A stretch of DNA of 63,549 bases, counting the filler, from Craspedostauros australis (Eukaryota): NCBI GenBank assembly GCA_030167865.1. It is 8 parts of 8 records of this genome, joined end to end, with 100 filler letters (N's around TTAATTAATTAA, not from the genome) between each part and the next. Parts side by side here need not be neighbours in the genome. Positions count along the whole stretch, not along the records: positions 26,641 to 45,256 come from JALAGF010003670.1; 7 more parts are not named here. The stretch is one strand, 5' to 3'. A program made the translations under genes and the position numbers. Under the pieces are notes generated by a model that worked only from the letters and a program-made list of their open reading frames with translations, searched no databases and had not been told where the DNA came from. This document shows, piece after piece, positions 1 through 63,549 of the stretch; positions within the stretch are counted from its first letter, which is position 1; each line of letters opens with the position of its first letter.

Positions 1-1318
1 TTGCGATCCATGTCTCTGGAAAAGGTTTCGAGCTGGTGTCTCATTTGTGATATGTCATTCTTCATGGATTGCACAGAGGTTGCACCTTCTGGGCTGCATG
101 CCGGTGCTGCCGTCCCCGTTGTTATGGAAGTGAGGCTGGAAGCTTGAGGATTCACCATCGTAGAGGCCCCGGTTGATGAGAGGCTCTTGACTGGTCCGGG
201 TGCGGGTCCTGATGCTGCAGCTGCTTGCCCAAATAGCGGAAACGAAGACGTTGGCGATGATAATGGCGATGATGCTGATGATGAACCCCTGGTGGTGCGT
301 TTGATCTTACCAAGGAGTTCAGGGCGATGGCGTTGGAAGAATTCATGGGCGAAAGATACGGATGTTGTTCCTGATGACCTCGTCGATCTGCGTTTTCTCG
401 TGTTCGATGGCGATGATTGCTGCTGCTGCTGCTGAGTATTACCTGTCTGCGCATGCGTGCCCGCATTCGTCTCGATAGTCTCTGTAATGTTGCGAAGTTT
501 GCGGAAGGAGTAGAAGTTGAGCTGTCTGACGAACGATGTGAATTTGGAATGCTTGAAGTATTTGGGCAGGATTGTCTGAGGGCATGAGACAAGGTGGATG
601 GAATGGCACAATTGGCGATGAAGGCGGTTTGTGTCGTATCCGTGAGTAGCGTGTCAAATAGAGTTGAGTTGAGTAGAATTGAGTTGGGGTGAGAATGGCA
701 CGAGTCACGGCGGGGATTTCCATGCACGGAGTAGATTGGAGGGGCGGGGCAGAGAATGAAAGAACATGAGCGTGCTTGCTCGTCTGCCTCTATGCTCGTC
801 TGCATAAAGATGGGTGCGATCACGCTGAGCGGAACCTCCATTGTGTCTTTGCTCTCAACCACTCTCATCAGCCACATCGTTCCCGTGTTCCATCGTCATC
901 CCGCTTGTACAGCGCAAACCCGTCATGGCCGACAACAGCGCAGCATGTAGCGCACCCAAATGCGAGGGCAAATGGAAGACAAGCAGACTCACCTTGCTGA
1001 ATTCTTCAATGTTGTGAATGGTGAAGTACACGCCATCTGCCGACCAGGAAGCTATTTCTGGATCTGCCTGGTCGATCATGTGGAAGGTTTCTGTTGGTAG
1101 CGGTACGAGCGAAATGCGTGTAGGACGGTGGGAGTGTGAGAGACATGTACCATGCGTCAAGCGCGGGATGATCATGACATGGTTTTCAATCACACCAGTA
1201 CCAATCGGAACGTTGGCGTGCAACACATTTTGGACGCGGCATGGTGGATGGAGCATGGCGGAAGGTCGCACTTACTGGACAGGAACTTGTTGAGCAACCC
1301 CGTTCTATTCCGACTCAT
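1..1318 (-). CDS. Heat-shock-factor (HSF) family transcription factor, 3 exons, 3'-truncated at window start
   Basis: Exons 1318-1276, 1090-993 and 575-1 with GT..AG introns in consistent phase. They join to MSRNRTGLLNKFLSKTFHMIDQADPEIASWSADGVYFTIHNIEEFSKTILPKYFKHSKFTSFVRQLNFYSFRK, the HSF DNA-binding signature; later HEFFQRHRPELLGKIKR. Confidence 0.93.
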
Positions 1319-2805
1319 GGTGTTTGCTGAATTCGCTTGAGTAGAGTATAGTTTGCTGCGCCGCTGTTGATGTCGCTGCTGATGATGCTGCTGATGTTGC
1401 CGCTGCTGCTGTTGATGGTTCTGATGAAAGCCAATCAAACCAGATCGAAATGAAGCAATGTGACGGTCGGGCCTGGCGGGAAAGTCCAAATGTGTGAGAG
1501 CCAAGTTCCGCTTGTTATGAATGTTCTTGCCGATGCTTCCTCTCGTGGGTGCTTCGTTTGGAATGGAACACTCTGCCGTGCTTGCTGTGACGACCGATCT
1601 CTTGGGAACAAGGAGAGACAGAGGCGCAGGTCTGGATGCCTCAGTTCGTCCTTCTTCTTCGTTGCTCTTTCTTTCTTTTCTTTCTTCTTTTTGCTTCACT
1701 CCACTTCCTTGCGTGTGATGCAACAGGCAGGCTTATCCGCTGCTCGATGGTTGTCTCTGGAGGTGTTGTGTTTGGGTCTTGCTATGCAGTGTATGATAGT
1801 ATCGTCTGGTGCAGCTGTACCCCTTGTCGAGCAGAGTGTTGGTGGCCAAGTGGAGTATTCTCGCATCCGTGTCTCCGATTGTTGCACTTGCGCCGGTGCT
1901 TGCCTCTGCCTTTGGCTTTGCGTTCTTGGGTCCGAGTATCGCCGAGCGGGGTACGACTACTTGTGTGTGTTTCACCGGTGATGATGTGGGTGGTTCCCGA
2001 AACATTTCATCTCGGTTCATCGCCCGCTCTTCGATTTTGGGGAAACGTCAAGGAGTTCACCCGACTTCGCATCCGTGTCAAACAACGCAGGCCAACCAAA
2101 CCAACCCAATTGCCTTCCATCCTGTTCCCTCAGAGAACGAGCTGACGCAACGCGAACAACAAAGAAAGGGATTGAAGGTATCGAGTTTCCACGGTCGATG
2201 GCAAGACGCTATGTCAATACGACTAAATCGACCACAATCAAACGGGATTGAGTCTACCCTATTCGTGCCACAACAAAACGCAATTCCGAACGTCGCACAA
2301 ACGCTGCGTTGGCGCAAAAGCAGAACAAAAACAAATTCCGTGTCAGAACTGAGACGAATGAGCGTCGGCAGATACCAAATTCCGATGATGGCAACAGGAG
2401 CGCGGACACATCAAGAGGAAGCCTCGTGAACTTCTCACGGACGCAGCCACACAGACTTCTTCTTGGCTCTCTTCAACCAAACGTGCACAGGAATTGTATC
2501 CTTGATGATGGGAGACAAAGTACGGAGAATGATCGACAGAGCCTCATGGGCAGAACAGCGCAACTACCGCAGTGAATGATGTGATCTCACAGAGTACTGG
2601 CACGAATGCGAGTGGCATCATGCACATCAGACTCAAAAACGACCTGGAGAGCCATTAATTGGAACAGATCCACCACGCTCCTCTCTTCTCCAGCATTCGC
2701 AGTATTTCTCTTGCTCCATCCATACTCTATCCATACTCTATCCATACTCTCATCACTCTACCAATACCAATACCAATTCTCTTGTCTGCGAAGAGCACGT
2801 TCACC

Positions 2806-4713
2806 ATGACGACATCCGAGGAATCCAGCCAGACTTCGTCAACGACGTTATCACGCATCGCACCGTTGGCATTCGTCCTCATGAATTCGTTGGCAGCGGG
2901 CGGAGTCGAGTACGGCTTCGGACTCTTCGCCAACGACATCAGGTTGCTCCACCATCTCTCGCAGGATCAGATCAACACCATCAGCTCGGTCACTTTTTGT
3001 TCTGGCATCTTCAGCTGGGTGCCAGGACTCGTGCTCGATTACTTCGGCATCCGATTTGCGTTCCTGGTCGCCGCAACCATGTGCCTCGTTTCGGGCCTTC
3101 AATTCTGGTCCATCGCGAGGGCACCGTACGATCCCGATGACGACAAGAACTTCCTCATCGCCCAGCTTTCCGTGCTCGGCATGATCCTCTTCATGGGTGC
3201 CACCATGACGTCAGGATGCGGGTTCAAGACGGTGGCCCTGCTCAGCGATCCAAAGCAGGAGGGCAGCATCATCGGCATTGCGAAAGGCTACACTGGCATC
3301 GGTGCCGGAGCCTACACCTGCATCTTCGAAGCGTTGCGGCGGCACAGGAACAGCGGCGTCATCCTTGGCGGCGCGACGGCGTTGACGGTGCTGGATGAAT
3401 CCAACTTGGGCTACCTGCTGGTTGCGGGTGTCGGGACCGCCCTCCTCACATTTCCGGCTCTGTGGTTCATCCCGTCCCATCGGGTCATGGAGGGACCGAT
3501 GAAGATCGTTGGGACCTTCACTTCCGCTCACACCAACGTCATGTACGCTGGTCTCGTTCTGCTGGCTGCAGGCGTCCTCGTGACGAGCTCGCGCTTTGTC
3601 GACGACAGCAATGGCGACAATCACGCTGATGTGGATGCCGGTGACATCACAGTGTCACCCACTCTGAATGATGAATTCCTGAACAACTACGGATACTACG
3701 TCGCAGCGGCCATCGTTATTCTGTGGGTCGCACCGGCTTCCATCGTCGCGACGTGCATGGCAGAGCCGGCAGCGTCTTCTGAACATAATAATAATAATAA
3801 TGGCGGCAGCATCATGAACGACGTCGAAGACTCGATCGCAAGCGACATGGAGAAGCAGCGGCAGCCATCGTCAGAACGTACCGCGCTGCTCAAACAGGCG
3901 TCTACTGCGATCACCGAGCTGGCAGAAAGCTTCTACGGAGACGAGCACGACGATGGCAACATCACCACGATCAGCTCCGACAAGAAGTCAGACCTCAGTC
4001 TCTTTCAAGCATTGCAAACGCCGGAACTGTGGCTCATGTTCCACTGCACCGTCATCGTGGTGGGCAGCGGGACCGTCATTACCAACAACGTCAGCGCCAT
4101 CGTCGAATCTCGCATGCTGCCCAGCAACATGACATCCGTCGCCACATCCGTCTTCAGCGTCGCCCAATCCGCATCGCGTGTCATCGCAGGGCTGCTGACG
4201 GAAGTGGCGGCGAAGAATCACGCCAAGAACAAGAAGGTCGCCAGCGGTTCTCTTGATTGGTTCGGATGGCATTCCCGACCGTCCTTCTTGTCGTTGGCAG
4301 CATTCATCGGAGCGCTGGCGCATGGCATCCTTGCTATTCCCGGCCTTGGATCCGGCGGCTTCATCGTCGGCGTTGCCCTGTCCGGCATCGCGTTCGGCAC
4401 TGTGTGGCCCGTGATGGTGTTGGTCGTTGGTGACGTCTTTGGCAAAGCCAACCTGGGTGCCATCTACCTTTGGTTCGATGGTTCCACGCTGGCCTTCGGC
4501 TCGTTGTTCTTGTCCAAGCTCCTTTCGCAGTACGTCTACGAGCAACACAGGTTGTACCCCAACCTCGACGCGATGGGCGACGCCGACACCTCGTCGTGTT
4601 TCGGTGATGGATGCTTTCAACTGACGCACATCATCATCACATTGCTGTGCTTGGCGGCCACCGTGTCACCCATTGAACTTTCGAGACGGACCCACAATCG
4701 TTCCATTCGCTGA
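2806..4713 (+). CDS. Major facilitator superfamily transporter (nodulin-like/NFD4-type)
   Basis: Intronless ORF, first ATG at 2806. About 12 hydrophobic segments in two halves around a hydrophilic loop; motifs GLVLDYFG, GIAKGYTGIG and DVFGKANLG; C-terminal CFGDGCF typical of nodulin-like MFS proteins. Confidence 0.85.
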   Translation: MTTSEESSQTSSTTLSRIAPLAFVLMNSLAAGGVEYGFGLFANDIRLLHHLSQDQINTISSVTFCSGIFSWVPGLVLDYFGIRFAFLVAATMCLVSGLQFWSIARAPYDPDDDKNFLIAQLSVLGMILFMGATMTSGCGFKTVALLSDPKQEGSIIGIAKGYTGIGAGAYTCIFEALRRHRNSGVILGGATALTVLDESNLGYLLVAGVGTALLTFPALWFIPSHRVMEGPMKIVGTFTSAHTNVMYAGLVLLAAGVLVTSSRFVDDSNGDNHADVDAGDITVSPTLNDEFLNNYGYYVAAAIVILWVAPASIVATCMAEPAASSEHNNNNNGGSIMNDVEDSIASDMEKQRQPSSERTALLKQASTAITELAESFYGDEHDDGNITTISSDKKSDLSLFQALQTPELWLMFHCTVIVVGSGTVITNNVSAIVESRMLPSNMTSVATSVFSVAQSASRVIAGLLTEVAAKNHAKNKKVASGSLDWFGWHSRPSFLSLAAFIGALAHGILAIPGLGSGGFIVGVALSGIAFGTVWPVMVLVVGDVFGKANLGAIYLWFDGSTLAFGSLFLSKLLSQYVYEQHRLYPNLDAMGDADTSSCFGDGCFQLTHIIITLLCLAATVSPIELSRRTHNRSIR

Positions 4714-5767
4714 CTGCCACGGAAAGCAAATCGTCGGCTCCTGCTCGTACTTGCAATGCAACATTGGAGGAAGAGGAGACTTGGATGTTGGCTAGATTAC
4801 CATACAACACAATCACATGTGCCCCATCATTATGTAACATATTCCGCTCTCTCTCTCTCTCCAGACGTATGCGATAGTCTCATGACGACGTATCAAGACT
4901 CTGCTATTCCTCGCATCTCCAATGCGTTGACTGTTGTTGCTCCTCGGCTCTACACTCTATCTCCCCTTGTATTGCATGATCCATACGACCTCAACGTCAA
5001 CATTCATGATTTCACAAACAGACGGATGGTGTAAGTATGCACGTTGAAAACTACAACATCTGTGTCAAACAGACAACCGTATTATTGGCCTATCAGACAT
5101 GTCGCAGAGCGACATAACACGGATCCAGAATCAGCCTGGCAATAAATCATCAACTGTGACTCGGCTCTACTCCCACCTCACAATTCGTTGCTCTCGCGGC
5201 GCCACTAACAGTGACCAACGCTGATCCAAAGGCGAAGAAAATGCATGCAGGAAGAGATGACTTTCTGCTCCTCACGTTTCATAAACTCCGACGTTGCTGC
5301 ACGCCATAAATCTCCCAATAAATCTCAAGGCCATGAAACGATGACGCAGCATGGCAAAGCGGTGCAAGTCGAATGCAACAACACCAATGAAAGCAACAGG
5401 TGCCAAGGGATCAATCAAAGACCACGACCACGCAATGCAGTTCAAATCGAACGAGCAACGCCTCTCATCGTTGTCGAGACAATCTTCTCTCTTGGACAAA
5501 TGCACGAACAAACAACGGGATTGATGAAACATGCACAACAACAATGACAACATCAACATCGACATCGACATCGACAAAACCACAACACCAACGACCACAG
5601 TCAACGCACCTTGGGCATTTCCTCATTTGGGAAGCTCATAAAAACAGAGAGCAAGCAAACAAACAATCACATCGACACACAACCGCACACGAAACACACA
5701 AACACTCCAACACACACGCAACTCAAAGCCACCAGCAGCAGCAACAACAACAACAATAATAGGAAAC

Positions 5768-6319
5768 ATGGCCTTCATCAAACCAATCCAAGTTGCCGCC
5801 ACCGTCATCCGCAAGGTGCAGAACTCACAGGGCAACATGGTCGCAACCACCGGCACTGCCAAGACCTCCTCGGCAGTCACCGTGACGAAGGCTATCCCCG
5901 ATGTCATCCAGAAGATCACGGAGATGAAGATCCCCACCGTCGCCATGGGAGTGCTGCTGCTGGGTGTCGCGGCGTTCGGCGTTCACATGGTGGTCGGCGA
6001 TATCAAGACGGTTATCATATCGGTCCAGACGGCCATCACCAAGATAATAGAGAAGGCGACGAACGGAGGGACTGAGGCTGTCGTCAAGGTCGAGGAGAAA
6101 TTCTGGGATCTGATGTACGCGAAGAGCAAGGAGCTGCTGGATTACGTGGCGAAGTCGGTCTTCGGAATGAAGATGACGGATCTGGCGCAGTACATGGGCG
6201 GTCGATTCGATTCCGTCACGAAATGGTTCGTCTACATGAACAAGTTCGTCGAGATCGTGAGCAGGTTCTTTTCGAAAACCAAAGCAGGTCAGGCCGCGGT
6301 TCCTGCGAAGAGCAAATGA
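5768..6319 (+). CDS. Hypothetical 183-aa protein with one hydrophobic segment
   Basis: ATG follows a CAA-rich leader; strong G/C-ending codon bias; hydrophobic stretch IPTVAMGVLLLGVAAFGVHMVVG. No family recognised. Confidence 0.7.
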   Translation: MAFIKPIQVAATVIRKVQNSQGNMVATTGTAKTSSAVTVTKAIPDVIQKITEMKIPTVAMGVLLLGVAAFGVHMVVGDIKTVIISVQTAITKIIEKATNGGTEAVVKVEEKFWDLMYAKSKELLDYVAKSVFGMKMTDLAQYMGGRFDSVTKWFVYMNKFVEIVSRFFSKTKAGQAAVPAKSK

Positions 6320-6508
6320 TCACACCTCGGAGCAACGCAACGCAGCGCAAAGAACCTACCTCAGAGCACGCGATCAAACAAACCATAGAGTCCCATAAAA
6401 TGACAGAATAATGTACTATGTAATTTTATGACCCGCTGCAGCCAAAACGTTACGCTCAAGTCGGAAGCGCATCACGGATCGGGTATCTAGCCACATCAGC
6501 CTCTTCCT

Positions 6509-6608
6509 NNNNNNNNNNNNNNNNNNNNNNNNNNNNNNNNNNNNNNNNNNNNTTAATTAATTAANNNNNNNNNNNNNNNNNNNNNNNNNNNNNNNNNNNN
6601 NNNNNNNN
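6509..6608. other. Artificial contig spacer N44-TTAATTAATTAA-N44 (also 17882-17981, 23400-23499, 26541-26640, 45257-45356, 59799-59898, 62175-62274)
   Basis: Identical 100-nt linker with stops in all six frames, seen 7 times. Plain N gaps at 23121-23181 and 61918-62005. Confidence 0.98.
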
Positions 6609-7926
6609 TTGCGATCCATGTCTCTGGAAAAGGTTTCGAGCTGGTGTCTCATTTGTGATATGTCATTCTTCATGGATTGCACAGAGGTTGCACCTTCTGG
6701 GCTGCATGCCGGTGCTGCCGTCCCCGTTGTTATGGAAGTGAGGCTGGAAGCTTGAGGATTCACCATCGTAGAGGCCCCGGTTGATGAGAGGCTCTTGACT
6801 GGTCCGGGTGCGGGTCCTGATGCTGCAGCTGCTTGCCCAAATAGCGGAAACGAAGACGTTGGCGATGATAATGGCGATGATGCTGATGATGAACCCCTGG
6901 TGGTGCGTTTGATCTTACCAAGGAGTTCAGGGCGATGGCGTTGGAAGAATTCATGGGCGAAAGATACGGATGTTGTTCCTGATGACCTCGTCGATCTGCG
7001 TTTTCTCGTGTTCGATGGCGATGATTGCTGCTGCTGCTGCTGAGTATTACCTGTCTGCGCATGCGTGCCCGCATTCGTCTCGATAGTCTCTGTAATGTTG
7101 CGAAGTTTGCGGAAGGAGTAGAAGTTGAGCTGTCTGACGAACGATGTGAATTTGGAATGCTTGAAGTATTTGGGCAGGATTGTCTGAGGGCATGAGACAA
7201 GGTGGATGGAATGGCACAATTGGCGATGAAGGCGGTTTGTGTCGTATCCGTGAGTAGCGTGTCAAATAGAGTTGAGTTGAGTAGAATTGAGTTGGGGTGA
7301 GAATGGCACGAGTCACGGCGGGGATTTCCATGCACGGAGTAGATTGGAGGGGCGGGGCAGAGAATGAAAGAACATGAGCGTGCTTGCTCGTCTGCCTCTA
7401 TGCTCGTCTGCATAAAGATGGGTGCGATCACGCTGAGCGGAACCTCCATTGTGTCTTTGCTCTCAACCACTCTCATCAGCCACATCGTTCCCGTGTTCCA
7501 TCGTCATCCCGCTTGTACAGCGCAAACCCGTCATGGCCGACAACAGCGCAGCATGTAGCGCACCCAAATGCGAGGGCAAATGGAAGACAAGCAGACTCAC
7601 CTTGCTGAATTCTTCAATGTTGTGAATGGTGAAGTACACGCCATCTGCCGACCAGGAAGCTATTTCTGGATCTGCCTGGTCGATCATGTGGAAGGTTTCT
7701 GTTGGTAGCGGTACGAGCGAAATGCGTGTAGGACGGTGGGAGTGTGAGAGACATGTACCATGCGTCAAGCGCGGGATGATCATGACATGGTTTTCAATCA
7801 CACCAGTACCAATCGGAACGTTGGCGTGCAACACATTTTGGACGCGGCATGGTGGATGGAGCATGGCGGAAGGTCGCACTTACTGGACAGGAACTTGTTG
7901 AGCAACCCCGTTCTATTCCGACTCAT
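6609..7926 (-). CDS. HSF family transcription factor, second assembled copy, 3'-truncated at contig start
   Basis: Matches 1-1318; exons 7926-7884, 7698-7601 and 7183-6609. Confidence 0.93.
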
Positions 7927-9413
7927 GGTGTTTGCTGAATTCGCTTGAGTAGAGTATAGTTTGCTGCGCCGCTGTTGATGTCGCTGCTGATGATGCTGCT
8001 GATGTTGCCGCTGCTGCTGTTGATGGTTCTGATGAAAGCCAATCAAACCAGATCGAAATGAAGCAATGTGACGGTCGGGCCTGGCGGGAAAGTCCAAATG
8101 TGTGAGAGCCAAGTTCCGCTTGTTATGAATGTTCTTGCCGATGCTTCCTCTCGTGGGTGCTTCGTTTGGAATGGAACACTCTGCCGTGCTTGCTGTGACG
8201 ACCGATCTCTTGGGAACAAGGAGAGACAGAGGCGCAGGTCTGGATGCCTCAGTTCGTCCTTCTTCTTCGTTGCTCTTTCTTTCTTTTCTTTCTTCTTTTT
8301 GCTTCACTCCACTTCCTTGCGTGTGATGCAACAGGCAGGCTTATCCGCTGCTCGATGGTTGTCTCTGGAGGTGTTGTGTTTGGGTCTTGCTATGCAGTGT
8401 ATGATAGTATCGTCTGGTGCAGCTGTACCCCTTGTCGAGCAGAGTGTTGGTGGCCAAGTGGAGTATTCTCGCATCCGTGTCTCCGATTGTTGCACTTGCG
8501 CCGGTGCTTGCCTCTGCCTTTGGCTTTGCGTTCTTGGGTCCGAGTATCGCCGAGCGGGGTACGACTACTTGTGTGTGTTTCACCGGTGATGATGTGGGTG
8601 GTTCCCGAAACATTTCATCTCGGTTCATCGCCCGCTCTTCGATTTTGGGGAAACGTCAAGGAGTTCACCCGACTTCGCATCCGTGTCAAACAACGCAGGC
8701 CAACCAAACCAACCCAATTGCCTTCCATCCTGTTCCCTCAGAGAACGAGCTGACGCAACGCGAACAACAAAGAAAGGGATTGAAGGTATCGAGTTTCCAC
8801 GGTCGATGGCAAGACGCTATGTCAATACGACTAAATCGACCACAATCAAACGGGATTGAGTCTACCCTATTCGTGCCACAACAAAACGCAATTCCGAACG
8901 TCGCACAAACGCTGCGTTGGCGCAAAAGCAGAACAAAAACAAATTCCGTGTCAGAACTGAGACGAATGAGCGTCGGCAGATACCAAATTCCGATGATGGC
9001 AACAGGAGCGCGGACACATCAAGAGGAAGCCTCGTGAACTTCTCACGGACGCAGCCACACAGACTTCTTCTTGGCTCTCTTCAACCAAACGTGCACAGGA
9101 ATTGTATCCTTGATGATGGGAGACAAAGTACGGAGAATGATCGACAGAGCCTCATGGGCAGAACAGCGCAACTACCGCAGTGAATGATGTGATCTCACAG
9201 AGTACTGGCACGAATGCGAGTGGCATCATGCACATCAGACTCAAAAACGACCTGGAGAGCCATTAATTGGAACAGATCCACCACGCTCCTCTCTTCTCCA
9301 GCATTCGCAGTATTTCTCTTGCTCCATCCATACTCTATCCATACTCTATCCATACTCTCATCACTCTACCAATACCAATACCAATTCTCTTGTCTGCGAA
9401 GAGCACGTTCACC

Positions 9414-11321
9414 ATGACGACATCCGAGGAATCCAGCCAGACTTCGTCAACGACGTTATCACGCATCGCACCGTTGGCATTCGTCCTCATGAATTCGTTG
9501 GCAGCGGGCGGAGTCGAGTACGGCTTCGGACTCTTCGCCAACGACATCAGGTTGCTCCACCATCTCTCGCAGGATCAGATCAACACCATCAGCTCGGTCA
9601 CTTTTTGTTCTGGCATCTTCAGCTGGGTGCCAGGACTCGTGCTCGATTACTTCGGCATCCGATTTGCGTTCCTGGTCGCCGCAACCATGTGCCTCGTTTC
9701 GGGCCTTCAATTCTGGTCCATCGCGAGGGCACCGTACGATCCCGATGACGACAAGAACTTCCTCATCGCCCAGCTTTCCGTGCTCGGCATGATCCTCTTC
9801 ATGGGTGCCACCATGACGTCAGGATGCGGGTTCAAGACGGTGGCCCTGCTCAGCGATCCAAAGCAGGAGGGCAGCATCATCGGCATTGCGAAAGGCTACA
9901 CTGGCATCGGTGCCGGAGCCTACACCTGCATCTTCGAAGCGTTGCGGCGGCACAGGAACAGCGGCGTCATCCTTGGCGGCGCGACGGCGTTGACGGTGCT
10001 GGATGAATCCAACTTGGGCTACCTGCTGGTTGCGGGTGTCGGGACCGCCCTCCTCACATTTCCGGCTCTGTGGTTCATCCCGTCCCATCGGGTCATGGAG
10101 GGACCGATGAAGATCGTTGGGACCTTCACTTCCGCTCACACCAACGTCATGTACGCTGGTCTCGTTCTGCTGGCTGCAGGCGTCCTCGTGACGAGCTCGC
10201 GCTTTGTCGACGACAGCAATGGCGACAATCACGCTGATGTGGATGCCGGTGACATCACAGTGTCACCCACTCTGAATGATGAATTCCTGAACAACTACGG
10301 ATACTACGTCGCAGCGGCCATCGTTATTCTGTGGGTCGCACCGGCTTCCATCGTCGCGACGTGCATGGCAGAGCCGGCAGCGTCTTCTGAACATAATAAT
10401 AATAATAATGGCGGCAGCATCATGAACGACGTCGAAGACTCGATCGCAAGCGACATGGAGAAGCAGCGGCAGCCATCGTCAGAACGTACCGCGCTGCTCA
10501 AACAGGCGTCTACTGCGATCACCGAGCTGGCAGAAAGCTTCTACGGAGACGAGCACGACGATGGCAACATCACCACGATCAGCTCCGACAAGAAGTCAGA
10601 CCTCAGTCTCTTTCAAGCATTGCAAACGCCGGAACTGTGGCTCATGTTCCACTGCACCGTCATCGTGGTGGGCAGCGGGACCGTCATTACCAACAACGTC
10701 AGCGCCATCGTCGAATCTCGCATGCTGCCCAGCAACATGACATCCGTCGCCACATCCGTCTTCAGCGTCGCCCAATCCGCATCGCGTGTCATCGCAGGGC
10801 TGCTGACGGAAGTGGCGGCGAAGAATCACGCCAAGAACAAGAAGGTCGCCAGCGGTTCTCTTGATTGGTTCGGATGGCATTCCCGACCGTCCTTCTTGTC
10901 GTTGGCAGCATTCATCGGAGCGCTGGCGCATGGCATCCTTGCTATTCCCGGCCTTGGATCCGGCGGCTTCATCGTCGGCGTTGCCCTGTCCGGCATCGCG
11001 TTCGGCACTGTGTGGCCCGTGATGGTGTTGGTCGTTGGTGACGTCTTTGGCAAAGCCAACCTGGGTGCCATCTACCTTTGGTTCGATGGTTCCACGCTGG
11101 CCTTCGGCTCGTTGTTCTTGTCCAAGCTCCTTTCGCAGTACGTCTACGAGCAACACAGGTTGTACCCCAACCTCGACGCGATGGGCGACGCCGACACCTC
11201 GTCGTGTTTCGGTGATGGATGCTTTCAACTGACGCACATCATCATCACATTGCTGTGCTTGGCGGCCACCGTGTCACCCATTGAACTTTCGAGACGGACC
11301 CACAATCGTTCCATTCGCTGA
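9414..11321 (+). CDS. MFS nodulin-like transporter, second assembled copy
   Basis: Translation identical to 2806-4713. Confidence 0.85.
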   Translation: MTTSEESSQTSSTTLSRIAPLAFVLMNSLAAGGVEYGFGLFANDIRLLHHLSQDQINTISSVTFCSGIFSWVPGLVLDYFGIRFAFLVAATMCLVSGLQFWSIARAPYDPDDDKNFLIAQLSVLGMILFMGATMTSGCGFKTVALLSDPKQEGSIIGIAKGYTGIGAGAYTCIFEALRRHRNSGVILGGATALTVLDESNLGYLLVAGVGTALLTFPALWFIPSHRVMEGPMKIVGTFTSAHTNVMYAGLVLLAAGVLVTSSRFVDDSNGDNHADVDAGDITVSPTLNDEFLNNYGYYVAAAIVILWVAPASIVATCMAEPAASSEHNNNNNGGSIMNDVEDSIASDMEKQRQPSSERTALLKQASTAITELAESFYGDEHDDGNITTISSDKKSDLSLFQALQTPELWLMFHCTVIVVGSGTVITNNVSAIVESRMLPSNMTSVATSVFSVAQSASRVIAGLLTEVAAKNHAKNKKVASGSLDWFGWHSRPSFLSLAAFIGALAHGILAIPGLGSGGFIVGVALSGIAFGTVWPVMVLVVGDVFGKANLGAIYLWFDGSTLAFGSLFLSKLLSQYVYEQHRLYPNLDAMGDADTSSCFGDGCFQLTHIIITLLCLAATVSPIELSRRTHNRSIR

Positions 11322-12375
11322 CTGCCACGGAAAGCAAATCGTCGGCTCCTGCTCGTACTTGCAATGCAACATTGGAGGAAGAGGAGACTTGGATGTTGGC
11401 TAGATTACCATACAACACAATCACATGTGCCCCATCATTATGTAACATATTCCGCTCTCTCTCTCTCTCCAGACGTATGCGATAGTCTCATGACGACGTA
11501 TCAAGACTCTGCTATTCCTCGCATCTCCAATGCGTTGACTGTTGTTGCTCCTCGGCTCTACACTCTATCTCCCCTTGTATTGCATGATCCATACGACCTC
11601 AACGTCAACATTCATGATTTCACAAACAGACGGATGGTGTAAGTATGCACGTTGAAAACTACAACATCTGTGTCAAACAGACAACCGTATTATTGGCCTA
11701 TCAGACATGTCGCAGAGCGACATAACACGGATCCAGAATCAGCCTGGCAATAAATCATCAACTGTGACTCGGCTCTACTCCCACCTCACAATTCGTTGCT
11801 CTCGCGGCGCCACTAACAGTGACCAACGCTGATCCAAAGGCGAAGAAAATGCATGCAGGAAGAGATGACTTTCTGCTCCTCACGTTTCATAAACTCCGAC
11901 GTTGCTGCACGCCATAAATCTCCCAATAAATCTCAAGGCCATGAAACGATGACGCAGCATGGCAAAGCGGTGCAAGTCGAATGCAACAACACCAATGAAA
12001 GCAACAGGTGCCAAGGGATCAATCAAAGACCACGACCACGCAATGCAGTTCAAATCGAACGAGCAACGCCTCTCATCGTTGTCGAGACAATCTTCTCTCT
12101 TGGACAAATGCACGAACAAACAACGGGATTGATGAAACATGCACAACAACAATGACAACATCAACATCGACATCGACATCGACAAAACCACAACACCAAC
12201 GACCACAGTCAACGCACCTTGGGCATTTCCTCATTTGGGAAGCTCATAAAAACAGAGAGCAAGCAAACAAACAATCACATCGACACACAACCGCACACGA
12301 AACACACAAACACTCCAACACACACGCAACTCAAAGCCACCAGCAGCAGCAACAACAACAACAATAATAGGAAAC

Positions 12376-12927
12376 ATGGCCTTCATCAAACCAATCCAAG
12401 TTGCCGCCACCGTCATCCGCAAGGTGCAGAACTCACAGGGCAACATGGTCGCAACCACCGGCACTGCCAAGACCTCCTCGGCAGTCACCGTGACGAAGGC
12501 TATCCCCGATGTCATCCAGAAGATCACGGAGATGAAGATCCCCACCGTCGCCATGGGAGTGCTGCTGCTGGGTGTCGCGGCGTTCGGCGTTCACATGGTG
12601 GTCGGCGATATCAAGACGGTTATCATATCGGTCCAGACGGCCATCACCAAGATAATAGAGAAGGCGACGAACGGAGGGACTGAGGCTGTCGTCAAGGTCG
12701 AGGAGAAATTCTGGGATCTGATGTACGCGAAGAGCAAGGAGCTGCTGGATTACGTGGCGAAGTCGGTCTTCGGAATGAAGATGACGGATCTGGCGCAGTA
12801 CATGGGCGGTCGATTCGATTCCGTCACGAAATGGTTCGTCTACATGAACAAGTTCGTCGAGGTCGTGAGCAGGTTCTTTTCGAAAACCAAAGCGGGTCAG
12901 GCCGCGGTTCCTGCGAAGAGCAAATGA
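12376..12927 (+). CDS. Hypothetical 183-aa protein, second copy (one I>V change)
   Basis: Same as 5768-6319 except VEIVS vs VEVVS and one silent change. Confidence 0.7.
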   Translation: MAFIKPIQVAATVIRKVQNSQGNMVATTGTAKTSSAVTVTKAIPDVIQKITEMKIPTVAMGVLLLGVAAFGVHMVVGDIKTVIISVQTAITKIIEKATNGGTEAVVKVEEKFWDLMYAKSKELLDYVAKSVFGMKMTDLAQYMGGRFDSVTKWFVYMNKFVEVVSRFFSKTKAGQAAVPAKSK

Positions 12928-13702
12928 TCACACCTCGGAGCAACGCAACGCAGCGAAAGAACCTACCTCAGAGCAGGCGATCAAACAAACCATAGAGTCC
13001 CATAAAATGACAGAATAATGTACTATATAATTCTATACAGCAATAGCACTCATCAGTAATACCAATTGGCTTTGTTCCATGTACCACCAGTCTTCTGCCA
13101 CTCCCAAGGGCATTGTTTGTGGCCCCTACTATGATGACAGGAACGTGCGCGGCGGTCGCTGCCGACCTAGCAGCAACCACCGCCCTTTGTACATGCAGAT
13201 GTTCTGGCCCTTGCTATCAACCAACACTTGCAGAACGCCTCTTTGTATCGGATCCTGCGCCTTGTGTTGATGTGAGGTTGTAGATACAGACGTAGATACA
13301 GTTGCAGACCTAGATGATGAATGAATGGAGCACCTCATGATTCATCGTACAGGAACGGGGAGTTCCTTCTGTCCAACAGGAATCTCCGCGATCTTTTGTG
13401 AAATGAGACAATCATGAGATTGACCCGTTCGATCAAATTGGAGACGACATTTTTGGGCTCAACTGATCCAGAAGACAGTTCTGGATTCATCGACCATGGC
13501 GAAGCCAAAAGAACGGCCAACATCACCACCGTATCCTTCGCTTTCGCTTGTTGATTGGTGGTTGTGTCTGCGGTGATGGGACGCAATCAATGGATCACCC
13601 AAGAGCAGATCCACCACTATCGCACAATACAAGCGTGTACCTACTCTATCCACGCCAACACGACACCCCCTGAAGTACCAGAGACAAGAAACGGCGACGA
13701 CA

Positions 13703-15078
13703 ATGTCCAGCAACGACGACTACATCACAACGCACATCCCGCGGGATGTAATCGAGCGTTTGGAAGCCGGAGCATTCCGAAGCGTGTGCGCGCATCTGAG
13801 GGAACGCAGCGATGAAGTGCAGAACATCGACATGATGACCCTCACGGGATTCTGCCGCAATTGCTTGGCGAAGGTGAGCGTCTCGAGGTCTTTGCTTTGT
13901 GGTTTCATCAGCTGTGAAACAGTGCAGGTGGAGAAGGATGCATGGCCACATGATTTCGCATGCTCGAAGTAAGCCTTTCTCACCTCAAATACTCTCATGA
14001 TGCAATCAATTTCGATGAACTTCGGGCATTCCCTGTGTCTGCTTGTTGCGCTGGCCATCAGTGGATGGTCTTGGAGGCACGAAAGATTGCGGCGGAGGCA
14101 AAGACTACGGACGGCATCACCAGCGGCAGCAGCAGCAACCATGATGCTAAAACCATCGCTCTCCTCAATGGCTTGGGATACGATGAGGCTGCGAAGTACG
14201 TGTACGGCATGCACTACAAGGACTGGAAGGCAAGGCATTCGAAGAAAGCGTCTGACGATCAAATGGACCGGTTCAATGCGAGCAAACCATTGTGGGCAAA
14301 GCATGACAAGAAATTGCTGGAGAAAAAGTTGACTGCAACTGAGAGCGACGCTCAACAGCAGCAACAGCCGTCCAACGAATCCAAGGCGCCGGCAGGAACA
14401 ATGCCAGCAACAACCAAATCGCTGCAATCCAACGTTTGCTGCCAAGATGTTCCGGACGCTCCAGCGCCAGCGCCAACATCAGCCCCACCACAAAAGAAGA
14501 AATTCCGTGAGCTGCCGCCGTATCAACCACCGGCGCCACCAGCGACTGAGATCAAGATCTCACTCGGTATCCTCATAGTCAGCGATCGTGCATCCAAGGG
14601 CGAGTACGAAACGGGCGATTTGTCGGGCCCGGCCGTTGAGGATGCGGTCACATCATGCATCGAGGGTCTTCGTAAGGACTCGCCAAATGTTCAGCTGACC
14701 AACGTTCAAAAGAAAATCGTTCCAGATGACAAGTCCGCCATTCAAGGTGCCATCGAACAGTGGGCCAACGAGGATGGTGATGCCGGCGGTGTCAACGTGA
14801 TCCTCACATCTGGTGGCACCGGATTTGCGCTGCGGGATATCACGCCGGAAGCCACGAAAGAAATGCTGCGTCACGAGTGCGCTGGATTGATGTCCTTCTG
14901 CACTGCCGAAACCTCAAAGATCCAGCCTTTGGCTGCCTTGTCGCGGGGCACGAGCGGAATCCTGAACAACAACCGCACCTTCATCGCCAACCTTCCTGGC
15001 AACCCCAAGGGTGTGCATGAGATCGTGCCGTACCTCTTGCCGCTCAGCTTGCATGTTCTTGCCGATATTCAGGCATGA
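13703..15078 (+). CDS. DUF1244-domain / molybdopterin adenylyltransferase (MogA/Cnx1G-type) fusion, 2 exons
   Basis: Exon 1 13703-13873 (AAG|GTGAGC), exon 2 14062-15078 (CAG|TGG), phase 0. N-terminal LEAGAFRSVCAHLRERSDEVQNIDMMTLTGFCRNCLAKW...VYGMHYKDWKARH matches DUF1244. C-terminal IVSDRASKG, IVPDD, TSGGTGFALRDITPEAT, LSRG and ANLPGNPKGV match MogA/G-domain motifs. Confidence 0.88.
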
Positions 15079-15983
15079 CACATGCGATGGAACGAGCCAT
15101 GGAGAGCGGGTGCTTCGAATCTGGGTAAATATGGATATTCAAATTGCAAGATTGTTAGACGTACGTGCTCATCCTTTCATGGATGGCGTGTGAGATCATG
15201 CGAGCATAGAGTGGCACGCAAAATGCTTGATGCGTGCCCATTCATATATTAGTACAAATGGAATGAATTCAACATGATGGAATCATGAGCCACTTGCACA
15301 GGTCGTCAGGAATGTTAATCGTATGCGCAATAATGGAACATCATGCAACGACAGATCTCATCAACAACAGCGCATCACACACACACACATTTCAGACCCC
15401 CTTCGCGCGCCTTGAACAATGGCCAATCGGCCAGGCCCCCCTCGTGCATGCCGCTTCTTGTTGCTCCTTCCTGTCGGGAGATACATATTCGGACGTCGTG
15501 TAACCGCCCATCTCATCTGCGGATTCGTGCCGTCGCCCTTCTACACGAGGCTCTGTTCGTATCTTGGCTCCCAGCATGGAGTCTGCGCCTCCGTGGATTC
15601 CTCCGCCTATTTCTTTGGGTGTGTCTGTGAGGGAAAGTGCAGGATGTCGGGATGGCAAGTGTGTGGGTTTCATTTCATTTCATGTCATTTTTGTATTGTT
15701 TTGGTTTTTCTTTTTTTGGTGTGTAATGCCATTCATTTAATTTTTCTTTGTTTCTTGTGGGTGATTGCGAACGGTGGAGGGATGATCGTGCAACGAAAAC
15801 GATCATTCGACGCCATGCCGCTGAATCACTCCATCTCTTTGTTCTTTTCTTTTCTGTTTGTTTTTGCATTTCTTTGCTTCTTCATTTTCAACAACACACT
15901 TGACATGATTTTGTTTCGTCCAGTTGGATTCATTTCATATTGAGCTTTCTCGCTCGCTTGGTCGGTCCAGCTGAAGCTGAACC

Positions 15984-17870
15984 TCAGGCATCGGCGGCGG
16001 GTGGTGCATCACCGCCGCCACCGCCGTCTGCTGCGGCAGATTCTTCTGGCTTCTTGCGCACCCATGTTTTGGAAGCCATCATGTTGACGACTTCGGCACG
16101 GCCAGGGAATCCCCTGCCTCTGCCACGACCGCGACCACGGCCTCTGTAACCACGTCCGCGGTAAGAGTATCCGGAGAAGCCTGTGGAGTATCCAGCCTGG
16201 ACGATTGGGGATGGATGAGCAGCCGAAGCGTCCCCGGATCCGTCCCCGCCTTGGGCGTTGTTGCCGCCACCGCTTTCGGCAGGCTTCTGCTCGCCTTGGT
16301 GATCTTGGCCCTCGCCCTGATGATGATGCTCGGCGTGATCGCCACGGCCTCTGCCGCCTCGTCCACCGCGTCCTCTGCCACGACCTCTGCCCCCGCGGCC
16401 TCCGCGTCTGCCGCCACCACCCTCGTGGTATCCGTAGCCGCCTCTGCCGCCTCTTCCACCACCACGACCACCGTATCCGTATCCCGGATCGTCGTAACCG
16501 TCGTAGTCGTTGTACTCGTCGTAGCCCTGTGAGTAATCGTTGTACTCGTGGTAGTCGTCGCCTCCGTGTCGGTAACCACCCCTGCCTCGGCCTCGGCCTC
16601 TGCCGCCTCTTCCGCCACGGCCTCTGCCTCGTCCACCGCCCTCGTGGTACCCGTCATCTCGTCGGGCCATCTTGGGACCACGCCCGCCTCCGCGGCCTGC
16701 TGGGACGTAGTCTGGCTCACGTTCGAAATCGTCACGCGATCGGCGGTTGCCGGACTCGCCGCGAGCACGTCGTGGACCACGACCTCGCCGGTCATCCCAT
16801 CGTTCCGCATCACGGCCACGAGGTTGGCGTCGGTCCCGTCTGCCGTGATCATCGTTGGCGAGACGATCGAATGCTTCCGACTGCCGTGAGCGACCTCTGC
16901 GGTCATCGCCACGGCGGTTGCCATCACGTTGGCGGTCATCGCGTTGACGGTCATCACGTTGGCGACGGTCCGACCTTCTGTCGCCATCGCGGTCACGGTT
17001 GCGTCCGCCACGACCGGCCTTGCCATCATCCCTGTTGCCGTCTTTGTCCTTGTCCTTGTCTTTGGACTTCTTGGGGCCCTTGGTTTTGTCGTCCTTCTTC
17101 GGTTTGTTCCCCTTGCCACCTTGGCGTGGAGCCTCCAATGCACCTGCCATGAGCAGCGCGTTCTTCGAAGCGGCAGCAGACTGCATCATCATGAGAGAGA
17201 ATGGATGGTGAGCACATGGGTATGGCAAGTTGGTGAATGCGAACAGCGTTTGCACATGGTGACAATTGATGGATGATGGTTGATGGATGGGTTAGTGGTT
17301 GGATCCGTCAGAGCAGTATTGCAGAGCCAAAGGCCAACCGCATGAGCACACACATACATGCATATATACATGCATATATACATGCATTCATGGATCAAGA
17401 CGGTGCAAACAAACACAGCGCGATGGAACGGCACACAATGAACATACCTTGTCATCCCCCTCGCTTTCAGCAGGTGCAGCATCGCCGTCGCCATTGGCAT
17501 CATGAACGTCGCCGCCGCCGGCCGCCTCGTTGTCCTTGTCGATCAAGTTCTGCAGGAGATTGGTGAGCTGCTCCCCGATCTTGTTGGCCAGCGGCTCCTT
17601 GCAGAAGTCCATCTCCATCCCAACGAGCTCCTTGACGATGTAGTTGACGGACTTGGAATTGGAGACCATGGCGAATGCGTAATCCAGAAAGTCGGAGAAA
17701 TCCTCCGTGCTGTTTCCCCCTGCGTCCGAAGACGCATGGAAGAAGGGGAGCAAGGCGATCTTGAGCTCGCGCGTCTCATCCGCAGTCAGCTTGCGCGGCA
17801 GCACGACGGAATCGTCGTTGGGGTCGTCCTCCTCCGGCGCCGCATCGGCATGTGCGGCTTCTTCCGACAT
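15984..17870 (-). CDS. Putative RNA-binding protein: N-terminal PWI-like helical domain plus long RD-rich and RGG/YGG low-complexity region, 2 exons
   Basis: Exon 1 17870-17448 (AAG|GTATGT), exon 2 17180-15984 (CAG|TCT), phase 0, about 539 aa. DFLDYAFAMVSNSKSVNYIVKEL resembles PWI-like domains; many RGRG/RGG repeats. Confidence 0.72.
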
Positions 17871-18283
17871 GGCTCTTCGTGNNNNNNNNNNNNNNNNNNN
17901 NNNNNNNNNNNNNNNNNNNNNNNNNTTAATTAATTAANNNNNNNNNNNNNNNNNNNNNNNNNNNNNNNNNNNNNNNNNNNNCTCGATTCGGTGGGCTGCT
18001 CGAACACCTACACAACGAATACCTCATGGGGTATGACAGCTACCCTGCAAACATGCCAACAGCGCTGACCTTACTCAACCACTGGTCCCACGACCCACGC
18101 AACGTAGCAGGCGCACACACACCGCGTCACACGGGCATGGCATTCGCGCAACAGAACGCAACTGACACCAAATGCGAGCGGTGCGGTCGCACCAACCACA
18201 CCACGGATGAGTGCTATGCTAAATTCCACGAGAATGGCACGGTGCTTGTCAACACCACCGGATGGCACGCCCACGACAGCAAC

Positions 18284-18316
18284 GACTACGACTACGACTA
18301 CGACTACGACTACGAC
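18284..18316 (+). repeat. (GACTAC)5.5 microsatellite encoding a DY repeat between the gag knuckle and the protease
   Basis: Read directly; mirrored in contig 4. Confidence 0.9.
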
Positions 18317-21300
18317 AACAACGAATTTGTATTCATGCAGGTCGATCATCACACACATGGGGATCTCGCCTTCAGCCAACCGTCGACACCCATTCCCAAC
18401 CGATGGGTTCTGTTGGACAACCAATCCACCGTCGACGTTTTCTCCAACCATCACCTTCTTCGCGACATTCACACCGTCAACAAAACACTCACCATCCACT
18501 GCAACGCGGGGACAGCCACCACCGATCAACAAGGCACGCTTCCTGGGTATGGACTTGTATGGTACCACCCCGAAGGAGTGGCCAATATTCTGTCTCTCAG
18601 CAAGGTGAAGTCCATGTTTCGCGTCACCTACGACAGCAACAACACCAACCAATTCGTCGTACACAAGCCAGACGGCACCACGCAGATCTTCCGCGAATCC
18701 AACAACGGACTGTACTACCTTGACACCGGAGCCATCCACAAAAACGTACTCATCAACACAGTAGCCGATAACAAGTCTAGATTCTCGTCTACCGACTAAT
18801 CTCGCGCTCAACTAGCTCGTTCAGTTCAGCAACGCATTGGTCGGCCTACCACTCGCAACTTCATTCGATATGTGCGCAACAACATGATACCAAACTGCCC
18901 GGTCACCACCAAGGACATCCGCAATGCAGAAATCATCTTCGGACCGGATGTCGGCGCGTTGAAAGGCAAAACCACACGCACAGCATCGCCAGTGGTCACA
19001 GCAAGTGTTACCAACTTGCCTGCATACATCATGAAGGAATACCAACAGGTGACTCTCTCTGCCGATATCATGAAAGTGAGCGGAATCCCATTCCTTGTTA
19101 CTGTCTCGCAGCACATCAAGTTCGGGACGGTGGCGAAATTGGACTCCGAATCGAACAAGGCGATCACCCACCAGTTCCACGAGGTGATGAAGCTGTACAA
19201 GCAGCGCGGGTTCAAAGTCAACATGGTGCTCACCGATAACCAGTTCGCTTCCATGCGAGGTGACCTGGCTGCCGATGGCATTGCAATCAACGTTACATCC
19301 CGAGACGAACACGTCCCCGCTATCGAAAGATACATCAGAACCATCAAGGAACGGACTCGCAGTACCTACAACGCCCTTCCTTTCCGCCACTATCCACCCG
19401 CACTCATCATCGAAATGGTGTACCACTCGGTGTACTGGAGCAACATGTTCCCGCACCAAGACGGCATCTCCAAACGAATGAGTCCATCGGAAATCGTGGT
19501 GGGACGCAAACTGGATTTCGCCAGTCACTGCCGCATCGAGTTTGGATTGTACGTCCAAACACATGAGCAGCACGACAACTCAATGGTACCTCGAACGGTG
19601 GGCGCACTCGCGCTACGACCATCCGGCAATGACCAAGGGGGATATCTGTTCTACAGTCTCAAGACCGGACGGCGACTACACCGACGCAGCTGGACCCCTC
19701 TGTCCATGCCAGACGACGTGATTGACCACGTCCACGCCACCGCTAAGCATTCGAGAGGCAAGAAGGACCTCACTTTTGCAGACGCCAACGACCAGGACAT
19801 CATCTCAATCATCAACGGTGACATCGATCACAGCGACTCCGAATACGATCCCGACGACGAATCCGAAGCTAGTGATGAATCACTTGATGCCAACGATGAT
19901 GCATCGGAATCAGAGAGCGAAGATAGCGATGACAGCGACAGCGATGACAGCGACAACGATCAGAGCACTGATGACAGTGATGACGACGACAGCTCCTATC
20001 ACCCTGAAGACGGCGACGAAACCACCGACAACGAGGACGCAGATCTTGACCTCGTCCCCGACATTGTGGTGGAAGGAGCCAGACAACACGAACCTGAAGC
20101 AGAAGCAGCGAATCCACCACCAGCACGAGCCAGACGCAAACCACGCATTGACTACCATCGGCTGCACCACGTGGGAAGAGATGAAGCACATGCATCCATG
20201 ACTCAAATCACATCGGAAAAATGTGAGGAGCCAACTGAATCACACAACGCGTGCGTTTTCCTGACTGAACAAATGAATTGGAAGCAAGGGTTGAAGCTGT
20301 TCCATGAGCGTGGTGAACTTGCCATTAGCAAGGAGCTACAACAGGTGCACGACATGGAAGGCTTTGAACCGAAGCATTGGCACCAACTGACAAAGGACGA
20401 AAGGGCCCAATCACTCCGGTATCTTATGTATCTCAAGGAGAAACGCACAGGCATCATCAAGGGACGTGGGTGCGCCGACGGACGCAAACAGCGCATGTAC
20501 ATGACAAAAGAAGAAACCAGCTCACCCACTGTTTCTTTGCTTGGTCTCATGCTCACTTGTACAATCGACGCCCACGAGAATCGTGATGTGGCAACTGTTG
20601 ACGTGCCCGGCGCTTTCTTGCAGACCAAGTTTGAGGAGGGGGACGTTGTGCATGTGCTCATTGAGGGCCGCATGGCGGAGCTACTCGCGAAAATCGCCCC
20701 AGACGTATACGAAGAATACGTCCGAAAGAAGCGGGGCCAATCGTCGATCTACGTGCAGCTAACCAAGGCTCTCTACGGCACTCTAAAGGCAGCCCTGCAG
20801 TGGTGGAAGGACCTAACGACTACTCTAGTCAACAACGGTTTCATCATCAACCCCTACGACTGGTGCGTCGCGAACAAAACCATCAACGGCAGTCAGTGTA
20901 CTGTTGTGTGGCATGTGGATGATCTCAAGATCTCACACAAAGATAGCACAGCCGTTGACTCCGTCATCGAGATGCTCAGCCAGGCGTATGGTCAACACAG
21001 CCCACTCACCATCAAACGAGGCAAAGTACACGACTACCTCGGTATGCGTCTTGACTACACCAACCCCAACGAGGTACAAATCGACATGGGGGAATATGTG
21101 GACGGTATTCTCGAAGGAGTGCCTGCCGACATGCACGGAAAGGCCACATCACCAGCTGCCGATCATCTCTTCGCTATCAACGACGACAATCCAACCAAAC
21201 TCAGCCAGGACACAGCCGACATGTTCCACCATATTGTCGCCAAGCTGTTGTTCCTCTGCAAGAGGGCACGACCAGACCTCCAAACAGCGGTCGCATTCCT

Positions 21301-21939
21301 GTGTACAAGAGTGAAGTCCCCAGACACAGACGACTACAAGAAGCTGGCGCGCGCAGTCAAGTTCCTCAGATCCACCCGAGACATGACGCTTACCCTGGGG
21401 GGATCATCCTTGCAGAATGTGCAATGGTGGGTGGACGGATCCTTCGGCGTACACGGAGACATGCGAAGCCACACAGGAGCCTACATGTCCGCCGGAAAGG
21501 GAACCATCTACGGGGTCTCATCCAAGCAAAAGCTCAACACAAAGAGTTCCACAGAGGCAGAACTCGTCGCCGTCGACGATGTCATGCCACAGGTGTTATG
21601 GACGCGATACTTCCTACAAGAACAGGGTGTTCACCCAGACCCCACCGTCATCCACCAAGACAACCAGAGCGCGATGCTGCTCGAAAACAATGGGAGAGGG
21701 TCCAGTGGAAAGAAAACGCGACACATTAACATGCGTTTCTTCTTTGTCAGTGACCGCGTCAACAAAGGGGAAATCACAATCCGGTACTGTCCCACCGATG
21801 ACATGATCGGTGACTTCTTTACCAAACCACTGCAGGGAGCCAAATTCAAGCGGTTCCGTGACATCATTCTCAACCGGAAGAGCAACGCCCCACGACCAGG
21901 GGTCTCATACAAACAAGCCCTGCTCGGTGCAAAGGAGTG

Positions 21940-22525
21940 TGTTGGTGCATCAGGCCAAATTGTGAGAGGCGAAGGCACGAAACCGCCAATGACCCGTGAC
22001 GTCACCCAACGGTGCGAAACAACAGCAGGCAGCCACCACCAGCACCATGCAAGCAAACCCAAGGAAAACAACAGAGACAGCAACAGCAACAGCAAAACAG
22101 ACATAAAACCAATTCAAAGTATCTGATTATACACACCCACACCAATCTCACTGTACAACATCTGGATTGACCTTCGGTTGATAGCCGGGTAGCATCCGGT
22201 GTTGAGCAGTTGCCTCAACAGGATCATCGATGTGCCCGTGACAACGAGGGACCTCCCGGGGCGAAAACGAGCTGCGACGACGGCGAAGCAAACCACGACC
22301 CTGGGCTGCACAGCCGCCAGTGCGCACCAACAGTTTCATTTCTGGCGGCACGCCCAATCTTCGCCCTCTGAGGGAAACACAAACAACGAACAGAGACACA
22401 AGCGGGAGAGAGAGGGCAGCGCTGGCAGTGAATTGCCCACAAATACTATTATTAGATATTATTAATATTATTCTAGTAAGAAGTGAATACAAGGATGGAT
22501 TCAGAAAGCAGCGACCTGTCGAACA
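21940..22525 (+). repeat. Putative 3' LTR (about 586 bp) preceded by a purine-rich tract
   Basis: AAAGGAGTG then TGTTGG at 21940; candidate end TCGAACA at 22525 gives TGTT..AACA termini. No second LTR in the window to confirm the boundaries. Confidence 0.65.
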
Positions 22526-22800
22526 ATGACAACGTACCGGTGGCACTCGCGCTGGTATGCGCAGCCGGTGCTTCCACTGGTTTGGGCGCGTCCGTCGTCT
22601 TCTTCCCAGTGCTCGTCAAGCTGTCATCCAGGCGTGTCCTTGCGTCGGCCTTGGCCTTCTCGGCTGGCATCATGATCTACGTTTCATTCGTCGAGATCTT
22701 CATCAAGTCCAAGCTGAGCTTCATGGACGCAGGCAACACCGAGGATGAGGCATTCATTTATGCAACGTTCAGCTTCTTCCTGGGCATCATCATTATGTCG
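22495..22800 (+). CDS. ZIP-family (ZupT-like) metal transporter, first exon only
   Basis: NVPVALALVCAAGASTGLGASVVFF..RRVLASALAFSAGIMIYVSFVEIF..FFLGIIIM matches ZIP TM1-3; donor TCG|GTACGT at 22801. Remainder not in this contig. Confidence 0.85.
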
Positions 22801-23255
22801 GTACGTGCTTCGTGGGATGGTCCGTGGACCTTGCACAAACTCGGTTTTAGAGTACTCTACTCTACTCGACTCCGTTCTACTGTAGAGTACAAGGATTGTC
22901 AGCATTCACGCCAAGCAACCAGCCAATGACAATGCCCCCTCGCTTGCCCAGAAGCTTTGCAACATGCCCCCTCCGGACCGTTGGACTCAACTGCCGTCTG
23001 TGACACCCGGCAAAATGGGTCGAATTAGTCAATATGCGATGTGACTGACCCAGCCAATCAGAGCTTTCTGTATTGGCGATGACAACTGTTTTCCCGAGAA
23101 GAAAGTTCTCGATTCAAACTNNNNNNNNNNNNNNNNNNNNNNNNNNNNNNNNNNNNNNNNNNNNNNNNNNNNNNNNNNNNNAGAAACTCCGAGAATGACC
23201 CTCGCTAAGTTTGCCTTGGTTAAATCCCGAGCAATCGTGCCAACACCAAACCCTT

Positions 23256-23399
23256 GATTTATTTAGACGTCATTCGAATTAAATAGACGTCATTCGATTT
23301 ATTTAGACGTTATTAGAATTAAATAGTCGTCATTAGATTTATTTAGACGTCATTAGAAATAAATAGTCGTCATTTGATTTATTTAGACGTCATTCGAAA
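23256..23399. repeat. AT-rich minisatellite, 20-bp units alternating A/B (40-bp period), running into contig end
   Basis: GATTTATTTAGACGTCATT(C/A) alternates with GAA(T/A)TAAATAG(A/T)CGTCATTN; 7 units plus a partial one. Confidence 0.9.
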
Positions 23400-23499
23400 N
23401 NNNNNNNNNNNNNNNNNNNNNNNNNNNNNNNNNNNNNNNNNNNTTAATTAATTAANNNNNNNNNNNNNNNNNNNNNNNNNNNNNNNNNNNNNNNNNNNN

Positions 23500-26480
23500 A
23501 GAGTGCCGTAGAGAGCCTTGGTTAGCTGCACGTAGATCGACGATTGGCCCCGCTTCTTTCGGACGTATTCTTCGTATACGTCTGGGGCGATTTTCGCGAG
23601 TAGCTCCGCCATGCGGCCCTCAATGAGCACATGCACAACGTCCCCCTCCTCAAACTTGGTCTGCAAGAAAGCGCCGGGCACGTCAACAGTTGCCACATCA
23701 CGATTCTCGTGGGCGTCGATTGTACAAGTGAGCATGAGACCAAGCAAAGAAACAGTGGGTGAGCTGGTTTCTTCTTTTGTCATGTACATGCGCTGTTTGC
23801 GTCCGTCGGCGCACCCACGTCCCTTGATGATGCCTGTGCGTTTCTCCTTGAGATACATAAGATACCGGAGTGATTGGGCCCTTTCGTCCTTTGTCAGTTG
23901 GTGCCAATGCTTCGGTTCAAAGCCTTCCATGTCGTGCACCTGTTGTAGCTCCTTGCTAATGGCAAGTTCACCACGCTCATGGAACAGCTTCAACCCTTGC
24001 TTCCAATTCATTTGTTCAGTCAGGAAAACGCACGCGTTGTGTGATTCAGTTGGCTCCTCACATTTTTCCGATGTGATTTGAGTCATGGATGCATGTGCTT
24101 CATCTCTTCCCACGTGGTGCAGCCGATGGTAGTCAATGCGTGGTTTGCGTCTGGCTCGTGCTGGTGGTGGATTCGCTGCTTCTGCTTCAGGTTCGTGTTG
24201 TCTGGCTCCTTCCACCACAATGTCGGGGACGAGGTCAAGATCTGCGTCCTCGTTGTCGGTGGTTTCGTCGCCGTCTTCAGGGTGATAGGAGCTGTCGTCG
24301 TCATCACTGTCATCAGTGCTCTGATCGTTGTCGCTGTCATCGCTGTCGCTGTCATCGCTATCTTCGCTCTCTGATTCCGATGCATCATCGTTGGCATCAA
24401 GTGATTCATCACTAGCTTCGGATTCGTCGTCGGGATCGTATTCGGAGTCGCTGTGATCGATGTCACCGTTGATGATTGAGATGATGTCCTGGTCGTTGGC
24501 GTCTGCAAAAGTGAGGTCCTTCTTGCCTCTCGAATGCTTAGCGGTGGCGTGGACGTGGTCAATCACGTCGTCTGGCATGGACAGAGGGGTCCAGCTGCGT
24601 CGGTGTAGTCGCCGTCCGGTCTTGAGACTGTAGAACAGATATCCCCCTTGGTCATTGCCGGATGGTCGTAGCGCGAGTGCGCCCACCGTTCGAGGTACCA
24701 TTGAGTTGTCGTGCTGCTCATGTGTTTGGACGTACAATCCAAACTCGATGCGGCAGTGACTGGCGAAATCCAGTTTGCGTCCCACCACGATTTCCGATGG
24801 ACTCATTCGTTTGGAGATGCCGTCTTGGTGCGGGAACATGTTGCTCCAGTACACCGAGTGGTACACCATTTCGATGATGAGTGCGGGTGGATAGTGGCGG
24901 AAAGGAAGGGCGTTGTAGGTACTGCGAGTCCGTTCCTTGATGGTTCTGATGTATCTTTCGATAGCGGGGACGTGTTCGTCTCGGGATGTAACGTTGATTG
25001 CAATGCCATCGGCAGCCAGGTCACCTCGCATGGAAGCGAACTGGTTATCGGTGAGCACCATGTTGACTTTGAACCCGCGCTGCTTGTACAGCTTCATCAC
25101 CTCGTGGAACTGGTGGGTGATCGCCTTGTTCGATTCGGAGTCCAATTTCGCCACCGTCCCGAACTTGATGTGCTGCGAGACAGTAACAAGGAATGGGATT
25201 CCGCTCACTTTCATGATATCGGCAGAGAGAGTCACCTGTTGGTATTCCTTCATGATGTATGCAGGCAAGTTGGTAACACTTGCTGTGACCACTGGCGATG
25301 CTGTGCGTGTGGTTTTGCCTTTCAACGCGCCGACATCCGGTCCGAAGATGATTTCTGCATTGCGGATGTCCTTGGTGGTGACCGGGCAGTTTGGTATCAT
25401 GTTGTTGCGCACATATCGAATGAAGTTGCGAGTGGTAGGCCGACCAATGCGTTGCTGAACTGAACGAGCTAGTTGAGCGCGAGATTAGTCGGTAGACGAG
25501 AATCTAGACTTGTTATCGGCTACTGTGTTGATGAGTACGTTTTTGTGGATGGCTCCGGTGTCAAGGTAGTACAGTCCGTTGTTGGATTCGCGGAAGATCT
25601 GCGTGGTGCCGTCTGGCTTGTGTACGACGAATTGGTTGGTGTTGTTGCTGTCGTAGGTGACGCGAAACATGGACTTCACCTTGCTGAGAGACAGAATATT
25701 GGCCACTCCTTCGGGGTGGTACCATACAAGTCCATACCCAGGAAGCGTGCCTTGTTGATCGGTGGTGGCTGTCCCCGCGTTGCAGTGGATGGTGAGTGTT
25801 TTGTTGACGGTGTGAATGTCGCGAAGAAGGTGATGGTTGGAGAAAACGTCGACGGTGGATTGGTTGTCCAACAGAACCCATCGGTTGGGAATGGGTGTCG
25901 ACGGTTGGCTGAAGGCGAGATCCCCATGTGTGTGATGATCGACCTGCATGAATACAAATTCGTTGTTGTCGTAGTCGTAGTCGTAGTCGTAGTCGTAGTC
26001 GTTGCTGTCGTGGGCGTGCCATCCGGTGGTGTTGACAAGCACCGTGCCATTCTCGTGGAATTTAGCATAGCACTCATCCGTGGTGTGGTTGGTGCGACCG
26101 CACCGCTCGCATTTGGTGTCAGTTGCGTTCTGTTGCGCGAATGCCATGCCCGTGTGACGCGGTGTGTGTGCGCCTGCTACGTTGCGTGGGTCGTGGGACC
26201 AGTGGTTGAGTAAGGTCAGCGCTGTTGGCATGTTTGCAGGGTAGCTGTCATACCCCATGAGGTATTCGTTGTGTAGGTGTTCGAGCAGCCCACCGAATCG
26301 AGCGATATCCGCGCCCAGGAGAAATGCGACTGCGTGGCATCGGTTGCGGGTCTCGTCTGCGAGGTCCGACTGCATGGCGGTGGCGACGTCTTCATCGTCT
26401 TCGAGGTCGAGTGCCCATTTGACCACCCCCGGGTTGTTGGTGATGCCTGTGTCGAGTGTTTGTTGGCAAGTTCCGCGCAC
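23500..26480 (-). mobile_element. Same copia element, reverse-complement contig (gag C-terminus to RT start)
   Basis: 23500-26302 mirrors 20784-17982 (coordinate sum 44284), including the TAA. It adds about 60 gag codons (AVAFLLGADIARFG). Confidence 0.95.
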
Positions 26481-26648
26481 GGTAACCTACGATCGTGGAA
26501 GATGGTGTTGGTTGATAGTCGTCTGTTTGCTATTTCATTANNNNNNNNNNNNNNNNNNNNNNNNNNNNNNNNNNNNNNNNNNNNTTAATTAATTAANNNN
26601 NNNNNNNNNNNNNNNNNNNNNNNNNNNNNNNNNNNNNNNNCCACTTAC

Positions 26649-27336
26649 CATTCCTGTTGTAGATGAGATGATGGCATGTGATGCTCGCTTTCAGGTTGGA
26701 GGGTGCAGACATCACATACTCCACAGCCTCCCTCGTCGAAATGTGCTCCATCGTCATCTTGAGGGTAGGGAAGTCACGCACCAACGGCTTCATGATCTCC
26801 TCGATGAACACCGGCTCCCTCTCGAAGATGTCGGCATGGGTGACCTCCGAATGGATGCACAACATCATCCCCACCTTCTGCATCTCGGCCAGCACGGGAT
26901 AGAGGTTGTTGACGTCCGTGACGCCGAAGTCCGAGTTGGTGGTTGCACCAGCTGGGTAGTACTTGCAACCGATGATGGTGGGGGTGCCATCGTCATTCTT
27001 GAGCTCGCTGGCTGTCTTGATATCTTCCGGCGATGTCTTGTCTGTGAGGTAGAGGGTCATGAGGGGTTGGAAGTTGCTCGTTGTTGTATCTGCATCTGCA
27101 TCTCCATCTGCATCAGTTGCAGTTGGCATGGAAGCCAAGATGCGTTGTTTGTATTCGAGAGCGAGCTTTGAGTTGACGACCGGCGGCTTGAGGTTTGGCA
27201 TGCAGAGACATCTTGAGAAACGCTTGGTTGCATGGGTGAGGATGGAAGCGGTGGCAGGTCCATCACGGGTGTGGTGATGGAAGTCATCGGGGAACCTGAT
27301 GGTGATGCGTTGTGGTGGTGTCGATGTTGATGTCAT
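26649..27336 (-). CDS. pyrC: Dihydroorotase, homodimeric (E. coli PyrC type), first exon; truncated in intron at contig start
   Basis: PDDFHHHTRDG, MPNLKPP, PLMTLYLT, KYYPAGATTNS, EHIST and ITCHHL motifs; donor G|GTAAGT at 26648. Confidence 0.95.
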
Positions 27337-27921
27337 GGTGGTTGGAGTCTGGGTTGATAATTGACGGGATTGTTGTTGTTGTTAGTGTGGAGGCGATGAT
27401 GGCAGAGTGATGATGATGGGGATGAGTGTGGTGGGAGCGTTCTGTTCTGTTCTGTTGTGTTTCGTGAATTTGTTGAGGATGGCGCTGATGTGTGTGGTGG
27501 TGATTGTCTGGTTGTCACACGGGTGTGAACAGTATTATGTTTGAGACACGAGATGGTGATGTGTCGAGGGACTGGATGTATTGCGTGAGTACGACAGGTA
27601 TCTTTTGTTGTGTTGATTTCTTGTTTGAATTGTTGGGCATGTGACTTCTGCAGCGTGCTGCTGTGGTGGCTGGGTTATAACAAGTGTCGGTACGAGTAAA
27701 ATCATATGGAGAGTGTAGTTGTGTGAAGTGATGAAAGTTAAGTCTATTGGGTGTATTGAGAGTGCTGTAAGGCCAATCTGCGTGTGTGCGTGGGTTGTCT
27801 ACAATAATGGTTTGGAAGTGTCAGGACGAACAAGAGTCGAAGGTGGAGAGTAGAGGGGCAATGTGCATTGATTCATGTTGTTGGTTGTCAGCTGGTAGTT
27901 TGGACGTGTGTGTGTGTGTGT

Positions 27922-27965
27922 CTTTGTGTGGTTGAGTAGGAACAAAAGTTCCTTGTTTGTTTGTT
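27922..27965 (-). promoter_or_regulatory. 44-bp 3' element with AGGAAC-TTTT-GTTCCT hairpin downstream of H2A (histone stem-loop-like)
   Basis: Exact reverse complement of 30600-30643; hairpin at 27938-27953. Confidence 0.7.
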
Positions 27966-28231
27966 GTTGTTTGTATGTTTTTGTTTTCTGTTTGTTTGTG
28001 TGTCTGCAATTGTCATGGAGTTGTGGGGATGAGTGGTTGGACAGATGGATGTGATGCTGGTGGTGGTATCGGTGAAGTCATGCCACGCCATCTCATTGTA
28101 GAGTATGGTAGTGCATGGCCTTTCTCAACACCACGCATCAGTGCAATCGCAGTTGCCATCAATCAATCTATCAGTCTCCCCATGTTTCTCTCCGTCGTTG
28201 TCCTTCAATTGAGAGCGTTGACATCCAGCGC

Positions 28232-28800
28232 TTATTTGCTGCTAGAAGACTTCTTTGGCAGAAGCACTGCGTGGATGTTGGGCAGCACACCACCGCTAGC
28301 AATGGTCACTCCTCCCAGCAGTCTGTTCAGCTCCTCATCGTTCTTCACGGCCAGAGTGATGTGACGCGGCACAATACGGCTCTTCTTGTTGTCACGGGCG
28401 GCGTTGCCTGCAAGCTCAAGAATCTCGGCGCAAAGGTACTCGAGAACGGCAGCAAGGTACACTGGGGCACCTGCTCCCATTCGTGTGGCGTACTTTCCTT
28501 GACGCAAGTATCGTCCGATACGACCGACTGGGAACTGAAGTCCTGCCTTGGCAGATGCGCTTGTGGCCTTCTTTTCGCCACGGCCTCCTTTTCCTTTTCC
28601 TGTTGTTGTCATGTGTTGAATGGTTGGTGTGAGATGGAAGAGGAATGGCGATGGGTGTGAGAAGTCAGGGTGGAATGGTTGTCACAAGAGCGATGGCAGT
28701 CACGGTCACTTTCGTTGCAAACAGAACACATTCGACATCGCACACACACAAACGTGCATGTACGCACAGAACTCCAACTTCATCAACACTTACCAGACAT
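28232..28800 (-). CDS. H2A: Histone H2A, 2 exons
   Basis: 7-nt coding exon 28800-28794 (ATGTCTG|GTAAGT) plus exon 28599-28232 (CAG|GAAAA) gives [10 protein letters not shown]...[19 protein letters not shown], 124 aa. Confidence 0.97.
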
Positions 28801-29968
28801 GATTGATGTGTTTGTTTGTTGTTGTAGATTGGGTGAGTGTTTGTGAATTCGTTTGCTGTTGCAAATTGATGTTGTTTGGTTTTATGAACAGATCAGCACA
28901 GTTCGATGTCTCTGTTGTCGTGTTTGTTGCTGTTGTGGAGTGGTGGGAGTGCAACAGAGTGAAGCGACCAAAAGGAAGAAACACAGCGAACGAGAGATCA
29001 CAAGAGAGGCGAAACAAGACAGAGACAACAAGGAGACAGAAACGTCAACAACAAACGGCAAACAGAAGCGCCCGTTCCCACACGCTCTCTTGGTCAAATT
29101 CGAAACGAGCGCGTCGTGATCAGTCAGGTCACGAATGAGAACAACAAAATCGGGGTCGATTGTTCGTGATTGAACAATATCACCCCCGTAGTATATCATC
29201 ATTCGGGGATGGGCGCGCCACTTTCTCACGTATATATCTACACATCACAGTACATCATTGCTTCGCCGATTCCAACCTGTCGACATCCCACCCCGCAATA
29301 TTACAGTCACGCGCCATATCTCATCACCCCCTTTTGGAGCACTTCAGAATGGCGCGCCGATTCACAATTCGTCCACGTCGTTGGTGTCACTTGTTTGTGG
29401 TGGTCGAGTTCGAGACCACGATACTGGACGCAACTGCGAACAGAGAAATCGAAACCAAAGCGATCAGCAGCAACAGAACCAGACCAAACCCACATCGAAC
29501 AACAACAACAAGGAGACACAGACAAGAAGCACGACACCAACAACAATCGTGCCGTTGAGATCATCATCATCATCATCATCTCCATCGTTATCACCATCTC
29601 TCCCACCAACAAACACAACAAACACAACAAAACACCTTCTTGGCACTCCATCGCATCCAAGTCTTTGCCTCAAACACAAACAAGTTCATTTGTCCAAACA
29701 TAAAACCGAATTGAACAACTTTCAAATCAACAATCACCACCACTACAACCAAACAACCAAACAACTGACAAGGTAAGCAATGACACAAAGGATAACGTAA
29801 AGGAACAATACAAGCATCAGCGATACCCAATTCCCTTGGACAATTGATCGAAATCCACTTGTGCACAATGCATGATGAATCAACGCCGATTTCTCACATG
29901 TCCCTGTTATACTGTACTCCCCTTCCTTCTTCATCCAATTTCACCACATTCACGTATAACACTTGCAG

Positions 29969-30322
29969 ATGGCCAAGACTCCCTCCAAGCAATCCGCCAA
30001 GACACCAAAGAAGGCATCCACCGGATCCTCCAAGTCCAAGAAGCGTACCGAGACATACTCGTCTTACATCTACAAGGTCCTGAAGCAGGTCCACCCAGAT
30101 ACCGGAATCTCCAAGAAGGGAATGTCCATCATGAACTCCTTCATCAACGATATCTTCGAGCGTATCGCCACCGAGGCAGGAAAGCTCGCCACATACAACA
30201 AGAAGGCCACTCTGTCTTCACGAGAGATCCAGACTGCCGTCCGCCTGATGCTTCCAGGAGAGTTGGCCAAGCACGCCGTCTCTGAGGGAACCAAGGCTGT
30301 GACCAAGTTCAGCTCCAGCTAA
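29969..30322 (+). CDS. H2B: Histone H2B
   Basis: [43 protein letters not shown]. Probable 5'-UTR intron 29773-29968 (AAG|GTAAGC..TTGCAG|ATG). Confidence 0.98.
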
Positions 30323-30599
30323 GCGTTGTACCGAAGCAATGCTGTATGATCGACTGAGACTTGGATGGTGCAAGGACCAGGTGGGTGTGAACCGTGGAAC
30401 CATGAAGTAGCAGTACACGATGAGAAGCGATGTGAATTCATCGGAGCTTGTCGTGTGGCTGTTGCGCATGACATGTGTGCCATCCATCTTTGAACCAACA
30501 ATACCAACCACAGGCATCAGCAACTGATTACTGCAGTCAACTTACGGCCAAAACGAAGACAAAACAACACAGAAACAAAACAACAAACACAAACAAACA

Positions 30600-30643
30600 A
30601 ACAAACAAACAAGGAACTTTTGTTCCTACTCAACCACACAAAG
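30600..30643 (+). promoter_or_regulatory. 44-bp 3' element with AGGAAC-TTTT-GTTCCT hairpin downstream of H2B (histone stem-loop-like)
   Basis: AACAAACAAACAAGGAACTTTTGTTCCTACTCAACCACACAAAG; hairpin at 30612-30627. Confidence 0.7.
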
Positions 30644-31305
30644 CAACCAAACCAAGCCAAATGCGTCAGACAATGGATGGACGGCGCCTCCACCTGTCGT
30701 CCTACATATGAAGTGATGAACGATGCATCAATCCAGTGATACGCGAGGGAACTGGTTGTGCTCGTGCATCATATCGACAGACTAACCCATCCCCTGCGCT
30801 TTGCATTGTCCGTGAACAATACCATTGCTTGTGGCAACTCGTAACGGCAAGCGAACGACTTGGGACCGGCGACAGTTGTTGCTTTGCCCGACCTTGTCCT
30901 TTTGAATGCACCATCTTGCCAGCTTACCTTTCCTCCACACATCACACGTCACTCCCCTACATCACAAGCAATCATCTCACAACAGAAAAAAACGTTGATA
31001 AACACGCTCCAACACATGGATACTCTGGTACGACTGGCATGTCCGTACAACTACCAATACAGAGCACCATCACAACTACGCTCTCCATTCCCTATAGAAA
31101 TACAATTAACCTCGTTGAACTCAAACTCAGCAGCGATACCTTCTCCTCTACTAGCACAACACAGCATGCACACACACGCATACACTCTCTCTCTCCAGAG
31201 AAAGCACATTCTACAAACGTTTACTCCGCTCTAATCTGCTTTGCTTTGCTATGAGTGTATTGTATCAACATCCATCCTCACAACCAAAAGTTTAGCATTC
31301 AGCGT

Positions 31306-32193
31306 TCAACGTTCATTCCCATCCTTCTTCTCCTCCGTCTCCACCTCCGCTTCAACCACTGAACCTTCAACTTTGACTTCGTCTCCATCTTCCTGCTTCG
31401 ATTTCGCCGCCTTCCGCTTCGCTCGCTTCTTCGCATTCCGTTTCCTCCGCCGTTCTATCTCGGCAGCTGATAGCTCAACCTTGCTGTCATCATTCTCTGC
31501 CTCTCCTTCTGCCTTGGTTCCCGATTGCTCCGCACTCCCACTTTCATTTGTACTTGTATCTCCATTGTTGCTGCTGCTGTTGCTCTTTCCTTTGCCTCTG
31601 CCTTTCTTCTTGCCTTTTCCAGTTCCATTGCTCTTGCCACCACCCAATTCCATCCCTGCTGCTGCCATCTTCGTCTTCTTCTCCAGCAGCTCATCATGCA
31701 GCTTCTTCGCTTCGGCGAGATGACCATCTATGTCACCATCGAACAAGCCGGGGAAGTTCTTCGTGTTGAATTGCATGGATACTGACGCGAATTTCTTGCG
31801 AGCGGCCGTTGATGCCGTCATGCCACCCGTCGTGAGCTCTTCCGACGACATGAAGGACTGGATGCCCTTGATGATGGTTCCGACGTTCCACGCAGGATTC
31901 CAGCTTTCCGGATGAAAATCCGACATGCTCATGCAGATCTTCTCATTGACGACGAACCTGCCGCTGGGCGTGAGCATGTAGATCGAAGGTGGTTTGAATG
32001 GATACTTGGTAGGGAACCGCAGCTTGCCAATGTACTTGCCACCCTCGTACGGTGTGTCGGCGGGTCCTTTGATGACGTAGTGCCATGTGAGGATGTCGTC
32101 CTCCTTTGGTTCCGCGATGATATCGGGATCCGGATCCTTCTTCATGCTCACCAACTCCGCACGCAGGCGGTTCGTCGCTATCTTGCTTGCCAT
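31306..32193 (-). CDS. Ubiquitin-conjugating enzyme E2, Ubc6/UBE2J family, with charged C-terminal tail
   Basis: WHYVIKGPADTPYEGG..FPTKYPFKPPSIYMLTPSGRF..ICMSMSDFHPESWNPAW; TPxGRF replaces HPN, as in Ubc6/UBE2J. Confidence 0.92.
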   Translation of the reverse strand: MASKIATNRLRAELVSMKKDPDPDIIAEPKEDDILTWHYVIKGPADTPYEGGKYIGKLRFPTKYPFKPPSIYMLTPSGRFVVNEKICMSMSDFHPESWNPAWNVGTIIKGIQSFMSSEELTTGGMTASTAARKKFASVSMQFNTKNFPGLFDGDIDGHLAEAKKLHDELLEKKTKMAAAGMELGGGKSNGTGKGKKKGRGKGKSNSSSNNGDTSTNESGSAEQSGTKAEGEAENDDSKVELSAAEIERRRKRNAKKRAKRKAAKSKQEDGDEVKVEGSVVEAEVETEEKKDGNER

Positions 32194-33011
32194 GATCGTC
32201 GTTATTCGGGCGTTTCCGATGCCGATGACGATGAGGATGATGATATTGGCGTCTCCTCTTGGGCGCTGTCGATGTTGTCGTTGGCGTCGATGCCGGCGCA
32301 AGTGCCGATGTGGTCTTCTTGTGTGAGAGCCGTCTGTGGACTCTCATTCTGCTCGCTTGTATCGTCCGCCTCCGTCAACCCAAAGTCATTTCTCCGCAAA
32401 CGTCGAAGAAAACGATTGTTCTCGTTTTTACTCGTGACTGGATGGCTAGTGAACAAACGATTGGAGGGGATTGGGCGATTGGACTACATGGACCGAATGT
32501 ACACGGAAAGATGATGGGGTTTGATGGGTCGCTTTTTGGCACCACAAAGACCGTGGTGACGACATTCCGTGTGTCGTTGGGACCGACGAAGACGTTTGGC
32601 AACCGCATGCGAAAGACATCAACAGGTTGGTGACGGCATCAACGGCGCGGCAGCAAAGTGACGGTTGGCCTCTCACTCTCTCTCTCTCTCTCATCCTTCC
32701 GAGATCGATCCATCATCAATCCATCACATTGGCCATCGTCTCTTGCGCACACGAGCGGTGACATCCGTAATCTTGTGCCACCCGTACTACTACACGACAG
32801 AACCATCATCAAACCACAGGTGCACAGAGAGGCAGTCAGTCAGGTAGTCAGGCAGTAAAGCATTGGCAGACCAACAATCAACCATATCCAAAATTGCATC
32901 CATAATTGCACCCACAAGTGTTCACAAACGTCCATCGGTATCCGCGCGAGTACAATATTGGTACCATACGCAGACACAGATATCGACGGAGACGCCAATA
33001 GACGCCGCATC

Positions 33012-36000
33012 ATGAGATGGTCACACTGGGCGCTGTTGCTGGGCTGCTTGGCGATTGCTGAGCTGCGTGATGTCGATGCTTTCACGACATGGTCCGGCAC
33101 CAGCGGCAGCCTTCGAACCCCACATTCCGTCGCGATCAAGGCGACCACCAATCCCAGCTTCTTGAACCAGTCTCGGATGCACTCCCCATGGCGATCACAC
33201 TCACAATCACACCTCACTAGATTCGCGACAAGCGGCGATTGCAGCGATGTGAGTCCAATCATCATTCCAGGACTGACCTCTCTTGTCAAGCTCTGCTCGA
33301 CTCCGCTTCACTCTGCTCTATTCGTGGAGTACTCCTGTTGCAATCACCATCATCAACCTATTTGTGACGTCACGTTCAAAACTTATCCACAAAAACGTGA
33401 CATCGGTCGGCACTTTGGTGCTGGATCCTGAATGGCATTTCTCTCAATGTTGGACGTGCTTGCATTGCATCTTCCTTTCATCCATTGAACGCACAGCCTC
33501 ACACTCATCCAAACGCAATCGTACACGTAATATCACATGCATGAACACGAACACAACATGAATGTGCTCTTGTCCTCTCTCTTGATGTCGGAATCCACGT
33601 TTGTCCAAATCACAAATCATCAATTACTGATCATCATCTGTGATGCATCGTCCCAATATAACATAATAGGTGGAGGAATCACCCAATAGCAATAGCAAAG
33701 ACAGCAGCCGCAATGGAAGCAAACGCAAACGGATTCTGCAACGCTGCAACAATTTTAAAAACAGAGCCCAAATCTGGATCCAGAAGGTCTCGATGTGGAC
33801 GAGAAAGAACAAACGCAGTCTCCTGGCAGCAGCGGCGCTCAGCTTTTCAGTTTTCTTCTGTATGCAGAATGGGGATCTGCAGACCATGTCGGGTCCAACG
33901 CAGCACGGTGCCGCGACGCAGACGACGCGCAATGAAATCAACATCGTGCAGGAACGTTCACCCGTCGAGATCATGATCCGCGGTGGCGACTCGCGCAACA
34001 CCAACGGCAAAAGAATACGTCAAAACACGGACAAAACGCTGGCCGTCGTGGATCAGGCCGTTGGATCGACGTCGCGCACCCTCCGCGATGCAGCCACGGA
34101 CCTCGGCCAGTACATGAGCGGACCCAAGTCCGACACGCTGCTGCTCCTGCTGGCGACGGCCCTGATAACCCCGTTGTGCAAGAGACTCGGCACGTCGCCG
34201 ATTCTGGGATTCCTGGCGGCCGGCATGATGCTCGGACCCAACGGCTGCGGGTTAATCAGCGGCATCCACACCACGGAGACCCTGGCCGAGCTGGGAATCG
34301 TCTTCTTCCTCTTCGAGATGGGCATCGAGCTCAGCGTCGAGCGTTTGCTTAGCATGAAGCGTGATGTCTTCGGGTTGGGACTCACGCAGTTCGTGGCAAC
34401 GGCGACCGCCGTGGCCGCAGTCGGAAGCGTCCTGGGCCTCCCGGCCAACGCTCTCGTCGTGCTGGGTGGTGGACTGGCGCTGTCCAGCTCCGCCTTCGTC
34501 CTTCAGCTCCTCAAGGACAAGAACCAGCTGGCCACCCGTTTCGGAAAGGCTGCCTTCAGCGTTTTGCTGTTTCAGGATCTGGCCGTCGTTCCCCTCCTCG
34601 TCGTGACGCCGATCCTTGCCGGAGGTGGCAGCGGATTGGCGGCCGCCTTGGGCAGCGCCGTCCTCAAGGCCTCCATCGCCCTCGGCTCCATCGCGCTGGC
34701 CGGCCGCTACCTGCTCAACCCTATGTTCAAGCTGGTCGCCGAGGCACGATCCCAAGAGGCCTTCCTCGGTGTCATCCTGCTCACCGTCCTCAGCATGTCC
34801 TTCATGACGGAGGGTCTGGGTCTCAGCAACACCCTGGGCGCCTTCCTCGCTGGTGTCCTGCTCTCCGAGACCAAGTACCGGTACCAGATCGAGGCCGACA
34901 TCGCGCCCTTCCGTGGCGTGTTGCTCGGTCTCTTCTTCGTCACGGTCGGTTTCGAAATCGACCTCAAGCTCATCATGTCCAACCTGCCTTCGGTTTCCGC
35001 CATCGTCTTCGGCATCCTCGCCATCAAGGCCCTCATACTCACCGGACTCAGCTTGTTGTTCGGATTGAGTCTGTCCGTCTCGCAGCAGACAGGCCTCATC
35101 CTCAGTCAGGGAGGCGAATTTGCATTCGTCGCCTTCGGTTTGGCACGTTCCCTCGGCATCTTGGACACCGCGACCACGAAGATGATGCTCACGTGCGTCA
35201 GTCTCACGATGGCGCTCACACCCGCCATGGCAGCGCTCGGCGCCAAGCTCGCCAAGCAGATGGAGGAGAAGAGCGACTTCACGCACTACCTGGGACAGGA
35301 CCGTGACGCCAACGAGATCAAGGAAAGCGACGACTTTGCCGTCGTCGTCGGATACGGCGCTGTGGGCAAGGTGGTGTGTGAATTGCTGGATCGCAAACTC
35401 ATCAAGTACGTGGGCATTGACATTGACCCCAACAAGGCCATCAGCGCTCGAAATGCGGGACTGCCCGTCTTCTACGGCGACATTGGTCGTCAGGAGGTGG
35501 CGGAGGCATTCAACGTCGGCAAGGCAAAGGCCATCATCGTTTGCATCTCCGACAAGGCGCAGGCCAATCGCTCCGTCATCGCGTTGCGACGTTGGTATCC
35601 CGATCTGAAGATCTTCTGTCGTGCCGTCGACAAGGATCATGCCTACCGACTGCAGTCCACGTTGGATGTTGCGGCCATGGTACCGATTCTGCCGGAAGAT
35701 AACCTCCTGCTCACTTTGCCATTCGGTGGAGCCGTCCTGAAGTCCTTGGGTGCCGCGCCAGAGGAGGTGAATGCCATCCTCGAAGCCAAGAGAAAGGAAG
35801 TGCTGACCGGAAAGGGTTTGGTGGAGAACGAGGAAGACATGGCGCTTGTTCAGCTTGGCATCGAACCAGAAGAGGACAAGAAGAGCTCCAAGACGAACGG
35901 AAGTGCCGTCAACGGCCTCGACGAATCGTTGGCGGATTCATTGGACAAGGTGGAAGACGAAAAAGAGGAACGGCCGGAGGTTGCTGCGGCCAAGGAGAGG

Positions 36001-36165
36001 GTGGAAGTGTCGAAAGAGAAGAGTCCCAAGGTGGCGCAACTCATCGAGGAGGTCTGTCCTGAGGTTGGGTGCCCGCCAGGTGTCAAGTGTGATGCCGATG
36101 GCAACAGGATCGAAATAGAGGTCACCACGCCGGAGGTGGCAGCTGCCAACGTCACTAAAAGCTAA
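33012..36165 (+). CDS. Plastid-targeted K+/H+ antiporter (CPA2, KEA/KefC family) with KTN/TrkA-N domain, 2 exons
   Basis: Exon 1 33012-33248 (signal peptide ending VDA-F, Ser/Arg-rich transit; GAT|GTGAGT), exon 2 33670-36165. LAELGIVFFLFEMGIE, LALSSSA, LLFQDLAVVP and QGGEFAFV motifs; VVGYGAVG Rossmann motif. Confidence 0.93.
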
Positions 36166-36809
36166 GTGACTGTCATCGTGCTGTGGATTGAGTGAGAGAG
36201 CGGTTGAGCAATTGAGCGCTCGGGTTCTGCCGTGCAATCGATGGACGAGCCAACATAGCCATACCATACCAGGGAAACGGAAGAACAGATAGGAGTACGT
36301 ACAGTAGTCAGCATCGTGCAAGTTCGTAAGAGTAGAGATCAGATTTGCTTTTTTCTCTGCTCTGCTATCCTCTTGTCGATGTCATGTAGCGCTTTTTGTC
36401 AGAGTGCGAGCATGGCGCCGTGCTCCATCCAAGTCTGACACAGATCGATGTCGAAGGAACGAGAACATGCTGAAGAGAGAGAGAGTGTGTGTGTGGTTGT
36501 TTGGCAACAATCTAAGCTTGTGATGGCCGAAGCGCACGGTGATGCGCGGCCCACCGCTGCACCATACGAGAAGAGCAGCAAAGTCCTGTTCTATGTGCCA
36601 TACATACCGGCGAATAGCCCACACTCCATTGCCATGTTCTGCGATGGTGAAACACAGTTTGGGCGTGTGCTGTTGGTTCTGTTGCTATCATTTTATCATG
36701 TTTGGGAATGGGCACATCCTCATCATCGACACCATCGACACCACTGCCGCGATCATCTTTGCTGTGCTGTCACATCAGGATGAGAGCACAACATCGCGAT
36801 TGTTCTACT

Positions 36810-38762
36810 CTACGCCATTCTCAGCTGGTAGTCGCCGTTGGCCGTGATGTATCGCACCCACGGCAGTGCTTGGTATCCGCTCTTTTCGATGATTTTGAGA
36901 TAACGTACTTGAATGCCGCTGACTGTGAAGTAAGGTATTTCGAACTTGACCCGGATGGGGGCCTTCCATGAATTCTCGCCCTTCTTCTTGCCGTCGACAT
37001 CGACGTCCGAGGCGCTGATCGATGGCAATCCAAAGTGCGCTCGCATGAGGTATTCTCTGCCACCGTGGAACTGTTTTATGGTCCAGACGACGGCATCCTT
37101 GTCTGGCAGGTAGGTGACGCTTCCGACGGACGATTTGAAGGATGGCGAGTCGACGTCCGGCGGAACGGGGATGATGATCTCGACGTTGTTGGCAACTGAT
37201 CGCGACTTGAACTGGGATCGCGTTTTGATCATGTATTCGATGCGGGATCCCTTGTGAGGCTCGACGACGGCCTCGACCCAGATGAGTGGCTTGACGTGCG
37301 TGTCGAGACGGTAGGTCATGAGGTCAAATTCGCCATCCGGCGGGATGAAGGAGATGGTGCGATCATTCTCGAAGCGGGCGAGTCTGACACACTGGTGGAA
37401 CTTGATGTCCTCGAGCTCCACAGCCTTGCCGCTGCGCGCCTGGTTGGACCGGCCGGTGGCTTCGAACATGAGCTTGTCGTTGAGACCGAGCTTGAGTTCC
37501 GGCATTCCGGAGAGGAAGGACTTCATCTTGACGGCTCCGTTGATCTCCGAATGCAGCACGGTGCCGTTAGCGGCGACCAGCAGGTTGAGCTTCTCCACGA
37601 CGTCCAGGAAGATCTCGTTCTTCTTATGCTTGATGCCCTCGGCTCTCCATGAGACGGCGTTGGTGAGGGCGACCGGTGGCTTCGACTTGGCATCCTCCGA
37701 CATTCGGTTTGCGTCCTGCGTGATGAAGGTTCGTAGGATGTTGGAATCCAACGACTGCGGCATGCCATGATCCATGGTCTCATCAAGGAGCTCGTAAATG
37801 ACGACGAAGTTATCACGGATAGACTCCTCCTCCAGCGAGCCGAAGTAATCTTTGAAGAGCTGTGCGAGTTGGTAAAGGTAAGTCAAGATCAAGGCGACGT
37901 TGGAGTTTTTGGTGGTGACTGCGCACAGATACAGATTGGTGTGCTGTGCTCGTCGGGATCAATGGAGTATCAACATGGCAGAGTAATCGTAGAGTTGAAC
38001 ACATTGGATTGTGTGCGATGGAGCACGGAGTGTGTATGGTGCGATGATTCGAGGAATGCGTTGCACGAAAGACATGGCATATGCACCACCCCACGGCGAA
38101 GCGAAGCAAAGAATGGTATCATGAAGTGGATCAGTATTGATCCGTTGCGATAGGATAAATGAGGTGCAGATCGCGTTGTTGTTGTCGTCGTCGTCGCCGT
38201 TGTGCATTCATGGCCATCGTTGAGAGAGGCAAAGATGATCCATTGATTCGACGGAGTGAACCAATGCATGCCGAATGAATAGCATGGAACGAGTGAGAGA
38301 GTGAGCGATTGTTCGACGGAAAGAAGTGACAGTTGCGGTGGTGACAACGTGATCCGGCGCACGCATGAAAGCCATGACTGGAACATCCATGAAGAAGATC
38401 GTTTCTTCCAACCAGCGGCTCCTGATGACGCAATGGAGATGATCCGCAGGATGCTCCAATGCCTTCAAGACAAGCCGGACCACCACAGCAACGAATCCGC
38501 ATGGCGTAGTGCCGTGTAAATGAATTACCTGTATGTAAACGAAGGTCTCCCCTCCAGGACCGGAGCCTCCAACCTCCTCGCCAGTTTCGATATCCCCAGA
38601 CGTATCCACGCGAAACACCGGCTTCTTGACCTCCTCTTCCACGTCCGTGAGGTACGTTGCGAAGCGTTCTATGGCCTTTGTCAGCGGCACATCTCCCCTG
38701 TAATTGCGGCTGATGATCGCCTTCCCTTGAAGGTCTGTGATGAAGACAGCGGATGCCACCAT
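36810..38762 (-). CDS. AP1M1: AP-1 clathrin adaptor mu subunit, 2 exons
   Basis: Exon 1 38762-38529 (MVASAVFITDLQGKAIISRNYRGD; CAG|GTAATT), exon 2 37943-36810. EESIRDNFVVIYELLDE, KFHQCVRL, SFIPPDGEF and YQALPWVRYIT motifs. Confidence 0.96.
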
Positions 38763-39781
38763 GATTGCCTTTGTTGGATATCGCGTGGAGTTGAGTGGAG
38801 TGAAGTAGCTGTAGTACAGCGAAGCACGGCACAATAGGGTCGGGTGTTGGACTGGAGTAGTGGATTCTTCGGTTGTCTTTTGTCTGATTCCAATCTTCCT
38901 CAGATGTCGCGGTTGTCTTTGGTCGATGATTCGGTTGATGTGTGGATTGTTCTGCTTCAATCAAACCTTCGTATCCTCTCGCTCTCTGTCGTTACTCGTG
39001 CCAGTACCACACACAAGAAGTATCTCTGATGCGCTCTCTGGTCTGTCCCGTGGTTGGGTTCATCGGCGTCACAGTCCTCACGCAGTTGCCCTCTCTTGTC
39101 GTTGTTGTTTTCGCCGCCAACCGGGATTTGGCAATGACCATGGTCGGATCATCATTTGCCTTCGTCGTCGTGTGTTACTTCGTGTTGTCGTTGGCGCAAA
39201 GTGTGTCATTTCCGACTTCACCGACTGAATCCGACTATTTTTTTAATCGGATGAATCAAGGGTGCTTGGTTCTATTTTGGGGGGAGTTTCGCGCCTGGCG
39301 ATCCCACAGTTTTGAATTTTGGGGGCGGTATCAGTTAAAGTGGGTTGGCGGGTTTGAAGCAAACACGAGCGACCAAAACACGCGCCGACCTGCAAATCAC
39401 AACCAACGCGAAGAGGCCAAAAGTGCGGAAAACACCACGTGACGCGGCGCGACACAACGCATCGCACAACGCATCACACAACACATCGCACAAAACACAA
39501 CAAGAAACAGAAACGCCAATGCTGGACGTCCTCCGCGGTCATCATCATCATTCCATCCCATCTCGTTTCATCCCATCTCGTTTCGTCTTCTTTCGTCTTC
39601 CAACCACAACAACCGGCCACACTATAATAACATATAATCGTACGATTACTCTGTGTGGATTGGTGCTGAACCATACCAAGCTCCGATAGCAGCACAAGGA
39701 AGATCGCACCACAAATATTTGCAGGAGCACCAAGACGAACATTTCCCCGCCAATCAAGCACAACACTCACGAACCGCCGAA

Positions 39782-41458
39782 ATGCCAGGCCAGGGCGAAT
39801 CGCAAGCGGGGAGCGGCGTTGCATCGATGCATGCGGAGAACGATCCTCCGGCACCGCTCGATGTGGATGAGGACGGCATCTTTTACGAAGTGGAGAAGAT
39901 CATGGGCAAGCGCAAAAGTCGCGGCAGAACGGAGTACCTGGTCAAATGGAAGGGCTACGCAGAGGCGCACAACACGTGGGAGGCCGTGGGGAATCTGTGC
40001 GAGTCGGCCTATCAGGAAGCGATGCAGTTCTCCAAGAATGAGAGAAATCGCAAGCGCAAGGCCGAGCTAAGTCTGCGAGACCTGTACGAGGAGGATTCGC
40101 GCCGGGTTGCGACCGAGGAGGATCGCGAGGCGACCCAGTGGAGCGACGGGACGCGGAACGAATCGGCGTCGGCAGAACAACCCAGCAACCCTCACATGCA
40201 TCGGCTCAAGTTCCGAGAGGTTCAAAAGTACGACGCGCAGAGCCTCGAAACACCCGCGTTGGTTCAGGAGGCGCGGGAGCATGGCACGCCCTTCATTCTG
40301 TACAACCACCGCCGATGGCCGATCTTCACGGATCGATGGCTGCGACGAAAACCGCACAAGGATGGAGCGCGACCAGCTGTGGCACCGCCGTCGCCATCAT
40401 CCACACTGAGAGCACCGGGGGTCACCGATGTCAACAATTCCAATGATGACGACAGTGATGATGCGATGCCATCTGCCCAGTACGAGGTCAATGTCAACGC
40501 CATGATCCGCCACATCGGAGATGAGCTCGTGCCCATCCTGCGGCACGACTACAACGAGACGGAACCGATCAAGCACACGATTGAAGCGGCGCATTTCTTG
40601 CAGAACTTCTGGCCGAAGCATGACAACGATGCGCGAGACACGGAGGCACCTCGCAACTACTTGCACCAATGGCAATTCCCCCTCTCGCCGACGGCGTCCT
40701 ACAAACTCTGTCGCACGCCGACGTGCGATCCGCTCCCAAACAAGATTCTCGGCCAGGACCTGCTCACCTACTGGCTGGAATCCAAGGTCAATCCCTTCCA
40801 GTACATCTTCATGGGCGATGTGGACACGGCGAGCAAGCTGCATGCCGACAGTGGTGGTCTGGACATCCTCATTGCGCCCGTGGTGGGCAAGAAGGAATGC
40901 CACCTCATGCACAAGGTGGACGGCGATCGTTTCGCCTGCGGCTACGATGCGGATCTCAGCACGGGGTACGTCGACGCGAACAAGCACCCGCGATCGCAGT
41001 TTGCCAGAGTATGGAAGACGGTGGTGTCGCCGGGGGAGATTCTGTTCCTGCCACAGGGGACGCACCACCAATGCAAGAACATCGAACCTTGCCTGTCGTA
41101 TTCCAGATTCCATCTTGACACCAGAAACATCCAAGGCTTCGTCGATTCCATGTTCGAGGATGACGCTCCCGAGATCGACCACGATCAGGTCATCTGGAAT
41201 TGCATCGCCGACTTGACGAACTACGTGCTGGTCTTCGAGGAGCGCTTCCAGGCGATGTCCGACGAAGAGAAGCAGGCTCTGAAGATTCCGACTGAGTTCT
41301 ACCAGCACATTGCCGATCTGGGCGTCCTGCGACACATTTGCAAGGATGTCATCCAGCGCATGCGCAACATGCCTCGCAAGTCCACCTTGCGCAAGGAATG
41401 GAGAAATTGGACGAAACTTCTCAAGGACATCGACAACTGCTTGTCGCTAGTTGCGTGA
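39782..41458 (+). CDS. Chromodomain + JmjC-domain 2-oxoglutarate oxygenase (start uncertain; frame open from 39653)
   Basis: Chromodomain FYEVEKIMGKR..EYLVKWKGYAEAHNTWE; JmjC FMGDVDTASKLHADS..VGKKEC..PGEILFLPQGTHHQCKN with HxD...H triad. Confidence 0.88.
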   Translation: MPGQGESQAGSGVASMHAENDPPAPLDVDEDGIFYEVEKIMGKRKSRGRTEYLVKWKGYAEAHNTWEAVGNLCESAYQEAMQFSKNERNRKRKAELSLRDLYEEDSRRVATEEDREATQWSDGTRNESASAEQPSNPHMHRLKFREVQKYDAQSLETPALVQEAREHGTPFILYNHRRWPIFTDRWLRRKPHKDGARPAVAPPSPSSTLRAPGVTDVNNSNDDDSDDAMPSAQYEVNVNAMIRHIGDELVPILRHDYNETEPIKHTIEAAHFLQNFWPKHDNDARDTEAPRNYLHQWQFPLSPTASYKLCRTPTCDPLPNKILGQDLLTYWLESKVNPFQYIFMGDVDTASKLHADSGGLDILIAPVVGKKECHLMHKVDGDRFACGYDADLSTGYVDANKHPRSQFARVWKTVVSPGEILFLPQGTHHQCKNIEPCLSYSRFHLDTRNIQGFVDSMFEDDAPEIDHDQVIWNCIADLTNYVLVFEERFQAMSDEEKQALKIPTEFYQHIADLGVLRHICKDVIQRMRNMPRKSTLRKEWRNWTKLLKDIDNCLSLVA

Positions 41459-41779
41459 AGTTGGGCTGGGGCATTGTAACGTAAGAGCGCTTCTCGTGAG
41501 TAGCATGAGTAAAACTGTAGAGCAAAAAGGCGCATAGTAGAGTGCACGCTGGTGGAGCACTTTTGTTGTTGTTGCTGTTGTTGTTGTTGTTTGATGGAAA
41601 TGTTCATCGGATTTCGGTGCTAACGGTGTTATACTTCGTTGGTGAGTCAAGTGCTTGATCAGCTATTTTATTGTCGGAGTGCTTTCTGCTTGTTTACTCT
41701 CACCTGTTCGTGTCCATGGAGATGGTATCAGTACTGCAGTGATACGCCATGCAAGCGGACACTGAAACGAGCAAGGATG

Positions 41780-43504
41780 CTACTCCATCAGATCATCGTC
41801 CAACGGACCGCACCACTCGGCGAGGTCATCGAGCGACGCATTGACGATGGACATGTCATCGAACAGCTGAACGGCTCCTTTGCATCTCTTGGAATCGCGC
41901 TCCAACAACTTCCCCTTGCCAAACTTATTCCTGCCCATCAGAATGACGGCATTGCCACCAGCTTTGGGCAGCGCCGTTTCCAAATGCCGTTCCGACGCAG
42001 AAATCACGTCGCCGTTATGGTCCATCCGCAACGTCGCCTTGCCGCTGTGCGGGATGTCCATCACGACGCCCTTCTGTTTATAATGCGAGCTGCCGAACTT
42101 CTTGCTGATCACACGCACGCGAATATTCGTGATGAGCCAGGATTGAGCGTTGCTGCTGGACGGTTCGTCACGGCGCTTCTTTGAGTCGGTGGATTTGCGA
42201 TCACGTTTCTTTTCGCGACGATCGTCATGCGATGCCGATCTCGAACGGCGATGACGGTCGTTGTGATCATCCTCATCGTTGTCGTCATTATCGTCTCGTC
42301 GACGTTTGTGCCTGGAACGGCGATCGTCGCGCGACGACCTGTCCTCATCATCGCGATCGTGTTTGCTTTTGCCTTTCTTGTCTTCAGAATCAGGTTTGGA
42401 ATCCTTGACGGCAGCTGGTTCCGCCTCGCGGAATGGATCTTGATTGAGATCGCGGCGCTCCACCAATTCGATCGTCCCCTTCTTGACTGTCTCTGCTTCG
42501 CTTTCGTCTTCAAATTGCACGAGGACCATGTTCAATCCTGGCACGCCCTGCAATTTCTTCATCATGGCACGTCGTCGGTGTTGGTTCTTTCGACTGCTGC
42601 TGCTGCCGTTGCTGCTTAACGACACCCACACGATACTGCCGATTTGCATCGTCTTCTGCTTATCCATGAGTACTTGCTGCTCCTTCTGACGCTGGAATTC
42701 CTTCTGCTGCTCCTTGAGACGTCGCTCCTTCTCGGCCTGATCCTGCCGACGCGGCCTGCGAGAATGAGTCTGCGGCGCGTCTGACTCCATGAGCTTCGGT
42801 ATGGCACCCAGCCCCAAACGTGATGGGCGTGGCATTTGCATGGGCGCGTCGTTCGTGTCCGATTTACCCTTGGAATCGTCCTGCCCGGCCCAGCCCATGC
42901 CTCTCAGCAGAGCTGCTCCGAAATCGCGAATGGGAACCCTGCGGTAGGCGTCGGACTCGACGTCCAGCTCCGAAGACAGCTTGTTGAGCTCATTGTCCAG
43001 CTGCGCCTTGTCGGAATCCTTGTCATTGCTCTTGTTGCGCTGGAACTTGTCCTTCTTGGCCTGGATGATGAGATCGTCGTTGACATCGTCAGCCTTCTTG
43101 GATCGCTTTTTGTTGGAGGCATCATCCTTCAGCGCCTGAATGGCCGCGAGGTCATCGTCCTTCAGTTTGGATTGAGGATCCTTGTTATCGGCATCGGCAG
43201 TTGCATCAGCGTCGTTGCCACCTGCATTCTCACCATCGGCCTGCTCCTGAAGCGATAATCGCGAATCCTGCTGCAATGGGATCACGAGAGGTGCCTTTGG
43301 CAGATCGGCGTTGATCTCCTCCACTTCGATGGATCGTTTCAGCTCAGCAGCTCCAAAGTCATCCTTCAACGCCGATGACGACGATGCTGATCCTGTTGCT
43401 TTGGAAGACGGGTGAGACGACGACTTCGATGAGGACGACTTGCTCTTTTTCTTCTTCTTCTTTCCGCCCAGAGCGAAGCTGAGCTTCTTGTCGCTGCTCC
43501 CCAT
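41780..43504 (-). CDS. G-patch and KOW domain spliceosomal protein (GPKOW/Spp2/MOS2-like)
   Basis: YRRVPIRDFGAALLRGMGW..RPSRLGLGA matches the Spp2-type G-patch; C-terminal WLITNIRVRVISKK..YKQKGVV..LETALPK matches a KOW/KIN17-like domain. Confidence 0.9.
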   Translation of the reverse strand: MGSSDKKLSFALGGKKKKKKSKSSSSKSSSHPSSKATGSASSSSALKDDFGAAELKRSIEVEEINADLPKAPLVIPLQQDSRLSLQEQADGENAGGNDADATADADNKDPQSKLKDDDLAAIQALKDDASNKKRSKKADDVNDDLIIQAKKDKFQRNKSNDKDSDKAQLDNELNKLSSELDVESDAYRRVPIRDFGAALLRGMGWAGQDDSKGKSDTNDAPMQMPRPSRLGLGAIPKLMESDAPQTHSRRPRRQDQAEKERRLKEQQKEFQRQKEQQVLMDKQKTMQIGSIVWVSLSSNGSSSSRKNQHRRRAMMKKLQGVPGLNMVLVQFEDESEAETVKKGTIELVERRDLNQDPFREAEPAAVKDSKPDSEDKKGKSKHDRDDEDRSSRDDRRSRHKRRRDDNDDNDEDDHNDRHRRSRSASHDDRREKKRDRKSTDSKKRRDEPSSSNAQSWLITNIRVRVISKKFGSSHYKQKGVVMDIPHSGKATLRMDHNGDVISASERHLETALPKAGGNAVILMGRNKFGKGKLLERDSKRCKGAVQLFDDMSIVNASLDDLAEWCGPLDDDLME

Positions 43505-43979
43505 CGTTGGATTCGTACGCGTATTGATTGATGGCTTGTCTTATCTTGGCTTGTCTTGTCTTGGATTTTCTTTGCTTGGCTTGATTGTCCGTATGTGCGC
43601 AGATACAAGGCTGATACAGATCTGGCACTGGTATTATCGCGCTTGTGTGCGTTGTTTGATCTGTTCCTTTTGTTTTGTGTGATTGATTCGATGAGCGCAG
43701 AATCGATTGGTTGGTGGTCGTTGTTTCGACGATGGGTTTGCGGTAAATATTGTATTTACGTAAATATTGTTTCCACACAATATGTTTGTAGTTTTTATTT
43801 CACCACAGATCCAAATAGGACTCGCGGTAATATGTGTATATATCTTTGTTTGGAACATATCTTTTTACAACGAAATCGGCAAAACAACGACGTGTTCCGA
43901 ACCATGGACGACAAGTCGAATGCAACTCAACTCAACTCGACTCAACGCAATGCAATGCAATGGAACATGATTCAATGAG

Positions 43980-44885
43980 ATGGTTGGGATCAGAAGAAGA
44001 CAAGCAGGTGACGTTCCAACAGTATGCATCATATGTGGGAAATGGAAGCGGGCTTTGCTGGTTGCGATTGGTCTCATCATCATCGCGTTGACACATGTGA
44101 TGATGTCATGGTCCAACCTCTCTGAGACGGTGGAGACTGATGGCGCCAACACGAAGGATATGAATCAGCAGCAGCAAGATCCGCAGCAAGATCCGCATCG
44201 AACAGATGAGCACTTGATCGCTGTGGTCGTGGGCCTTCCAAAGGCAGGAACCACGAGTCTGTACAATCTCTTCCATTGTTCAGAATACCACACATCGCAT
44301 TACTGCTGCTGCGGATCCAACAAGACAGAATATCCGTGTTCCGATCTTCACAATGAAGCTTCGCACATGCCCTTCCAAATGAGCGAGAAGATGCGACAGA
44401 ATCTAGCATCAGGTCAGCCCATACTCTCGGGCGTTGGAGATGGGATCGAAGTCCACGCGCAGATGGATGGAGAGACCATGGACGGAGGATACTTCCTCCC
44501 GCAATATTATCATCTCGAGGCGTTGCATCAGGCAGCACCGAACGCCATCTGGATCCTCAATCATCGTGATCCGCAAGGCTGGGCATCGTCTGTCCTCGGA
44601 TGGTTGGACATGGGACGGCGGATACGTCGCGAATACAAGCGGCATGCTGCGGATTCCAATTCCACCGACCGCCTTAGTCTCAACGACTTCCTGCTATGGT
44701 TTCATCAATCGCATCTGCAGACGGTCAGATCATTTGTCCGCGATCACCGCACGCATGTCCTCATCGATGTGGACATCACTCATGATGATATCGTGGAACA
44801 AATCACGAAGCATGTCCAAGTCAATCGGCCCTGTTGGAAGAAGCACAACTCTGGCCCATTCTTTCAATCTGCGAAGTTCGATTGA
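43980..44885 (+). CDS. Type II membrane sulfotransferase-like P-loop protein
   Basis: N-terminal TM (ALLVAIGLIIIAL); VVGLPKAGTTSL resembles the 5'-PSB loop; ILNHRDPQGWASS resembles the 3'-PB motif. Confidence 0.7.
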   Translation: MVGIRRRQAGDVPTVCIICGKWKRALLVAIGLIIIALTHVMMSWSNLSETVETDGANTKDMNQQQQDPQQDPHRTDEHLIAVVVGLPKAGTTSLYNLFHCSEYHTSHYCCCGSNKTEYPCSDLHNEASHMPFQMSEKMRQNLASGQPILSGVGDGIEVHAQMDGETMDGGYFLPQYYHLEALHQAAPNAIWILNHRDPQGWASSVLGWLDMGRRIRREYKRHAADSNSTDRLSLNDFLLWFHQSHLQTVRSFVRDHRTHVLIDVDITHDDIVEQITKHVQVNRPCWKKHNSGPFFQSAKFD

Positions 44886-44972
44886 TGGCCACACGAAGAG
44901 CATGCGTCATGACAACCGCGGAAATCAAGCTCATAATCTGCTCTACAACAAGATCTAACCTCGCAATTCAAC

Positions 44973-45256
44973 TTGGGACGTCGTCGCCATCATCATCAAG
45001 GGCATCCAATCCCTTCATGTCGTCGGAAAGAGCTCACGACGGGTGGCATGACCACATCAGCAGCCGATCACAAGAAATTCACCAACAGCAGCAGTAGCAA
45101 CGGAAATGAAAGTGGGATTTCGGAGCAATCGGGAACCAAGGCAGAAGGAGAGGCAGAGACGGAGAGTGGGACGGCAGAGAATGATGACAGCAAGGTTGAG
45201 CTATCAGCTGCCGAGATAGAACGGCGGAGGAAACGGAATGCGAAGAAGCGAGCGAA
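44973..45256 (+). pseudogene. Degenerate inverted fragment of the Ubc6-type E2 gene
   Basis: Aligns to the reverse complement of about 31890-31418, with single-base insertions and an internal deletion; 45173-45256 is identical to the reverse complement of 31418-31501. Confidence 0.8.
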
Positions 45257-45356
45257 NNNNNNNNNNNNNNNNNNNNNNNNNNNNNNNNNNNNNNNNNNNN
45301 TTAATTAATTAANNNNNNNNNNNNNNNNNNNNNNNNNNNNNNNNNNNNNNNNNNNN

Positions 45357-47093
45357 CTGCGCACTCGGCATGGACTGATGAGGCCGGGCCAGCCAAGGAA
45401 AGTCGACCGCGCTCAATCGCTCAATGCGGCTATCAGTCAACGTCGACTTCTGCCCGTTGGAATGCAGTCGGTACTGCCGACGCTGGGCCTTTGCCCAAAT
45501 GCCGAGGGAAGGGTTCTCGTCGCACTGGGTTGGCACGTTCGTGTGGCCGTGCTTGTCTCTGTACGTCATCAGATCATTGAAGCGCTTCTCCCATGCTTCC
45601 CCGTGCGAATCCCACACGAAACCAAGCCGCTCCAGCTTCCTCTGCCTCTCGTCTGTCAAAGTGGAACGTTGTCCTTCGTTCTTCTGCTTGTGCTGGTATC
45701 GCTGCCGCTTCACCCAGTGGGACAGCGTCTTGTCATCCTTCGGCTCGACGATGCAATGCCTGTGCTGCTTGTGGAAGGCGACGAGCTCGTCGTATCGGGC
45801 GTTCCATTGATCCGATTGGTACTGACGGAACTTGATGCTCTTCGTTGGCGGAGCCGACCGCATCCTCTTTCTCGGTGATCGCTGTGTGGGTGTGGGTGCG
45901 CGTGTAGATGTGCGCCCAGTTGCCTCGACGATCTCTTGTGGGAACGTTTCGACTTGGCATGGAGCACCTCGAATGGATGTGATGATGCTGTTGTCCACGA
46001 AGGAGTAGAGGTGGGTTGGATCGGCGGAACGCTTGAGCAGTGATGGGGTCTGAGACTGCGGCTGTTCGAGGCCATGATGGCATCCATGGGTGTTCTCAGG
46101 AGAGGTGTCGGTATCAATCGGGATGTCATCGAGCCAGGATTCTTCGCCGGCGTCGTCCCAATCTTCCAGCTGCAGAGTCTCGAAATGGAACCTTGTGGGC
46201 ACGGGCATCAGGTCGCTCCCTCTGGCTTTCTTGATGGGTGAAGGCTGGCATGAGGACGGCAATTCCTGGAATGGTATTGCTACATCAACGAGGGAACGAT
46301 GATGACGATCATGTGCTGCGAGGCTGGGCTGTCCATCAAAGCAGAGGTACTGCCGTGGCAGGCGTTGTGTCTGCTGTGTCTGTTGTGTGCGTTGCTGATG
46401 ATGTTGCTGATGATGTTGCTGGTGCGGATGGTGATGCTGCGCGAGAGAAGGAGCAAGAGGAGAAAGGGGAGGCAAGTGCGACAGATGAAGTGCTTTGGTT
46501 GTTGTTGTTGGTGGTGGTGTATGTGATATCTGTGATGTCTGTGACGATTGCGATGGTCGTCTTCCGTGTACGACTACTCCTGCTGTTGGTGATAGCGTCG
46601 TTGTAGTTGATGAGACCGAAGATGAAACCGAAGATGAAACGAAGACATCACTGAGAAAGTTCTGGATTTCGTGCATTTGTTCCGAGCTCCGAAAGGTCTC
46701 CGTGATGCCCACGAATGAGACACCCTTGACTGACTCACATCCGATGGGGGATGGTTCCAGCATGCTCGATTCTTCGTGATGGTTGGCGTTGCGCGAAGAG
46801 TTGATGTTGGTGCTGGTTCTGGTGCTGGCGACGTGACCGTGATTGCAGTGATTGCAACGACTAATTGTAGACTGCTTCTGACACGTGCCGCAACTGCTCG
46901 ACGTTGTAGTTCTTTGGTTCGATTTGATCGAGGTGATGTCGATGTCGGCGTTGGTTCTGCGGGAACCTTGGGTGGCACACTTTTCCTTGGTGCTGTGTCG
47001 GGCGGTGTCGATGGCGATGGCGGTGCTGGTGACGGTACTTCCAGTTGCGCGTATCTGTAGATTCCGAGAGAGGTTCGAGGTACGCCGTGACAT
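45357..47093 (-). CDS. Helicase-associated (HA) domain protein, two C-terminal HA repeats, 3'-truncated
   Basis: QWNARYDELVAFHKQHRHCIV..LSHWVKRQR..ERQRKLERLGFVW and AWEKRFNDLMTYRDKHGHTNVP..LGIWAKAQR..RIERLSAVDFPW. Confidence 0.9.
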
Positions 47094-47770
47094 TCCTCAA
47101 CAAGCAGTGTCCGATTGTTGGCGTCGTTGTTCAGTCAAATGGACGATGGATGGGTTGATGGATGTGGATTTTTATGATCGGAGACCATTGTCGATCCACG
47201 ATACTGATCCACGATACTGGTCATGATGTTGGTTGGCACGACTGTAGGTAAGAAGTCGCCATTCCTCTGCGCAACGCAAGATGGAGAGTACGATGTTTGG
47301 TTCCTGACGACTCAAAAAGTTGCGTTCGCTTGCTCTCGTCATCATCGTCGTGTCGTCGTCATCATCCAAATGATTGATTACGTTGGCAATGGCGGCATCA
47401 CTTGTGGCTGTTTCCCTTTTGATTTTGCTTGTGCGTTTGCTTTCGGTCTGTTGCGTTGGTTGGGGGCGGTTGAGGTGTTTTGTGAGGCAAAAACCAGCAA
47501 CATCCTCATTGCGTGTGCGTTTGTGTCCGTGTTTCTGTGGGCAGAAAGAGTTGTGCCGAGTCGCCTTCGATGAGTTGTTCCGTTGTTCCGTGCGGTTCTA
47601 TCAAGCATGTTCACTTATGGTCAGTAACGATGGTGAATGTGTGTTGATGGTTGCACTAAGTGACATGACATGTGAAAGACACAAAATATATCGTTTGTTG
47701 TTGGCGTCAATGGTTGTTCGCGCACATCGTGATGAACAGCACCTTTCCGGCGAAGTCGAAGCGGTTGAAT
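45357..47770. repeat. Left arm of a large inverted repeat (partner about 57390-59798)
   Basis: 45357-47583 mirrors 59798-57572 (coordinate sum 105155) with identical ORF sets; a further ~190 bp aligns with substitutions and indels. Confidence 0.93.
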
Positions 47771-49716
47771 TCCGCGAAGCATGTCGTGCGACAGCATGAC
47801 ACCAAAAGGTAGGCACGTAAGATGCCGTGTTGGTCCTGATCGTGACAACACAATGACCACCAAGCACGTTCGCTGACACGCGTTGCCTTGGTAATGACAC
47901 GCCTCTGGGCGCAAAAAACTGTGCGGGACTGCATGGGCAACGCCCAAGGATTGGTGGGTGGTTATGACAAGCGCGTGCGCAGCGTTCGACATTCTCCGCA
48001 AACCGACATTCCTCCATCTCCCAAGATTCTCCACTTTTCTTGTCGCGGCGGTGGCAGAAGGTACCGTCCCTGAGCGGAACTGGCAATCGATGGCAATCAA
48101 TGGCAATCGTGTCATAATACACTCGCGGCGGTGATGAAACACGCGAGTACATGGCGACCTCCACCATGGCCAACAGGAGAGAACCAGAGGAATGATGCCA
48201 GTGGTAGCGACGGTGGGAGATGCGGTTCCGAAAGAACGTCAAGACCGACACTTCCAACAATCGGGGCGCCGCGGGCTTGTGTTGCTCTCTTCTCGTATTG
48301 GTTCACACAACTCCAGACAGAGGCTTTCGCTCCACTTCGAAGAGGTATTATACTGGTGCGGTGGTATCTGGTTGTGGCACATCGAAAGGAACATGTCCTC
48401 ATGCGGACGGCGAGGATGATGATGGGCGACATTGCATTCGCGCCATACATACTTACGACTATGGTACTCGTATTCAACATGTAGCTGATGGAATGGAAGA
48501 GCAGCAATACGATACCAAATGCACCCGGCGCTGCACTGAGGATGGCAAAGGCAATGATGCGCCAATGACCATGACGTGGTGCCACCAATGCGGGTGGACC
48601 GCCGGCATGCGATCAATGCCATGCACAGTTCGTGATGTGCAATGCTGCGCGAGAGCGCATTGTGCTCGTACGAGATCGATACAACAGCGACAAGTCTCAT
48701 CAGAGGAATGGTGCTGCTCCACCCGATGTCCATGCTCCTATTTGGCCATTTGCCCATTTGGCCTTGCGCTGATCTGTGAAAGAGCTGTCGGAGTTGCAGA
48801 GGTGGAGTAGATCGTACGTGTGATCGACAGGAAGATGGTCGTCAAAGATTCGACAACGGGGTCGCTTGAGGCCACTTCGGTCCTCCGCTCTCCGGAGAGA
48901 GCAGGATCATTCCGAAGAAGGCACCTCTCAAAGGAGCATGGATCTTGGGATGGCAGTAGGACGGCACGGCGGAAGCGAAGGTTTCGCATCTGATCCGAAG
49001 TGTTGTGGTGTTCCTTCGAATAGGTTATCCTCCATCTCGGTGTAGAGGTTGGGATTCCATGGAGATCATGCGAGCAATGCCCAGGTGCCCAAAAGCGAAG
49101 GGAACAGGTCTGTTGGTAGCATCGCATGTACAGGCATCTTCGTGCGCATTCGTGGCAGTGTGGGGGAGAGTGCTTCGAATGAGAGACGCCATACCAGTAC
49201 TCTATTAGCAGGAATACTGGCACCAGTACAAAGCGCGGCTCTTCTCCTGCTTTGCAGTTCCACCCACCTGCGGTCACCTCTTGCAGCATCTGTACGAAGG
49301 TACGAGTGCTCTCCAAGGACAGCCGCAAGACGGTCTATCCCCCATGATTCCATACGAATATTCATTATATGTGCTGCCGAAAACTAGAGCACGTCATGCA
49401 GAACAAGCGTGCCCATTCGTTGCATATTAGTTTGACACGCGAAATGTTCTATAATATTCTAATAGAATACTATATTGCATAGGGTCCTGTCGGACTCGTA
49501 CTGTGTTCGCGGCGAGCCAACTTGAATCAGTGCGATCCATCCGACCACGTCAACTCACGCTGGAAACATCACGTGACACCCATTCAGAGTTGGCTGCGGA
49601 TGGATATTCGATCCGCTTCATGGCGGTCATACGCGGAGGTTGTAGTGCATATGCGGTCCGTCGTACGATGTATTATATTATATGATATAATGTATAGTAA
49701 TGGGTAAGCGTTTGAA

Positions 49717-50334
49717 TTAGAAGAGACCGAGGAACTTTCCTTTTCGCAGCTTCTTCTCGTCTTTCTCCAGCTCGTTGAGGAGGGCGTCCTTCTTGGCCTG
49801 CGCCGCCAGCCTCGCATTGTCCGCCGCCTCACGCTGCTTGGAGGTGAAGGAGGCCTTCTTCTGATACTGCTTTGGCGTCTCGACCACGATCTTGACGGTG
49901 GGTCCCGCACGCACGCGAATGGCGGCCAGGACGCGCGTGAGCCCCACGCCGCGCGTGCTCCACATCTGGTCTCCGAAGGTGGCGCTGCACATGGTGACGA
50001 GGTCGCCCTCCTTGACCTTTCCGGTTCTGGCGGCGTTGCCCTTGGGCGCCACGGTCTCGACGAAGACATTGCCCTGCTTGTCTTCGTTGAGGACGAGGCC
50101 AAGCGGTCTCATGAGCTCGACGACGTTGTCATCGGCCTCGGCGGAACGCGATGCTTTGGCCCAGCGCATGAGGTCGCTGTCGTTGCCGTCGTTGGCCATG
50201 CACAGCACCGATGATGACGCTTGGGCGCATGTCTGTGCCGCGGGTACAGAGATCGATGTCTGCTGTGGTGCGAAGGCGTCCACCTTCACGAGCAGCGCCA
50301 TCGATGTGGCGATCAGTGTCAGTGTGTATTTCAT
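49717..50334 (-). CDS. Plastid-targeted PDZ-domain protein
   Basis: Signal peptide ending VDA-FAP; RPLGLVLNED..VFVETVAPKGNAARTGKVKEGDLV matches PDZ; coiled C-terminus ending KGKFLGLF. Confidence 0.85.
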   Translation of the reverse strand: MKYTLTLIATSMALLVKVDAFAPQQTSISVPAAQTCAQASSSVLCMANDGNDSDLMRWAKASRSAEADDNVVELMRPLGLVLNEDKQGNVFVETVAPKGNAARTGKVKEGDLVTMCSATFGDQMWSTRGVGLTRVLAAIRVRAGPTVKIVVETPKQYQKKASFTSKQREAADNARLAAQAKKDALLNELEKDEKKLRKGKFLGLF

Positions 50335-51439
50335 GGTGAATGGGTGGATGGCGGAGTTGGTTGGTTGCTTCTACTGCTGAATTGCTATGCTATGCTGTGA
50401 TGCGATGTTGCTACGGTCTATTATTCTGCTTCGGTTGGTGGTGAAGTTTGCGGAAGGTTCTGTTTGTGCCGGAAGCGAGTTGCGTTTGCCTCATCGTTTG
50501 TGATCCGCCATGGTCGTCCGACCACCAGGGCTTCCTCTTTTGGTCAACGGCGTCATCTGCTGCGTGTCACCATGTGTCGTACGCTGTGTGTCAGCCATCA
50601 CACTGCCGCGACTGCAACAGCGCAGCACAACATCGTGATGTGTTGGCGTTCCGCTTCGTTTTGTGACTCTGTTTGTGACCGTTGCGTGCCAGCGTTCCGG
50701 AGTGCGTTCGCATCCTTTCTCTGACACGGCACGGTCTGATTCAACCAATCACGGTGGACGATGCGATGACACTCGATTGGCTCAGTTTTGATTGGACGAT
50801 CACCTCTATTCACGAATGAATGAATCGTGTTCTCAAGGTCTCCAACGTCCCTCCGTCTGTGCGAATGTGATGGATTGGTACTTGTTCAGCGCCTTTCTGC
50901 GTACGTCACAAAAGTTCGCGTTGCAGATGCGAACAGCGCACAACCAACACATCAGATCTCCATCGTCGCATCGGTGGTTGAACTCTCTTTTTGATGATGT
51001 GACGATCTTTGCCATCTCTGGGGCACACCACAGGCATCACCTTCTCTCGTCGTTGTTGATGTCGTTCGCATTTGGAGGACGTCACGGATGGCAATAGCAG
51101 TTGAGTGGAGCTTGAACATTGGAAGAGTCCTCGAATCATCCACATCCACATCCGCATCCACATCAACATCCATCTCTCCTTCCACTCCATCCACCATCGA
51201 AGCACATCTCCTTCCTTGGACAGTGATAGAACGACAACCGCATCCTGACGGCATCAACAACATCCATAACATCGACAACATCGACAACATCAACTGACAA
51301 AGATTTCGAAAGATACCCTCCATCGAAACCATCCAATCCAGATTCGCCCAAACCAGTCCAAATCGGTCCATTCCCATAAAATTCCCGTAGCATTCCCTTC
51401 AGACTCCATCAAGATTCGGCACATCATTACCATCGAACC

Positions 51440-53228
51440 ATGAAGTTCACAGCAGCCATCACAACGCTCCTCGCGATCGTTACAACATCCAATGCCTTCG
51501 CTCCGTCCGCGTCGCGGGCGGCTGTGCCCATCACGCGGATGCAGGCTGCTTCTGGTGACTCCGACAATGCCGCGCAGACGGCCGCTCAGATCGCCGCAAC
51601 GGCCATGCTCTCGGCTGCTCTGTGGGCGACGCCAACTGCCATCATGAGCAACGTCGTCATGACCGCCGATGGTTCCGCCATCTCTGTGCAATCAGCCGCA
51701 ACCACAGCAACCACAGCAACCACACAGACAGCTGCGCCTTCCATCAACCAATGGATCCAGTCCAACTTCGCAGCCTCCGCCAAGGAGAAGGCCAGCGGAT
51801 CTGGTTCGCGCGTCAACAAGGACCCAGAGTCCCTTCTGCGATATGGATTGCCAATCAAGAACAAGGAGGTGCGTTTCCATCTGCGTCCGCATCTGCGGTT
51901 GGATTTACACCTTCGTCTACTCGGGCATTGCCCTTCCTTCTCGTCTCGGATTCATGTCTCCGAGGTGTATCTGTGGACATATCATGCCATGACATGCCAT
52001 GACATGACATGACATCATAGACCAATCCACTTGTGCATTCATCCTCTCATGTATTGGCATTCGTATGGTACAGCACCGATGCTGACTTCAATCACTCGCT
52101 ATTTACTCATTATTCCAATCAAATATCTCCGTTCAACTCGCTCTATCACATATTCTATGCATCATCCCATCAATGCGACGACAACAATGTGCTCAATAGG
52201 TCCGATCGCTGCAAGAAACCATCGAGACCGTCAAGTACGACATCGGCAGCAAGCGAAAGAGCGCCGCCATCGATGGGGCCAAGAAGGCCAAGGCATTCGT
52301 GCAGCCCACCAGCAAGCAGGCCAAGGCCATGACGGCAAGCTGCCGTGACGGAAGCCTCTGCGTCACCTACCTGCAGCAGATCAGTGATGGCATCGATCCG
52401 CTCCTCGTCTCCCTCAAGGATTCGCAGGACTCCCTGCAGGGCAGCGAGCAGGAGCGCAGTGCCCTCGACAAGGCCTACGCCAAGCAGCAGCAGCTCACCA
52501 AGATCCTCAACAACCTCGAGGAACAGATGATCCCGGCCAACTACGAGACTCCCGTGCCTGCCGACTACAATGACCTCCCACAGCTCAAGAAGCGCGCCAC
52601 GGTAGAGATGGTCTTCTCCAAGGCCGAGCAGGGCGCCCCATTCAATGTCAACGGCGTCAACTACCCATCCGCCAAGCTCGTCATGGTCATCGACGGATAC
52701 ACCTCGCCCGTCACCGGCGGAAACTTCGTCGACCTCGTCGACAAGGGGTTCTACAACCAGATGCTCGTCCAGCGATCCGACGGATTCGTCGTGCAGACCG
52801 GCGAACCGCAGGGCAAGGCCATCGGCTACGTCGGCAAGCCCAGCAAGTCCATCGGCGCAGGACCCAACGGCGAGCGTCTCATCCCCACGGAGATCTTCGT
52901 CAAGGGCGACACAGGTCCATTCTACGAATCCACCATCGAGGACGAGGGCCGCGGCGGCGAATCCACCGTCCTTCCCTTCAGCAGCTACGGCGCCATGGGA
53001 TGGGCCCGCGACGAGTACGACCCCAACTCTGGATCGTCGCAATTCTTCTGGCTCCTCTTCGATTCCGATCTCACGCCGGCCGGCAAGAACGTCCTCGATG
53101 GCAGGTATCCGTGCTTCGGTTACGTCGTGGAAGGCAACGACTTTTTGCAGGACATCAAGGAGGGTGATACCATCGTTTCGGCCAAGGTCACGGAGGGATT
53201 GGAGTACCTCGTGCGCCCTTCCAACTAA
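51440..53228 (+). CDS. CYP38: Thylakoid-lumen cyclophilin CYP38/TLP40-like, 2 exons
   Basis: Signal ending SNA-FAP plus a second hydrophobic segment. Exon 1 51440-51868 (GAG|GTGCGT), exon 2 52200-53228. DPESLLRYGLPI, DGYTSPVTGGNFVDLV, FVVQTG and SSQFFWLLFDSDLTP..NVLDGRY..FGYV motifs. Confidence 0.88.
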
Positions 53229-53816
53229 GCAGCGGGCGCAAAGCGAAACTATTGTGCGTGCGCTACTGCATGTGCATGCAGAATCATTGCTCGTTCTGGT
53301 TGCACCTCTCTCGCCGAAACGAACACTGGAACAAAGAAATTTACGATTCAGTCGGTAGCGACCGTGGTGTTGCTTCTGGATGGTGGGAATGACAACGGCG
53401 ATGACAATGGTCATCCTGCTGTGTCCAATACAAGTACTCTGTGGAATGACAATCCAACGTCAAAGAACCATGTTCTGACTTGCATGTCATAACATGACAA
53501 GGTTGGGTGAAACATGAGCGTTACACTCAGGAATTCTTCGCATTGCAAGCTGCCGAACTTCACACGCTGGCAAACAACGCGAGAAGCATCTCGACACGCG
53601 TAATCAAATCCGAGGCAAAACGAACAGCTACAAGGAGACAGCCAACGCAATTCGGGCGTCGGCAATTGCTTCCAACCCATTACGGCTAAGCAGAAATTAA
53701 AATATCCACTGCGGGTCCGCATGTCTGTTTTCGTTTGTGGTATGCCACGCCGTCGTTGGTGCATAGTAGGTAGTAGTAGAAACCTCCATTCAGTGACGAT
53801 TATGCTCGACTCCGCT

Positions 53817-56461
53817 CTACTTGAATTTGGGCAACATGTTCTTGATCTTGCCATCAACCATGCGATCGAACTGCTTTTGGTACGTGCGTTGCATGCGTCC
53901 GAACACGCGCTTGTGCCGCTTGAACATGCGTTTGCCCTGATTCATCATCTCCGTCTTGGTCTTGTCGCCAAATGCGCCCGCCATCCCGCCGCCGTTGCCA
54001 TCATCCGGACTTCCGCTGATGTATCCGTTGAATGAATCCGGAGACACCATGGTGGCACTGGCGGTGCCTCCGCCCTGAACCTTCACCATGATCTCCCCAT
54101 TCGTCTTCGCGCTCACGTTGACGCGCCGGGCCTCTGCCGCATCGAACGGTTCCACCGAGAATTCCTGCGGGATGGGTGGCCCGGGTTGAATGTCATGCTT
54201 CACGAAATACCTGACCATCTGATCGGGGACGTCCTGGATGCTGGCGGTGCTCAGATCAGAATTGGCGCCGTTCCCGCCGCCTGATTTGTGCTGCTTCATG
54301 TCCACGAATCGAACGAAGTCCCGCCGACCATCGCTGCTGCACTGGTCTGCGATGGCTCGCTGCAGCTCGGAGAAATCAGCAGGTCCCACCCCAACGATAA
54401 CGATGGACAGTGGCTCGTTCTCCACACTCCTTATCACATCCAAAGTCTCATCCTGGTTCTCGATGTCACCGTTCGTGAAGATGAGAAGGACGCTGTATGC
54501 CTGAACCTCGTTTTGCAGTGCAGTATTCTGCAGCGCCGGCACGGGTTGACGAAGTGGCAGTGGCCGCAGCAGTAGCAGTGTCCATGTTGCGCGAAGTAAC
54601 GAACGAGGGAACGGGAATGTACGCATCAATGAGCGTTATGGGAAAGCAGGGCAATGAACAGATGATGGACGGGGGCAAGATAATACATGTAGAAATGGCG
54701 AGAGACACGAAGGAGGCACGAACTTACCAAGTCCTGCCGTGCGTGCTGGCTGCCCGCTCGGATGACTTGCGTGATGTCGCTCGGATGGCTCATGACGACA
54801 CCTGCCGTGAATGTCTTTTTGTATGCCTCCACGATCCCGCCGACGCCGTGCACCTCGGCCGCTTGGATGTTTGAGCTGTCAACGGCCGAGGAGGGATCAC
54901 GGCATGCGAAGCAATGGTTGATAGCGCCATTGACCTTGGCCCCAAAGCCCCAGAGCGGGAAGTTCTGGTCGGAATCGTACTCTGCCAGAATTGAGCAAAT
55001 CTGATCGATGGCCACTTCATAATCGTTTCGCTTGTCGCTATCACGTCGGTGGAAGTAGTGCAGCGAATCTTCCTTGCGCGGGTCTCCTAAGATATGCAGT
55101 CGCAATGTGGACATGTGGACATGGGAACATGCGTGCGTGCGTGAACGAGTGTGAGAACGATGTGGATAGATGGAGTGCAGAGATAGTTAAAGATTGAAGA
55201 AATCGGCGCGTCGCTGGCAAGCACCTGGACAAAGCAATACTGCTCGTGCAGACTGCTGGGAGCGTAGCATGATATGCTGCGAACGGCAGCACTCCAGCGT
55301 GCACAATGCATCTCTCCAGCACTCACCGTTTGATGCCGAAAAGTCGACCGCCACCGCCACCTTGAGTTCGCATCCTCCGCGAACGTAGTCCACGAACGAT
55401 GGCAAATCAAGCTCATCCGCCATGATCACAATATCCTCCGCAACTTCGTTGTCGCCATCAGATAGAATGGCTTCGACAACAATCGTTTCCTCCTCGGTTT
55501 CAGCGTTGATTGCCACTGCTTGATCCAACTGACCCCGACTACGACTCGCGGCCTCCTCCTCGGAAGGCTCCGGAACACCCTCCGTCGACGCTGCGACAAT
55601 GACGATCTTCCCAACCTCGTCGCCGTCCTTCGTGATCGCCAACTTGCCCTTGGTGGATGCGGCCTCCAACGCCTGCGTCACAGTCATCTCGCAGCTCCCC
55701 ATGAAGTCATGCGCGCTCTTGTCGTCGTAATCGTACACCGCCAATCGGAACGCCTCGTCAAGGCTGCCCTTCTCGCAAAGCATGGACAGCTCGAGGCACG
55801 CGACATCCTCCCATCGCGGGCTGAGGTTGTTCTGAATCGGCTTGGACCGGAAGACGCAGTCCCAAAGATACGCACAGTCCATTCCTTCGGACTCGCTCGG
55901 GCTGACGCCTTCCTTGACGCTGTTGCGAACGAGAACGCGGCGCTTGCGCTGCAGCTCGTAGAACGGATCGGACTTGTTGAAGACGCCCATGCCCTCCGTG
56001 TTCTGGAAGGACTCGCCGTTGAGCTGCATGGTGAGCGTGCCGGATCCGCCGTACGGTTCGAGGTTGACGATGACGCACGGCGCGTTGCTGGCCGCGATCT
56101 CCTTGCCCATGGTGTTGCCGGGCGCCGCCAGCACGGCTCCCACATCGAAGATCGCGGATCCCAGCAACGGCTGCGCCTTCGGAGCGTCTCCGTCCGCATC
56201 GTCGGCATGCACGGACACGACGAAGCTCAGGGACTGTCCAAGGTGGTACTCGTCGATGATGAACATGTGGCAGTAGTCAGGATCGCGGCTGTGATGGATG
56301 GTCTCGCTGCGGCCCAGGATGGTGGGCTGCCCTTTGCCCTGCGGCAGCAGCGCCACCGCGCAGAAGGAGTGCAGGGGAGCATCGTCATCGTCCTTCGACG
56401 GCCTTCCGCCTTTCTGAACCTTGCTCAGGTTCTCGGCGAGAACGGATAGCGCCAGCTTCAT
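53817..56461 (-). CDS. Copine (two C2 domains + vWA), 3 exons
   Basis: Exons 56461-55327, 55086-54728 and 54527-53817 (last acceptor less certain), phases consistent. KSDPFYEL, VYDYD, VAVDFSASNGDPR..SLHY, YDSDQNFPLWGFGAK and PLSIVIVGVGPADF motifs. Confidence 0.92.
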
Positions 56462-58061
56462 CGTCTCTCTCTCTCTCTCTCTAGGATTGTGTTGGATCGA
56501 TGACTAGATCGTACGTATTATACTTGTGGTCGTAAGTGGAATCAATCACATGCAATACAATGCAATAGTATATTATAATAGATCGTGTAAAATGAGAATA
56601 TGTTAGGATTCTCTTCATCACATCACAGCAGGTGGTTGGATTGCTTCGCCTCTTCGTGTCTCCAATTTGGATTCGGGTCTTCTATTTCTCCTTTCTTTCT
56701 GCGAATCGCTTAAGTATGACTCCCACTGGGACACACTATGTTTGTCGGACAATAGATATATAGTATGTTCGTTGTTGCGGACATGTCTTTGTCCGAATGA
56801 CTTGGTGGACCATACCGGGAGGTATGGCGAATTGCGCAATTGAGGTTTGTGACTCAATCATTCAACTAAACAATCAGGACACACTATAAACACGCCAGAC
56901 ACAAGTGACTTGTTCGCATCAACAGAGGCCGCTCGTCACACGTTCGTACATAGCATCTCGCAGCGGAGGATGCGCCAAGAGATCAGACTTGTTGTTCGAC
57001 TCCATACATTCCTGGGAGAGAAAGAGAGAGCAGGTTCTGGACATTGGACTGGGTCCTTCGCTGCGGCATGCTCACTTTCGTGCAACGCAACATGAACGAA
57101 AATACAGACGGAGCAGCCTTTGACTTGTCACGACTTGGATCAACGCAAACGCGATGGGTGCAACTTCCGGCGCCGAAATGATGCTCGGGCGACGGAGGAG
57201 GACTTGGATCAACCGGTCAACCCCGTTAGCCTCACTCGGAAGTGCTGATAGCGACATCATGGCGCCGATCTCGGTGCTCTGGGCGTGCCGGTTCCATCTG
57301 CAGACGACGCTTCCAACGATTGCGAATGGAGTGCGACATGAGGGGGTCGTTGCGACGGTCCACAGCAGTTTGCCTGTTGCGTTCCAGAGAACTATGAACA
57401 TCTCCAACTTCGCCCGACTCGTGCTGTTCATCGCGATGTGCGCGAACAGCCATTGACGCCAACAACAAACGATATTTTGAATGTCTATCACATGTCATGT
57501 CACTTAGTGCAACCATCAACACGCATTCACCATCGTTATTGACCATAAGTGGTAATGACCGATAGAACCGTACGGAACAACTCATCGAAGGCGACTCGGC
57601 ACAACTCTTTCTGCCCACAGAAACACGGACACAAACGCACACGCAATGAGGATGTTGCTGGTTTTTGCCTCACAAAACACCTCAACCGCCCCCAACCAAC
57701 GCAACAGACCGAAAGCAAACGCACAAGCAAAATCAAAAGGGAAACAGCCACAAGTGATGCCGCCATTGCCAACGTAATCAATCATTTGGATGATGACGAC
57801 GACACGACGATGATGACGAGAGCAAGCGAACGCAACTTTTTGAGTCGTCAGGAACCAAACATCGTACTCTCCATCTTGCGTTGCGCAGAGGAATGGCGAC
57901 TTCTTACCTACAGTCGTGCCAACCAACATCATGACCAGTATCGTGGATCAGTATCGTGGATCGACAATGGTCTCCGATCATAAAAATCCACATCCATCAA
58001 CCCATCCATCGTCCATTTGACTGAACAACGACGCCAACAATCGGACACTGCTTGTTGAGGA

Positions 58062-59798
58062 ATGTCACGGCGTACCTCGAACCTCTCTCGGAATCTACAG
58101 ATACGCGCAACTGGAAGTACCGTCACCAGCACCGCCATCGCCATCGACACCGCCCGACACAGCACCAAGGAAAAGTGTGCCACCCAAGGTTCCCGCAGAA
58201 CCAACGCCGACATCGACATCACCTCGATCAAATCGAACCAAAGAACTACAACGTCGAGCAGTTGCGGCACGTGTCAGAAGCAGTCTACAATTAGTCGTTG
58301 CAATCACTGCAATCACGGTCACGTCGCCAGCACCAGAACCAGCACCAACATCAACTCTTCGCGCAACGCCAACCATCACGAAGAATCGAGCATGCTGGAA
58401 CCATCCCCCATCGGATGTGAGTCAGTCAAGGGTGTCTCATTCGTGGGCATCACGGAGACCTTTCGGAGCTCGGAACAAATGCACGAAATCCAGAACTTTC
58501 TCAGTGATGTCTTCGTTTCATCTTCGGTTTCATCTTCGGTCTCATCAACTACAACGACGCTATCACCAACAGCAGGAGTAGTCGTACACGGAAGACGACC
58601 ATCGCAATCGTCACAGACATCACAGATATCACATACACCACCACCAACAACAACAACCAAAGCACTTCATCTGTCGCACTTGCCTCCCCTTTCTCCTCTT
58701 GCTCCTTCTCTCGCGCAGCATCACCATCCGCACCAGCAACATCATCAGCAACATCATCAGCAACGCACACAACAGACACAGCAGACACAACGCCTGCCAC
58801 GGCAGTACCTCTGCTTTGATGGACAGCCCAGCCTCGCAGCACATGATCGTCATCATCGTTCCCTCGTTGATGTAGCAATACCATTCCAGGAATTGCCGTC
58901 CTCATGCCAGCCTTCACCCATCAAGAAAGCCAGAGGGAGCGACCTGATGCCCGTGCCCACAAGGTTCCATTTCGAGACTCTGCAGCTGGAAGATTGGGAC
59001 GACGCCGGCGAAGAATCCTGGCTCGATGACATCCCGATTGATACCGACACCTCTCCTGAGAACACCCATGGATGCCATCATGGCCTCGAACAGCCGCAGT
59101 CTCAGACCCCATCACTGCTCAAGCGTTCCGCCGATCCAACCCACCTCTACTCCTTCGTGGACAACAGCATCATCACATCCATTCGAGGTGCTCCATGCCA
59201 AGTCGAAACGTTCCCACAAGAGATCGTCGAGGCAACTGGGCGCACATCTACACGCGCACCCACACCCACACAGCGATCACCGAGAAAGAGGATGCGGTCG
59301 GCTCCGCCAACGAAGAGCATCAAGTTCCGTCAGTACCAATCGGATCAATGGAACGCCCGATACGACGAGCTCGTCGCCTTCCACAAGCAGCACAGGCATT
59401 GCATCGTCGAGCCGAAGGATGACAAGACGCTGTCCCACTGGGTGAAGCGGCAGCGATACCAGCACAAGCAGAAGAACGAAGGACAACGTTCCACTTTGAC
59501 AGACGAGAGGCAGAGGAAGCTGGAGCGGCTTGGTTTCGTGTGGGATTCGCACGGGGAAGCATGGGAGAAGCGCTTCAATGATCTGATGACGTACAGAGAC
59601 AAGCACGGCCACACGAACGTGCCAACCCAGTGCGACGAGAACCCTTCCCTCGGCATTTGGGCAAAGGCCCAGCGTCGGCAGTACCGACTGCATTCCAACG
59701 GGCAGAAGTCGACGTTGACTGATAGCCGCATTGAGCGATTGAGCGCGGTCGACTTTCCTTGGCTGGCCCGGCCTCATCAGTCCATGCCGAGTGCGCAG
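58062..59798 (+). CDS. HA-domain protein, inverted duplicate, 3'-truncated
   Basis: Translation identical to 47093-45357. Confidence 0.9.
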
Positions 59799-59898
59799 NN
59801 NNNNNNNNNNNNNNNNNNNNNNNNNNNNNNNNNNNNNNNNNNTTAATTAATTAANNNNNNNNNNNNNNNNNNNNNNNNNNNNNNNNNNNNNNNNNNNN

Positions 59899-62174
59899 CC
59901 ACGACACGGAGAGCAACACCGAAAACCTCATGAAGGACATGGCTCTCGTGGTCGTCGACGGAGACTTGGCTGCAGGGTTCTACAACGGAACCAACAACAA
60001 CGACGACGAGGGATCGATCGAAGTGGTTGGGATCCGCAGCCCGAACGACTGCGGTTACTACGGACCGCAAGTCGACGCGGAGCGCATGATGAGCGACGAC
60101 TTGTTCTCATCTGACGAGAGCGAAGCTGACGAAGCTGAAAGCAACGAGATCGCGATGCCCGGCATCGACCTCCACGCGACGGCCTCAGCAAGGCGACCAG
60201 AGCCGATCTACAATGTGCGCCCCATTCGCTCCTACTTGGACGGGTTGATCGAGACTGCATCTCGACGCGACAACAACAACGCGTGGTGCCCACTGTGCCT
60301 GACCAAAGGGCCTTTGTTCTCGTGGTGTGTTGACTGCCCGTTCTGCCCATTCTTGATCCTCATCCCAGGAGGACCAAAGGGAGACGTGCCTGTGACACCA
60401 GCTGAGAAGCTCCAACACTGCCAAATCCTTGGAAGCGACAGCCCTCCCTATGCAGTGAGATGCTCGCTGTCCAACGTGATGCCCGCGAATGATGTTCGCT
60501 CCAACCTCTCGCTCATCTGCTACGACGCGATGGAGGCGTACCAAGGCATCGACGAGAACCGCATGGAAGTGCGGAGTGTGTACTTCATGCTGATGACCAT
60601 CGGCGTGATAGGAGCATACAACGTGGCGAGCAAAGCAATCGACATCAACGATTTGCTTGAGGAGAATCGTCTTCCGCCACTCCCGAAGAATCTGATCTCG
60701 CGTATGAGCGCCATGGCCACGGATCGCTTGCTCTGGATTCACCATCCATCGGATAACGGCGTGCGCGACGGGCACATGTTCGACGAGTTGCCTATCTACG
60801 GATACAACCATGCGCATGAGATGGCCATGGTGATCGGCGACATGTATGACGCAAGCAAACGCAAGAAGACCATCGCACCGGATCGCCACGAGGCAAACAC
60901 CTGGCTTGGCGACTCGGGGGCATCGTGCCATCTCACCAACAGCGACGAGGGCATGACTAACGTGCGCCTCGCGAGCTTCGCAGTGAAGGTGGGAAGCGGA
61001 CGCTACCTCAAAGCAACGAAGGTGGGCGACAAACGCATGAAGGTGATGCAGAAGGATGGCTCGGAGGTCATCATCATCCTCAAGGCGGTGAAGTTTGTTC
61101 CCAAGCTTTGGGTCAATCTGCTAAGCATCACAAAGGCACTCGAAAGCGGATTCGACATCAGCAACAAGGGTGTGGTGATGGCTCTCGAGAAGAACGGATT
61201 GCGCATTCGTTTCGACCGCATCATGGCGACTCACAGCGGATTCGTTTCCAGTGTGAACATGGTGGCGGTCCCAGCTGAACATGAGATGGCAAACATTGGT
61301 GTGTCCACCGGCAAGGCGGTCGACATCAATCAAATCCATAAAATGTTAGGCCACGTTGACACTTGCACTATCTCGCGCACTGCTGCGCGATACGGATGGA
61401 ATGTCATAGGACGAATGAATCCATGTGAGGATTGTGCTATTGGCAAGTCTCAACAAAAGTGTTTGTTGAAAATGTCACAGCCGAAGGCGAGCAGAGTTGG
61501 CGAACGGGTGTTCATGAATACCTCCAGTGTCCAGACGTACAGTTTTGGTCGCGGAAAATTCTGGCTCCTGATCATTGACGTCTACAGCGACTACTGCTGG
61601 AGCTACTTCATCAAAGAGAAGAGCGAAGTGGGATCGAAGATGATGTCGCTCTTGAGATGGCTCAAGGCGAATCAGAACGTGACTGTCAAGAATATCAGAT
61701 GTGACAACGCAGGCGAGAACTACAGCGCAGAGGCGCAGCTACTCAAGGAGGGATTCGGCCTGACGTTCGAATACACGGCAGCTTCAGCTCCACAGCAGAA
61801 CGGTTGCGTGGAACGAAAGTTCGCTGTGTTATACGGAAAGGTCAGGGCGATGCTCAATCAGACCCACCTACCAAAGCACCTACGAGGAAAGCTATGGGCT
61901 GAAGCAGCAAGAACAGCNNNNNNNNNNNNNNNNNNNNNNNNNNNNNNNNNNNNNNNNNNNNNNNNNNNNNNNNNNNNNNNNNNNNNNNNNNNNNNNNNNN
62001 NNNNNCTGCGTTTGTTCGGCGAGATTGGCATGGTGTTCATCGGAGGCCGAGTGATCAAGGCGAAACTGGACGATCGGTCCAAGCCTGCTTTGTTCGTCGG
62101 ATACGGACAGTCACATGCGAGCGGTGTATACCGAATGATGAACCTCGCAACGGCAAGGATCCTGATCACGCGAG
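59899..62174 (+). mobile_element. Second Ty1/copia family fragment (protease, HHCC zinc finger, integrase)
   Basis: WLGDSGASCHLT protease; HKMLGH..CEDC; IRCDNAGEN..PQQNGCVERKF; LPKHLRGKLWAEA; KLDDRS..FVGY. Confidence 0.93.
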
Positions 62175-62274
62175 NNNNNNNNNNNNNNNNNNNNNNNNNN
62201 NNNNNNNNNNNNNNNNNNTTAATTAATTAANNNNNNNNNNNNNNNNNNNNNNNNNNNNNNNNNNNNNNNNNNNN

Positions 62275-63549
62275 CCACGACACGGAGAGCAACACCGAAA
62301 ACCTCATGAAGGACATGGCTCTCGTGGTCGTCGACGGAGACTTGGCTGCAGGGTTCTACAACGGAACCAACAACAACGACGACGAGGGATCGATCGAAGT
62401 GGTTGGGATCCGCAGCCCGAACGACTGCGGTTACTACGGACCGCAAGTCGACGCGGAGCGCATGATGAGCGACGACTTGTTCTCATCTGACGAGAGCGAA
62501 GCTGACGAAGCTGAAAGCAACGAGATCGCGATGCCCGGCATCGACCTCCACGCGACGGCCTCAGCAAGGCGACCAGAGCCGATCTACAATGTGCGCCCCA
62601 TTCGCTCCTACTTGGACGGGTTGATCGAGACTGCATCTCGACGCGACAACAACAACGCGTGGTGCCCACTGTGCCTGACCAAAGGGCCTTTGTTCTCGTG
62701 GTGTGTTGACTGCCCATTCTGCCCATTCTTGATCCTCATCCCAGGAGGACCAAAGGGAGACGTGCCTGTGACTCCAGCCGAGAAGCTCCAACGCCGCCAG
62801 ATCCTTGGAAGCGACAACCCTCCCTATGCGGTGAGATGCTCGCTGTCCAACGTGATGCCCGCGAATGATGTTCGCTCCAACCTCTCGCTCATCTGCTACG
62901 ACGCGATGGAGGCATACCAAGGCATCGACGAGAACCGCATGGAAGTGCAAAGTGTGTACTTCATGCTGATGACCATCGGAGTGATCGGAGCATACGACGT
63001 GGCGAGCAAGGCAATCGACATCAACGATTTGCTTGAGGAGAATCGTCTCCCGCCACTCCCGAAGAACCTGATCTCGCGTATGAGCGCCATGGCCGCGGAT
63101 CGCCTGCTCTGGATCCACCATCCATCGGACAACGGCGTGCGCGACGGGCACATGTTCGACGAGTTGCCCATCTACGGGTACAACCATGCGCATGAACTAG
63201 CCATGGTGATCGGCGACATGTACGACGCCGGCGAACGCAAGAAGACCATCGCGCCAGATCGCCACGAGGCAAACACCTGGCTAGGCGACTCGGGGGCATC
63301 GTGCCATCTCACCAACAGCGACGAGGGCATGACCAACGTGCGCCTCGCGAGCTTCGCAGTAAAGGTGGGAAGCGGGCGCTACCTCAAAGCAACGAAGGTG
63401 GGCGACAAACGCATGAAGGTGATGCAGAAGGATGGCTCGGAGGTCATCATCATCCTCAAGGCGGTGAAGTTCGTTCCCAAGCTTTGGGTCAACCTCCTGA
63501 GCATCACGAAGGCACTCGAAAGCGGATTCGACATCAGCAACAAGGGTGT
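62275..63549 (+). mobile_element. Diverged sibling copy of the second copia family (offset 2376), runs off window end
   Basis: Same start as 59899; appears identical for about 440 bp, then scattered, mostly synonymous substitutions; open frame from ATG 62306. Confidence 0.92.

Follow-up and report, generated by a model that had tools for sequence, protein, structure and literature searches.

A predicted two-exon diatom gene joins DUF1244 to a molybdopterin adenylyltransferase domain and links DUF1244 with molybdenum insertion

Why a DUF1244 domain should stand in front of a molybdopterin adenylyltransferase domain in one diatom protein is the question raised by a locus of Craspedostauros australis, located on the plus strand at positions 13703-15078 of the window (the whole stretch of DNA analysed, 63,549 nucleotides including filler). 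The analysis suggests that the locus is quite probably a two-exon gene for the G half of a molybdenum insertase, in which DUF1244 would be a third insertase module with a cysteine-based role in a hand-over, the mechanism of that role being inferred.

The gene model comprises two exons on the plus strand. Exon 1 (13703..13873) contains 57 codons, from the ATG at 13703 to the final codons GCG AAG ending at 13873, and encodes an N-terminal helix (LEAGAFR...) followed by the beginning of the DUF1244 core, as far as ...GFCRNCLAK. The intron (13874..14061) is 188 nt long, has GT at 13874-13875 and AG at 14060-14061, and lies in phase 0. Exon 2 (14062..15078), in frame from TGG ATG GTC at 14062, contains 338 codons plus the TGA at 15076-15078, and the joined exons encode a protein of 395 aa (57 aa + 338 aa). 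In the unspliced sequence, the exon-1 frame is closed by an in-frame stop within the intron at 13970-13972, and 13954 is the first position at which the downstream frame is open, in agreement with the preliminary description, which held that the domain is hidden by being split between open reading frames. Comparisons with full-length homologs showed that the N terminus of exon 1 aligns from Met1 onward, and that these homologs are continuous across the predicted junction (...GFCRNCLAKW[ML]V[VL]EARK...), as are the MMETSP transcriptome-derived diatom proteins P0065, P0094 and P0018. Short metagenome gene calls either run from ...CLAKV... into the intron at the same codon boundary or begin with M[VI][IL]EARK, indicating that the intron position is common to relatives. 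The earlier proposal that splicing out 13874-14061 rebuilds DUF1244 is thus borne out by the canonical GT..AG signals, the phase and the homologs, and the two-exon model (13703-13873 + 14062-15078) is, as a prediction from sequence, close to certain. It is very improbable that the DUF1244 piece and the G domain are separate products, or that the intron is retained and a truncated peptide results. The only public contig of the locus found by read and contig placement (its holder being of a guessed kind) covers 14038-15475 with 10 differences and no joint, and its start within the intron at 14038 leaves room for such a reading, although the contig speaks neither for nor against splicing. However, the splice signals are canonical, the join in phase 0 exactly restores an invariant motif, the transcriptome-derived homologs are continuous, and the open frame of exon 2 by itself covers both the G domain and the second half of DUF1244.

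Pfam searches assigned both parts of the N-terminal domain individually to DUF1244 (PF06844, gathering cut-off 27 bits), as had been proposed. Exon-1 residues 39-57 match profile positions 1-19 (38.6 bits, E 1.2e-9), and exon-2 residues 38-72 match positions 32-66 (37.6 bits, E 2.5e-9). The first part contains the CxxC motif (C51-R-N-C54, 13853..13864 in exon 1), and the second part (14062..14310) consists of a loop insertion absent from the bacterial proteins, followed by GYDEAAKYVYGMHYKDWK and the ...FNASKPLWAKHDK tail. Exon 2 alone matches the solved DUF1244 entry 3fyb in the PDB at E 4e-4, and a profile of diatom DUF1244 domains matches 3fyb and 2o35 at E 1.2e-22 and E 1.2e-20. A Gln/Pro/Ala-rich linker (14311..14547), for which disorder is predicted in a homolog, carries the motif S-N-V-C-C-Q-D-V (14428..14451), whose vicinal cysteines are residues 183-184 of the 395-aa protein. 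The remainder (14548..15075) is a MogA/Cnx1G-type molybdopterin adenylyltransferase (G) domain. Exon-2 residues 170-327 match MoCF_biosynth (PF00994) with 60.7 bits (E 1.7e-16) against a gathering cut-off of 26.6 bits, and among solved structures exon-2 residues 163-337 match the Cnx1 G domain 1o8q best (E 3.7e-24), both in accordance with the domain assignment made earlier. Alignment with 1o8q showed the common motifs PDE/PDD, TxGGTG, RD(V/I)TPEAT, LSR and NxPGNP; PDD lies at 14722-14730 and GGTG...RDITPEA at 14812-14853, and all the motifs named in the preliminary description are present. The conserved motifs of the nucleotide and pterin sites of G domains are catalytic. Family membership and these motifs suggest that the G domain adenylylates molybdopterin.

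The G domain belongs to the same Pfam family as the Arabidopsis Cnx1 G domain (1o8q, 1uux, 1eav) and bacterial MogA and MoaB, with the motifs aligned over the whole domain. Unlike bacterial MogA and MoaB, however, it falls below their NCBIfam equivalog cut-offs (88.9 bits vs. 158 for the bacterial MogA equivalog NF006932, with the MoaB cut-off likewise missed). Since NF006932 was built for bacterial MogA, the protein is assigned here no more narrowly than to the wider G-domain family. Neither MoeA_N nor MoeA_C was detected in either exon product (Pfam, E up to 1), and the protein is thus not a two-domain insertase of the Cnx1 or gephyrin kind, in which G and E (MoeA) share one chain. As in plant Cnx1 (E-G) and in gephyrin and the fungal proteins (G-E), a G domain of the last steps of molybdenum cofactor (Moco) synthesis is joined by a flexible linker to a second, oligomerising module. 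In contrast to those proteins, the chain lacks the E domain and has an N-terminal DUF1244 and a cysteine-bearing linker, so that the second module is DUF1244 rather than MoeA; related protist proteins hold all three modules.

The distribution of the DUF1244-G architecture was surveyed in two collections. All of the best 120 homologs found by a word-index search carry both PF00994 and PF06844, and the named diatoms among them include Cylindrotheca, Cyclotella, Skeletonema, Nitzschia, Thalassiosira, Amphora and Pseudo-nitzschia. The top identity is only 51-52%, showing that the protein of the window is itself absent from that collection. Exhaustive searching with HMMER through 1.84 billion representatives clustered at 50% identity gave 3649 matches at E 0.001 or better, and of the 150 listed the first 133 were scanned for domains: 84 have both domains, 9 have DUF1244 only and 40 have MoCF_biosynth only. 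Many of the representatives with a single domain are truncated gene models. Divergent named members come from the euglenid Eutreptiella gymnastica, from Prasinoderma coloniale and from the diplonemids Rhynchopus euleeides and Artemidia motanka, and the ESM Atlas holds DUF1244/MoCF clusters from Bacillariophyta and from Chlorophyta, one cluster being mostly Chlorophyta. In centric diatoms a tandem pair of DUF1244 domains precedes G. Judged from these sequences, the fusion is the usual diatom form and the gene an ordinary member of a widespread family already catalogued in databases. The notion of a rare fusion, or of one special to this assembly, does not hold, as the architecture recurs in several groups (diatoms, green algae, a euglenid, diplonemids) and public databases already label it.

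The survey also revealed fusions of DUF1244 with the E domain. MoeA_N and MoeA_C are additionally present in 3 of the 133 scanned representatives. When the E-containing part of one triple fusion was used as the query, PF06844 was found in 13 of the 120 best matches; the remaining 107 best E-domain matches, which include gephyrins, oomycete proteins and other G-E fusions, have no DUF1244. The Pfam architectures are varied: DUF-E (P0385, P0386, P0393, P0401), DUF-E-G (P0388, P0391, P0392, P0335), E-DUF-G (P0262), E with two DUF1244 domains followed by G (P0389 from Cymbomonas tetramitiformis, P0397, P0248), E with two DUF1244 domains only (P0402), and DUF-G-DUF-E (P0273), whose two identical DUF1244 copies may reflect a chimeric assembly. 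In the eukaryotic sets examined, insertase domains are combined with DUF1244 in at least five orders. In hemistasiid diplonemids, one Trinity gene yields both a DUF-G protein (P0287) and a DUF-E protein (P0386). A FastTree phylogeny of the G domains (155 rows), in which truncated gene models could not be labelled, places triple-fusion G domains, with low support, beside G domains that are fused to DUF1244.

In bacteria, DUF1244 forms a free-standing protein of about 100 aa, and alignment shows collinearity with the eukaryotic domain over its entire length, interrupted only by the eukaryotic loop insertion. When one genome per species was scanned with a pattern, 580 DUF1244 loci were confirmed, of which the best 80, from alpha- and gammaproteobacteria, were kept; short DUF1244 proteins were also sought by word index, but all matches proved to be fragments of the eukaryotic fusion gene. 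Identity to the SMc04008-like proteins (2o35, 3fyb) is 35-45%, and the blocks EA(G/A)AFR, VQNID(L/M)M, GFCRNCLAKW and YGMxYxxWK are common to the eukaryotic and bacterial domains, whereas the loop insertion after ...EARK, the intron, the enzyme fusion and the S-x-V-C-C motif are confined to eukaryotes. Neighbours of the 80 loci were identified with heuristic ORF calls, clustering of 577 flanking ORFs and Pfam searches with 41 chosen ORFs. The recurrent neighbours are an FGase-family protein (18/80), pyruvate kinase (16/80), GapR (15/80), a Peptidase_M15_2 protein (11/80) and DUF1036 (10/80), with YciB, YCII and BolA recurring in gammaproteobacteria; no moa, moe or mog family is among the recurrent neighbours of these loci. 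The loci were also searched by tblastn with one MoeA, one MoaB-like protein and the G domain of the window. MoeA lies inside the 10-kb flanks at 4 of the 80 loci, all in one Lysobacterales-like gammaproteobacterial group, and no G-domain gene was found in the 10-kb flanks of any of the 80. At locus L110 of one alphaproteobacterium (G042), the coding sequence of a moeA paralog ends directly where that of DUF1244 begins. A neighbourhood of bacterial DUF1244 with moa, moe or mog genes is thus not a general feature.

Co-occurrence in whole genomes gave a different picture from that of gene neighbourhood. Fixed samples of species genomes were used, 301 from Alphaproteobacteria and 300 from Gammaproteobacteria. 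In Alphaproteobacteria, DUF1244 occurs in 172 genomes and MoeA_N in 209; all 172 DUF1244-positive genomes have MoeA_N, and DUF1244 is found in 0 of the 92 MoeA-negative genomes (Fisher 2e-47, with kinship ignored). This includes all 13 of the DUF1244-positive genomes of 1.6 Mb or less (1.2-1.6 Mb). Among the control genomes of the DUF1244 search, Caulobacter vibrioides alone gave a match. In Gammaproteobacteria, DUF1244 occurs in 84 genomes and MoeA_N in 201, and 83 of the 84 DUF1244-positive genomes have MoeA_N (Fisher 1.4e-16, kinship ignored); the exception (G554) has MoaC and a much fragmented assembly. When both classes are pooled, MoeA is present in 255/256 DUF1244-bearing genomes vs. 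410/601 overall, by tests that ignore phylogeny. These tallies include genomes flagged as unpublished (G212 and G037 in Alphaproteobacteria; G583, G428, G573 and G350 in Gammaproteobacteria), and without them MoeA is present in 171/171 and 79/80 of the DUF1244-positive genomes of the two classes. The control gene GapR, which is similarly small and often adjoins DUF1244, was found in 74/92 MoeA-negative and 156/209 MoeA-positive alphaproteobacterial genomes, showing no link to MoeA. Co-occurrence of bacterial DUF1244 with a Moco gene is therefore seen for MoeA. The relationship is one-sided, since 155 of the 410 MoeA-positive genomes have no DUF1244, which shows that DUF1244 is not essential for Moco. 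E. coli-type MogA (NF006932) was found in 20 of the 301 alphaproteobacterial genomes at E 1e-30 or better, with 10 above the cut-off, and 8 of the 20 are DUF1244-positive; DUF1244 is not tied to this MogA, which is rare in Alphaproteobacteria. Within a 46-genome alphaproteobacterial sample, 22 genomes are known DUF1244 carriers, and 21 of these have a well-conserved MoaB-like protein.

These data bear on whether DUF1244 has a job unrelated to Moco, for example in general thiol redox or regulation, with the fusions and the co-occurrence arising from shared ancestry or ecology. The non-Moco identity of the most recurrent bacterial neighbours, the neglect of phylogeny in the statistics and the many MoeA-positive genomes without DUF1244 would all agree with such a job. 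However, combinations of DUF1244 with insertase domains in so many orders are hard to obtain by chance, and the one-sided profile holds in two classes and in the smallest DUF1244-positive genomes, while GapR has no such profile; an unrelated job is unlikely. There is good support for connecting DUF1244 with molybdenum insertion. The proposal that the fusion ties DUF1244 to Moco synthesis is upheld by the recurrent fusion to G in many eukaryotic lineages, the fusions to E and the co-occurrence with MoeA in bacteria.

The conserved cysteines give an indication of what DUF1244 may contribute. The CxxC motif is unchanged in all 37 eukaryotic fusions of an alignment; it is also present in all 80 bacterial proteins, although the pattern by which those loci were retrieved contains the motif. 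A third conserved element, S-[DNS]-[VA]-C-C, lies within the otherwise variable linker and occurs in diatoms, a euglenid, diplonemids and others. Its first cysteine is invariant in the 37-fusion alignment, and the serine and the second cysteine are conserved in at least 90%. A form with one cysteine (HSDVCSEN) is located upstream of DUF1244 in the DUF-E-G proteins, and SVCC precedes the E domain in P0385. Its placement beside DUF1244 in these other architectures indicates that S-x-V-C-C belongs with DUF1244 and not with G. The invariance of the cysteines would fit a part in handling metal or redox state. The AF2 model of the homolog P0020 (mean pLDDT 84.6, pTM 0.54) is confident in both domains, with a pLDDT of 33-46 in the linker (residues 149-185) and below 50 in residues 40-48 just before CxxC. 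The model gives no docking of DUF1244 on G and no confident placement of the linker motif, the two cysteines of which lie in the low-confidence linker. The linker of gephyrin is palmitoylated, and the location of the vicinal cysteines in a disordered linker could mean that the N-terminal region serves localisation or regulation, for example through an S-acylated C-C pair anchoring G at the membrane near molybdate uptake. However, the bacterial homologs retain the rest of the domain at 40-45% identity without the C-C motif, and the motif may have a single cysteine or lie upstream of DUF1244, making such a function quite improbable.

The oligomeric state of DUF1244 raises the main rival to a chemical role. 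Both solved entries, 3fyb and 2o35, contain two chains, and a SCOP review counts the family with the oligomers whose non-compact subunits interlock. DUF1244 could therefore be a scaffold only: its intertwined dimer would link G trimers, together with any E dimers that bear DUF1244, into an insertase complex, and the cysteines would be structural; this would be the non-covalent equivalent of the G-E fusion in plants, animals and fungi. Such a scaffold would account for the finding that most lineages carry DUF1244 on G while others carry it on E, for the DUF-G and DUF-E products of one Trinity gene in hemistasiid diplonemids, and for the lack of PF06844 in the gephyrins and other G-E fusions among the best E-domain matches. 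However, the invariance of CxxC and the linker cysteine over very long distances resembles chemistry or metal binding more than packing alone. Furthermore, DUF1244 is kept in the single chains of the E-DUF-G and DUF-E-G proteins, where E and G are already fused and a tether is unneeded, which argues against a pure tether. A purely structural function is accordingly a doubtful, though serious, alternative to the preferred reading of DUF1244 as a third, cysteine-using module of molybdenum insertases.

In the preferred reading, this third module would be fused to G, E or both in protists, and in alpha- and gammaproteobacteria would be a free protein found almost only together with MoeA. The invariant CxxC, in eukaryotes together with the C-C motif close by, would bind a metal or exchange thiols, and the site of action may be the dithiolene of molybdopterin or of MPT-AMP, at the time of the hand-over between the G and E activities. 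The DUF1244 dimer may also help to hold G and E assemblies together in lineages without a direct G-E fusion. A bolder version can be offered only tentatively. It is conceivable, if less than probable, that molybdenum insertion has a third component so far overlooked, DUF1244, conserved from proteobacteria to algae as a small dimeric CxxC protein that prepares or protects the dithiolene and couples G and E. As such a component, it could remove a placeholder metal or keep the thiols reduced; its absence from lineages such as plants, animals and fungi, and from some bacteria, E. coli among them, would then be due to loss after it had ceased to be needed.

Comparison with the literature identified a possible counterpart of the fusion. 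A 2026 phylogeny of eukaryotic molybdenum insertases (PMC13262936) describes an N-terminal extension of about 150 residues, not identified there, which precedes the G domain in Micromonas, Diacronema and Chrysochromulina. These are stand-alone algal G proteins with an extension of the right size, and the unnamed extension is likely to be DUF1244. The term DUF1244 is absent from the main text of PMC13262936 by full-text search, and 9 of its 21 supplementary files, outside that search, could hold diatom entries. In Chlamydomonas, according to the same text, CNX1G and CNX1E are separate genes (PMC13262936), so this alga likewise carries G and E on separate genes. Diatoms are not mentioned in the available part of a 2024 study (PMC11489736). 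Literature searches by DUF1244, SMc04008 and PF06844 found no passage bearing on the function of DUF1244, and the DUF1244-G architecture, although labelled in databases, is described in no paper found.

Molybdenum insertases are treated in the literature as two-module proteins of G and E, and the family described here adds a third conserved module that travels with G, E or both. The fusions in eukaryotes and the near-perfect restriction of bacterial DUF1244 to genomes with MoeA allow a concrete assignment that can be tested for this domain of unknown function. Nitrate assimilation in diatoms depends on Moco, and the assignment may bear on this process.

The tandem duplication upstream of the gene comprises positions 1-6369 and 6609-12977 of the window, with a period of 6608, an identity of 99.7% and no indels. 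It touches the left edge of the window and its right end lies ~725 bp upstream of the gene. Two kinds of ORF lie in the duplication: Nodulin-like MFS (at 2659-4713 and 9267-11321) and HSF-type DNA-binding (on the minus strand at 6557-7261). It may have arisen by segmental duplication in recent times or be a product of misassembly. ORFs with a gag-type zinc knuckle and an RVT_2 reverse transcriptase lie immediately downstream of the gene, at 17930-22126 (plus strand) and 23448-25484 (minus strand); these are copia-type retrotransposon copies. The sole public contig holding the locus, from sequencing run X1, spans window positions 14038-15475 and differs from the window at 10 positions, including 14147 (C>A) and 14290 (T>A). 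Thus, this contig comes from another strain or allele.

In bacteria, a single tight pairing of a DUF1244 gene with moeA was seen, at the locus L110 of one alphaproteobacterium (G042:C10, 1163-2844, minus strand), where the DUF1244 gene begins directly at the stop of a moeA paralog or overlaps with it. The E. coli-type MogA model (NF006932) scored above its cut-off in only 10 of the 301 Alphaproteobacteria genomes. In the 46-genome sample, 21 of the 22 Alphaproteobacteria with DUF1244 have a MoaB-like protein that is 49-68% identical to the copy of genome G001. A few bacterial DUF1244 matches lie within very long stop-to-stop frames, examples being those of the genomes G273 (1049 aa), G327 (1037 aa), G098 (556 aa) and G183 (544 aa). 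Such matches are either bacterial fusions or sit in frames left open by chance in GC-rich sequence. An excerpt of a preprint presents a DUF1244-containing protein of M. adhaerens as an example in which a -1 ribosomal frameshift, predicted at codon 80, would lead to the gain of a new domain (bioRxiv 10.1101/2025.10.02.679949).

Among the eukaryotic proteins, the hemistasiid diplonemid transcriptomes (P0273, P0287 and P0386) contain DUF1244-G and DUF1244-E products from one Trinity gene, G and E being the MogA/Cnx1G-type and MoeA-type domains, respectively. The P0273 product has the order DUF-G-DUF-E with two identical DUF1244 copies, and the C-terminal end of P0287 is the beginning of a further DUF1244. 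This pattern could reflect a tandem arrangement, alternative joining or chimeric assembly. Comparison of the diatom proteins showed that those of centric diatoms (P0025, P0070, P0018 and P0023), which are ~520-550 aa long, carry a tandem pair of DUF1244 domains ahead of the G domain, whereas the pennate diatom proteins and the window protein have only one DUF1244.

Follow-up and report, generated by a model that had tools for sequence, protein, structure and literature searches.

A 44-nt hairpin block shared by the 3' flanks of a divergent H2A/H2B gene pair in Craspedostauros australis: a candidate histone mRNA 3' control element

Histone message ends in other lineages

A known system close to the element reported here is the metazoan histone 3' stem-loop (Rfam Histone3, RF00032), which is bound by SLBP, goes with U7 snRNP-directed cleavage, and combines a 6-bp stem of the form GGYYYU with a 4-nt loop, 25-60 nt from the stop codon (animal median 30). 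In that system the loop follows every replication-dependent histone gene, H3, H4, and H1 included, a purine-rich histone downstream element pairs with U7 snRNA, the mature message lacks poly(A) and ends 4-5 nt past the stem, and the genome encodes SLBP (PF15247), LSM10, LSM11, and U7 snRNA. Angiosperms and Dikarya have polyadenylated histone messages with neither SLBP nor a stem-loop, a mode with which extended 3' untranslated regions and genes that carry introns are compatible; to our knowledge, H2A and H2B flanks that have an identical hairpin block in common have not been described for their histone genes. Beyond animals and green algae, the ending and timing of histone messages are poorly known. 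Our literature search found no paper on either subject in diatoms and none with SLBP in diatoms, and PMC4504042 makes no mention of polyadenylation, stem-loop, hairpin, intron, palindrome, or replication-dependent histones.

For the Stramenopiles, a preprint (10.64898/2026.10.14.759114) describes "distal, poorly conserved" stem-loops, and its screen takes any 6+4+6 hairpin with at most 1 mismatch in the 300 bp that follow the stop. By our own arithmetic, chance alone would yield approximately 1.4 such hairpins per flank, so the screen does not by itself establish function. When every 6+4 hairpin in a 300-bp flank is taken, a screen has no means of telling signal from chance, whereas identity shared by non-homologous flanks does tell them apart.

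The H2A/H2B pair and its shared block

We analyzed a 63.5-kb stretch of C. australis DNA, hereafter the window, in which Pfam identified both genes of interest as histones, this single H2A/H2B pair being the entire histone content. H2A lies on the minus strand, with exon 2 and its stop codon at 28232..28599 (TAA at 28232-28234) and exon 1 (ATGTCTG) at 28794..28800, the splice sites having been read from the sequence; the putative intron after ATGTCTG covers 28600-28793 (194 nt, GTAAG...CAG, minus strand) and is predicted from splice consensus only. The coding sequence of H2B, stop codon included, occupies 29969..30322 on the plus strand (TAA at 30320-30322), and a second intron predicted from consensus only (29774..29968, 195 nt, GTAAG...CAG, plus strand) would lie in the 5' untranslated region and abut the ATG. 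A divergent promoter region common to both genes (29212..29358, no strand assigned) contains the only 2 copies of the octamer GGCGCGCC found in the whole window, at 29212-29219 and 29351-29358.

Copy A of the 44-nt block is located 3' of H2A at 27922..27965 (minus strand) and copy B 3' of H2B at 30600..30643 (plus strand). The 2 copies had been described as identical, and they are: the reverse complement of 27922-27965 equals 30600-30643 at 44/44 nt. Across the 632 nt of sense-strand 3' flank taken for each gene, no shared substring is longer than this 44-mer, which starts at +267 (H2A) and +278 (H2B), and when the flanks were shuffled 300 times in 40-nt blocks, the longest common run had a mean of 11 and a maximum of 17. 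Each copy is oriented in the sense of its own gene at nearly equal offsets from the stop codons, with stems beginning 279 nt (H2A) and 290 nt (H2B) after the stop, in line with the approximately 280 and 290 nt given in the preliminary description. A third copy was absent from the window, whether up to 2 mismatches were allowed over 16 nt or up to 10 over 33 nt. The element is far beyond chance and is confined, within the window, to the 2 histone flanks.

It had also been claimed that the flanks are otherwise alike in CAA-richness only. They have slightly more in common. Downstream of the block, the alignment score of 11 against 10.7 ± 1.3 in shuffles indicates no similarity, but upstream the block belongs to wider inverted arms of 66 nt (27922-27987 and 30578-30643) that are 86% alike and 2.6 kb apart, and a gapped local alignment there scores 23 against 15 ± 2.3 in shuffles (maximum 29). 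Identity breaks off sharply 16 nt past the stem, and upstream it fades gradually.

Both copies contain the hairpin AGGAAC/UUUU/GUUCCU as reported, with a 6-bp stem and a 4-nt U loop, at 27938-27953 in copy A and 30612-30627 in copy B, flanked by AAACA on the 5' side and ACTCA on the 3' side. The hairpin is real and common to both histone 3' regions. Its fold energy is -7.9 kcal/mol, the minimum-energy and centroid structures coincide, and the stability z scores are -3.3 and -3.4, with none of 200 shuffles folding equally well; further, the hairpin was kept when folded in 121-, 165-, and 219-nt contexts. By itself, a 6+4+6 hairpin is no rarity (the window has 20 that are perfect against 15.5 expected, over approximately 62,800 positions). 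The significance lies in the identity and the hairpin together within the 44-nt block, for which the window rate gives a chance of approximately 1% that a given 44-mer holds a perfect 6+4+6 hairpin. Since both copies are fully identical (n = 2), they show no covariation on which a covariance model could be built.

Apart from the hairpin, which forms its one G/U island, the A/C-rich tract around each block is unable to pair. Around copy A, where the hairpin is the sole pairing island, this tract (A/C-rich in the sense strand) extends over 27876..28014 (minus strand), and another, at 30538..30622 (plus strand), runs into copy B; the A/C-rich tract stops within approximately 20-50 nt of the block. 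Sense-strand tracts of this kind adjoin the coding regions of several genes in the window, for example directly 5' of the H2A start codon, ahead of an ATG at ~5760, and 3' of a GPKOW-family gene, which suggests that the hairpin sits in transcribed untranslated sequence.

Comparison with known histone stem-loops

The element is like the metazoan stem-loop in its 6-bp stem and 4-nt loop, its A-rich 5' flank, ACNCA 3' flank, and unstructured A/C-rich context, its stability, and its presence at both members of an H2A/H2B pair. The likeness extends to individual positions: in the hairpin, numbered A1 G2...C15 U16 with the loop UUUU, the second stem pair is G-C and the loop has U in its first and third positions. 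The preprint 10.64898/2026.10.14.759114 gives stem position 2 G-C and loop position 3 U as diagnostic of SLBP binding, and places animal histone stem-loops at -7 to -10 kcal/mol, a range within which the -7.9 kcal/mol of the element falls. Both diagnostic features occur together in only 2 of the 38 other strand-specific perfect hairpins of the window. In contrast, the stem reads AGGAAC where the canonical one is GGYYYU, purines replacing pyrimidines, with A-U as its lowest pair, C-G as its uppermost, and a purine-rich 5' strand; it begins 279-290 nt past the stop instead of 25-60, or 5-10 times farther; and the genes of the element carry putative introns.

Comparison with the Rfam histone stem-loop model gave a negative result: RF00032 had no match in this locus at its gathering score (34 bits), nor at E values up to 10 on either 3.5 kb or 81 nt. 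The model works on controls, where it scored 30 stem-loops at 17.6-41.2 bits, including one with A in first position, at 29.4. Nowhere in the window did an Rfam family, that of U7 among them, reach its own gathering score. The earlier remark that no obvious purine-rich U7-type element is visible downstream agrees with our count, in which 10-nt windows were 0.4-0.8 purine; the sequence 3' of the hairpin is A/C-rich, and its sole shared purine run is AAAG, 13-16 nt past the stem. Of the divergent histone mRNA 3' control element put forward earlier, the shared and real hairpin stands; an Rfam match and a short stop distance, which would tie it more closely to the animal system, do not, and a purine-rich element is not apparent. 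The sequence is best read as a control element in the 3' regions of histone mRNAs; that it may be a variant of the SLBP stem-loop we offer as a hypothesis.

H2B-guided scans provided 60 loci in prokaryote assemblies (eukaryotic contamination) and 9 giant-virus loci, which were used as controls. None of these 69 histone loci is from a diatom, none exceeds 84% in H2B, and the motif was absent from all of them at up to 5 mismatches in 22. Among 18 control H2A-H2B pairs of other eukaryotes, 7 had the histone stem-loop itself as the longest block common to both 3' flanks, so the shared-block reasoning of the preliminary description is sound. The block begins 13-47 nt past the stop in these seven pairs; an eighth (L044) likewise has a stem-loop common to both flanks, and in 2 further control loci the stems begin at +34 to +105.

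Variant stem-loops were present among the contaminant loci, with AGCUUU/UUUA/AAAGCU at +80 in L005 and odd loops in L009. These protist/green-algal variants are like the present element in stem drift, including an A-U first pair, while position 2 remains G, the loop U-rich, and the flanks A/C; unlike it, they score 17.6-29.4 bits with RF00032 and lie no more than approximately 110 nt from the stop. The element matches in kind the Stramenopile stem-loops as characterized in 10.64898/2026.10.14.759114, and its H2B copy (+290 to +305) would exceed the 300-bp limit of the screen given there.

Proposed role in RNA and competing explanations

We tentatively propose, as plausible rather than probable, that the 44-nt block is a histone-gene-specific cis-element acting in RNA and providing shared control of the H2A and H2B messages. 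That the hairpin acts in RNA is in itself probable. The flanking region would be transcribed, with the RNA ending near the block, and both messages would carry, close to their 3' ends, a single stable 6-bp/4-nt hairpin on an A/C-rich stretch that is otherwise free of pairing. A hairpin-binding protein may recognize the element and, once bound, would protect the 3' end or mark it, and cleavage would fall within or right after the conserved 16-nt tail ACUCAACCACACAAAG. The 2 messages of the divergent pair would then be under one control, exerted on 3'-end formation, stability, or translation and presumably tied to S phase, and the element would work in the manner of the histone 3' stem-loop. The sharp downstream and gradual upstream loss of identity fits a signal that would be read up to a cleavage point.

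A shared hairpin block behind a histone pair is a concrete and testable candidate. If the block marks an RNA end, diatoms would be added to the lineages whose histone messages have a special 3' end, and the short distance, the GGYYYU stem, and the intronless genes would be lineage habits, not requirements. A more specific version, which we consider quite unlikely, holds that diatoms have a strongly diverged descendant of the SLBP/stem-loop system, in which messages without poly(A) would end a few bases past the hairpin, approximately 300 nt after the stop, and a co-evolved SLBP would read the position-2 G-C and the loop uridines. Were this version true, stem-loop-dependent control would extend to a major photosynthetic stramenopile lineage, and the system would work far from the stop and with a stem in which purines are swapped for pyrimidines.

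Among the competing explanations, the strongest, although unlikely, takes the block as an internal hairpin of the 3' untranslated region that regulates stability or translation, not 3'-end formation, in polyadenylated messages running on to a conventional poly(A) site. The long stop distance, unlike that of SLBP-type loops, would suit such messages, as would the position of the first UAA at +492 (H2A) and +461 (H2B), approximately 170-200 nt past the hairpin, UAA being, according to PMC6413133, the near-upstream motif seen most often at the poly(A) sites of diatoms; nor did we find a literature report of poly(A)-less diatom histone messages. However, UAA is scarce window-wide (3.3 per kb, with 36-38% of 450-nt windows having none at all), and because of this rarity its positions say little; for the same reason, we rejected as evidence the UAA-free stretch of more than 450 nt in both flanks. 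The identity that halts 16 nt past the stem and the A/C tract that ends approximately 20-50 nt away also speak against a message running on, as they fit a nearby RNA end. An AAUAAA-like hexamer was not found within 632 nt of either stop; diatoms are reported (PMC6413133) not to use a hexamer of the AAUAAA type, and this absence was likewise discarded as evidence. An internal regulatory hairpin would still give a handle on coordinated histone expression and possibly an S-phase-specific 3' cassette for diatom engineering.

It is improbable that the block is a neutral by-product of short gene conversion or duplication between CAA-repeat-rich flanks with a hairpin that arose by coincidence. Low-complexity CAAA runs upstream could seed such an exchange, but the block reaches 16 nt into non-repetitive sequence, its offsets from the stops nearly match, and the hairpin is both the sole G/U island in an unpairable tract and, at the approximately 1% calculated above, an uncommon feature for a 44-mer to hold. 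The similarity upstream is weak and gapped (one shuffle reached 29 where the flanks scored 23), and the 2 copies bear no sign of cross-species purifying selection, both of which a neutral origin would accommodate.

Still less probable is a site acting in DNA, where the palindrome AGGAAC-N4-GTTCCT would bind a dimeric factor and serve as a downstream enhancer, a boundary, or a Pol II termination element. The 16-nt core is indeed the same on both strands and its copies bracket the histone pair symmetrically, 2.6 kb apart, but the 28 other identical bases are non-palindromic and oriented with transcription, and the surrounding A/C strand bias belongs to the sense strand. We know of no factor for the half-site spacing of AGGAAC-N4-GTTCCT.

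Least probable of all is an origin as a dispersed repeat or as the inverted ends of some mobile element flanking, or carrying, the histone pair. Although inverted 66-nt arms (86%) enclose 2.6 kb and retroelement fragments occur in neighboring contigs of the window, the 63.5 kb hold 2 copies, both at histone flanks, and no others, no target-site duplication is visible (the bases just outside the two arms are GTGTGTGT and CAACCAAA), and exact-match metagenome and viral scans yielded phage coding sequence only.

In those scans, a 22-base exact pattern had 1 match in metagenomes (L001), within coding sequence on an AT-rich contig, and a 19-base exact pattern had 7 in viral contigs (L071-L077). We rejected these loci as relatives of the element and regard them as chance matches in phage genes. 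L071-L075 and L077 are identical around the match and, with L001, all translate by our reading to GTFVPTHPEKLIG, and the flank of L076 differs.

Histone gene pair and the shared 44-nt block

The histone pair lies on the contig at 26641–45256 and is divergent, with H2A on the minus strand and H2B on the plus strand and both identities confirmed by Pfam. H2A exon 2 (28232–28599, minus) and the H2B coding sequence (29969–30322, plus) were assigned from Pfam and translation, and a 7-nt H2A exon 1 (ATGTCTG; 28794–28800, minus) was inferred. One putative intron was found per gene, of near-equal lengths and at the extreme 5′ end, based on the GTAAG...CAG consensus: 194 nt after ATGTCTG in H2A (28600–28793) and 195 nt with its 3′ end exactly at the ATG in H2B (29774–29968). 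Only 2 GGCGCGCC octamers occur in the 63.5-kb window (29212–29219 and 29351–29358, 139 bp apart), both inside the promoter common to H2A and H2B. They resemble E2F-type sites, which would suit S-phase control.

Direct reading of the sequence placed a 44-nt block at 27922–27965 (minus) behind H2A and at 30600–30643 (plus) behind H2B, which in sense orientation opens with 12 A/C-rich bases, continues into the hairpin AGGAAC-UUUU-GUUCCU, and closes with a 16-base tail (ACUCAACCACACAAAG). A repeat finder ranked the two copies first in length among the region's inverted repeats, with arms of 66 nt (86%). The 44-mer is the longest substring common to both 632-nt sense flanks; in 300 shuffles by 40-nt blocks, retaining local composition, the longest common run averaged 11 and reached a maximum of 17, confirming the preliminary description of an identical hairpin element behind both genes.

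Comparison with the canonical histone stem-loop

An H2B-guided scan of prokaryote assemblies identified 60 loci (L002–L061), all eukaryotic contamination of prokaryote bins and most of them divergent H2A-H2B pairs; none was a close relative, with H2B identities of at most 84%. The assemblies were labelled bacterial or archaeal; at most loci H2A was the neighboring gene and histone stem-loops of the canonical type were present, and several loci belonged to tandemly repeated histone arrays, the contigs being 13–55 kb long. The control set comprised 18 H2A-H2B pairs with both flanks, 8 further loci lacking a flank. The longest flank-shared block was the 6+4 histone stem-loop in 7 of the 18 pairs, starting 13–47 nt past the stop; in the contaminant locus L044 the stem-loop was also common to both flanks, but the longest shared run was a CAAA run. 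Because of these control pairs, we consider it a sound rule that sequence shared by H2A and H2B flanks is a histone 3′ signal where such a signal exists.

The Rfam covariance model of the histone 3′ stem-loop (Histone3, RF00032) scored 30 stem-loops in seven control loci at 17.6–41.2 bits, the odd-looped variants of contaminant locus L009 among them. Another of the 30, a variant in the eukaryotic locus L005, scored 29.4 bits, under the gathering score of 34 (1120–1165; AGCUUU/UUUA/AAAGCU, A-U first pair, flank ACCAA, 80 nt past the H2B stop). The Rfam comparison put forward in the preliminary description gave zero matches on the window, while the controls scored: Histone3 had no match on the window at the gathering score and, with E allowed up to 10, none on 3.5 kb or on the 81 nt surrounding the hairpin, the last search having a low reporting floor, since an unrelated family surfaced there at 10.8 bits.

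The block retains the canonical geometry, the G-C at position 2, the loop uridines, the stability, and the A/C-rich flanks, including an ACNCA-type 3′ flank, but its stem is without the pyrimidine run that forms the canonical 5′ strand. Its stems start 279 nt (H2A) and 290 nt (H2B) past the stop codon, whereas the canonical distance in a preprint (10.64898/2026.10.14.759114) is 25–60 nt. The preprint also places canonical cleavage 5 nt past the stem, with a purine-rich element coming next; the sequence 3′ of the present hairpin is A/C-rich and its only shared purine run is AAAG, 13–16 nt past the stem. The block departs from the family in two tested membership features, covariance model and position, and the proposed variant histone stem-loop holds for geometry, flanks, and stability but not for Histone3 match or distance. 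Stramenopile stem-loops are described in the preprint as "further downstream" and with "reduced sequence conservation," and its screen accepted any 6+4+6 hairpin with at most 1 mismatch within 300 bp; by our arithmetic, such a screen yields ~1.4 chance matches per flank, and the H2B copy ends at +305, beyond its reach.

As a predicted RNA hairpin working like the histone stem-loop, the block is a candidate family member only. No publication on diatom SLBP or on diatom histone 3′ ends surfaced in our literature search; a 2026 plant atlas (PMC13130582) reports histone messages that lack poly(A) and end in a stem-loop for green algae as well as one moss, one fern, and one cycad and covers no diatoms. 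The boldest reading, a diverged SLBP-type pathway in diatoms, is quite unlikely.

Proposed RNA hairpin and alternative readings

The hairpin was both the minimum-energy and the centroid fold (−7.9 kcal/mol, z about −3.3) and was retained when 121 to 219 nt of sequence were folded. Several unrelated genes have, next to their coding regions, sense-strand tracts with an A+C content of 86% or more (5650–5759, 29471–29773, 39452–39519, 41548–41597, and 57668–57738, among others). Such tracts precede the start codons of H2A and H2B and an ATG near 5760 and follow a GPKOW-family gene, and they look like a compositional hallmark of this genome's untranslated regions. Each of the two hairpins lies close to the far end of one such tract as the sole pairing island there, and because this tract type adjoins coding regions, its setting indirectly suggests that the hairpin is transcribed and displayed on an unstructured stretch. 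We tentatively favor, at somewhat below an even chance, a histone-gene-specific RNA hairpin near the 3′ ends of both messages; a protein binding it would set or protect the end and couple H2A and H2B.

No AAUAAA-like hexamer occurred within 632 nt of the stops, and UAA is rare throughout the window (TAA at 3.2–3.3 per kb per strand vs ~12 expected from base composition, with TAA-free gaps up to 2.4 kb). PMC6413133 reports diatoms without an AAUAAA-like signal and with only UAA, so poly(A) signals are uninformative here. The main rival to the protein-bound 3′-end hairpin, in which ordinary polyadenylated messages would carry the hairpin internally as a regulatory element, appears unlikely.

The flanks 5′ of the block showed a weak gapped likeness (score 23 vs 15 ± 2.3 in shuffles, maximum 29), and those 3′ of it had no relatedness between the H2A and H2B sides in alignment scores against shuffles; the identity therefore stops sharply 16 nt past the stem. 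A neutral conversion tract would be an improbable source of the shared block. Perfect 6+4+6 hairpins are common on their own (20 in the window vs 15.5 expected), with a calculated probability of ~1% for one inside a given 44-mer; among the 20, only these two copies have a U4 (or A4) loop, and the two features that the preprint treats as diagnostic for SLBP binding, a G-C at stem position 2 and a U at loop position 3, were both present in only 2 of the 38 other strand-specific perfect hairpins. A palindrome acting at the DNA level ranks next, at a similarly low probability. The window held no third copy: 0 further matches appeared when as many as 2 mismatches were allowed in the 16-mer, or as many as 10 in the 33 bases outside the repetitive sequence, and a dispersed repeat is the least probable reading.

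Among metagenome contigs scanned with an exact 22-mer, one matched (L001, 1630–1651), and a 19-mer scan of viral contigs matched 7 loci, six of them identical (L071–L075 and L077). The match in L001 and the six lies inside conserved phage coding sequence that we read as translating to GTFVPTHPEKLIG, and the flank in the remaining viral locus, L076, is unlike that of the others. All were rejected as relatives of the block and regarded as unrelated chance matches; exact 19–22-base phage coincidences call for caution in short exact-pattern scans.

Window assembly and neighboring genes

The window is a pseudo-molecule of eight contigs joined by N44-TTAATTAATTAA-N44 spacers at 6509–6608, 17882–17981, 23400–23499, 26541–26640, 45257–45356, 59799–59898, and 62175–62274, with further N runs at 23121–23181 and 61918–62005. 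Contig 1 (1–6508) matches the beginning of contig 2 at 99.9% identity, contig 4 exactly reproduces the initial 2.8 kb of contig 3 in reverse complement, and contigs 7 and 8 agree at 96.8%; because these contigs are near-duplicates, apparent large repeats across spacers reflect redundancy of the assembly and not the structure of the genome. Fragments of Copia-type retroelements (Pfam RVT_2, Pol_BBD, and SH3_retrovirus) were identified at 18872–22126, 59930–62230, and 62306–63547, on short contigs adjoining the histone contig. In line with the diatom origin assumed in the preliminary description, Bacillariophyta was the commonest phylum among the nearest protein clusters of a neighboring antiporter gene.
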